A DNA stretch of 35,251 nucleotides from a virus (taxonomy: Duplodnaviria > Caudoviricetes), in the IMG/VR virus record IMGVR_UViG_3300005573_000200, positions 1 to 35,251 of that record; one strand, 5' to 3'. Shown here piece after piece: positions 1 through 35,251 of this stretch; positions within the stretch are counted from its first letter, which is position 1; every line of letters begins with the position of its first letter. The notes under the pieces were generated by a model. It did no database searches, was not told the DNA's origin, and saw only the letters and a program-made list of their open reading frames with translations. The position numbers were made by a program, and so were the translations under genes.

Positions 1-1
1 T

Positions 2-3000
2 GCAAAAAATAGTGAAAATGCTGCGTTTCAGACACAACAATTAGGTGCTGAAATACGACAACTTGCAGCAAATACTGGTGAAGCATTGCTTCCAGCATTT
101 AAGGAAGTAATTTCATCATTGGCTTCAGTAGTAAAATGGGTAAATACTGCTGATGACACTACAAGAAAAGCCATTCTTACCTTTACTGCATTTGCTGCTG
201 CGATTGGGCCACTCGAATTAGCTATTGCAGGAGTCATAAAAGCTATATCACTGATTGGAGCCACAACTGGTGGGCCAGTGGCATTAGCAATAGCTGGAGT
301 TATGCTATTTGTCGGTGCGTTAGCTTCATTAAATACTATTGCAAAAGAAACAGCTAAAAATAAAATGTTTGCTGATATTGCAGAACAAGTAAAAGAAGCA
401 CAGAAAGATTTCAAGGGTTTTAATGATGAAGCAGAAAGATTAGCCCAAAAAGTAAAGGAAATTTCCCGTGAAAAAGGTATTTCTACTTCTGATATTACAG
501 AATATTTGATAAAAAATAAATTAGTAACAGATGAAGAAGCAGAACAATTATCAAAATTAGTTGAGCAAAGGAGAACGCTAGAAGCAAATGCACAGTCAGT
601 AAAAGAAGCTGCTGCACAGAATGGTGTTATTACAGAACGCTTGAATGAAAACTTGCAGTATAATAAAGATATTGACCAAGTTATTGCATCGGTAGCAAAA
701 AGTGAAGGTGTAAGTGAACTTCGTGTTGCAAGTATATTAGCAAATAATAAAGATATTACACAAGAACAGCGAGACCAACTTGCCCTTCTTATTCAGCAAC
801 TTCAGAAACAGCAGGATATGATTGATGCAATGGATTTGCTTGAAAGAAAACGACAAGAGGGATTACTTGGGGTACAGAAGTGGAATGAAAATGTAGATAA
901 AGCAAATGCAGCACTTGCAGATTTTGAAGCTAAAAGAAAAGCTAACCCAGGAAAAGAGTTGGATTATCTTAATGATTACATAGCAAAACTTGAAAGTTTG
1001 GGTGTTACTTCTTTAAGGTTGTATGATGATGCTATAAAACTGCGGCAGCAACTTATGAAGCAAGATGCTGATTTGAAGAAGTTTGCTGAAGATAGAGATG
1101 CTGCGCTTGGTAATTATGAACTTAAATTAAAGGATATTGATGATGAGCAAAAGGCGTTTGGGTTATCTGATGTTGAGGTAAAGACTAAACAGAAAGCTGC
1201 ACTTGAATCATTGATTACTTCTCTTATTGAGCTGAAGAATAAATATCCAAATTTTTGGGGGGCAGGGAATCAAGCCAATTTGGATAAAGCAATAAAAGAT
1301 TGGCAAACACTTAATAATGTTATTAACTCAGGAGCAGATGCGGAAGATAAAGCAAATCAAGCATATACTGCAAGATGGAAGGCTATTGGTGAAAATGAAA
1401 GAAATAAGATTCTTGCTGCGGCTGAGTACAATGGGTTATTAAATCAAAATGCAGAACTTGCAGAAAAGCTTGGACTTACAACGTTATCATTTGATAGTCT
1501 TGCAATAAAAGACCTTCAAGAAATTCTTGATTTAACAGCACAATTTAAAAAAGCACTTAGTGACCAAGCTGATGCAACAAAACGTGCACAAGATGCTGAT
1601 AATGCTAGATGGAAAGCAGCGGCTGAAGGATATGTTCGTGTACAAGCACAAAGTGAAAAAGCAGCATATGCACAATTGTATACTGAGGAAAATGTTATAA
1701 AAAGGGGTTATATTAACAGAAAACTTGCTGAAGTAGAACAAATTCATCTTATTGAAGAAGCAAATATAGAAAAATTGGAAAAGGCTGAAGAATTAGCACA
1801 GCAAGAAGCAGCAGTTTTACTATGGGAACAAGGTTATCTTTCGGAGCAAACAATAGATATACAAAATGCATTAAATGAATTACGTATATATAGTGAAGAT
1901 AAATATGCAGAACAAGTTAAAATTTTAACTGCTGGTATTACACAAGATAAGATAGATGCTCTTCACGAGGTTGTAAAACGAGAGGGAGAACTTAATGAAG
2001 TAAGAATACAAGAGGCTGTGAAAATAGAAGGTGAACGATATAAGTTAGCATATCAAGCATACGCTAAGGGTCAATATATTAACGAACTAGAACAAGCTGA
2101 TTTAGCCAAACGGTTTGCATGGGAGTCAACTAGAAGAAAATTAGCACGAGATGAAGCAATTCATATAGCTGAAGATGAACAAATACGGAAGGAGGAGGCA
2201 GCAAAACTTGGGCAGGATGCTGATAATCTTCGACTTACCAAACAAGCCTTAGCATGGCAAGATTATGCAGAAAAAGTTAAAACTATAGAAGATAATCTTA
2301 CTAATCAGATATTATATGAAACAAATCAGCGTAAACGAATATTTTTGCAGAATTTGCTTGAACAAGTAACTGAACTCAAAAGGCAAGGTAAATCAGTTGA
2401 AGAAATAAATAAAGTAATAAATGATGAAACACTAAAATTTGATGCATTACGTGCAATACATGATGCTTATGATGAACTTCAAAACAAAGGCAAGTCGGCT
2501 ACAGATATACTTATAGCTAATTTTGAGAGAATGCGTCAAATTGTTAAGGGGAACAGTGGAGATTTAAAGGAACTTGATGCAATTATCAAAGGCTTGAAGC
2601 TAAGCGAAATTGAACAAGCATTTTCTCAAACACTTGAAGGGCAAATTGCTACGCTTGAAGCACAGATTACTTATTGGAAAGCAAATGCAACAAGACTTGG
2701 CATTGTAATTCCTTCTAATATTTTAGAGCTATTATCCAACTATTCTACAAGTAAATATGCAACAGGAACAGAGGGAGCAAAACCCGGCCTTGCTTGGGTT
2801 GGAGAACGAGGAAAAGAACTTGTAGTTTTTAATGGTGGTGAAACTGTAATTCCAAATGAAGTAGCTCGAAAAATTCCTGGATATGCCGATGGAACTGTAA
2901 ATCATCAGCTTGCACTTGATACAATGGCTATTCTGAAGAATATTCCAGGGTATGCTGGTGGTGCTGGTGAATTTTCTATAGATATAAAGACACCATTAGT

Positions 3001-5611
3001 ACTTGATAATTTATTTAAACCATTATCAGATGGTGCTAAAAAGGCATCTACAGAAGTACAAAAACAAATTGATGCTATAGTTAATGCGCAAGCAAATATG
3101 TTACTTTCTTTAGTAAGGCAGCAGGAAAGAACTACTAATGAAATTTTAAAGATAACAAAAACTGAAGCGCAGAATCAAATTGATGATGTGCATAGGGTAT
3201 ATAAAGAAAAACGTGATGATGCTACATTGAATATAAAAGATGAAATATTACGTGCTAATATCATAAAGAAGCTTAATGAAGCAGAAGCAAAAGATATTGA
3301 GAAGATAAAAGCTGATTCTGCTGCAAAAGTTACTGCAATATTTCAAACTGAGCTTGAAAAGCAGATTACTGATGTACATAAAAATGCTGATGACCAGAAG
3401 AAAATTGTTCAAGACAATTTGGATACCCAACTTGCTCTTTTGCGGGAAAATTTTTTTAAAGATATGGATATGGCAGGCAATGATGCCAAGAAAAAGAAGG
3501 AGATTGAAGATAAGTATAATGCTGATATTATAGCGGCAAAACAAAAAGCAGCAGATGATTCTACTAAAATAGATGCAAAAGCTATGGCTGATATTGAGAA
3601 GATAAAAGCCGATTCTGCTGCAAAAGTTACTGCAATATTCCAAACTGAGCTTGAAAATCAGATTGCTAATGTACAGAAAAATGCTGATGACCAGAAAAAG
3701 GTTGTACAAGATAACTTAAATATTCAGCTTGCCCTTTTAAAAGATAAGTTTGATAAAGATATGGCTGCTGCTGGTGATGATGCTGATAAGAAAAAGGAGA
3801 TTGAAGATAAGTATAATGCTGACGTTACAAAATTAAGAGAGGATGCATTAAATGGTATTTATACAATTGAAGCTAATGCTACAGACGAAATAAATAAACT
3901 GAAAGCTGATTCAGTTGATAAAGTAAAAGCTTTCTATCAGTCTGACCTACAGAATCAAGTTGATGCTATTGAAAAGAAGAAACAAGCTGATATTGATTTT
4001 GTAAATAAATCTAAAGCCAGTGCAGAAGATAAAGCGAAAGCTATACAAGCAATCAATGAGAAAGCAGCAGCAGATGAAATAAAACTGTATGCAGATAAAA
4101 CAGTAAGTATTATCAATAATATTGGTTCAATTGTAAGTTCTATAAATGATATAGCAAATAGTTCAAATGAATCGACTGGTAAAACCATCTCAAGCATCGG
4201 CAATCTTGTTTCAGGAATTGGAAGTATGCTTCCTGGCATTGCTGGTGCTATTGGACAGGCAGCAGGTGCAGTAATAAGTGCAGTTGGTGGGATTTGGGAT
4301 TCTATTTTTGGGAATGAAAAAGAATTTAAAAAAGATATGCTTGAGTTATCAAATACAACTGCAGATTGGAATATAAAACTTATTCAGACAACACTTGATA
4401 ATCAGCTTAAAGCAATAGACACAGATAAGCAAGCAGAACTTGAAAAATTGGGTTATGTAAATGAGTATGGTGATGATTTAATTCAAAAGAATCTAGATAC
4501 ACAAATTAAAGCAATAGATAAAGAAACACAAAAAAGGCTTGAAGACCTGGGTTATGTAAACAAGTATGGTGAGGATTTGATTCAAGAGCATTTGAAAACA
4601 CAGCTTGATGCAATAGATACAGAACGAAAAGCTGCACTTGAAGCACAACTTGATAAAGATAAACAGCTACAGGATAGCCTGCAGGAACAGCTTGAAGCAA
4701 AGAAAAAACAACTTGATGAAGCATCTTCAGTTGAAGAAGCAGCAGTTATCCGTAGGGAAATGCTTGAACTACAGGCGCAGAAAGATATTGTTGATAACCG
4801 TATTCAATCAGTTGCTGATGTAGTAAAGACTGAATCTGAACAGCTTGCCTTGGAGATAGAGGAAAAGAAGCAGGCAATAGCAACCGAAACAAATGAGCAG
4901 ACGAGAGCATTGCTTGAGCGACAGCTTGCCGAACTTGAATCAAAGAAAGTAATTGCTGATATTCAAGCACAATATGATGCACAAGAAAAAGCTGCACAGG
5001 ATGCTGCAAAAAAGGCTTCTGAAGAAAAAGCTGCAATTGAATTACAAGCAGCACATGATAAAGCTGATGCAGAAAAACAAGCTGCTGATGATAAAGAAAA
5101 AAGAGATGCAATTGAACTAGAGGCAGCACATAAAAAAGCAGATTTGGAAGCAAAAGCTGCTGCTGATATGAAGAAATGGCAACATGATAAAGCAATATAT
5201 GATAGGGATGTTGCAGTAGCACAAGCTGAAATTGCACGGCAGAAAGCAATTGCTGATTTGGGTAGCAAAAACTATGATAAGAAAGCACAGGTAAATGCAC
5301 AATATGATAGTTTGATAAACACTATCAAGAGTGTGCCAATTCCTGCTGCGGCTGAAGGTTTAATTGTAAAGCCATCAGTTGGTGGAACATTGGTACGAGT
5401 AGCAGAAGCAAATGTGCCTGAAGCTATTGTGCCATTAAACCGATTAAATGAAGTGTTGGCAACAATGAAAACGATGCAGCCAGTAGCTACAATGAATGAA
5501 GCAAATATGATGCATCTAACAGTAATGATGGATAGTAAGCCATTCCTAGAGAAGATATTCCCAGCTTCCAAGAATGGGCAGATATTGATTTCAGCAAGAG
5601 CTGTTGTATGA
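2..5611 (+). CDS. Phage tail tape measure protein (5'-truncated by window edge)
   Basis: Frame is open from base 2 to the stop at 5611 (>1860 aa). Ala/Glu/Lys/Gln-rich helical sequence with hydrophobic Gly/Ala segments (AAAIGPL...; GSIVSS...GAIGQAAGAV) and TMP-type motifs WVGERGKELVV and VAEANVPEAIVPL. Lies directly upstream of tail genes. Confidence 0.9.
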   Translation, partial: AKNSENAAFQTQQLGAEIRQLAANTGEALLPAFKEVISSLASVVKWVNTADDTTRKAILTFTAFAAAIGPLELAIAGVIKAISLIGATTGGPVALAIAGVMLFVGALASLNTIAKETAKNKMFADIAEQVKEAQKDFKGFNDEAERLAQKVKEISREKGISTSDITEYLIKNKLVTDEEAEQLSKLVEQRRTLEANAQSVKEAAAQNGVITERLNENLQYNKDIDQVIASVAKSEGVSELRVASILANNKDITQEQRDQLALLIQQLQKQQDMIDAMDLLERKRQEGLLGVQKWNENVDKANAALADFEAKRKANPGKELDYLNDYIAKLESLGVTSLRLYDDAIKLRQQLMKQDADLKKFAEDRDAALGNYELKLKDIDDEQKAFGLSDVEVKTKQKAALESLITSLIELKNKYPNFWGAGNQANLDKAIKDWQTLNNVINSGADAEDKANQAYTARWKAIGENERNKILAAAEYNGLLNQNAELAEKLGLTTLSFDSLAIKDLQEILDLTAQFKKALSDQADATKRAQDADNARWKAAAEGYVRVQAQSEKAAYAQLYTEENVIKRGYINRKLAEVEQIHLIEEANIEKLEKAEELAQQEAAVLLWEQGYLSEQTIDIQNALNELRIYSEDKYAEQVKILTAGITQDKIDALHEVVKREGELNEVRIQEAVKIEGERYKLAYQAYAKGQYINELEQADLAKRFAWESTRRKLARDEAIHIAEDEQIRKEEAAKLGQDADNLRLTKQALAWQDYAEKVKTIEDNLTNQILYETNQRKRIFLQNLLEQVTELKRQGKSVEEINKVINDETLKFDALRAIHDAYDELQNKGKSATDILIANFERMRQIVKGNSGDLKELDAIIKGLKLSEIEQAFSQTLEGQIATLEAQITYWKANATRLGIVIPSNILELLSNYSTSKYATGTEGAKPGLAWVGERGKELVVFNGGETVIPNEVARKIPGYADGTVNHQLALDTMAILKNIPGYAGGAGEFSIDIKTPLVLDNLFKPLSDGAKKASTEVQKQIDAIVNAQANMLLSLVRQQERTTNEILKITKTEAQNQIDDVHRVYKEKRDDATLNIKDEILRANIIKKLNEAEAKDIEKIKADSAAKVTAIFQTELEKQITDVHKNADDQKKIVQDNLDTQLALLRENFFKDMDMAGNDAKKKKEIEDKYNADIIAAKQKAADDSTKIDAKAMADIEKIKADSAAKVTAIFQTELENQIANVQKNADDQKKVVQDNLNIQLALLKDKFDKDMAAAGDDADKKKEIEDKYNADVTKLREDALNGIYTIEANATDEINKLKADSVDKVKAFYQSDLQNQVDAIEKKKQADIDFVNKSKASAEDKAKAIQAINEKAAADEIKLYADKTVSIINNIGSIVSSINDIANSSNESTGKTISSIGNLVSGIGSMLPGIAGAIGQAAGAVISAVGGIWDSIFGNEKEFKKDMLELSNTTADWNIKLIQTTLDNQLKAIDTDKQAELEKLGYVNEYGDDLIQKNLDTQIKAIDKETQKRLEDLGYVNKYGEDLIQEHLKTQLDAIDTERKAALEAQLDKDKQLQDSLQEQLEAKKKQLDEASSVEEAAVIRREMLELQAQKDIVDNRIQSVADVVKTESEQLALEIEEKKQAIATETNEQTRALLERQLAELESKKVIADIQAQYDAQEKAAQDAAKKASEEKAAIELQAAHDKADAEKQAADDKEKRDAIELEAAHKKADLEAKAAADMKKWQHDKAIYDRDVAVAQAEIARQKAIADLGSKNYDKKAQVNAQYDSLINTIKSVPIPAAAEGLIVKPSVGGTLVRVAEANVPEAIVPLNRLNEVLATMKTMQPVATMNEANMMHLTVMMDSKPFLEKIFPASKNGQILISARAVV
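3293..3822 (+). repeat. Imperfect 297-bp (99-aa) period direct repeat inside tape measure gene
   Basis: gatattgagaagataaaagcYgattctgctgcaaaagttactgcaatattYcaaactgagcttgaaaa starts at 3293 and 3590; gaagataagtataatgctga ends at 3525 and 3822. Confidence 0.9.
4388..4630 (+). repeat. Imperfect 99-bp (33-aa) period repeat inside tape measure gene
   Basis: gggttatgtaaa at 4450 and 4549; protein repeats LGYVNEYGDDLIQKNLDTQIKAID / LGYVNKYGEDLIQEHLKTQLDAID. Confidence 0.85.
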
Positions 5612-5621
5612 GGGTAAAGTA

Positions 5622-6389
5622 GTGAGAATAGCATATACCAATTATTATGATTTAGCTCAATATATAACTCCATCAAGTACAACTACAGGATACTCTATAC
5701 TCAACACACAAGATGAACGACTAACTACAGTATGGAAGTCTGATTCTGCAACAACACAAACAATTATTGTTGACCTTGGTGCTGCATACTCAATTACTAC
5801 ATTTGGGGTGCTTGGGCATAATCTTGTTGCTACAGGTACTTCAGTTATTGGGAATAGTACAGTAGGTGGGGCTGGAACGTCAGCAATGACATGGATAACA
5901 ACTGGGCAATCATCTGCACAAATAATTACCTATAATGCAGGTGCTATGGTAAAGTTTGTAAGTCCTATGACATATCAATACTGGAAGTTTACATTTACTG
6001 GTTTGACAAGCCCATTACAAATTGGAAGATTGTGGGTGGGCACTTATCTACAAGTTGACCCCAGCAGTCTGCTTGATTTTACTGTAACCTACAAAAATGA
6101 TGATGTAGTTGTTTTTGGGAAGGGTAGGCAGAAATTTGCAACAAAAGGTGTAACATGGCGGGAATTTAACTTTTCATTCCCAGAATCTTCTCATACAATG
6201 GTTTCAGCAATAAAGACAATGTATGAAACGGTAGGTAATCATGGCAGTGTCATTTTCTGCAACTTTGATGACCTAACAGACTATGCTTTAGTGTTGCCTT
6301 GTTATTGTAGTATAGATGGTGAGTTGGCTTTTCAACATTCTGAACGGATGCGGTTCAAATATGGTTTGAAATTACTTGAAAACAGGTAG
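5622..6389 (+). CDS. Tail protein following tape measure (distal tail-like, probable discoidin/beta-sandwich domain)
   Basis: ORF track 5604..6389; more likely start is GTG at 5622 after gagggt (MRIAYTNY). WKS...IIVDLG and YQYWKFTF...LQIGRLWVG patterns; position right after TMP. Confidence 0.65.
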   Translation: MRIAYTNYYDLAQYITPSSTTTGYSILNTQDERLTTVWKSDSATTQTIIVDLGAAYSITTFGVLGHNLVATGTSVIGNSTVGGAGTSAMTWITTGQSSAQIITYNAGAMVKFVSPMTYQYWKFTFTGLTSPLQIGRLWVGTYLQVDPSSLLDFTVTYKNDDVVVFGKGRQKFATKGVTWREFNFSFPESSHTMVSAIKTMYETVGNHGSVIFCNFDDLTDYALVLPCYCSIDGELAFQHSERMRFKYGLKLLENR

Positions 6390-6399
6390 GAGTAGCTAA

Positions 6400-7626
6400 A
6401 TGACATTTAACCAACTTGCACAATTATCAGTCTCAAAACCGATTGTGCTGGTTGAAATGGATATTAGTGGTACAACACACTATTATTCATTTGAAAGTTT
6501 TACTCCAGTTAACTCCACTCATTTCTATGAAGGAAGATTACACCAAATATTCAGTATCTCAAGAACCCGTGATGCAACATTCTTTGGGAGAATGGTGCTG
6601 AATGGTGGTTCAATCAGCTTAATCAATGCTGATGGTGAATTTGATGCTTATGGTGAAGATGCTGGTTTTGTTCCACTTGTCTTTGATGGAAGCTGGAAAT
6701 TTGATGGTACTCATTGCTGGAATGGTGCAAAAATTCCAAGTATCTATGGTAGTCAAGTACGAATAAAGTATGGGTATGATTCACTTGATATAGCTTCCTA
6801 TTTAACAGTCTATACAGGCTATATAGAATCAATTTCATTTGATGAACAGTATTTTACTGTTGGTGTTATTGAAAACAGGAAAAAGTTTGATACAAAAATA
6901 AAGTTTGATTGGACTGATAAAAATGCCCTTACAATTATTGAACAAGCTATTACTTTAGCTTATCCTACTATTACTTATACATCAACCTACTATAATACAA
7001 CAGTATGGGATGCAGCAAAAGCACTTGCTCCAAACATATCAGTTGATATGGTCAATGAAGCAACAGTAACAGAAGTTATTGAACGAATTTGCCTTTCAAT
7101 ATTTGGTGAATTTGTAGTTGATGGTGATGGGAGGTACTCATTCAAATACATCAACCCTGATGCTACTCCAACAGTAACAATTCCTAGAACTGATATAGTA
7201 AATGCTCCTTCTATTTCTTATGATACAAGTCAGATTATTACTTCAGTCATTGTTGACTGTGATGTAACAGAAGATTTGGCAAATGGCAACTATAAACTAC
7301 AAGTGCATGATAACAGTAGAAAAGGGCTTATCTTTGCCCGGTATCAGATTTACAAAGAGCAGGAGTTTGTTACTTATCTTCAGACAGCAGCACAAGCAGC
7401 TTCGCTTGCTACAAAACTGCTTGACTATTATCAAGATGCTCATGCTATGACGACAATTACTGTGCCAATGAAGTATTATGCACTAGCTGTTGGGGATGTT
7501 ATCTATGCTGATTTGCCAAGAGGAAATAGCAGTATGCTTGGTGTAAAGAAGTATGAGATTATGGGTATTACCTATAACCTCGAACAAGCAATGATGGATA
7601 TGAATTTGAGGATGACCTATGATTAA
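6400..7626 (+). CDS. Tail tip / baseplate hub-like protein
   Basis: 408 aa beta-rich ORF with RBS (aggag); FVVDGDGRYSF motif typical of hub proteins; position in tail module. Confidence 0.6.
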   Translation: MTFNQLAQLSVSKPIVLVEMDISGTTHYYSFESFTPVNSTHFYEGRLHQIFSISRTRDATFFGRMVLNGGSISLINADGEFDAYGEDAGFVPLVFDGSWKFDGTHCWNGAKIPSIYGSQVRIKYGYDSLDIASYLTVYTGYIESISFDEQYFTVGVIENRKKFDTKIKFDWTDKNALTIIEQAITLAYPTITYTSTYYNTTVWDAAKALAPNISVDMVNEATVTEVIERICLSIFGEFVVDGDGRYSFKYINPDATPTVTIPRTDIVNAPSISYDTSQIITSVIVDCDVTEDLANGNYKLQVHDNSRKGLIFARYQIYKEQEFVTYLQTAAQAASLATKLLDYYQDAHAMTTITVPMKYYALAVGDVIYADLPRGNSSMLGVKKYEIMGITYNLEQAMMDMNLRMTYD

Positions 7627-9613
7627 ACCATATACTCCGCCACAAGAAACAACTGAAGTTCAGATAAAGAAAGCAATAGGTGCAGAAGCACAGATATATC
7701 TTGGTTCATTCAGTTCTGTACCTACAACAGCATTTGATGGACAATATTTTGTGCAAACATCCAGTCCATATGGTATATATTTGTATACTGAAGGTGCTTG
7801 GGTGAAGCAGACTGCTCCAACAAATGATATGATTTCAAGAGCTGCATATGATATTATGCTTGCAGTTAGAAATGGATATGGCACTTTGACTGATTACATA
7901 GAATCTGGTAATGATTTTTCACAAGCATTGGTTTTGTGGCTTGAAGCTGTCTATATTCATATTATTACTGGTGGTGCATTGTATGCAGGTGATAGATTCA
8001 GTTCTACAGGCACAGTTATAGATGATACAAAAGATGGTTGGTATTTAGGAGCTGGAGATAACGTTGGGTGGTGGGTACGAGGAAAGAATCTTGATTTAAC
8101 ATTTTGCGATAGTTCTGGCAATGTTGTGGGGCATTTTGGTGCAGATAATATTCTTTTTGATACTATAGATTACAATACATCACTTGGATACTATGGAATA
8201 CCATATAGTGCAGATGGTGATAAGAATGTTGCTGTGGGATATAGTTGTTTACATGCACTTACTACAGGATTTGAGAATATTGCTATAGGAAATAATGCAT
8301 TAAATAAAAACACAACCGGCTATTATAATGTAGCAATAGGGACTCAGGCATTGCAAGAATGTACAACAGGAAATACAAATACAGCAGTGGGTTCACAGTC
8401 ATTACTTAATACAACAACTGGTTATCAAAATGTTGCCATAGGTTTGCAAGCATTACGTGAAAATATAGATGGATACATGAATGTTGCCGTGGGGCCACTA
8501 GCACTTGATGCAAATACTTCTGGTTACTTGAATATAGCAGTTGGTGCAACGGCACTTTATAATAATACTACTGGAAATTGGAATAATGCTGTTGGAGTTG
8601 GTGCTTTGTGGGGCAATACTACTGGTGTCCACAACATTGCATATGGGTTTTATACCTTGTATCATAATGGCACTGGCTATAACAATATGGCTATTGGAAA
8701 TGAAGCATTATATAATGCTACTAATTTATCACATAATATAGCTTTGGGGCATCAGTCTTTATATGCGCTTACGAATGGTGCTGAAAATATATGTATAGGT
8801 AATGCTTCTGGTGGTAATTTACAAGCAGCAACAGGAAATATAGCAATTGGTGAAAATGCCTTACTTGGTGCAGAAGGAGCTACAGCACAAAGTAGCTATA
8901 ATGTTGCTATTGGTGTACAAGCATTACAATCTGCAAATGATGCTGATAACAATGTAGCCGTGGGGTTTAATGCATTAGTCTCAAATACAAGTGGCGGTGG
9001 CAATGTAGCAATAGGCAATCAAGCATTACCACAAGTAACGACAGGATATTACAATACTGCACTAGGGTATCATGCTGGGTATGATGCTACAACACAAACA
9101 AATATTACTTGTCTTGGATATAATGCACAAGTAACAGGCTCTAATCAAGTTCAACTGGGGGATTCATCAACAACAACATATGCCTATGGTGCAGTGCAAG
9201 ACCGTTCTGATAAACGGGATAAAGCTGATATACAGCCCACAAAACTTGGGCTTGACTTTATTAAGAAATTGAAACCAGTAGATTTTAAGTGGGATTTTAG
9301 AGAGGATTATATTGAAAGGATTGAAGAAAAAGACGAAAAAGGAACTGTTACCGTAAAAGAAATAGTGCATAAGAAGGATGGTAGTAAAAAGAGAAAAAGA
9401 TTCCATCATGGGCTGATTGCACAAGATGTGAAGGAAGTAATGGATGAGATGGGGATTGATTTTGGTGGGTATCAAGACCATTCTATCAATGGAGGCAGAG
9501 ATGTGCTATCATTAGGGTATGAGGAATTGATTGCACCAATGATAAAAGCAATACAGGAACAGCAAAAGATAATTGAGGATTTGGAAATGAGAATAAAGAA
9601 GCTGGGAGGATGA
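7619..9613 (+). CDS. Tail fibre/spike with N-x-A-[IV]-G-x-x-A-L repeats and C-terminal intramolecular chaperone (peptidase S74-like)
   Basis: Many ~14-aa repeats (NVAIGTQALQECTTG, NTAVGSQSLLNTTTG) at about 8220-9170. Autocleavage motif SDKRDKADI at ~9206, followed by LKPVDFKW, HHGLIAQDV, YEELIAPMIKAIQE and a terminal coiled coil. Confidence 0.9.
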   Translation: MIKPYTPPQETTEVQIKKAIGAEAQIYLGSFSSVPTTAFDGQYFVQTSSPYGIYLYTEGAWVKQTAPTNDMISRAAYDIMLAVRNGYGTLTDYIESGNDFSQALVLWLEAVYIHIITGGALYAGDRFSSTGTVIDDTKDGWYLGAGDNVGWWVRGKNLDLTFCDSSGNVVGHFGADNILFDTIDYNTSLGYYGIPYSADGDKNVAVGYSCLHALTTGFENIAIGNNALNKNTTGYYNVAIGTQALQECTTGNTNTAVGSQSLLNTTTGYQNVAIGLQALRENIDGYMNVAVGPLALDANTSGYLNIAVGATALYNNTTGNWNNAVGVGALWGNTTGVHNIAYGFYTLYHNGTGYNNMAIGNEALYNATNLSHNIALGHQSLYALTNGAENICIGNASGGNLQAATGNIAIGENALLGAEGATAQSSYNVAIGVQALQSANDADNNVAVGFNALVSNTSGGGNVAIGNQALPQVTTGYYNTALGYHAGYDATTQTNITCLGYNAQVTGSNQVQLGDSSTTTYAYGAVQDRSDKRDKADIQPTKLGLDFIKKLKPVDFKWDFREDYIERIEEKDEKGTVTVKEIVHKKDGSKKRKRFHHGLIAQDVKEVMDEMGIDFGGYQDHSINGGRDVLSLGYEELIAPMIKAIQEQQKIIEDLEMRIKKLGG

Positions 9614-9617
9614 GGAT

Positions 9618-10220
9618 ATGGCTTATTTAAGTGCAGTAAGTTCACTTGATAATGTGATACAGTATGAAATAGATGACCCTACTCAAACGATAGGTGGGGC
9701 TGGTGGTGGAGCTAATGCTCAAGCACAAGCATTACTAAACAGAACGAAGTACATCTATGATAATTTCTTTAATAGATTAACACAAACACTTGATAATGTG
9801 CCAGAAGGCACATCATATAAGCGCATCCAAGCGGCGATTGCTGATGCGCTCAATGGCGGAAGTTATAAGGGCAATCTCATGCCATATACCGGCATGATGA
9901 AATCAGGGACAGTAACAAGTACAAACTCAACAACACCACAATCAACTGGCATTAATGTAAATGCGTACGAATATGCCAAAGATGTACTATTGATGCTGAG
10001 CGGACACAATGCCACTGGTGATGCTACGTATACTGCTCTCTACCACTTGCGATTTGGCTATGACGGAAATTACTGGCAAGCAACATTACTCTCCGCACAA
10101 TCCCCCGGAGGTGGGACTGATAACAAATTTGCATTATCGGTTGTGTCTGGAGTCCTGCATATAAATACAACATCAGCAATAAATTTCCGCTGGACGGCGC
10201 TTGGGAATTATACGCTCTAG
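9618..10220 (+). CDS. Short tail fibre / receptor-binding protein
   Basis: N-terminal GGAGGGANAQAQALLNRTKYI motif typical of tail fibre attachment regions; beta-rich C-terminus; followed by an assembly-factor-like gene. Confidence 0.65.
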   Translation: MAYLSAVSSLDNVIQYEIDDPTQTIGGAGGGANAQAQALLNRTKYIYDNFFNRLTQTLDNVPEGTSYKRIQAAIADALNGGSYKGNLMPYTGMMKSGTVTSTNSTTPQSTGINVNAYEYAKDVLLMLSGHNATGDATYTALYHLRFGYDGNYWQATLLSAQSPGGGTDNKFALSVVSGVLHINTTSAINFRWTALGNYTL

Positions 10221-10230
10221 GAGGGCTGAA

Positions 10231-10626
10231 ATGATATATCAAGAAGCATGTGGCTGCGTACATTTTGAGGATGAAGAAGGTAATCCGAGGGTTTGTGCTC
10301 CAGGGCAATCTCTTGATGGTATGCCGCCAGAAGTTATTGAACTTGCAAAAAATTGGACACCTGAGCAAATCGCAGGGCATGATGCAACAGCACAAATAGA
10401 AAAAGCACTAGAGGAGCAAGCTGAAGCTACAAGGCAGATGCTCTTTGCCGAATACGACCACATGGTTGACATACTGAATAATATGCACCGAAGAAAAGAC
10501 ATCACTGATGCTGAATACGAGCAAAAGCTCGCTGCATTAGATGCATATGCCGAAGCACTCCGAGCAATGAACGACACACCAGGTTGGTATCTCAATCCGC
10601 AGTGGCCGCCGAAGCCGGAGGTGTAA
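10231..10626 (+). CDS. Tail fibre assembly chaperone-like protein
   Basis: Likely ATG at 10231 after ggagg; C-terminal YAEALRAMNDTPGWYLNPQWPPKPEV matches the Y-x-x-A-L-R...W-P-x-x-P pattern of Tfa/XkdW-like proteins. Confidence 0.7.
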   Translation: MIYQEACGCVHFEDEEGNPRVCAPGQSLDGMPPEVIELAKNWTPEQIAGHDATAQIEKALEEQAEATRQMLFAEYDHMVDILNNMHRRKDITDAEYEQKLAALDAYAEALRAMNDTPGWYLNPQWPPKPEV

Positions 10627-10750
10627 TCGTGGAAACCGTCATTAAGACCGCTATTGCATTAGTAACAACAGCAATGCTTACAAGACATTTGCAATTACTT
10701 ATAACTAGAAAAACCCAAAATTATACTAAAATAATTATAAGGAGTTTACT

Positions 10751-11140
10751 ATGCAAGTAACATTTGATTTGGCAGCATTGCTTGGTCTTGGCGTTTCAGT
10801 TCTTACTATTATAGGATTGTTTATCGAGATTAGTCGATATCGAAAGGAGCGTGAAGAGATGATTCGTAAGCAAACGCAAGAGCAGGATAAAACAGATACA
10901 AAGATTGACCAGATACTTGCAATGTTGAAAGACCTTAAAGAAAACACATGCCTATTATATGAAGCTGTTATTCCATTGCTTGAAGGTCAGAAAGTTTCCT
11001 TAATGAAAATTGCTGAGATGGAATTGAATGGTGATATAAAAAAGGCTTTAGGTGATGTAACTGCAACACAAGATAAATTGATGAAGCATTTGACAAATTC
11101 ATCAGTTGGTGGAACATTCCAGAAGGAGGTTATGCATTGA
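10751..11140 (+). CDS. Putative holin/antiholin-like membrane protein (one N-terminal TM plus coiled coil)
   Basis: Hydrophobic LAALLGLGVSVLTIIGLFI followed by a charged coil; RBS aaggag; overlaps the endolysin start. Confidence 0.55.
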   Translation: MQVTFDLAALLGLGVSVLTIIGLFIEISRYRKEREEMIRKQTQEQDKTDTKIDQILAMLKDLKENTCLLYEAVIPLLEGQKVSLMKIAEMELNGDIKKALGDVTATQDKLMKHLTNSSVGGTFQKEVMH

Positions 11141-11622
11141 GTAGCAAAATTGAAGATTTAGACCTATGTTGCCAAGATGCAGCAAGAAAAACGCTTGATG
11201 CACTTAATGCTGATAGCGAGCTGAAAAACTCTGGTGTTGCTGGGTGGCTTGTCATAGAAACATTACGTCCTATCCAATCACAAATTGCTTACGCTTCACG
11301 ACTCATGGCTTCCTATGTTGAGCAAAAGTATCGTTCTGTTGCACTTGATTTTGTAAAAGCGTGCTACAAATTAGCAAATCTACAAGCTCCACCTGATGGT
11401 GAGTGTTTCAAACCAATTACTTGGACAATGAGAAGTAAGCATCTGGATGGATTAGCAATGGATATTGCACCACTCAAAGCTGATGGGAAAGTATGGTGGG
11501 ATGCACCAATGCATATCTGGATGAGAATGGCAACAATTGCTGAAAGTTATGGGTGGGAAGCTGGAGTTCGCTGGCCTGATGACCAGCAAGATTCACCTCA
11601 CTTGCAATGGAGAGAAAAATGA
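11137..11622 (+). CDS. Endolysin, peptidase M15 family (L-Ala-D-Glu peptidase-like)
   Basis: Zn-ligand motifs SKHLDGLAMD (SxHxxGxAxD) and DSPHLQ; ETLR motif; flanked by membrane protein genes. Confidence 0.88.
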   Translation: MSSKIEDLDLCCQDAARKTLDALNADSELKNSGVAGWLVIETLRPIQSQIAYASRLMASYVEQKYRSVALDFVKACYKLANLQAPPDGECFKPITWTMRSKHLDGLAMDIAPLKADGKVWWDAPMHIWMRMATIAESYGWEAGVRWPDDQQDSPHLQWREK

Positions 11623-11918
11623 GTGCTGGTTTTTTACAGGAGCAAGATGGTTCTAAATCTTCAAGAAGATTATTTGCACTTTACTTTGCATTGCTTTCTG
11701 GTGAGCTATTCAATGTAGGTGCATGGACTGGAAATATGGCTGGGGTATATGGTGGAATGTTCTGTGGGTTTGCTGTGTTAATTTTGAGTGGCTATACAAC
11801 AGTTAGTGAGATAAAAGGATTAGTTACTTCTATTAAATCCAACTATCCGGAAAAACAAGATAGTTCAGAGATTGCTCACTATGTTGATACTACATCAACA
11901 TATGAGCCAAAAAATTGA
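11619..11918 (+). CDS. Putative holin (two TM segments)
   Basis: Likely ATG at 11619 overlapping the endolysin stop (ATGA); DGSKSSRRL followed by two hydrophobic helices and a polar tail. Confidence 0.6.
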   Translation: MSAGFLQEQDGSKSSRRLFALYFALLSGELFNVGAWTGNMAGVYGGMFCGFAVLILSGYTTVSEIKGLVTSIKSNYPEKQDSSEIAHYVDTTSTYEPKN

Positions 11919-11936
11919 TGTTGTTGGAGGAATACT

Positions 11937-12170
11937 ATGAAAATTAAGCTGGTTTTTGATGATGGGACTGAAACTGAAATTACTGAGCAGGGGTTGAAAG
12001 AGTTAATGAAAGTATTAAAAGTATTAGGGGATGGAAATAATAAAGAGAAAACAGGAATACCATATGTTATCCCATGGTATCCAACTGAATACCCATATGG
12101 TACTTGGATAGGGCCAGATGGGACATCCCATTATGAAATTCATACACAAGAGTGCTGGGAGGTAACATGA
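11937..12170 (+). CDS. Hypothetical protein
   Basis: 77 aa ORF with strong RBS ggagga; stop overlaps the next start. Confidence 0.6.
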   Translation: MKIKLVFDDGTETEITEQGLKELMKVLKVLGDGNNKEKTGIPYVIPWYPTEYPYGTWIGPDGTSHYEIHTQECWEVT

Positions 12171-12718
12171 ATGAACTATGGAAGAAAATTCCGGTTACTA
12201 TTCGCTATGTTCTTATTGGGTTACTCATTGGCATTGCTATCAGCGCAGGAATCTTTACCATCATTACCAGAAACGAGTTATCTGCTCTCAGAGAGCGACA
12301 AGACAAAGTTATTGCAAGCCTTTCAGCTCTTGGCCGACAAATTGAAGACGGCAACACAAAACTTGCAAGCCTCGGAGCAAGCCTTGCAGGACTTGAAAAA
12401 TCAGTCAGCGATAACGGAACAGCAGTACAAAATATCGCAGGAAAAGTTAGTAGCATTGGAAACAGCATATCAGCAATTGACAAACGAATTGGACTCGTTG
12501 AAGCAAGAGAAGGCGATGTTACTCAGCGACTATCAGAACTTGCAAACAGCTTTAGCGAATTTGGAAAGCAAATATCAGGCTTTGGAGCAAGCATCGAATC
12601 AATTAAAACAGGATTATCAGGCATTACAGGAAGCCTACAAGACGCAAGTAGCATCGTTCAATACATTGAATCAATCATTCAAGGACTACCAGAAATCGGT
12701 TCAGGCACTAAAAAATAA
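12167..12718 (+). CDS. Putative inner-membrane spanin-like protein (N-terminal TM plus coiled coil)
   Basis: ATG at 12167 overlaps the upstream TGA; TM YVLIGLLIGIAISAGIFTII followed by a Ser/Gly-rich heptad coil; downstream of endolysin. Confidence 0.6.
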   Translation: MNELWKKIPVTIRYVLIGLLIGIAISAGIFTIITRNELSALRERQDKVIASLSALGRQIEDGNTKLASLGASLAGLEKSVSDNGTAVQNIAGKVSSIGNSISAIDKRIGLVEAREGDVTQRLSELANSFSEFGKQISGFGASIESIKTGLSGITGSLQDASSIVQYIESIIQGLPEIGSGTKK

Positions 12719-12791
12719 ATCGCTGATACTTGAAATCATCATTGCAGGATTAGCAGCAGGATGGCTACTTGATGTAGTTGGTGTGTTTTAG
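12171..12791 (+). CDS. Overlapping-frame exported coiled-coil protein with C-terminal TM (spanin-like partner)
   Basis: ATG 7 nt after GGAGGT; signal peptide ending ALLSA|QE with no Cys; Gln/Leu-rich heptads; C-terminal ILEIIIAGLAAGWLLDVVGVF. Confidence 0.65.
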   Translation: MNYGRKFRLLFAMFLLGYSLALLSAQESLPSLPETSYLLSESDKTKLLQAFQLLADKLKTATQNLQASEQALQDLKNQSAITEQQYKISQEKLVALETAYQQLTNELDSLKQEKAMLLSDYQNLQTALANLESKYQALEQASNQLKQDYQALQEAYKTQVASFNTLNQSFKDYQKSVQALKNKSLILEIIIAGLAAGWLLDVVGVF

Positions 12792-12829
12792 ATAGTACAT
12801 ATAATCGTAAACAAAAGGAGAAAAACAGG

Positions 12830-13318
12830 ATGCTATTCATACGAATAGAAAGAAATGTAAAGTCATATGAGTACAAGCAGAATCCAAAAGCAGAAAGTAG
12901 TTATCTAAATAATACAAAAAACAACTTCCTAGATAAATTTGAACTATTTGATGATGAAGCATTACTGTTTGAAGCAAAATGCCAATCTGTAGCTAACTCT
13001 CCAAAAGCAAGATTTTCCAATACTATAGCGGCAGGGCAATTCAATCTTGTGTGTTTTATCAATTTACATAAAGCTAACTATGTAGCTCATGGTATTTGCA
13101 ATACTTCAACACTTGGCTATGAATGGTTAAGTGAAAAAACAGTGAATGAAGACTTCAGCCACAGTATTCACAATAATGAAGAAATGCAGCCAGTGATATG
13201 GAGTACTGGTGATATTATTCTTCATAGAAGTGATTTTGAAGCATTGAATACTATTCTTACAGCATACCATATTACACCATATACATTACTTGATGGGGAA
13301 ATTGTAGACATAGAATAA
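12830..13318 (+). CDS. Hypothetical protein, possibly degenerate L,D-transpeptidase-like fold
   Basis: RBS aaggag; NTIAAGQF ... IH ... WSTGDIIL resembles the H...SxGC motif but has Asp in place of Cys. Confidence 0.45.
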   Translation: MLFIRIERNVKSYEYKQNPKAESSYLNNTKNNFLDKFELFDDEALLFEAKCQSVANSPKARFSNTIAAGQFNLVCFINLHKANYVAHGICNTSTLGYEWLSEKTVNEDFSHSIHNNEEMQPVIWSTGDIILHRSDFEALNTILTAYHITPYTLLDGEIVDIE

Positions 13319-13330
13319 CATGGAGGAATC

Positions 13331-14314
13331 ATGCCAAAATCAACTATTATTGGTGATATTGTAAAAGAATATTTAACAAAATATCCTTATTCAAGCACAC
13401 GATATATAGCAAAATTGATATATAAAGAAGTGCCACAGCTTTTCAAAGAAGAAGAATCAGCCCGCCTTATTGTGCGGTACTATCGAGGTGTTGCTGGGGA
13501 AACAAACAGAAAAAAGTTAAGCCCATTTTCATATAAACCACAGATTGTGCTTCCTGAACCTGATGAAGATGATAGTTATGAACCCTATTTACTGGAAGGT
13601 GATGTTTACCCAATTCTTGTTGGAGCTGATGCCCATATGCCATTTCATAATCAAGATGCAGTGGAAATGTTCTTTGATTATGGATTGAAAATCAAGCCGA
13701 AAACCATTTTGCTTCTTGGTGATTGGCTTGATTTTTATTTGCTTTCCCATTGGGTTACTGACCCTAGAAAACGAAATGCAGAAGATGAATTAGCAATGTT
13801 CAATAAGCTACTCACACAAGTACGAACTACATTTCCAGATGTAAAGATAGTATTCAAGTATGGCAACCATGAAGAACGATGGGATGATTATGTAAAAACA
13901 CATGCTCCTGAAATATTCCATGTTCCTACAACACATCTTAGAGCACAGCTTGACTTTGATGCACTTAATATTGATGTTGTGAGCGATAAACGTATTATAA
14001 AAGCTGGGCATCTCTACATCATTCATGGGCACGAGTACAAATTCAATATATCGAATCCAGTTAACCCTGCACGTGGGCTATACTTACGGGCAAAGAAATC
14101 AGCAATGTGTGGGCATTTTCATCAAACATCTGAACACACAGAATCAGCTATCAATGGGGACATAGTTACTTGCTGGAGCATTGGTGCATTGTGTGGGCTA
14201 CATCCTGAATACATGCCACTCAATCGCTGGAATCTTGGTTTTGCTACAGTAGATATGGTTAATAACTCTTTTGTTGTATCAAACAAAAGAATTATTAACA
14301 ATAAGCTAGTGTAA
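13331..14314 (+). CDS. Calcineurin-like metallophosphoesterase with N-terminal helical domain
   Basis: Motifs DAH, GDWLD, GNHE, HGH and GHFH in canonical order. Confidence 0.88.
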   Translation: MPKSTIIGDIVKEYLTKYPYSSTRYIAKLIYKEVPQLFKEEESARLIVRYYRGVAGETNRKKLSPFSYKPQIVLPEPDEDDSYEPYLLEGDVYPILVGADAHMPFHNQDAVEMFFDYGLKIKPKTILLLGDWLDFYLLSHWVTDPRKRNAEDELAMFNKLLTQVRTTFPDVKIVFKYGNHEERWDDYVKTHAPEIFHVPTTHLRAQLDFDALNIDVVSDKRIIKAGHLYIIHGHEYKFNISNPVNPARGLYLRAKKSAMCGHFHQTSEHTESAINGDIVTCWSIGALCGLHPEYMPLNRWNLGFATVDMVNNSFVVSNKRIINNKLV

Positions 14315-14315
14315 A

Positions 14316-14344
14316 AGTTCAAAGAATTTCGCTACCTTTGAACT
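14316..14344. terminator. Probable bidirectional terminator at convergence of the two gene arms
   Basis: Inverted repeat agttcaaag (14316-14324) / ctttgaact (14336-14344) in the 31-bp gap between convergent stops. Confidence 0.55.
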
Positions 14345-14345
14345 A

Positions 14346-14555
14346 TTATAGTCCCGATGCTTGGAGCGGGTCATCTCCAAGCTCTTTTATTGGTACATAT
14401 GGTATGTAATTTTTACATGGTGATTTTTGTTTTTTCCAATCAATCCAAAAGTCAGAATCTTCATCATCAGTATTTCTAACAAGTCTTTTGCATGTTATAC
14501 ATTGGCTGATATTCTTTCTATTCCCCATACACCTATTCAATGTTTGTAAACTCAT
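14346..14555 (-). CDS. Small Cys-rich hypothetical protein
   Basis: 69 aa, C-x9-CxxC...C, RBS aaggag. Confidence 0.55.
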   Translation of the reverse strand: MSLQTLNRCMGNRKNISQCITCKRLVRNTDDEDSDFWIDWKKQKSPCKNYIPYVPIKELGDDPLQASGL

Positions 14556-15203
14556 TTAATTCTCCTTTACAGTGCTTACTCCATAGGTAGCACCATCAAT
14601 CTCTTCATTTTCTTTTACCACAACAAATGTCTTGTCGGCAATATCTTGCACAAACTCAACATTGTTACTGCTGTTTGAAATAATAATGAATTGAAGTGAT
14701 AATCGTTTTGAAAGTTCCTTTATCACTTGCCACGCCGTTTCCTGCAACGCCGGCGGCTGTATCTTTTGAATCGGCTCATCAAGAATCAGTACATTATCAG
14801 TTTTGCCCAATGACCATGCAGCAATCCGAAGTGCAAGTGAAGCCATATCAACAACACCACCACCTGTTGCTCCATAAGGCCCAACTTCTATCTGATGCCC
14901 ATTCTTTTTGAATACAAATGATGCTTCAGTTTTCTTGTACTTCACTACAAACTCAAGGGAAAAAGTGTATTCATCAGGAAATAGTGCATTTAGCCCAAGG
15001 TTTACTACGTTCTCAATATGAAATTTGAGCTGTTCCTGCGTCTTTTGAGCAACCGTTTGAATGAATGCTTGTGCTTTTTCAAGTGCAATCAATGATTCTT
15101 TCTTGTTATTCATAACAAATTGCTTGTCTGAAAATTGGTTCATAAGGAGTGTCTTTCTACCTTCTGCACGAGCAATCTTCAGCTTATAATCTTCAAGTAT
15201 CAT
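14556..15203 (-). CDS. Rad50/SbcC-like ATPase, C-terminal half
   Basis: Coiled coil, signature-like TGGGVVDMASLALRIA and Walker B LILDEP; no Walker A. Likely ATG at 15203 overlapping the upstream stop. Confidence 0.85.
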   Translation of the reverse strand: MILEDYKLKIARAEGRKTLLMNQFSDKQFVMNNKKESLIALEKAQAFIQTVAQKTQEQLKFHIENVVNLGLNALFPDEYTFSLEFVVKYKKTEASFVFKKNGHQIEVGPYGATGGGVVDMASLALRIAAWSLGKTDNVLILDEPIQKIQPPALQETAWQVIKELSKRLSLQFIIISNSSNNVEFVQDIADKTFVVVKENEEIDGATYGVSTVKEN

Positions 15204-15442
15204 ATAGCACCCCAATCAGTAATTGTTTCAAGTTTATCAAGCAATTCTTGTTTTTCTTCTTTTTTCTCCTTGATGGATGCTTCAATTTCTTCCAGCTTTT
15301 TGAGGCATTCTTCATCATCATTGATAGAAAACTCTCTCTTCCATCGAGAACGAATGTCATCAGTAAGAGCTGATGCTTTGATGTTCTCTTCCTTCATCTT
15401 TGCAATTTTCTGCTTGATTGCTTCGAATGTTCTTGTGTCCAT
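15200..15442 (-). CDS. Small coiled-coil protein within the SbcCD cluster
   Basis: 80 aa Lys/Glu-rich heptads; RBS ggagga. Confidence 0.7.
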   Translation of the reverse strand: MDTRTFEAIKQKIAKMKEENIKASALTDDIRSRWKREFSINDDEECLKKLEEIEASIKEKKEEKQELLDKLETITDWGAI

Positions 15443-15446
15443 TGTG

Positions 15447-16358
15447 TTAGTCCTCCTTTACTTCTTCTTTTGCTTTCTGCACCAATGTATGTATCATTGC
15501 AATAGTTGCTTCATCAAGTGTAGCCTTATTTTCGCTAATTGCCCTTTCAATATTATCTTCTATTGATAGTGTAAAGTTATCCATGCTTTTTGCCATTTCT
15601 ACAAATGCACTAATTCTATCTTCCCTATCTTCTTCAGCTTTAATGTAGGAATCAGTAACAAGTGCAATGTTATCTTCAATGGCAATTTTTTCAATAACCT
15701 CCTTTTCTGTATCAATATAGTAGACAACTGGTTGCTCCATCTCATTTACTTTTTGTCGGTTGAAGTGCCCAGCATTGACCAAATACCGTCCATCTTTTGA
15801 CTTGTACACAAACGATTTGTGCATATCTCCAGTAAATATCCATTTATAGTTTGTAAGTGCATCAAGAAATTCTTGTGCAGTAATTGATTCTCCATTAGGG
15901 GGCATATCTTCTGCACTTTCAAACACAAGCTGATGGGTGAAAAGACAATCACTATTAGGATGCTGAACTTCCTGCCCAAAATGATTATAAGCTACATCAA
16001 GTTCTTTCATTGGTCTAAGATAAGGGCTTTCCATATTCTCTGCAATATGATAGGGGATACTGATGGTAGATTCTTCAAGATGTTCCATTGAATGCCCATA
16101 CAAATCATGGTTTCCAATGATGAAGTACACCCCATACCTTACATGGGTAGTAAATTCAAGAAACATAGAGGAAACTATTTCTGGAACGATAGCACTATTG
16201 AATAAATCCCCACCAATAATGATTGGGCATTTTCGTTTGTTTGCTTCTTCTGCAAGTTGATAGAGTTGATTTTGTTGTGTTTTCATCCAATCACTATCAA
16301 GTCTGCATCGTGGCCTATTTGCACGAAGGTGCATATCTGCGGTAAAGATAAATTTCAT
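15447..16358 (-). CDS. Mre11/SbcD-like (gp47-like) nuclease
   Basis: Likely ATG at 16358 (MKFIFTADMHL); motifs DxH, GGDLF, GNHD, HQ, GDMH, VNAG. Confidence 0.9.
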   Translation of the reverse strand: MKFIFTADMHLRANRPRCRLDSDWMKTQQNQLYQLAEEANKRKCPIIIGGDLFNSAIVPEIVSSMFLEFTTHVRYGVYFIIGNHDLYGHSMEHLEESTISIPYHIAENMESPYLRPMKELDVAYNHFGQEVQHPNSDCLFTHQLVFESAEDMPPNGESITAQEFLDALTNYKWIFTGDMHKSFVYKSKDGRYLVNAGHFNRQKVNEMEQPVVYYIDTEKEVIEKIAIEDNIALVTDSYIKAEEDREDRISAFVEMAKSMDNFTLSIEDNIERAISENKATLDEATIAMIHTLVQKAKEEVKED

Positions 16359-17431
16359 ATTGCACTCCCATTCTTTAATTGTGCCCCACAATATGGGCAG
16401 GTATCAGGTAGTGATTTTTCAAGCTCATGTAGTTTTTCAGTGTTTATCTTGATTGTTTCATTCATATCAATGTACTTCTCATATAAATCATAGAGTGTCT
16501 CATAAAGCTGTGTTTCCTGTTCAATTTTATCTGAAAGCTCATCAATGCTTTCAACTATTTTTGCGGCTTTTTGCGCTTTTTTTGCGCTTGTGAGTATATG
16601 CTGTTGCTCTTGATATGTGCTATAGAGTGATTGCAAAGTATCATATTCTTCTATTTCTTCCTCAATAGCTTCCGTAAGAGTATCAATTTTCTCAACAAGA
16701 GCAACAGCAGAATGCTCAATAGTTTGTGCAATAGATAACTTTTCCTGTGCTTTTGTGTAAGTTGTAAGCATTTCTTGCAGTGTGGTATATATTGTACTAT
16801 CTGCTTCAATTGCTGTTTCAAGTGCATATATTTGAGTTAGCAATTCTTTTGCAGAAGGAATCCAACTATAGGAATCAATCTGTGCCTGCATACGTTGTAG
16901 CTCATGTTCACTTTCCTGAATCTCTTGATTGGTTCTTCTGCGTAGAATCTCTGCTGTGCTTTGAATTTTATCAATCAGCTCAAGATGGATAATTCTGTTC
17001 AAAAACCTTGCTACATCTGCTCCACTATCTCCAAGCAAAAATGGCTTATCAAACTGATACTGAACATTTACATCACTAAGATTCAATTTTTCTAGTACAG
17101 CATCAGGAACAGTTTGCCCAACGGCTTCAAGTACTGTTTCATCTAGTTCATAGCCATTGAAATCACCTGAACGCTTTCGCTTTATTCTTATGCCATTATC
17201 CATTTCAAGAATAACAAACGTGGGCTTTACTGCTTTATCGTTCCTATCTCTGTTCCAAAAACTAACCATGCTCGTTCCAGATGGCTTATTTTTGTGAACC
17301 CAGTAAATACCACGAACAATGCTTGACTTACCATTATCGCTCTTTCCTGATATAATATTTACTCCACTACTCAACTCAAGTTTTGTATCTTTGTGAGATT
17401 CAAAATTTCTAAGATGAATATTCTTAATCAA
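16355..17431 (-). CDS. Rad50/SbcC-like ATPase, N-terminal half ending at zinc hook
   Basis: IHLRNFESH, Walker A GKSDNGKSS, Q-loop QYQFD, coiled coil, terminal CPYCG; TTG start with aggaggt. Confidence 0.9.
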   Translation of the reverse strand: MIKNIHLRNFESHKDTKLELSSGVNIISGKSDNGKSSIVRGIYWVHKNKPSGTSMVSFWNRDRNDKAVKPTFVILEMDNGIRIKRKRSGDFNGYELDETVLEAVGQTVPDAVLEKLNLSDVNVQYQFDKPFLLGDSGADVARFLNRIIHLELIDKIQSTAEILRRRTNQEIQESEHELQRMQAQIDSYSWIPSAKELLTQIYALETAIEADSTIYTTLQEMLTTYTKAQEKLSIAQTIEHSAVALVEKIDTLTEAIEEEIEEYDTLQSLYSTYQEQQHILTSAKKAQKAAKIVESIDELSDKIEQETQLYETLYDLYEKYIDMNETIKINTEKLHELEKSLPDTCPYCGAQLKNGSAI

Positions 17432-17450
17432 GGTGTACCTCCTTTCTCTA

Positions 17451-17468
17451 ACTATATTATATCACATT
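17451..17468 (-). promoter_or_regulatory. Extended -10 promoter motif AATGTGATATAATATAGT
   Basis: Identical 18-mer at 24477 and 24598 and a 16-nt match at 34298; contains TGnTATAAT; just upstream of the RBS. Confidence 0.75.
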
Positions 17469-17928
17469 ATGCTCCGTTTTCACGAATTTTGTTTAATTTT
17501 TCTTCAAGTTTTTTCTTTACTCTGGGGTCATTGATATACAGCCAATGATTGCTTTTTTCATACTCACTACGAATCTCTGATTCCCATTCAAGAAAATACT
17601 TTTCAAGCTCATCAACAAACATTTTCTTGAATCTTACTATTGGTAAGTACAATACATTGGAAGGTTGTGGCAATTCTCCTATGCATAACTCCCATGCCGT
17701 ATTGATAAGCTGTGCTGCTTTTCTTCGTTCATAATCAATACCGAACGAAGTTTTTCCTGTACATGGGTCAATATAATGTGGCTCTTTCTCATACTGTTCT
17801 TTTGTTATTTTCATTGGTGTTATTGTAACAGTATGATTGCTATATATGTCATCAAGAATACTGATAATTTTTATGGTATCATACTCAACATAGTAGATGG
17901 TATCAATGCATATTTTGTATGCTCTCAT
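17467..17928 (-). CDS. Hypothetical protein
   Basis: 153 aa ORF with RBS aagga in a co-oriented gene run. Confidence 0.6.
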   Translation of the reverse strand: MRAYKICIDTIYYVEYDTIKIISILDDIYSNHTVTITPMKITKEQYEKEPHYIDPCTGKTSFGIDYERRKAAQLINTAWELCIGELPQPSNVLYLPIVRFKKMFVDELEKYFLEWESEIRSEYEKSNHWLYINDPRVKKKLEEKLNKIRENGA

Positions 17929-17939
17929 TGTTGTTTCCT

Positions 17940-19286
17940 TTATTTCATAAGAGGAACAAGCTTTTTTATTCGTTCAATATTCTTATCCAAATCTATTTCT
18001 GCTGCCCGTTTCAATCCTTTCGTTTTGCATATTAAACATGCTTCACCAGTATAATCTTTATCATCATCAGCTTCCATTATGCTTTTGCAATATGGGCACA
18101 TCCATTTCCGAAGATGAGCTTTGATATATTGTGTAATATCTTCAACTGGGTTTACTGTTTCAACAAATAATTTCCCACCATGATTTTCTTCTACAACAAA
18201 GCAAGCAATTGTTGCAAGGTATCTATCGGTTATTCTTTGAATAACTAATGATGATTGCTTTGGATAATCATAGCCTTGCTTTCGTATAAGTTTCTTGATG
18301 TCAGTATAAGGAATTTCAGTGATTGTTCCGTGGTCAGTTGTGTAAATTGTTTTTCCACATAATCTCCATGCTGAGATAAAGTTCTTTTTGTAGTAAATAT
18401 GCACTTTTTCTGAAAGCACACCATTGAAACTTACAACAGTATTATCATTCTTTGTATACGGATGTGGAATTTCATCCCAAAGTTTTTCCCATGTTTCAAT
18501 ACCATAATCATGTGGGTTTACAACCATCCCTTTGTATGCTTCTTTCAGTTTTGCTTCAGTAAATCGTTCTTTATTATCAGGAAACCCAAAATCACAGCCA
18601 GCAAGAAAGATAGTGCCATAGCCAAGCATGTCAGCAACAAATAGTTGCATTGGCGGTGAACATGCAAACAATGCAAATTCAGTTCGTATGAGAAATCTGA
18701 ATTGTGGATAGCGTATTCCCTGTCCAGTATCTTCACGTTTTGTATACATACTTTTCAATGTATCTTTATAGAATGAGTGCTCTTTCCCATTACTTTGAAT
18801 GTAAAGAAGCAGTTCATTCGGCCATTTCTCAATTAAATCTGGATATACTGTTGGTGTAGCAACCAGTTTTGTATTTGTTTTTGACCAATCAACATCTTCA
18901 ATTTCACTATACATACAGAATGGGTCAAGGGCAACAATATGAGTGGGTATAATGCCGTGTCGTACAAGTGTTACTGCATGACTTGTAGTACAGAATATTC
19001 CACCTTTCCAGTCCTTCAAATACTTTATGCTTTTATCAAGTGAAGGCCCAGAACCAATAATAATTGCTGGCGGTTTTTCTTTTCCAATACCAACTGCTTT
19101 TGGTTCATCTGCAATATCTCTTGCACGACCTTCACTTATTGCTGTAACAATAGGTTGCCAATTTGTTGCTGCATTCAATAATTCATGGATAAGTTGCATC
19201 CTCATAGTTACATCATTATACTGAGATGAATTGAGTTTTTCACTTGCCTCATCTGGAAGATTCACAATATCAGATTGCTCACTCAT
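17940..19286 (-). CDS. Maf (motility accessory factor)/MptE-like DUF115 domain glycosyltransferase with C-terminal zinc ribbon
   Basis: AIIIGSGPSL, LVRHGIIPTHIVALDP and LGYGTIFLAGCDFGF are hallmark MAF_flag10/DUF115 motifs; C-terminal CPYC...CLIC. Confidence 0.82.
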   Translation of the reverse strand: MSEQSDIVNLPDEASEKLNSSQYNDVTMRMQLIHELLNAATNWQPIVTAISEGRARDIADEPKAVGIGKEKPPAIIIGSGPSLDKSIKYLKDWKGGIFCTTSHAVTLVRHGIIPTHIVALDPFCMYSEIEDVDWSKTNTKLVATPTVYPDLIEKWPNELLLYIQSNGKEHSFYKDTLKSMYTKREDTGQGIRYPQFRFLIRTEFALFACSPPMQLFVADMLGYGTIFLAGCDFGFPDNKERFTEAKLKEAYKGMVVNPHDYGIETWEKLWDEIPHPYTKNDNTVVSFNGVLSEKVHIYYKKNFISAWRLCGKTIYTTDHGTITEIPYTDIKKLIRKQGYDYPKQSSLVIQRITDRYLATIACFVVEENHGGKLFVETVNPVEDITQYIKAHLRKWMCPYCKSIMEADDDKDYTGEACLICKTKGLKRAAEIDLDKNIERIKKLVPLMK

Positions 19287-19650
19287 TAGTATATTCTCCT
19301 TTCCAATTTAGAAATGCTTTTATTTGTCTTTGAAGTATTGAAACTTGATGGTCAAAATCTTTTCCTCTTTCTATATAAAAATGACGAATATGAATATTTT
19401 TTGCAAGATAGTTTTCTATTCTGCAACCAGCAGAAAGTTTCCATCCAGGCAAAAATAATACTAGGTCAGCTTTCATCATTTCAGCAATACATGCTTTCAT
19501 TGATTTTTCCCATGACCAATCAAACCCACATGCTCTTGTTGGGTTAAAACAAGAATGCCCATATGATTCTATTATTTCTTGTGTAGCAGCAAACAATGGA
19601 ATGTTATGATTTTCCACATTTGTTATGGGTGCAGAAATGTAGACATACAT
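19279..19650 (-). CDS. DUF4406 / nucleoside 2-deoxyribosyltransferase-like protein
   Basis: VYISAPIT, FNP, ADLVLFLPGWKLSAGCRIE pattern. Confidence 0.82.
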   Translation of the reverse strand: MYVYISAPITNVENHNIPLFAATQEIIESYGHSCFNPTRACGFDWSWEKSMKACIAEMMKADLVLFLPGWKLSAGCRIENYLAKNIHIRHFYIERGKDFDHQVSILQRQIKAFLNWKGEYTNE

Positions 19651-19662
19651 ATTCTATCTTCC

Positions 19663-20499
19663 TTATTGCTGATTGCTATTTCCTGCATATTTTGTTTTAA
19701 TCTGTTGCATACTCTCATCTTTCCACAATGGAACATACCCATAGATTCTTGAGTTTCTTCCCTTTAATATCATCTTTTCCATCAATGCTTCACATACTTC
19801 AAAGTCATGCGGGTAGTCTATCTCAAAGCATTGCCAATCTTCAATAGGAAAGAGATTCCACTTTATCTTTTTATCGACTGGTTTTGTATCAATCTCAATA
19901 TCAGTTTGGGGATTTTTCGACCAAGTATTGAAGTAGTAATCACGAGTTCCTACTGAAGTTCCACCACCTAATTTTGAATACTTCCAGAACTTATCGGCTA
20001 TCTGCATCTGTGCTTGATACAAGTCTCCAAGGCTTTGTGTTTGAAACCTATCATAGTATGAACCTTTTACATGCTTTAAAATAAATGTTTCCTTGAATGG
20101 TGCTGCATCAGTCAAATAGTCAAGTTGGTTCTCTTTGAATACTTCAATCATTCTATCAAGCTGGCCTGGCTTTCGTAGTGGTGAAGTGGGAAGTAATGTA
20201 ACGAGTATATCTGGCTTCATGCCATAGTTTGCTTCTATAATGTTCAGTGCATGAAGAAACGGCACTCCAGCGGTAATGCCATTATCCCATACTGGCCGCA
20301 TAATTACTTCCACTCCATAGAATTTTCCAATCTCAGCATATGCTTCTGAATCTGTTGTTAGAAACACAGCATCAATTTCATGTGATGTTTGTGCTTGAAT
20401 AATTGACCAAGCAAGCAATGGTACATTGCATAATAGCCTACCATTTTTGTTTGGTGTTCGTGTACTTCCACCTCGTGCTGTTACAATTGCTATTGTCAT
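19663..20499 (-). CDS. neuA: Acylneuraminate cytidylyltransferase (CMP-nonulosonic acid synthetase, NeuA/PseF family)
   Basis: ARGGSTRTPNKN, TTDS, RP, LLPTSPLR and EIDYPHDF motifs. Confidence 0.88.
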   Translation of the reverse strand: MTIAIVTARGGSTRTPNKNGRLLCNVPLLAWSIIQAQTSHEIDAVFLTTDSEAYAEIGKFYGVEVIMRPVWDNGITAGVPFLHALNIIEANYGMKPDILVTLLPTSPLRKPGQLDRMIEVFKENQLDYLTDAAPFKETFILKHVKGSYYDRFQTQSLGDLYQAQMQIADKFWKYSKLGGGTSVGTRDYYFNTWSKNPQTDIEIDTKPVDKKIKWNLFPIEDWQCFEIDYPHDFEVCEALMEKMILKGRNSRIYGYVPLWKDESMQQIKTKYAGNSNQQ

Positions 20500-20501
20500 A
20501 G

Positions 20502-21038
20502 TTATTCTCCTTTCTCTTTTGAACGTACTGCTAATGCAGCTTTTTTCATATCATCATAGCCAATTATCTCACGAATCAAGTCAGCTTGAAATTCGAGTGC
20601 TTTCTTCAAATCACCTGATGCCAATGCTACATGCCATGATACAGAATAAGCCACAAATAGAGCATCAAACTCTAAATCAGCAACAAGTGGAACAAATGAC
20701 TCTAAACTTTCTTTTGTTTTAGTAGTTACTGTGTATGCCCATAGCATTGTATCTTTCAATTCTTCTTTTGTCGTCTTTCCTTCAAGATAGTTTTCTGTTT
20801 CTATTACTGCTGCTTTTGTTCTGATGTCATGGATATAATCCCATGCTACAGTATTATTTTTATATGGTGTTTTTCGTATGCACTCACATGCAAACTTTCT
20901 TAACTTGTGGTCATCATGGTAATCACCTTTTTCAAGTATCCACAGGAACCAATCAGAACGATTGCACTCTTTCCACAGCACATCTAAATCATCTGTTGAG
21001 TGCCAGAAGGTATTTCCATTCATACAAAGATTTATCAT
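20502..21038 (-). CDS. Hypothetical phage helical protein
   Basis: Likely ATG at 21038; RSDWFLWIL...LRKFACEC...GKTTKEEL pattern resembles a recurrent phage hypothetical family (from memory, unsearched). Confidence 0.6.
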   Translation of the reverse strand: MINLCMNGNTFWHSTDDLDVLWKECNRSDWFLWILEKGDYHDDHKLRKFACECIRKTPYKNNTVAWDYIHDIRTKAAVIETENYLEGKTTKEELKDTMLWAYTVTTKTKESLESFVPLVADLEFDALFVAYSVSWHVALASGDLKKALEFQADLIREIIGYDDMKKAALAVRSKEKGE

Positions 21039-21042
21039 ATTT

Positions 21043-21453
21043 CTAAGCCTCTTTAATATGATTATTATCATAAAGAGTAGTATATACACTTCTTACTATA
21101 TAAGAAAATGTATATGCAAGCCTCTCTTCTGATTTTCCACATTCTGTTCCATAGTATGTTCTTTTCTTTGCTACAAATCGTTCATATGCAAAAGCAGCAT
21201 GTAAACATTCGTGAGCAACAATACTAGCTACAAGACATTCCTCATTCAGAAACATATAGCCATATTGCTTTCTATCAAGATGCAATATTGGTGAAAACAT
21301 GCCAAGTGTATTGGAAAAATCCTTTTTCTTTAATCTACTGCTTTTGAATATGGCATCAATATTTTCTCTCATTAGTTCTGGGGTTTTACTTACATGAAGC
21401 TCAAAGTAATACTTAGCATCTTCATCAAAAATCTTGTATACTGCTGTACTCAT
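21043..21453 (-). CDS. HExxH-containing putative zinc metallopeptidase-like protein
   Basis: VAHECLHAA followed by a downstream EERLAY glutamate. Confidence 0.6.
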   Translation of the reverse strand: MSTAVYKIFDEDAKYYFELHVSKTPELMRENIDAIFKSSRLKKKDFSNTLGMFSPILHLDRKQYGYMFLNEECLVASIVAHECLHAAFAYERFVAKKRTYYGTECGKSEERLAYTFSYIVRSVYTTLYDNNHIKEA

Positions 21454-22025
21454 AATTTACTCAATGCTTTACTATATGTTTCAGGCCAATGTTGCTTGAT
21501 ACTCAATTTATGTTGTTCCCCAATCAGTAAATGTAAACCTGGATTATCTACATATCCAAGAATCTTTGGTGGCAGATGCACTACAGGGTCTCCATATGTT
21601 TGCACATTTACAATTTCTATATTTGGTGCAATTCTAAGTTGCTTAATCCAAGCTACACGAGGAGTTGCAAAAGTAATAACCTTAACTGATGCTCGTATCA
21701 AATCACAAACTTCTGTCGTAGCAATAAGTGCAAAGGCTCCACCACAAGAATATCCGCTTATGATTGCAGGTAAGTCCGCTCTAAATCCTATATTGTTGAA
21801 CGCATGATAAAATGCTTTATAGTAACCACCATGATACCAAGACTGAGGCCAGATATTAAAATCCATTTTCCAATCTACTATCTCAACAGAACCTTGGAAG
21901 TCAATATACTTTACCCCATCAATTATCTGTGAGCGGAATGTAATCCGATCACCATCCGCCTGCTGCCAGCCGTCCGGACGCATCAACCGTACCCATGCAT
22001 CTTTGACTTCTTGCACTGTTATCAT
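21450..22025 (-). CDS. Lipase class 3-like alpha/beta hydrolase
   Basis: FQGS, nucleophile elbow GYSCGG, TFATPRV, GDPVVHLP and C-terminal His (QHW). Confidence 0.82.
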   Translation of the reverse strand: MITVQEVKDAWVRLMRPDGWQQADGDRITFRSQIIDGVKYIDFQGSVEIVDWKMDFNIWPQSWYHGGYYKAFYHAFNNIGFRADLPAIISGYSCGGAFALIATTEVCDLIRASVKVITFATPRVAWIKQLRIAPNIEIVNVQTYGDPVVHLPPKILGYVDNPGLHLLIGEQHKLSIKQHWPETYSKALSKL

Positions 22026-22321
22026 ACTGTCTCCTTATCTTTCCAAGCCAGATAATGTTTTCCTCTCACGATTAGTTCCCTTGGCTCTTTGCCCAAATTA
22101 CAAAACCTATCACGTGCAACCCCAAGCCATTCAGCTGCCCCAGTTATACCTTGAAACCGCTTGATACCATGTTCTGAAGAAATGCAAACAACTGATGGCT
22201 TATGCCCACCATGATGGCCGCTCAATGCTTCCCGCCGTGGCTTTGACCGGTCGTTGGTCAGTAGCCGCCACACAGCATCATCACGGGACGAATCATTCGG
22301 AGCAATCGCCATTTCAGTCAT
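22022..22321 (-). CDS. Hypothetical protein, possible NUMOD1-like DNA-binding C-terminus
   Basis: Likely ATG at 22321 (MTEMAI); KPSVVCI...FQGITGAAEWLGV. Confidence 0.45.
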   Translation of the reverse strand: MTEMAIAPNDSSRDDAVWRLLTNDRSKPRREALSGHHGGHKPSVVCISSEHGIKRFQGITGAAEWLGVARDRFCNLGKEPRELIVRGKHYLAWKDKETV

Positions 22322-22694
22322 TTTGTTCACCTGCATAATTTTGTATTTCATCTGCGATTGCATCAATGAAAGCATTATCATTAAGTATATTATCATATGA
22401 AACTTTTATAATGTAATTTATGCTATCAATAAATCGTTTTATTATACTAGCTGTATTTACAATAGAAACTTCTGTGGAAAATATTATAGAACCATCATCT
22501 TCATGTGTAAAAGTAGCAATTCCTGCTACAAGGTGTTTGTTTTTTTCTAGGTAATTAAATATAAGTTCAGTATCAAGTGTTTTTATAAATGTAATGTTAA
22601 TTGTAACCTTGTTTGGTTGAGTAGATAATATGGTAACATGCCCTTCCAAATCATCTGTAAATTTCTTTTTAAATTCATACATTACCTGTTTCAT
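22314..22694 (-). CDS. Hypothetical protein
   Basis: 126 aa, RBS gaggagg, overlaps neighbours. Confidence 0.55.
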   Translation of the reverse strand: MKQVMYEFKKKFTDDLEGHVTILSTQPNKVTINITFIKTLDTELIFNYLEKNKHLVAGIATFTHEDDGSIIFSTEVSIVNTASIIKRFIDSINYIIKVSYDNILNDNAFIDAIADEIQNYAGEQND

Positions 22695-22900
22695 TCTTTT
22701 ACCTCCTCATTCCAGCATTGCTCACATGTTACCCAACGGCATCCAATTGTTTCCATATCTTTCATTTGCTCTGTTTCTGTATCAAGTTCAGGCCACATAA
22801 TATCAAAGCCTCCGGGGCACGTTCGTTTTATAATTTCATTTTTAGAAAAACATTCTGCTAATATGGGATAATTTTTAAATAATACTTCGATTCGTGTCAT
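22691..22900 (-). CDS. Small Cys4 zinc-finger protein, paralog 1
   Basis: MTRIE...CPGGF...IGCRWVTCEQCWNEE; likely ATG at 22900. Confidence 0.7.
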   Translation of the reverse strand: MTRIEVLFKNYPILAECFSKNEIIKRTCPGGFDIMWPELDTETEQMKDMETIGCRWVTCEQCWNEEVKE

Positions 22901-23079
22901 TCTTTTGCCTCTGCGTTCCAGCATTGCTCACACGTGATTCCACGACACCCAATAATTTTGTTGTCTTTGGATAATGCCGTTATCTCGTCTAATAGTGGCT
23001 CGTTCTTTAAAAAATCTCCAGGGCAAGATTGCAAAAGCATTTTATTGCATTCATTCATGGCTTTTTCAATCCGTGTCAT
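22897..23079 (-). CDS. Small Cys4 zinc-finger protein, paralog 2
   Basis: MTRIE...CPGDF...IGCRGITCEQCWNAE. Confidence 0.7.
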   Translation of the reverse strand: MTRIEKAMNECNKMLLQSCPGDFLKNEPLLDEITALSKDNKIIGCRGITCEQCWNAEAKE

Positions 23080-23230
23080 CGTCTACCTCGTCATCATCTG
23101 ATAAAAAATCAATGATTTCTCCAGTACCATGACAGTATTCGCACTCGTTCCACCATTCTTTTGTAGTGCCATCTTCAAGATGTTCGATGTATAATTGGAC
23201 TTTTGAACCTTCACACCAAGGACATATCAT
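23066..23230 (-). CDS. 54-aa DnaJ-type zinc finger microprotein (not on ORF track)
   Basis: Hand translation MICPWCEGSK...ECEYCHGTGEIIDFLSDDDEVDDDTD; RBS aaggaggt. Confidence 0.7.
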   Translation of the reverse strand: MICPWCEGSKVQLYIEHLEDGTTKEWWNECEYCHGTGEIIDFLSDDDEVDDDTD

Positions 23231-23409
23231 TATTCCACCTCCTTAACTGGAAGTATTTCTACCAAGATTGTAGAACCACCAAAGTCAACATTTGCCTTTT
23301 GCAGTATCCATGCAATAGTCTTGCTATCATCAACCGTTAGCACTTTTGTGCCGACGTATGAGCTGTAACCATCGGAAAATACATTTTTGACAACTACAGC
23401 TACTTTCAT
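23230..23409 (-). CDS. 59-aa hypothetical protein (not on ORF track)
   Basis: Hand translation MKVAVVVKNVFSDGYSSYVG...LPVKEVE; RBS gagg; exactly fills the gap with overlapping start/stop. Confidence 0.6.
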   Translation of the reverse strand: MKVAVVVKNVFSDGYSSYVGTKVLTVDDSKTIAWILQKANVDFGGSTILVEILPVKEVE

Positions 23410-23594
23410 TCCTCTGCCTCCTTATTGCACGCCTCGTCGAATTTGGCCTGCTCGTATGCCTGCCATTCCTCACGGGTCATCTGTGCCACACGGTAGCGTG
23501 CCTCTGCATGACTTTCATCTTCCTCCGACGGTGGAGGTGAGAAAAACACTTTCAGGTGTGATAGAAATCGATAAATCCATGATGCTTTATTCAT
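23406..23594 (-). CDS. Hypothetical protein
   Basis: 62 aa, RBS aaggagg, coupled to neighbours. Confidence 0.55.
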   Translation of the reverse strand: MNKASWIYRFLSHLKVFFSPPPSEEDESHAEARYRVAQMTREEWQAYEQAKFDEACNKEAEE

Positions 23595-23810
23595 TTATCC
23601 CTCCTTCTTGAAAACTACAGTGAACATGCTTTCTGGGCACTCGTGAACCTCTCCCCACATATCAATAAAGTACAGCCTCCCATCTTCAGTGATAATAAAA
23701 GTGCTGTCCTTTAAACTAATCTCCCAGCCAGGTTCATCAATCGTTATTGATGACAGTTTATCAACTTCTTTACCTGTTGCGTTGTTAATTACAACAAATT
23801 TTGGTAACAT
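23595..23810 (-). CDS. Hypothetical protein, paralog of 24057..24278
   Basis: Likely ATG at 23810 (MLPKFVVINNATGKEVD...EDGRLYFIDMWG...CP). Confidence 0.65.
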   Translation of the reverse strand: MLPKFVVINNATGKEVDKLSSITIDEPGWEISLKDSTFIITEDGRLYFIDMWGEVHECPESMFTVVFKKEG

Positions 23811-24057
23811 TTGCTTGCCCCTCCTTTTTGGCAGAAACATGATTTTCAGCACGCATCCATTTTGTCCATCCAGAACTATCCTCGTTTATAAACCGTTCCC
23901 TCTTCCAGATTTCGCCTGTTTCACGACTTATTACATACACAGCATCACTGCCAATAGCTATCCTCAGGCTATTGGCAATCCTTTTTGCACCGATAATGCT
24001 TTTTGCCTCAACGTTAAATATTTTCTCGTTTGCAAACGCAATAATAAATTTTTGCAT
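23785..24057 (-). CDS. Hypothetical protein
   Basis: 90 aa, RBS aaggaggt. Confidence 0.55.
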   Translation of the reverse strand: MQKFIIAFANEKIFNVEAKSIIGAKRIANSLRIAIGSDAVYVISRETGEIWKRERFINEDSSGWTKWMRAENHVSAKKEGQANVTKICCN

Positions 24058-24278
24058 TATTGACCTCCTTCGTTGAAAACAATGCTGAACCGGTCATCTG
24101 GGCAGTAAGCCACTCCACCGCACTCATCTACCAAGAGCAACGTACCGTCATCTTCAAGCGCAAAGCCCTCTATATCCATCCACATAAGCCCTTTAGCCCA
24201 ATCTTCAGTTTTTGCGATTGTGTACTCATCTGCTTCTTTGCCGGTTAGATTATCTATAACTATAAATGTTGGTAGCAT
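24057..24278 (-). CDS. Hypothetical protein, paralog of 23595..23810
   Basis: MLPTFIVIDNLTGKEAD...DDGTLLLVDECG...CP; RBS aggagg. Confidence 0.65.
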   Translation of the reverse strand: MLPTFIVIDNLTGKEADEYTIAKTEDWAKGLMWMDIEGFALEDDGTLLLVDECGGVAYCPDDRFSIVFNEGGQ

Positions 24279-24458
24279 TCACTGCCTCCTTTTATGCATG
24301 GATTTTAAAGCCTTATCAAGGCTCTTCTCAATATGATGCCATCTCCAATCGTCATAGGAATCAAGCTTATCCTCTTCTTTCTCCTCTATTTCCTCCCTGT
24401 TTTCCCGTTCCAGTGGTGGGTCAGGATTATCCAATAAGCCACAATCATCATATACCAT
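24279..24458 (-). CDS. 59-aa acidic hypothetical protein (not on ORF track)
   Basis: Hand translation MVYDDCGLLDNPDPPLERENREEIEEKEE...KRRQ; follows the promoter motif and RBS aaggaagg. Confidence 0.6.
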   Translation of the reverse strand: MVYDDCGLLDNPDPPLERENREEIEEKEEDKLDSYDDWRWHHIEKSLDKALKSMHKRRQ

Positions 24459-24677
24459 TATGTACCTTCCTTATATACTATATTATATCACATTTTTTCA
24501 TTCTTTTACTGCTCCAGCCAAATTTTCTATAAAATATTTGTTTGCAAGCAGAAATAAAGCCACAATCATCATATACCATTATGTACCTTCCTTATATACT
24601 ATATTATATCACATTTTTTCATTCTTTTACTGCTCCAGCCAAATTTTCTATAAAATATTTGTTTGCAAGCAGAAATA
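24436..24677. repeat. Perfect 121-bp tandem duplication
   Basis: 24436-24556 is identical to 24557-24677; contains the permease 3' end, promoter motif, RBS and first codons of the next gene. Confidence 0.95.
24477..24494 (-). promoter_or_regulatory. Extended -10 promoter motif (second copy at 24598-24615)
   Basis: AATGTGATATAATATAGT, identical to 17451-17468. Confidence 0.75.
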
Positions 24678-25440
24678 TCATAACTAATGGGAATAGCAAC
24701 AGCACACTTGCTGCAAATGCTTTCCCAATAGGGTTCACATATGAATCGGCATTTTGCCTAAACATAGCAAGACGCATAAGCCCAACAAGCAGTGTTTGCT
24801 TTTCAGCATCTTGCAGTACAAGCATTTGCCATATGTAGTCCTGCAATGAAGCTATACCAGAAAACAATGCTAATGTTGCAACAAGCGGTTTGCTGATAGG
24901 TACAACAATCAGTCGAAGTATCTGAAACTCACTTGCTCCATCCATTCGTGCTGATTCAATCAATGATTTAGGAATAGTATCAAAATAATTCCTTGCAAGA
25001 TACATGTTGATTGGTGAAAACACTAAAGGAAAAATAACAGCAGAAAGTTCACCTTGTATGTTGAGTTTCTTGATAATAGTGTACCACGGAATGATAAGCG
25101 ATATTCTTGGTATCATCATTCCAATAAGTAGTACAACCCAAAGCTGTTTCTTGAACTTGAATGTATACTGGGAAAAAGCATATCCAGCAGTTATTGAAAC
25201 AAATGTTGAAAGAAACACAGTTGCAAACACTACAATAACTGTGTTCTTCAGCCAAACAACCGTGTTCATACTGATGAAATATTTGTAATTTGAAAGTGTA
25301 ACTTGTGGTGGAATGAAAGCAGGTGGCATCTTGATGAAGCCAGAAATATCTTGAAAACTGCCTTCAATCATCCAGTAGAGTGGAAGAAAGAGAAGTAATA
25401 GCAAAAGTGAAAGACTTATCTTTGTAAAAAGATGCTTCAT
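24619..25440 (-). CDS. Carbohydrate ABC transporter permease (MalG/UgpE-like)
   Basis: Six hydrophobic segments; FLPLYWMI, AGYAFS and EAA loop IPKSLIESARMDGASEFQI; likely ATG at 25440. Confidence 0.92.
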   Translation of the reverse strand: MKHLFTKISLSLLLLLLFLPLYWMIEGSFQDISGFIKMPPAFIPPQVTLSNYKYFISMNTVVWLKNTVIVVFATVFLSTFVSITAGYAFSQYTFKFKKQLWVVLLIGMMIPRISLIIPWYTIIKKLNIQGELSAVIFPLVFSPINMYLARNYFDTIPKSLIESARMDGASEFQILRLIVVPISKPLVATLALFSGIASLQDYIWQMLVLQDAEKQTLLVGLMRLAMFRQNADSYVNPIGKAFAASVLLLFPLVMIFLLANKYFIENLAGAVKE

Positions 25441-25613
25441 TCTTCTATTTCTTTGTTCCAGCACTGTTCACAAGTAATGCCACGACAACCTATCCTATTG
25501 CCATGTTCATCCTTCATCTCTGTTCTTTTATCAAAACGAACACCGTCATCAAAATAGTCGTCAGGGCAATGCAAAGTAAGATAATCTTGTATAAGTTGTT
25601 CAAGTTTTGTCAT
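25437..25613 (-). CDS. Small Cys4 zinc-finger protein, paralog 3
   Basis: MTKLE...CPDDYF...IGCRGITCEQCWNKE; likely ATG at 25613; stop overlaps the permease start. Confidence 0.7.
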   Translation of the reverse strand: MTKLEQLIQDYLTLHCPDDYFDDGVRFDKRTEMKDEHGNRIGCRGITCEQCWNKEIEE

Positions 25614-25797
25614 TATAATCCTTCTTTTTCCTTTTGCACCACAAAATCCCAAATAATGATGTACAATGGTATAACTTGCCATCTATTCTTTTTAATACAG
25701 GCATTGGGACAAAAAATGCCCTTAAACCAGACTTTATTCGTCCTATGGCAAATTCATCAAGCATAATTCTATACTTCACACCATTATGAGTTTTCAT
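25600..25797 (-). CDS. Hypothetical protein
   Basis: 65 aa basic ORF filling the gap with short overlaps. Confidence 0.45.
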   Translation of the reverse strand: MKTHNGVKYRIMLDEFAIGRIKSGLRAFFVPMPVLKRIDGKLYHCTSLFGILWCKRKKKDYNDKT

Positions 25798-26767
25798 TCC
25801 ACAACCTCAAACTTTGCTCTATTCTAAATTTAGATGATTTTGATGTGTGCCTTTTTATCAAGAAATCTTGAAAAGAGCTTTTCTTAAAAAAATCAACTTG
25901 GTTTGTATAAGAACAAATATCTATATAAAAAGGATTATATACACTACCCCAACAAGAAATATCTCTCATAACATATGGTAAACATTTATGATTTTTCAAA
26001 AAAATGATTCTTTGTACTGTTTCTCTAATAGACATATCAGGATGAACATATACAAAAAATCTTAATTGCCAATCTTTTGCCCATTTCAAAAGAGACAGTT
26101 TTTCCTCAATTATATCTTTGTATGCATATGAATCAAACGCAAAGGTATATTCACCCCAATAATTAAGTTCTGATAACAGTTTTGAATTTCTTTCATTCAG
26201 CAACCTAATATCAAGTCCTTGATTAAATTGACATTTTATTTTCTTATCAACCAACTCTTGCAATATCTGCTCGTGATCTGGAAAAGCTAGAATATTATTA
26301 TCAAGAAATTTTACTTGTTTATGCCTAACGATGTCATCTATATTGTTTACTTTATGAATGTAACCTTCCTTTTTCGGAACTTTACAAAAACTACAATTCC
26401 TTATACAACCTCTTGTAATGAATCCATATGATGTGTGATTGTTTGGGTATAAACTATAATCGGGTTCAAAATATTCTATTTCATCTGGTAGTACTGTAGT
26501 TAGATCAAAACCAGTCCCACCGAATATAATGTTTTTACCTTTTATATAAGGAGCATTACCATCAAAAACAACAGAGCAGTATACTATATCAAACTCATCA
26601 AGTAGCGTATGAGGAACATAATATGTGATTTTCTTTCTAGTAGGGTAGTATGGCAAGTTGCATTTATGAAGTATCACATCATCCCCCTTGCTTTTATGCC
26701 ACCCACCTAATTTCATTAGTGGCAGATTAGGTATAACTGAATCAGCATCAATTAACAATACTTTCAT
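25784..26767 (-). CDS. Radical SAM protein
   Basis: TRGCIRNCSFC (CxxxCxxC), LDNNILA and FNQGLDIRL; N-terminal IDAD...PNLPLMKL. Confidence 0.88.
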   Translation of the reverse strand: MKVLLIDADSVIPNLPLMKLGGWHKSKGDDVILHKCNLPYYPTRKKITYYVPHTLLDEFDIVYCSVVFDGNAPYIKGKNIIFGGTGFDLTTVLPDEIEYFEPDYSLYPNNHTSYGFITRGCIRNCSFCKVPKKEGYIHKVNNIDDIVRHKQVKFLDNNILAFPDHEQILQELVDKKIKCQFNQGLDIRLLNERNSKLLSELNYWGEYTFAFDSYAYKDIIEEKLSLLKWAKDWQLRFFVYVHPDMSIRETVQRIIFLKNHKCLPYVMRDISCWGSVYNPFYIDICSYTNQVDFFKKSSFQDFLIKRHTSKSSKFRIEQSLRLWNENS

Positions 26768-26784
26768 CAGTAGTTTTCTCCATT

Positions 26785-27618
26785 CTATACTTCATGCTCA
26801 ACCTTCCTTTTCAGGAGTGAAAGCACAACAACAACACAAAGCAAAAGCACACTTTCTGCTGACGCCATACCCCATTGTGATAGTTTGAATCCCATTGTAT
26901 AGATACAGAATGTTGGAGTATATGCATATTGCTGTGGCACAAGAGCATATATTGTTTCAAAAATTTGCAATGCATTTATCATTGCAAGCAAAGCAACAAG
27001 TGAAAGTGTGGGAAATATCATTGGCAATAGTATTTTCCATTTTATCTGCCGTTCACTTGCACCATCAATCATTGCCGCTTCAATGATACTTTTATCAATG
27101 CTCAGCAAGTTTGCAAGAATAATAATAACAAATGTTCCAAATGAGGAAACTACAACTACAAACACCACAACAGGAATTGCTGTTGCACTTTGCCCAAACC
27201 AGTTTACTTTATCAATGCCAACTAATGATAATAACCAATTTGCTACACCATTTGCTGAGAATATCCAGCGCCATACTTGTGCAATGATAATGCCTGCCGC
27301 TAATACTGGAATGTATACAAGTATTCGTGTGATATCCTGCCATCTTTTATTCAGCTTGAATACTGCGAGAGCAACAGTAACACTCATAAACAAATGCCCA
27401 AATGTTAGCAGAATAACATAGAAAATTGAGTTCTTCATTGACTGCAAGAACATCTCATTGCTGAAAAGTGCTTTGTAGTTATCTAATCCAACAAATGTAG
27501 ATGCTATGAAGTTTGTTTTGTAGAGGCTCATTCTGACAACTTCAAAGATAGGCCATCCAGTAAAAAGCAGAAAGAAAAGTAATGCTGGAAGAAGCAGAAT
27601 GAGTGAAGTTATCTTCAT
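26785..27618 (-). CDS. Carbohydrate ABC transporter permease (MalF/UgpA-like)
   Basis: LLLPALL, FVGLDNY, WRWIF and EAA loop EAAMIDGASERQ; six TM segments. Confidence 0.92.
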   Translation of the reverse strand: MKITSLILLLPALLFFLLFTGWPIFEVVRMSLYKTNFIASTFVGLDNYKALFSNEMFLQSMKNSIFYVILLTFGHLFMSVTVALAVFKLNKRWQDITRILVYIPVLAAGIIIAQVWRWIFSANGVANWLLSLVGIDKVNWFGQSATAIPVVVFVVVVSSFGTFVIIILANLLSIDKSIIEAAMIDGASERQIKWKILLPMIFPTLSLVALLAMINALQIFETIYALVPQQYAYTPTFCIYTMGFKLSQWGMASAESVLLLCVVVVLSLLKRKVEHEV

Positions 27619-27809
27619 ACCATTTTACGTTCTTTCATAACTACAATCTTATCACCAGGCTTCCAATCTGTATATAGTTTTCTATATATTTCAAGAAGTA
27701 TATTTTCAGCATCATTCTTATTGAATACTGAAGTCTGTGTTCCAATAATGCTGTTTTCATACACAGAAACTAATGCTATATCATGCTTTATTACAATTTC
27801 ATTTTCCAT
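27615..27809 (-). CDS. Hypothetical protein between SBP and permease
   Basis: 64 aa, RBS ggagg, stop overlaps the permease ATG. Confidence 0.55.
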   Translation of the reverse strand: MENEIVIKHDIALVSVYENSIIGTQTSVFNKNDAENILLEIYRKLYTDWKPGDKIVVMKERKMV

Positions 27810-27837
27810 AATTCATGCCTCCAAATAATAAAATAAG

Positions 27838-27872
27838 ATGGCTTGATACAGTATATTGCTGTACCAAGCCAT
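27838..27872 (-). terminator. Rho-independent terminator / stabilising hairpin after SBP gene
   Basis: Minus strand atggcttggtacagcaatatactgtatcaagccat followed by cttattttattatt. Confidence 0.7.
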
Positions 27873-27886
27873 AAGACGAATGGAAC

Positions 27887-29140
27887 TTATTTCTTTACTG
27901 AACTCAATGCTTTCTCAAACTTTTCAATAGCTTCCTTCGGAGTAAGTTTGAAAGTAAGTACCTGCTGAAGAATAGGAAACTGCATTGCACGTCTTTCAAC
28001 AAAGCGTGAATCAGTCAGCCCCACATCCTGTAGGCCATTCTTTGCTATAATATCAATAACCTGCTGTGTTTCTGCAAGCTGTGGCTTAGTAGCAACATCA
28101 GTTCTTGCTGAATATACTCCTATTTCCTTTGTGGCTGTTTCAAAGACTTTTGGTGAGTACAGATATTCAAGAAACTTTACTGCAACTTTATCAATATCAG
28201 TTCCAGTTTTATGAATTACTGCTACATTTCCATTGAAGTAAGTAGGCACTTTATCAACACCAGTAGCTCTTGGGAACGGCACATATTTTACTCTAAATGG
28301 TTTTGTAATAATGCCTTGCTTAATTGCAGATTCCCAATATGATGCCATCCAGTTTGGGAAAAATGCTGTTGCAGCAAGCTGTCCTGATGCCCACTGCATT
28401 ACATAGTCATCATCACACAGTGTTGCAGCATTTGGGGGAACATACTCATTCTTAACAAGTGTCTGGTAGAAAGCATATACTTTCTCACCACCATTCTTTG
28501 CAACAAGGGCAGTATCATAATCTCCATTCTCATACCATTTTACCCCAAATGTTGCATACCAGCCATTGATAAGATAATCACCAGACTGATTCGCAGCAAA
28601 CATTCCTGTTGCCCACTTCTTGCCTTTATACTTCTGTTTCACAAGTTCAGCCATCTTCAAAAAGTCATCAACAGTCCAGTTATCAGGAACTTTGTAACCA
28701 ATTTCATCCATAATATCAAGATTGATGCACATTCCCTGTGCTGAACCAAGCCCAGGCAAGCCAAGCACATTGCCATTCTTTGTATACATCTTCAGTGTTG
28801 TTGCATCCCACTTGTCCAAATCTTTGAATACACCATTCAGCGGAAGTGCAAAACCATCAACCATGTACTTGCTTGCTCTCACCATTGAATCATAGTAGAT
28901 ATTTGGTACATTTCCAGCGGCAAGCATAGCATCCATTGTCAGTGAACTTCCATCCGACAAATCAATCTGCAATACTTTGACTTTCACATTCGGAAAGTCT
29001 TTCTTGAGCTGTTCCTCAGCATAAGCAAAATCAGTAGTGTTACCAATTTTTGTTGGCCCCACTGACAGCACAGTAAGAGTTTGCCCAAATACTGCAATAC
29101 CAGCCATGAGCAACATTGCAAGAACAATTGCTTTCTTCAT
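27887..29140 (-). CDS. Carbohydrate ABC transporter substrate-binding protein (SBP family 1)
   Basis: Signal peptide MKKAIVLAMLLMAGIAVFG|Q; LAAGNVPNI, NLDIMDEIG, WTVDDFL and GQLAA patterns; 417 aa; RBS ggaggt. Confidence 0.9.
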   Translation of the reverse strand: MKKAIVLAMLLMAGIAVFGQTLTVLSVGPTKIGNTTDFAYAEEQLKKDFPNVKVKVLQIDLSDGSSLTMDAMLAAGNVPNIYYDSMVRASKYMVDGFALPLNGVFKDLDKWDATTLKMYTKNGNVLGLPGLGSAQGMCINLDIMDEIGYKVPDNWTVDDFLKMAELVKQKYKGKKWATGMFAANQSGDYLINGWYATFGVKWYENGDYDTALVAKNGGEKVYAFYQTLVKNEYVPPNAATLCDDDYVMQWASGQLAATAFFPNWMASYWESAIKQGIITKPFRVKYVPFPRATGVDKVPTYFNGNVAVIHKTGTDIDKVAVKFLEYLYSPKVFETATKEIGVYSARTDVATKPQLAETQQVIDIIAKNGLQDVGLTDSRFVERRAMQFPILQQVLTFKLTPKEAIEKFEKALSSVKK

Positions 29141-29174
29141 TTCAATAAACCTCCATAAAATGAAAAGATGTGCT

Positions 29175-29187
29175 TATTATATAACAG
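29175..29187 (-). promoter_or_regulatory. Putative promoter for SBP gene (TGTTATATAATA)
   Basis: Variant of the repeated -10 motif ~35 nt upstream of the ATG. Confidence 0.5.
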
Positions 29188-29229
29188 AATATGTTGAAAT
29201 TTTAAGTACTTTTATTTCAAATTACTTTA

Positions 29230-29238
29230 TGATATAAT
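29230..29238 (+). promoter_or_regulatory. Extended -10 promoter TGATATAAT, divergent from SBP promoter
   Basis: Consensus TGnTATAAT ending 7 nt before the first hairpin at 29246. Confidence 0.6.
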
Positions 29239-29245
29239 CTACAAT

Positions 29246-29405
29246 GAATCTGAACTGCACCATTGTGCAGGGTAGGATTCCCCAGGCTTATCAATTTTGA
29301 TTTGCCCAGTGATACTCATCTACCTATGGTAGAATGAGCTGAGGGGCTGGTTAACAGCCAGTTCCCTTGACTCTAGCTAGTATGTCTACTAGCTAGAGCC
29401 TTTCT
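29246..29405 (+). ncRNA. Putative structured non-coding RNA of unknown family
   Basis: Four to five back-to-back stem-loops in an ORF-free gap, with an upstream extended -10 and a terminal 12-bp perfect hairpin ctctagctagta/tactagctagag followed by cctttct. Confidence 0.55.
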
Positions 29406-29818
29406 ATGTGCAAATGCCCTATCGTTCCATATTCTTCTAATGGATAATATTCTTCAACTAAATTTGCTAACTCAATAATAGCTTCCTCAAATGTATCAGC
29501 CCCACAATCCAATCGAACATCATGGAAATGAACCCATTTACCACCAAGTGTTTTCTGAATATTTTCATCAGTTTCCTCATACCAAGGCCCAAATTCCAAC
29601 CAAACTTCCGTTTTTGTGTTTTTACTTTCATCATCATCTATTTTATGAGTAGCAGGGTTAACTTTTTGTACATCAATATTCAGAAGGTACTGGAAATCAC
29701 TAGACTCAATAGCTCCACCGTATATATGTTTGGTAGCTTCATACAAAGGCTTACTTATAAATGCTCCGTGTTCTACAAGATACCACCATGCTTCATAAAA
29801 ATCTGTAAATTTTTTCAT
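29393..29818 (-). CDS. Hypothetical phage protein
   Basis: 141 aa, RBS aaggaggt. Confidence 0.65.
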   Translation of the reverse strand: MKKFTDFYEAWWYLVEHGAFISKPLYEATKHIYGGAIESSDFQYLLNIDVQKVNPATHKIDDDESKNTKTEVWLEFGPWYEETDENIQKTLGGKWVHFHDVRLDCGADTFEEAIIELANLVEEYYPLEEYGTIGHLHIERL

Positions 29819-29843
29819 ACAATACCTCCTTAACCATCATCTT

Positions 29844-30101
29844 TTAACAGCTATTGACAATTTGCATAATTCTGCGTTCTGAAAGAGCATAGTTTTTTGC
29901 AAGATGCTTGTACACATCCATCTTGTTTTTTCCTGATGCAACAAGTTGTTCATACTCATTCTTTATTATGCTGTCTCGTTGCAACGGAAGTGGCTTATCT
30001 GGAATATAAATCTTCAAGCCACCAAGCAACTCACAGATTTCCTGCATCTTCTCCTTTCCAACAATGTTCTGTAGTATTGAACCTGCTGATGTTTCCTTCA
30101 T
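29844..30101 (-). CDS. Mor/C-family transcription activator-like protein
   Basis: LGGLKIYIP, RDSIIKNEY and HTH LAKNYALSERRIMQIV. Confidence 0.85.
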   Translation of the reverse strand: MKETSAGSILQNIVGKEKMQEICELLGGLKIYIPDKPLPLQRDSIIKNEYEQLVASGKNKMDVYKHLAKNYALSERRIMQIVNSC

Positions 30102-30104
30102 AAG

Positions 30105-30593
30105 CTATCCATCCTTTGCGATGCTTTTTGAAAATAATGTTTCAAATGTACTCCAAGCCATTGTAACTGTTGTTACTGGCAATGATTTTGTACGAATAAC
30201 AAGAAGCCAGTTTTCTTCATCAGCATATTTTCTTGCCTGCTCTACAAATGCATGAAAACTGATATTCTCACAACTTTTGCACTCAACTACAAATGGAAAC
30301 TTCTTCTTTGCTTCACCACGAAGGATAACATCTGCACCGCTTTGCCCCATCTCTCTTGAATGAATCTCACAATTATCATCATGCTGATTAAATTGCATAC
30401 CAAGCAACTGGGCAATACGTTCTGCAACCCAATACTGTAAGTTTCTGCCTTTTGATTTTGCACTTGAAGTCTTTATGGTAGTTTCAGATCGTTGTAACTT
30501 CTTTACGATACTTTCAGCAGATGCAACAGTACTCAATGAAGCTACTATGGTGTTACGTTCTTTATCGGTCAGATGTATCCATCGTGATGCCAT
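30105..30593 (-). CDS. Holliday junction resolvase-like PD-(D/E)xK nuclease
   Basis: SAKSKGRNLQ, GADVIL and VECK motifs; near the recombinase. Confidence 0.8.
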   Translation of the reverse strand: MASRWIHLTDKERNTIVASLSTVASAESIVKKLQRSETTIKTSSAKSKGRNLQYWVAERIAQLLGMQFNQHDDNCEIHSREMGQSGADVILRGEAKKKFPFVVECKSCENISFHAFVEQARKYADEENWLLVIRTKSLPVTTVTMAWSTFETLFSKSIAKDG

Positions 30594-30599
30594 ACATGC

Positions 30600-30860
30600 T
30601 CACTCCTTTGATGTCATTTTCAGAAGAATTGAATCCATGCCAATTGCTGCATACACATCAAGTAGCTTCTCGTTCTCCGTATTTGCTTTAAGTTCAGCAA
30701 TAGCCATTGAACTTGTTTTTCCAGTTTGTAAAATACTTATGTATTGCATCCATACTTCATACAGTGCATGTTCATCAACACCAAAATCTTCAATGATACT
30801 TATATCAGGCTGTACTTTCTCGGTCTGTTTGTTGCTACCGACTTCTCTATTGTTTCCCAT
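30600..30860 (-). CDS. Hypothetical protein
   Basis: 86 aa; GGAGG just before the ATG, which lies inside the recA-like 3' end (61-nt overlap). Confidence 0.5.
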   Translation of the reverse strand: MGNNREVGSNKQTEKVQPDISIIEDFGVDEHALYEVWMQYISILQTGKTSSMAIAELKANTENEKLLDVYAAIGMDSILLKMTSKE

Positions 30861-32026
30861 TTTTCCTCCACCCTTTTCTGAAGCTCTTTCTCCAGATGAT
30901 TGCTTTCAATAAATGAGATTAACTCATTCCGACCCATCTTTGCCATAAACTGTTGATTAAACTTATCTTTCAGCTTTTCATTGTTTGAAAGCCATTCAAC
31001 AACCTCACTTTTCTTCAATGTAGGCTTTACTGTTTTTCTATATTCCTCTTCAACACCATTCTCAATAAGAAATTGTTTTAGGTTTTCAAGATTCAGCTCC
31101 TTTCCATCCCATGATGCTTCTGCTCCTTTTACCAGCTCACCTTTATCTGTTCTAAAATCAAACAGATAATCTAAGTTTGTAGCAATGTCATCAACTCCAT
31201 AATCAAACTTCAAATCAAAGTATATTTCTCTGAATGGCCGTGGTGTTTTGCTCTTCGTTGTTTTTGCTTTGATAGTTGCACCTACTACAATTCCTTTTGC
31301 CTTTACTTTGTTGACCATTGCAAGCCACAATACGGTATGTGCATAAAAGTCCATTGCTTTACCACCAGTACGCACATATTTCTCAAAGCTCATAGGTTCA
31401 ACATTTTCTCTTACTTGTGAGATAATCACAAGTAAACAGTTTGTTTTTTCCAATATCCCAGCCATTTGTGGAAAGAACTCTTGGGAAAGATACTTTGCTT
31501 TTCCCATTCGATAAGAATTTTGCTTTGCCTCTTTTCCCTCCTGTGCTTTTTTGTAGTGTTCATCGGCCAACTCATCAAGCTCTTTTGATGTTAGCCCATC
31601 AAGTGAATCAACACCATAAATACCAACTTCATTTGGCTTCAACGATTCTGCAAAGCTCCGCACATTCACATACAATTCTTCAACAGTACTTGATTTTGTT
31701 CTTTCAGCACTATCTTGTGGCATAATTTCAAATCCATACAAATTTTTTGTATCGAATGTAAACCCGCTTTCGCAGTCATCATACACCCATTTGAAGTTCT
31801 TGCCATACCTGTAGTAGTTTGCTGCAATAAGCTCACACAAAAGAAAACTTTTTGAAGCGGCCTTATCACCCACAATGTTAATAATCTTCCCATATGGATA
31901 ACCATACCCAACACCACCACCTACACATAAATCAAGTAAAAATGAACCAGTTGGAGCATAAAATTGCTTTGGTTTTGTTTCTTCTGTGCCATTCATTATC
32001 ACATTCCTTATCTCATCGGTATTCAT
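30800..32026 (-). CDS. RecA/UvsX-like recombinase
   Basis: TGSFLLDL, GYPYGKIINIVG, Walker A variant GDKAASKS, VDSL, ISQVR, TGGKAMDFYA and YGVD. Confidence 0.9.
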   Translation of the reverse strand: MNTDEIRNVIMNGTEETKPKQFYAPTGSFLLDLCVGGGVGYGYPYGKIINIVGDKAASKSFLLCELIAANYYRYGKNFKWVYDDCESGFTFDTKNLYGFEIMPQDSAERTKSSTVEELYVNVRSFAESLKPNEVGIYGVDSLDGLTSKELDELADEHYKKAQEGKEAKQNSYRMGKAKYLSQEFFPQMAGILEKTNCLLVIISQVRENVEPMSFEKYVRTGGKAMDFYAHTVLWLAMVNKVKAKGIVVGATIKAKTTKSKTPRPFREIYFDLKFDYGVDDIATNLDYLFDFRTDKGELVKGAEASWDGKELNLENLKQFLIENGVEEEYRKTVKPTLKKSEVVEWLSNNEKLKDKFNQQFMAKMGRNELISFIESNHLEKELQKRVEEKWETIEKSVATNRPRKYSLI

Positions 32027-32041
32027 AGCTTTTGCATAATC

Positions 32042-32078
32042 TTGCTAGTAAGTACAATTATATTATACTTACTAGCAA
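32042..32078. promoter_or_regulatory. 13-bp inverted repeat overlapping a TATAAT between ssb and recA-like genes (operator or terminator)
   Basis: ttgctagtaagta (32042-32054) / tacttactagcaa (32066-32078); minus strand reads AGTATAATATAA across arm and loop. Confidence 0.6.
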
Positions 32079-32085
32079 AAAGATA

Positions 32086-33162
32086 CTATTTCTTCAGCTT
32101 TTTTGAAGCTCTGTAGCAATCAGAAAAAACTTCGCAATCATCACATTTTGGGTCAGTTTCACAATCAATTCCAAAGCGAAGCCCATATGGACATTTGTTA
32201 TCTTCAACTTCAACTGGTGCTTTCTTTTGCTTTGCTACAGGCTTCTCTTCATCTTCTTCAACTGGTGCTTTTTTTGGTTTTGCTACAGGCTTATCCTCAT
32301 CTTCATCATCTTCAACTGATGCTTTCTTTGGCTTTGTTACGGGTTTTTCATCTTCCTCCTCATCTTCCTCCTCCTCTTCTTCTTCCTCTTCCTCTTCTTC
32401 CTCAACTGCTACTTCATCTTTTGTTTCACCGTAGTCATCGTCCTCACCATAGAAAAGCTTCTCAATATCCTCATAAGAATGTACTACAAGAAATTCATCA
32501 AGGCTGAGAATATCTTTCTTCAGTGCCTTATCAAGTGGCTCTTCCCTATCCACAAACTTAAATGATTTAAACTCAAAATACTTCTTGCCAGCACCAAAGC
32601 TCTCTTCTGTTGCTCTAAACTGAACTGCTTTCCCATTCCTGAAGTCTACAAAATCAATCGCTTCATCTCCATCACTTGCTGCACCAGCTTCATCCATCAT
32701 TTCCTTATGAAAATTCTTGAAGCTTGCTTGAAAAATCTGTACACCAGCATTTGTATCATCTGCATCAACAATGTTGTAGAATACTCGATGAGAAGGATTC
32801 AGTTTTGATGCTTCATCTTTCTTTCCTTCTTCACGTAGTTTATCTGCCTGCTCGCAGATGGGGCATGGCTTTCCAAAATTGCGTTTGGGGCAAAGAATTT
32901 CAGCACCACTCGGCCCTACAAACTGATGAATCCAAATATCAAGTACAAAATCTTCATCACCTATTTCAGCATCCTTTGAACGAACCAAAGGATGATTCTT
33001 CGTTTTAATTGTATAAGGAAGAATGTTTATAGTATTACGCTTTGATGCTTTTGGCTTCCAAAATTTTACATCTTCTGGAAAGTTCAATGCTCTAGCTCTT
33101 GTTCCAGAACCTTTGTCCCTGTCATGATACCTCTTTTTCAGAATATCTCTCAAATTTGACAT
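32086..33162 (-). CDS. gp32-like single-stranded DNA-binding protein
   Basis: FWKP, INILPY, H..., CPKRNFGKPCPICE and RVFYNIVD; long acidic linker; lies between uvsY-like and recA-like genes. Confidence 0.78.
   Translation of the reverse strand: MSNLRDILKKRYHDRDKGSGTRARALNFPEDVKFWKPKASKRNTINILPYTIKTKNHPLVRSKDAEIGDEDFVLDIWIHQFVGPSGAEILCPKRNFGKPCPICEQADKLREEGKKDEASKLNPSHRVFYNIVDADDTNAGVQIFQASFKNFHKEMMDEAGAASDGDEAIDFVDFRNGKAVQFRATEESFGAGKKYFEFKSFKFVDREEPLDKALKKDILSLDEFLVVHSYEDIEKLFYGEDDDYGETKDEVAVEEEEEEEEEEEEEDEEEDEKPVTKPKKASVEDDEDEDKPVAKPKKAPVEEDEEKPVAKQKKAPVEVEDNKCPYGLRFGIDCETDPKCDDCEVFSDCYRASKKLKK
32202..32403 (-). repeat. Low-complexity poly-Glu tract and three EKPVxKxKKAxVE repeats in SSB
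   Basis: tcttcc/tcctcc runs; tcaactgRtgcttt occurs three times. Confidence 0.85.
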
Positions 33163-33166
33163 TGTG

Positions 33167-33346
33167 TTAGTCCTCCCTGAACTTCATATATTTGATAGTC
33201 TCTTTCTCAAGTGCTGACAGCACTTCCTGTACATTCTGCCCGTCATTGATGGCAGCAGTAAGTTCAATATCCAGCGTTTCATAATTGCCAAGATTGAACT
33301 TCCTTCTAAATGAAACCTCCTTCACTGTAACATCATCAATCTTCAT
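33167..33346 (-). CDS. 59-aa hypothetical protein (not on ORF track)
   Basis: Hand translation MKIDDVTVKEVSFRRKFNLGNYETLDIEL...KFRED; RBS ggaggt. Confidence 0.65.
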   Translation of the reverse strand: MKIDDVTVKEVSFRRKFNLGNYETLDIELTAAINDGQNVQEVLSALEKETIKYMKFRED

Positions 33347-33815
33347 CTTTCATTACCTCCTTTCTTTTCTTCAGCATTTTCCGCACATCACTTGTAGCTA
33401 CATCTGTATCTTTTGCCCCGCCATTTGGTGTAGCATAGAACCCTTTGATAAGAAGCTGTGTCAAGTCATCAAGCATAGAACGCCGATGCTCCATTGCTGA
33501 ACGTGCAGCTTCAAGCGTGTAAACTTCTGCCTGTAGCTGTCGTACTTCTTCCTTTACTGCCAGCACATCTTTATGCATGGTAACTTTTGCAGCAACACCA
33601 GCCTCCGTCATCTTTCCATCAGCATCTTGATTCCATGTTGCTCTGATAGTGCTTTCAACTTCAGCAAGCAACAGTTTGAGTTTGTCGTTTGCTGCATCTA
33701 CTTTTGCTTTTGCTGTAGCAAGTGCATCAGCAACTTGATGGTACAGCCCAGCATGTTCCTGGCACTCATCAGGAAGTCTGTATTTGTTAATCTTCACCAT
33801 CTCTGCAAAGTTCAT
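33336..33815 (-). CDS. UvsY-like recombination mediator (coiled coil)
   Basis: Helical protein with KMTEAGVAAKV and MEHRRSMLDDL; synteny with ssb and recA-like genes. Confidence 0.6.
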   Translation of the reverse strand: MNFAEMVKINKYRLPDECQEHAGLYHQVADALATAKAKVDAANDKLKLLLAEVESTIRATWNQDADGKMTEAGVAAKVTMHKDVLAVKEEVRQLQAEVYTLEAARSAMEHRRSMLDDLTQLLIKGFYATPNGGAKDTDVATSDVRKMLKKRKEVMKDED

Positions 33816-34276
33816 TCGTCCGTCTCCTCCTCATATTCATCAAACATTTCATCAAACTCATCATCAACCATGTCTCCATCAATGAATGGTTCATCCTCTT
33901 CGATGTCTGGCTCATCTTCATTTGTGTCAAATTCTTCCTCATCAAGAAAATCATCTTCTAAATCTTCCATAGGTTTCTCCTTTTCTGGGTCTATTAAACT
34001 ATTAGCTAACTCAATCTGCACCTTGCCCCCATTTCTCTTTGCTTTGATTGCAGCAGCAGAAAGCTGCAATTTTGAATCCGTCTTTCTTTCTTTTGGTAAA
34101 ACATTTCCAGCCAACTTTACAATATATGCAAGAATTGATTCAAACTTCTTAGTTTCAGTTTTTGTAAAATCAGTCCCATTCTTTCCAGCAGTCAGCTTAA
34201 TTCCAAAGTAAGTAGCTATCTCTCGAACTAATGTAATAGGAACTTGATACTTTTCTGAAAGCTCTTTACTTGTCAT
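33812..34276 (-). CDS. Hypothetical protein with N-terminal HTH-like region and acidic tail
   Basis: MTSKELSEKYQVPITLVREIA; Asp/Glu-rich C-terminal ~45 aa. Confidence 0.6.
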   Translation of the reverse strand: MTSKELSEKYQVPITLVREIATYFGIKLTAGKNGTDFTKTETKKFESILAYIVKLAGNVLPKERKTDSKLQLSAAAIKAKRNGGKVQIELANSLIDPEKEKPMEDLEDDFLDEEEFDTNEDEPDIEEDEPFIDGDMVDDEFDEMFDEYEEETDE

Positions 34277-34297
34277 TTGCTCACTCCTTCTTATACA

Positions 34298-34313
34298 TAT
34301 ATTATATCACATT
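34298..34313 (-). promoter_or_regulatory. Extended -10 promoter motif AATGTGATATAATATA
   Basis: 16-nt match to the copies at 17451 and 24477; upstream of RBS aaggag. Confidence 0.75.
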
Positions 34314-34315
34314 CT

Positions 34316-35248
34316 TTAAGAAATTGTTCGCAAACATGCTAAAGTTATTCCAAATTTTCCATTATTGTAGGTTGGCTCGGAAAAAGCTTCAAGAGCCAGC
34401 ATTGCTCGTGGACTTTTCTTTCCATTCAAAAGCACTGCATTCATGTAGCCAAGCACTGCATACCGCACATTTTCTGAATCAGTAAGCTTGCCATTTGCTG
34501 AAAGTTTCTTCAATAGAGATGCAATAGCTATCCAGTTACTTCTCTCATCAAGCAATGCTCTGCATAGCTCAATCACTTCAGCATCATCTTCTGTAATATG
34601 GTTATGCTTGATAAACTTTATCTGTTCTGCTTCATCAAGCTCTATTACTTGTTCAAGCAATACTAATGCTCTTCGTGGGCAGCCATCTGAAGCTAGTGCA
34701 ATTTCTTCAAGCACTTCTTGTGAAATTGAAAGTTCTTCAAGTTTTATTACTCTTTTCAGCAATTTTACAAGCTGTTCTTCCTTCAAAAGCAAAAACTTCA
34801 CTTCTGTACATCGTGTTTTCAGTGCAGGTATCAGCTTTTGTGTATCAGTTGTACAAAGAATAAAGTAGACATGAGCAGGAGTTTCTTCGAGCGGCCTGAG
34901 CATAGCATTTTGGAAGTCTGCAGTTGTTTTCTGACATTCTTCAATAATATAAACAGTACAATCACCAGACATCGGTGTCATTCTCATCTGCTGAATAATC
35001 TCTCGTGCAGTATCAATACCTCTGTTATTTGAAGAATTTATCTCGTGAATATCAATATCATCTGCTCCAAGTTTCTTTGCAATGATTCGTGCTGTGGTAG
35101 ACTTCCCAGTGCCGGCTGGCCCAGAAAGAAGGAATACGTGTGGCCTATCCTTTCTCTCAAGCAATGATTGAAGCGATTGCAGGGCAAGTTCATTGCCAAT
35201 CATCTCACTGAAATCAGTTGGTCGATACCTCAAATACAAACTAGCCAT
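34316..35248 (-). CDS. dnaX: Clamp loader AAA+ ATPase, DNA polymerase III gamma/tau-like
   Basis: LYLRYRP, Walker A GPAGTGKST, NRGID, Walker B variant IIEECQ, LEETP, FILCTT and KTRC arginine finger. Confidence 0.88.
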   Translation of the reverse strand: MASLYLRYRPTDFSEMIGNELALQSLQSLLERKDRPHVFLLSGPAGTGKSTTARIIAKKLGADDIDIHEINSSNNRGIDTAREIIQQMRMTPMSGDCTVYIIEECQKTTADFQNAMLRPLEETPAHVYFILCTTDTQKLIPALKTRCTEVKFLLLKEEQLVKLLKRVIKLEELSISQEVLEEIALASDGCPRRALVLLEQVIELDEAEQIKFIKHNHITEDDAEVIELCRALLDERSNWIAIASLLKKLSANGKLTDSENVRYAVLGYMNAVLLNGKKSPRAMLALEAFSEPTYNNGKFGITLACLRTIS

Positions 35249-35251
35249 GCT

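Follow-up and report, generated by a model that had tools for sequence, protein, structure and literature searches.

The window, by which we mean the whole stretch of DNA analysed here (the full 35,251-nt linear virus record, which is about 48% complete), carries two long genes written almost end to end over the same bases, and the sequence comparisons below indicate that both frames are real, conserved dual coding. The pair most likely works like a two-component spanin, outside the o- and u-spanin families. We refer to the overlapped pair as ORF A and ORF B, and use L for loci, X for runs and P for related proteins. The two genes and their start region are arranged as follows:

11937 to 12170, + strand: 77-aa ORF that varies among relatives and whose TGA stop overlaps the ORF A ATG
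12158 to 12163, + strand: single Shine-Dalgarno sequence GGAGGT, 3 nt before the ORF A ATG and 7 nt before the ORF B ATG
12167 to 12718, + strand: ORF A, 183 aa, i-spanin-like, predicted to be a type II protein of the inner membrane with a coil rich in Gly, Ser and Ala
12171 to 12791, + strand: ORF B, 206 aa, with a predicted signal peptidase I (SPase I) signal, a Gln/Leu/Tyr coil and a C-terminal hydrophobic tail

ORF B lies in the +1 frame relative to ORF A, and the sequence bears out the first-pass annotation, which had described one GGAGGT serving starts at 12167 and 12171 (GGAGGT AAC ATG A ATG) and an overlap of 548 nt (12171-12718). The duplex of the Shine-Dalgarno sequence with an assumed anti-Shine-Dalgarno sequence was computed at -11.6 kcal/mol. 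The TGA of the 77-aa ORF (12168-12170) abuts the ORF B ATG and overlaps that of ORF A, so that this upstream stop inside ATGA provides, through translational coupling or reinitiation, a second possible route to both starts. The Shine-Dalgarno sequence is also the left border of a module: contigs of runs X4 and X8 diverge from the upstream DNA of the window exactly at its first base, 12158, and L018, which has a different version of the 77-aa ORF, differs there too, indicating that the dual gene moves as a module. A longer ORF A beginning at GTG 12152 was rejected, since this codon is missing in L018 and is too near the Shine-Dalgarno sequence, and a scan for promoters and terminators returned nothing exceeding shuffled sequence.

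The openness of the two frames was compared with that of recoded sequences. With the ORF B protein fixed and its codons redrawn, the ORF A frame averaged 16.4 stops and was open in none of 20,000 recodings; with the ORF A protein fixed, the ORF B frame averaged 13.3 stops and was likewise never open (0/20,000), and uniform codon use gave 0/5,000 in each direction. Silent recoding of either protein is expected to give 9-16 stops in the other frame, and none of the 50,000 window trials left it open; for loci L008 and L015 of the second clade described below, the result was 0/5,000 in each direction. Across 20 other genes of the window, alternative frames on the same strand reach 84 codons at most. 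When the other frame was forced open, the heptad signal of ORF A was reached in 0/2,000 recodings of the window and 0/1,000 each of L008 and L015, with identical counts for the heptad signal of ORF B, and the hydrophobicity of the ORF A transmembrane segment was reached in 14/2,000, 0/1,000 and 0/1,000, respectively. Under this null, the absence of Pro is strong evidence in clade 2 (0/1,000), but in the window it is weaker, being matched by 73 and 201 of 2,000 recodings, and the hydrophobicity of the ORF B signal in the window falls within expectation (553/2,000). The heptads and the transmembrane segment of ORF A are under selection. Under the coding rule seen here, the hydrophobic core in one frame arises from Leu written as TTR and Tyr written as TAY in the other. 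At the two core heptad positions of ORF B, 19 of 20 Leu codons are TTR, against a genome share of 0.39, and in the pooled, non-independent clade-2 rows TTR accounts for 202/231 Leu at core positions versus 2/35 elsewhere; because TTR in the ORF B frame puts a hydrophobic residue in ORF A, the two coils are phase-locked through these leucines.

Relatives of the pair fall into two clades. Our metagenome scan yielded 18 loci, including the window's own sequence (L001), and L019 and L020 came from viral and genome collections. Among the 19 loci besides the window, 17 have neither frame interrupted, a count that covers the contig DNA present, three loci ending at contig edges and L019 repeating the L007 proteins. 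The conservation of both frames that the first-pass annotation had put forward as a check was thus mostly found, a stop in L003 and a frameshift in L018 excepted. The 14 clade-2 loci share 47-51% identity with the window in ORF B and 32-38% in ORF A, and all 14 start GGAGG-AAC(G/A)-ATGTG, where ORF B begins at the ATG and ORF A at the GTG 2 nt further along, an order opposite to that in the window. A separate ORF A homologue, P0004, shows 41% identity. Four more contigs carry 8-14 substitutions across the ORFs and no stops (0/4), and in X12 the start region contains an in-frame duplication of 9 nt, where inspection by hand found both frames open. A second X12 record, from a diverged relative, has 259 letters versus 238 over window positions 12430-12669, the additional 21 nt being equal to one heptad; the evidence for this insertion is weak, as its anchors measure only 21-38 nt. 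Two 151-nt pieces of run X18, the RNA status of which is a guess, were left out. Contigs with the stretch come from groundwater, wastewater, hydrocarbon, sludge and sediment metagenomes.

A profile search uncovered more distant B-like proteins, and five of the eight examined begin with MC or MW, versus 3 of 96 generic coil matches; such a beginning means that ATGTG is forced. Coil lengths in this group differ by whole heptads (P0009 by +14 relative to the window, P0016 by +21 relative to P0014). Seven of the related proteins (P0008, P0009, P0011, P0014, P0016, P0038 and P0083) are represented here by protein sequence only; viral contigs scanned with P0009, the P0016 group, the 162-aa neighbour and both ORFs yielded no DNA of distant B homologues, and two alignment scans for such DNA returned the L019 record only. 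P0115, from the P0012 cluster, proved unrelated.

ORF B is the more constrained frame, with pN/pS of 0.25-0.31, the values for ORF A being 0.84 and 1.00 within clades and 1.29 between them, so that this simple ratio gives no sign of selection on ORF A. Suppression of synonymous variation, another proposed check, is seen against the ORF B-only tail (ORF B-silent divergence of 0.22-0.24 vs 0.46-0.48, the tail offering only 12 sites), yet the ORF B-silent divergence equals that of a control gene lying upstream (0.200 vs 0.207). Changes that also alter ORF A occur at roughly half to two-thirds the frequency of ORF A-silent ones (0.042 vs 0.089, and 0.066 vs 0.095 at B-changing sites, in pairs that are not independent). 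Each of 15 sequences has 17-23 possible single ORF B-silent changes that would stop ORF A, and none carries such a stop; ORF B-silent sites differ at 65% between the clades. We consider it almost certain that both proteins are made.

The two exceptions fall at one point:

12264 to 12267, + strand: anchor/coil junction, site of the changes in L003 and L018

L003 has a TAA at ORF B codon 32 and a whole ORF A. In L018 and run X9, a 1-nt deletion at 12267 joins the ORF A transmembrane segment to the ORF B coil and tail, with loss of the ORF A coil and no compensating indel up to 12755; the X9 contig has a depth of 9. Because L018 and X9 share all 8 substitutions as well as the deletion, they represent one haplotype seen twice, which may be a dead allele. 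This natural fusion of the ORF A anchor with the ORF B coil and tail is newly noted in this analysis. A programmed frameshift from ORF A into ORF B at the junction was dropped as an explanation, no slippery site being kept between the clades by eye.

The architecture predicted for the two proteins is as follows:

12209 to 12265, + strand: ORF A transmembrane segment, residues 15-33, with invariant G18, G22 and G28, coded over the ORF B signal peptide
12278 to 12682, + strand: Pro-free coiled coil of ORF A, covering residues 38-172 in about 19-20 heptads
12171 to 12245, + strand: ORF B signal peptide, residues 1-25, with predicted cleavage before an invariant Q-E-S and without a lipobox
12291 to 12713, + strand: unbroken helix of ORF B in the AlphaFold2 model, spanning residues 41-181, with about 20 heptads and a length of about 21 nm
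12723 to 12788, + strand: ORF B tail, single-coded, 12 apolar residues between invariant E188 and D201

Computed hydrophobicity and periodicity agree with the earlier reading of an N-terminal transmembrane segment and heptad coil in ORF A and of a signal, coil and hydrophobic C-terminus in ORF B. ORF A has one hydrophobic segment (residues 17-33, Kyte-Doolittle 2.5) and a basic N-terminus, ORF B has two such segments (residues 9-25 and 189-205), and both proteins display a sharp 3.5-residue periodicity. The ORF B cleavage site was read by eye from the conserved A-Q-E-S, A25, Q26, E27 and S28 being invariant in 17/17 alignment rows. AlphaFold2 places helices at residues 3-24, 41-181 and 187-204 of ORF B, with pLDDT 82-94 over residues 51-170; the model of ORF A was helical but unreliable (pLDDT 43) and was discarded. 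The ORF B tail (Kyte-Doolittle 2.2) contains invariant G197-W198, G204 and terminal F206, ending G-V-F with no basic residue behind, and its rough membrane-insertion sums, obtained with assumed scale values, range from +2.4 to +4.3 kcal/mol; the tails of the P0014 and P0083 proteins and of a phage TJE1 protein described below score like ordinary transmembrane segments.

The first-pass annotation had stated that neither protein contains Cys, which holds for the window but not for the clade-2 relatives, where Cys occurs inside hydrophobic segments. These positions are not conserved and lie outside any lipobox, the P-L-C-A Cys of some clade-2 ORF B rows being F or S in others, and a lipoprotein signal at these Cys was accordingly rejected. 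Neither protein has a family in the Pfam, PHROGs or NCBIfam lists, where the weak matches are generic coils (tape-measure, SMC) and no spanin family covers the pair. A Foldseek search of the ORF B model against BFVD gave no match at E <= 0.001, tblastn of ORF B against 50,697 phage records gave none, and the best score of an ESM Atlas search with ORF A was 0.81, a lead only.

Tail genes occupy the + strand of the window up to 10626 and are followed by the genes that flank the pair:

10751 to 11140, + strand: holin-like 129-aa protein with one N-terminal transmembrane segment and a helical C-terminus, assigned by position
11137 to 11622, + strand: endolysin, Peptidase_M15_4 (PF13539, 29.2 bits, above the cut-off; PHROG 465 endolysin, E 9e-9)
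11607 to 11918, + strand: 103-aa small membrane protein, a putative holin or antiholin
12830 to 13318, + strand: 162-aa protein (PHROG 26752), homologue of TJE1 orf48, adjoining the pair downstream

The 129-aa protein has no Pfam match above the cut-off, and a 100-aa protein of like build takes its place in clade 2, where the endolysin counterpart scores 44.1 bits against Pfam M15_4. The 103-aa protein belongs to no family in the Pfam, PHROGs or NCBIfam lists, and an apparently unrelated 88-aa membrane protein takes its place in clade 2. The upstream order in clade 2 (L015, L016, L017 and L019) is a small membrane gene, the M15_4 endolysin and another membrane gene. ORF A and ORF B close the lysis cassette after the endolysin in both clades while the neighbours differ, and the earlier reading of a lysis pair is supported to that extent. 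The linkage to holin and endolysin genes that marks two-component spanins is present, the holins being recognised by build and position only. Given this context, the pair very probably has a lysis role.

Other features of these loci deserve mention. In clade 2 (L016:1118-1145), both starts lie within the 88-aa membrane gene, an overlap of about 28 nt that brings three frames into use. Neither the 162-aa protein (12830-13318) nor TJE1 orf48 (L022:5220-5780) has a Pfam match; orf48, which sits at the expected endolysin place, has a C-terminal H...WSAGC that we take to be an L,D-transpeptidase-like motif, and the window homologue reads WSTGD at a like position. Just upstream of the clade-2 lysis cassette, L019:3064-4773 carries Avd (PF22296) and reverse transcriptase (PF00078) genes, adjoined by a 523-aa tail-like gene and likely constituting a diversity-generating retroelement. 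On the - strand of the window, 14556-17431 and 30800-35248 hold SbcC/SbcD-like genes, the SbcC-like part apparently in separate ORFs, together with RecA-like, gp32-like and DnaX-like genes.

According to the main text of the spanin survey (Kongari 2018, PMC6139136), o- and u-spanins are defined by a lipoprotein signal, spanins are absent in 91 of 677 genomes, membrane fusion is the accepted outcome for lambda spanins, and other topologies, which the survey would miss, are named as possible spanins, a type I inner-membrane protein being one that could serve as an i-spanin. By prediction, ORF A has the build of an i-spanin, a type II protein with an N-terminal transmembrane segment and a periplasmic helical domain. 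Its partner, without a lipobox, is not the outer-membrane lipoprotein expected of such a pair. ORF B does have the gene position of an o-spanin, in frame +1/-1 of the i-spanin gene or adjacent to it (+1 in the window, clade 2 and TJE1); it has neither the lipoylated Cys at +1 of a lipobox that marks o-spanins nor the N-terminal lipoprotein signal of u-spanins. Since no lipobox is conserved, ORF B is neither an o-spanin nor a u-spanin, and the initial distinction of the pair from Rz1 and u-spanins survives the lipoprotein test, which ORF B failed. No lipoprotein candidate was found on a coding strand of the 35-kb fragment by a scan that finds lambda Rz1, and, the record being about 48% complete, a canonical o-spanin could lie elsewhere.

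Like the genes of lambda Rz/Rz1, P2 LysB/LysC and LambdaSo Rz/Rz1, those of the window pair are the last of the lysis cassette and include one for a type II coiled-coil inner-membrane protein, and, as in overlapped and embedded spanins, the second gene is in the +1 frame and extends past the end of the first. Unlike in these systems, ORF B has no lipobox or conserved Cys, its coil spans 140 residues and ends in a hydrophobic tail, and the window pair lacks periplasmic Cys for disulfides. Furthermore, the starts are only 4 nt apart (-2 nt in clade 2), whereas in the main text of the survey the second start lies at about 0.4-0.5 of the i-spanin length in about 70% of embedded pairs (PMC6139136), a comparison to which the SpaninDB tables could add pairs with closer starts. 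For LambdaSo, part of a preprint (bioRxiv 10.1101/2024.01.23.576932) describes extensive nesting, a classical lipoprotein Rz1 starting at nt 340 and the requirement for an extra inner-membrane lysis factor, Lcc6. The u-spanins, of the T1 gp11 type (PMC6139136), share with ORF B an N-terminal signal and a C-terminal hydrophobic segment and with the L018/X9 fusion allele an anchor at each end; ORF B differs in having an SPase I-type signal without a lipoylated Cys and a dedicated partner on the same bases. A literature search, mostly of papers outside subscription and thus exclusive of the TJE1 paper, returned no account of a lipobox-free, co-started pair.

Indications of the host come from several sources and are mixed. 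The window carries an ABC sugar-type transporter set on the - strand, with a solute-binding protein at 27887-29140 and permease-like ORFs at 26785-27618 and 24619-25464. The solute-binding protein, which has 174 homologues at E <= 1e-20, many of them on 30-100 kb contigs, may represent a phage-borne family. It has a plain signal peptide without a lipobox, and the lipobox pattern occurs in 4 of 120 homologues and is absent in 116, an absence that would be expected for a diderm host. Several homologues begin with FASGGSEK or FANGESE, that is, with N-termini of the FAxGxxE type, which we assume to be spirochaete style. The Atlas look-alikes stem from diderm phyla, and the sole GTDB genome with the pair (G001) is a MAG titled Pseudomonadota, with the pair on a 2.6-kb contig; 40 relatives of this genome gave no match to the pair. 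Judging from these sequences, the host is quite probably diderm, with a slight lean towards a spirochaete.

The 162-aa neighbour led to a comparable arrangement in an isolated phage, since it matches orf48 of Tetrasphaera phage TJE1, behind which the GenBank annotation has a gap of 1.7 kb:

HQ225832.1, 37083-37586 and 37088-37498: TJE1 pair of 167 aa and 136 aa, unannotated in the GenBank record

The TJE1 pair, newly noted here, resembles that of the window in combining a signal-helix-tail protein (167 aa, with a Gly-rich hydrophobic tail) with a TM-helix protein (136 aa) in the same relative frame, with starts 5 nt apart, and in following a small membrane ORF (75 aa) and the homologue of window 12830-13318. 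However, it is shorter, has a weak heptad signal, no clear Shine-Dalgarno sequence and no detectable homology to the window pair (hhalign probability 0.1-0.3%), and fares less well against chance (35 and 680 of 10,000 recodings open, in GC-rich DNA). A rule-based architecture scan, partly circular because its thresholds were set after these pairs were seen, detected exactly one pair in each of four sequences, namely the window, L002, L019 and the full TJE1 genome, and no pair in lambda 40-48.5 kb, LE1 25-73 kb, LE3, B124-14, KHP30 and Petty or in 50 resampled sequences. With no match in these six control records, the architecture does not explain the spanin-less control phages. We regard the TJE1 pair as an analogue and a lead, not as a proven member. 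TJE1 is recorded on the actinobacterium Tetrasphaera jenkinsii, a host that speaks against a role tied strictly to the outer membrane.

Beyond the pair, L021:6537-7994 (TJE1 36859-38316) contains at least four plausible ORFs absent from the GenBank annotation, namely, both members of the dual-frame pair, the 75-aa membrane protein and a protein that begins MKNKWFLL and has a signal peptide, and a + strand ORF at L021:8350-8745, opposite annotated orf49, looks secreted. The TJE1 locus has a GC content of 58%, and the recorded host may deserve a check; a passage of an earlier study notes that this phage carries attC cassette arrays (PMC9892861). In Leptospira phages LE1 and LE3, the lysis region ends with a transmembrane protein and a likely lipoprotein (L026:28939-29663; L027:33179-33840), both annotated as unknown, the latter having a C-terminal Gly-rich hydrophobic tail and a u-spanin-like topology.

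We propose that ribosomes on the one Shine-Dalgarno sequence, or reinitiating after the upstream stop, pick either start, so that both proteins would be produced together. The ORF A protein would be held in the inner membrane by its N-terminal transmembrane segment, with a coil of about 20 nm outside, and the ORF B protein would be exported by Sec and cleaved before QES. Being a marginal stop-transfer segment, with two acids and no basic residue behind, the ORF B tail would be released and enter the outer membrane, where it would stand in for the lipid anchor. Once the endolysin has removed the wall, the equal-length coils would zip antiparallel and fuse the membranes, and, given that ORF A is anchored N-terminally and ORF B C-terminally, such a zipper would gather both anchors at one end. 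In class I viral fusion hairpins and SNAREs, two coils likewise zip and bring anchors in two membranes together, an analogy only, with no sequence or fold match to the pair. The parts of this scheme differ in strength: binding between the two proteins is probable; an outer-membrane step in a diderm is reasonably probable; and placement of the ORF B tail in the outer membrane with antiparallel zipping is possible but somewhat doubtful. As a whole, we somewhat favour a reading of the pair as an analogue of two-component spanins that does without a lipoprotein and acts in a diderm host, probably a spirochaete.

Other readings share much of this evidence. Both proteins could stay in the inner membrane, ORF A as a type II and ORF B as a type I protein, and form a heteromeric rod that aids lysis there by partnering a holin, setting the timing or remodelling the membrane, with no need for an outer membrane. 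By Kyte-Doolittle the ORF B tail is hydrophobic enough for this, the recorded host of TJE1 is an actinobacterium, LambdaSo needs the inner-membrane factor Lcc6 (part of bioRxiv 10.1101/2024.01.23.576932), and the i-spanin part could be taken by a type I protein of the inner membrane (PMC6139136, main text). Nevertheless, we consider such a rod unlikely: the cassette already has two holin candidates, two length-matched coils of about 21 nm suit a periplasmic bridge, and the solute-binding protein points to a diderm. It is more improbable still that the ORF B coil and tail are the active unit, a lipid-free u-spanin-like chain that ORF A tethers or inhibits until the wall is gone. The stronger constraint on ORF B (pN/pS 0.25-0.31), the L018/X9 allele, in which the ORF A transmembrane segment is joined to the ORF B coil and tail and the ORF A coil is missing, and the LE1/LE3 lysis region, ending with a likely lipoprotein with a Gly-rich C-terminal hydrophobic tail, would fit this reading; yet L018/X9 is a single haplotype and may be dead, L003 shows the opposite loss, with ORF B stopped and ORF A whole, and the ORF A heptads and transmembrane segment are selected.

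Were the pair instead a membrane system that serves DNA entry or superinfection exclusion, placed at the end of the late operon and unconnected with lysis, this would account for the missing family match and the weak matches to generic coils only. We hold such a system to be very improbable, as in both clades the pair comes straight after the endolysin and small membrane genes although the neighbours differ, and a virion protein would not be expected to carry a signal peptide. Finally, if ORF B were the sole gene and the ORF A frame were open through ORF B composition, an ORF A pN/pS near 1 and the low pLDDT (43) of its model would be expected, but this explanation is refuted at the sequence level by the recodings (0/20,000 keep ORF A open), by the lack, in all 15 sequences, of any of the 17-23 possible ORF B-silent stops and by the ORF A start kept beside the Shine-Dalgarno sequence in both clades, leaving it next to no credibility.

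The preferred reading, a lipoprotein-free analogue of two-component spanins, is made testable by TJE1 and by complementation of lambda Rz/Rz1. Apart from function, the pair is a clear example of one stretch of DNA that serves, over nearly its full length, to encode two long structured proteins, under a coding rule that can be read from the codons. Tentatively, and with the odds against it, the pair could typify a third spanin class, also present in TJE1, with co-coded rods of about 20 heptads, a protein tail in place of the lipid, antiparallel zipping and a one-deletion step to a unimolecular form. If true, a protein tail can replace the lipid anchor, and the single-base deletion that turns the pair into a two-anchor chain represents a natural step between two-component and unimolecular spanins. 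Lipid-free, fully overlapped pairs of this kind escape gene callers and would fill part of the spanin gap.

Follow-up and report, generated by a model that had tools for sequence, protein, structure and literature searches.

A phage-borne sugar importer linked to NeuA-like and Maf-like genes: a candidate pathway for importing, activating and transferring a sialic-acid-type sugar

We analysed a 35,251-nucleotide stretch of DNA from a virus of the Caudoviricetes (IMG/VR record IMGVR_UViG_3300005573_000200; hereafter, the window) and found that its sugar ABC importer, judged by sequence, appears to open a pathway encoded by five genes. In the mechanism that we propose, a solute-binding protein (SBP) and the MalF-like and MalG-like permeases would import a sialic-acid-type nine-carbon sugar with a host ATPase as motor, a NeuA-like enzyme would activate the imported sugar with CTP, and a Maf-like transferase would attach the CMP-activated sugar to proteins, most probably the virion proteins of the phage itself. 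We consider the chances of this complete scheme to be about even. Among its parts, the sugar is very probably a nonulosonate of the sialic acid type (Neu5Ac, Pse, Leg or another) and the acceptor is probably a protein, while the odds that this protein belongs to the virion are evenly balanced. A broader reading, in which a widespread clade of phages from anaerobic habitats scavenges environmental sialic-acid-type sugars through a host-powered importer and coats its virions by means of Maf, with relatives importing or making the sugar from the same genomic slot, is plausible but falls somewhat short of an even chance.

The importer genes lie on the minus strand, as do the passenger ORFs and the NeuA-like and Maf-like genes, in the canonical order SBP, MalF-like, MalG-like; as the first-pass annotation had noted, they are intact, with open frames and the expected profile matches. 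The SBP gene (27887..29140) encodes a 417-residue CUT1 protein of the SBP_bac_1 type that matches PF01547/PF13416 and has the fold of sugar SBPs, and it begins with a hydrophobic signal that has no lipobox. The MalF/UgpA-like (26785..27618, 277 aa, six hydrophobic segments) and MalG/UgpE-like (24619..25440, 273 aa) proteins match PF00528 and have intact EAA loops, providing the two BPD_transp_1 permeases that characterise CUT1 importers. The Asp and Gly of these loops are retained in 53/54 and 54/54 MalF sequences and in 39/40 and 40/40 MalG sequences, respectively. The MalG start is most likely the ATG at 25440, rather than the GTG chosen by the ORF caller. Upstream of the SBP gene, positions 29176..29205 (minus strand) resemble a sigma-70-like promoter by consensus only (10/12), but the region holds 22 such sites against 25.5 in shuffles, so this match is weak. 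The hairpin previously reported 3′ of the SBP gene is borne out: a 14-bp stem with a T-rich tail (27838..27872, minus strand; z -3.65) is more stable than all 200 shuffles, and it likely keeps the SBP in excess over the permeases.

Four ORFs interrupt the importer, also in agreement with the earlier description: a 64-aa ORF (27615..27809), a radical SAM gene (25784..26767; phrog_9298; 30% GC), a 65-aa ORF taken from the ORF list (25600..25797) and a Cys-rich 58-aa ORF with its ATG at 25613 (25437..25613), which has paralogs at 22691-22924 and 22897-23079. The stops of the 64-aa and Cys-rich ORFs overlap the ATGs of the MalF-like and MalG-like genes, respectively, each time as ATGA. These interrupting ORFs are variable passengers. 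Among relatives, neighbouring genes may overlap by a few bases or lie up to 2.5 kb apart. The radical SAM gene, which has a 13-nt direct repeat on either side (26782-26794 and 25766-25778), is missing from close strains; for these reasons, we consider that the insertions vary freely. A BLAST search of the 64-aa ORF against other loci gave no match, and one more passenger, a DUF4406 ORF (19279..19650), lies between the NeuA-like and Maf-like genes. Three RNA runs showed no expression of the module, and they closely cover only the radical SAM gene.

The SBP provides the first indication of the sugar. It appears to be a relative of the ST6/SatE-type SBPs with which streptococci take up sialic acid, and its top PDB sequence match is the 9RSI series (2e-19, with the next family at 3e-12). 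The 9RSI protein matches a Streptococcus agalactiae SBP at 1.7e-219, and the gene for the latter sits in a nanE-SBP-permease-yhcH-yesL-DHDPS(nanA-like)-ROK cluster; thus, by sequence comparison, the nearest solved relative of the phage SBP is an orthologue of a streptococcal nan-operon SBP. These proteins are the best relatives of the phage SBP in the PDB and hhalign comparisons; identity to the streptococcal SBP is only 22%. Two invariant residues, R88 and R384, have arginines opposite them in the streptococcal SBP, and they may correspond to the Neu5Ac-binding Arg113 and Arg404 of pneumococcal SatA. In Foldseek, whose library is older than 9RSI, many sugar SBPs tie at TM 0.67-0.75, and literature searches did not turn up a publication that names 9RSI or what it binds. 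Many more distant SBP relatives carry a 'FAxGxxE' signal motif, presumably of spirochaetal type, which is a lead only.

A cognate MalK-type ATPase in the same genome would complete a CUT1 importer, but none was found. As previously claimed, the window, which covers about 48% of the genome, contains no MalK/MsmX-type transporter ATPase: the ABC_tran profile gave nothing above the cut-off, and its sole weak match is a clamp loader. The same profile detected a transporter ATPase above the cut-off in 0/36 records, of which only four are at least 90% complete (three of these bearing the importer). Shared ATPases are described as normal among CUT1 importers in the parts of PMC7658222 and PMC8461474 available to us, and the latter indicates that ST6 importers in general use the shared MsmK. 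Together with the conserved EAA loops, the ST6 analogy and the empty records lend indirect support to the earlier suggestion that the importer borrows a host multitask ATPase, which very probably powers it. The companion suggestion that the permeases sequester this ATPase is unsupported, because it would leave the conserved SBP and the linkage to NeuA and Maf unexplained. The window does contain an ABC-superfamily DNA-repair ATPase, a split Rad50/SbcC (16355-17431 and 14556-15215); we rejected it as the motor because it adjoins Mre11 and is also present in phages that carry NeuB.

The NeuA-like and Maf-like genes are located around 4 kb downstream of the importer, on the same strand. With the window's own record left out, 106 loci gave 67 SBP clusters at 90% identity, of which 22 extend 5 kb or more downstream; all 22 carry SBP, MalF, MalG, NeuA and Maf in this order. 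In one locus (L001), stops and starts overlap fully across all five genes. For the five genes, dN/dS lies between 0.07 and 0.18, which indicates purifying selection rather than neutral evolution (46, 15, 9, 8 and 7 non-independent pairs; 0.03<dS<0.8, dN<0.2); a first pass at 0.03<dS<1.2, with medians of 0.56 (NeuA) and 0.48 (Maf), was set aside, as it included saturated distant pairs. The importer family is phage-borne, occurring at 25 viral loci and in complete phage genomes, and its GC content agrees with that of phage core genes; with the purifying selection, this favours the long residence in phages that had been proposed. No close phage was found in INPHARED, where the MalG matches are around 30% identical and the 20 listed are unannotated, and the labels of matches in the host search are scattered MAG names.

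The NeuA-like protein (19663..20499, 278 aa) is predicted by profile search to be a NeuA/PseF-like CMP-nonulosonate synthetase. Its CTP_transf_3 domain is nearer to NeuA than to KdsB (5e-33 for NeuA structures vs 6e-10), with the structure-profile match lying mostly over the N-terminal half, and it scores 72 bits against a curated PseF cut-off of 205.7. The Maf-like protein (17940..19286, 448 aa) is a predicted PF01973/DUF115 glycosyltransferase with a C-terminal CxxC...CxxC ribbon, scoring 24 bits against a curated PseD cut-off of 670. Its model suggests a DUF115/MAF_flag10 GT-A fold: the Maf structure 5MU5 matches with Z 19.6 (rmsd 3.0, 236 residues aligned), MptE follows at Z 12.8, and GT29/GT42 sialyltransferases rank below MptE. 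Two invariant aspartates, D121 and D232, lie opposite acidic residues in the alignment with 5MU5 and are candidates for the conserved catalytic aspartate.

Some relatives swap the importer for NeuB synthesis genes. NeuB replaces the importer in 3/36 records, in two of them in the same slot, and no record holds both. In complete genome G009, and in G008, NeuB, SIS and aminotransferase genes lie between Rad50-C and NeuA-Maf, which is where the complete genome G001 has its importer. A search of the three NeuB records, run without a positive control, gave no SBP match; two of them (G008 and G010) are fragments. These phages also carry a GT8, and their Mafs nest among those of importer phages (quick tree, SH-aLRT 100).

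As regards the acceptor, the evidence leans towards virion proteins, since the module is embedded in the head operon of two phages: in G051, its five genes lie between a head-morphogenesis gene and the scaffold-MCP, and in G010, the NeuB version lies between TerL and portal. In most other records, the module is ahead of TerS/TerL, while in the window and the L004 group it precedes Rad50/Mre11, away from the head genes. The ORF after the MCP has a median Ser+Thr content of 0.27 in 31 clade proteins vs 0.14 in 23 outgroup proteins, a difference confounded by kinship. Some outgroup phages without a detected Maf also have a Ser/Thr-rich post-MCP protein (0.35 in L296; these records are partial), and the PF01973 genome search overlooked a truncated Maf that an alignment search found, so its blanks are weak. 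No solved relative of the post-MCP protein was found, and the predicted complex of this protein with the G001 Maf (residues 15-385) scored 0.18 against a mark of 0.32, a result that counts neither for nor against their interaction.

The same pathway could instead modify a host protein or surface, such as flagellin, pilin or a phage receptor, and thereby alter motility or keep out other phages. Characterised Mafs modify flagellin and not virions, according to the portion of 10.1101/2023.12.03.569772 that we consulted, the Maf model matches 5MU5, and the module lies among middle genes in the window. Nevertheless, no integrase was found in the five largest records, which leaves little time for host remodelling, and the head-operon insertions point to the virion; the phage is best read as lytic. 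We therefore consider a host acceptor rather unlikely.

Transfer to phage DNA, as a hypermodification against restriction, or to a small molecule is improbable. Phage glycosyltransferases can reportedly modify DNA (10.1101/2023.12.21.572611), the Maf C-terminus is Zn-ribbon-like, and the NeuB phages carry a GT8, but a thymidylate-synthase-fold hydroxymethylase was absent from all five of the largest records in a search with positive controls, and the C5 and N6/N4 methyltransferases of these phages are of the ordinary kind. We are equally doubtful of a reading in which the PF01973 protein is no transferase, but for instance a pterin diphosphokinase of the MptE type, and the sugar belongs to a class other than the nonulosonates, such as Kdo or a heptose acid. 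The Pfam name is MptE-like, MptE is the second structural match, and KdsB models match the NeuA-like protein weakly; against this, the Maf match is higher, NeuB appears in the swap, and the PF01973 protein is constantly paired with a cytidylyltransferase, to which it is fused in one case (L149).

The first-pass annotation treated the importer as a unit on its own and stressed its interruptions. Such a unit could in principle feed the infected cell or sequester the host ATPase, with NeuA and Maf unrelated; in favour of this, no importer gene is broken, and the window has 4 kb between them and NeuA. This reading, which we find very improbable, is largely refuted by the linkage in 22/22 clusters, with the overlapping stops and starts of L001, and by the replacement of the importer with NeuB; moreover, the DHDPS/NanA lyase was absent from the five largest records. 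A chimeric assembly or decaying host DNA is hardly credible: one probable assembly artefact lies nearby (24436..24677, where 121 nt covering the 3′ end of MalG are repeated exactly in tandem; four other assemblies skip the repeat), but the linkage is real, as permease, SBP, RecA and SSB lie together on a 5,873-nt contig from run X1, and a separate study (X6) yielded a 24,020-nt contig that is colinear with the window from 20000 to 32237. In addition, the family is present at viral loci and in complete genomes, selection is purifying, and only 2 short contigs were found among 185,579 prokaryote genomes.

If our preferred reading of import, activation and transfer is correct, it would explain why a virus carries an ABC importer of several components, namely to supply a sugar donor that is perhaps not made by the host, within a compact five-gene kit. 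Maf enzymes would then extend beyond flagellin, and nonulosonic acids would join phage glycobiology. The import-or-synthesis swap would also constitute a natural experiment on the nonulosonate sources open to microbes and viruses in sludge, groundwater, sediments and hot springs.

We found no phage module of this kind in the published literature, but several known systems resemble parts of it. In Haemophilus-type scavenging, sialic acid uptake, a CMP synthetase and a sialyltransferase lead to surface sialylation. The phage module would likewise import, activate and transfer without de novo synthesis, but it is viral, its transporter is CUT1 and not TRAP/ST3, and its transferase is Maf-type and not a LOS sialyltransferase. 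The importer itself is like the ST6 system SatEFG (pneumococcal SatABC/NanUVW), as far as described in the sections of PMC8461474 and PMC7658222 that we saw, in combining an SBP_bac_1 SBP with two permeases without an ATPase and in sharing the arginines at R88 and R384. In contrast to SatEFG, it is virus-borne, around 22% identical, has a signal peptide without a lipobox, and is tied to NeuA and Maf instead of NanA/NanK/NanE catabolism. A DUF115 GT-A fold beside a CMP-nonulosonate synthetase recalls flagellin glycosylation by Maf with PseF/NeuA (5MU5; 10.1101/2023.12.03.569772, in part), but here the context is a phage, and the annotated ORFs of G001, G002 and G009 include neither flagellin nor other flagellar genes; the protein occurs in one 450-aa form that carries a Cys ribbon, and the donor would be imported or made by NeuB. 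Finally, mycobacteriophage capsids and tail tubes are glycosylated (Freeman 2023, as cited in the parts of PMC11600133 and PMC12619734 consulted), and those phages, like these, encode their own glycosyltransferases; our module, for which we infer the virion target, differs in enzyme family and donor class, and would supply the donor through a membrane importer.

In this record, a tailed phage about 48% complete, the plus strand encodes tail and lysis functions and the minus strand the clamp loader, SSB, RecA and Rad50/Mre11. The genes for the binding protein (SBP; 27887-29140), the MalF-like permease (26785-27618) and the MalG-like permease (24619-25440) are intact and in order, as the first-pass annotation had described, and its account of the four ORFs that interrupt them, of two ATGA overlaps, of a hairpin after the SBP gene (14 bp) and of the absence of a transporter ATPase was also borne out by search of the window. 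What it missed were two genes 4 kb downstream on the same strand, encoding a NeuA-like cytidylyltransferase (19663-20499) and a Maf-like PF01973 glycosyltransferase (17940-19286). In the intergenic interval upstream of the SBP gene (29262-29398) lie a 12-bp hairpin (29371-29398) and a run of 84 nt that three other assemblies skip.

A chimeric assembly can be discarded, because the importer genes are linked to RecA and SSB on a contig of another run (X1), and a second contig, assembled in a different study (X6), is colinear with the window from 20000 to 32237; the linkage across the importer region, which had been marked for checking, is thus confirmed. All four other assemblies compared skip an exact 121-nt tandem duplication (24436-24677), which is probably an assembly artefact. 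The radical SAM gene (phrog_9298; GC 0.30 versus 0.36-0.40) is a mobile cassette (25766-26794) between 13-nt direct repeats; it is missing from close strains, with X3, X5 and X6 skipping it at this repeat. Three RNA runs from wastewater or sludge contain a near-identical copy that stands alone, and in the related phage G001 a homolog lies close to the DNA polymerase gene. The minus-strand stretch 22300-24460 is hypervariable, with small ORFs, many strain joints and paralogs that include three copies of a Cys-rich family (GCRGITCEQCW) and a further pair at 23595-23852 and 24057-24278. Rad50/SbcC is split on the minus strand (14556-17431): one gene (16355-17431) encodes the N-terminal part and another (14556-15215) the C-terminal part, which has Walker B. 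Mre11 lies between them, and the related phages G001, G002 and G009 share this split.

Searches with the SBP returned 25 viral loci and 102 metagenome loci, of which 80 were kept (one being the window's own record), while a pattern-limited search of 185,579 prokaryote genomes gave only two short MAG contigs. The resulting 106 loci formed 67 clusters at 90% identity, 45 of them too short to judge, and each of the 22 that extend 5 kb or more downstream carries the MalF, MalG, cytidylyltransferase and PF01973 genes in that order. All five genes overlap end to start in one locus (L001); elsewhere, gaps of up to 2.5 kb are filled by unrelated ORFs. The proposed dN/dS comparison of homologues gave low medians in close, non-independent pairs (0.11, 0.18, 0.07, 0.12 and 0.16 for the five genes versus 0.09 for RecA); an unfiltered pass gave higher values for the two enzyme genes. 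At another locus (L149:110-2173), the cytidylyltransferase and Maf are fused into a single 687-aa ORF that precedes TerL; the head module of this phage is of another type (HK97-type portal and protease).

Terminase, portal, capsid, tape measure and DNA polymerase genes are present both in G001, a genome of 76,850 bp with direct terminal repeats, and in G002, which is 67 kb long and estimated to be complete; in each, the whole module lies directly upstream of the terminase genes. A search of related phages for a cognate ATPase found no ABC_tran match above the cut-off in 36 viral records, four of them near-complete; five weak matches were all 310-312-aa frames, corresponding to the clamp loader in G001, G002 and G009. 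The ATPase-binding EAA loops of the permeases are nearly invariant, and a borrowed host ATPase would drive the phage-encoded importer. Sharing of a multitask ATPase among CUT1 importers, even between species, is established (PMC7658222), and sialic acid importers of the ST6 type as a rule depend on a shared one (PMC8461474). Neither a tyrosine integrase nor a NanA-family lyase was found in the five largest records. Replicative polymerases differ between close relatives, with PolIII-alpha in G009 (L162:1445-4159) and a family A polymerase with a UDG-like domain in G001 (L110:15363-17966) and G002. Radical SAM, GTP cyclohydrolase I and QueC genes in G002 (L115:1139-4341) suggest 7-deazaguanine DNA modification in this relative only.

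The SBP model has a sugar-SBP fold for which Foldseek singles out no ligand class. By sequence, its top solved relatives are six 9RSI-series chains, which match a Streptococcus agalactiae SBP at 1.7e-219. The gene for the latter is preceded by nanE and followed by permease, yhcH, yesL, DHDPS-family and ROK genes, and a Subdoligranulum relative lies upstream of two permeases and a DHDPS-family gene. R88 and R384, invariant in the phage family, align with arginines of the S. agalactiae protein that presumably bind a carboxylate. The cytidylyltransferase profile matches NeuA structures at 5e-33 versus KdsB at 6e-10, and its score falls short of the PseF cut-off. The PF01973 model (pLDDT 90.4) resembles the Maf 5MU5 (Z 19.6) more than MptE (12.8) or sialyltransferases (7-8), and its ESM Atlas cluster is 96% viral.

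NeuB occurs in three of the 36 records (G008, G009 and G010), none with an SBP match, and is absent from the other 33. In G008 and the complete G009, Rad50-C is followed by methyltransferase, GT8, radical SAM, NeuB, B12-radical SAM and SIS genes, with an aminotransferase gene nearby, and then by NeuA, Maf and TerL; in G001, SBP-MalF-MalG occupies the same slot. An alignment search with Maf gave 32 loci, and in a quick tree the Mafs of G008 and G009 nest among those of importer phages. For these reasons, import and synthesis look interchangeable: the phages would obtain the sugar by import or, in relatives, by NeuB synthesis. No other evidence speaks as strongly as this swap for the nonulosonate itself being the cargo. 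The larger glycan-synthesis clusters around NeuB in G008 (L138:1256-8962) and G009 (L159:13343-17617) hold a class III aminotransferase, GT8, two radical SAM enzymes and SIS, plus UDP-galactopyranose mutase in G008, hinting that the nonulosonate of these phages may be unusual.

The virion as acceptor is the weak step of the model. It is favoured by the position of the five genes between a head-morphogenesis gene and scaffold-MCP in G051, by that of Maf, aminotransferase, NeuB and NeuA between TerL and portal in G010, and by the lytic look of module-bearing genomes. The conserved protein after the major capsid gene (L113:8015-8404 in G001 and 37 other loci; 120-135 aa, 20-35% Ser+Thr) is a candidate decoration protein and glycan acceptor; its Ser+Thr content of 27% in the clade versus 14% in outgroups also speaks for the virion, although this comparison is confounded by kinship. 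It matches phrog_24894 weakly, and a search for solved relatives gave none. Virion glycosylation is known in mycobacteriophages, as cited in PMC11600133 and PMC12619734. Against the virion, characterised Mafs act on flagellin (10.1101/2023.12.03.569772), and the module sits among middle genes in the window; Maf might instead act on a host protein such as flagellin. Phage DNA is a less likely acceptor, because a search of the five largest records for a thymidylate-synthase-fold hydroxymethylase found none.

We regard the import-activate-transfer pathway as quite probable, and the whole model, virion acceptor included, as evenly balanced. Neither the SBP nor the Maf has a match among 50,697 GenBank phages, and searches of the literature outside subscription journals found no description of such a module. 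Every part is of a known kind; what is new is that a virus combines them, together with a putatively borrowed ATPase and an apparent switch between import and synthesis.
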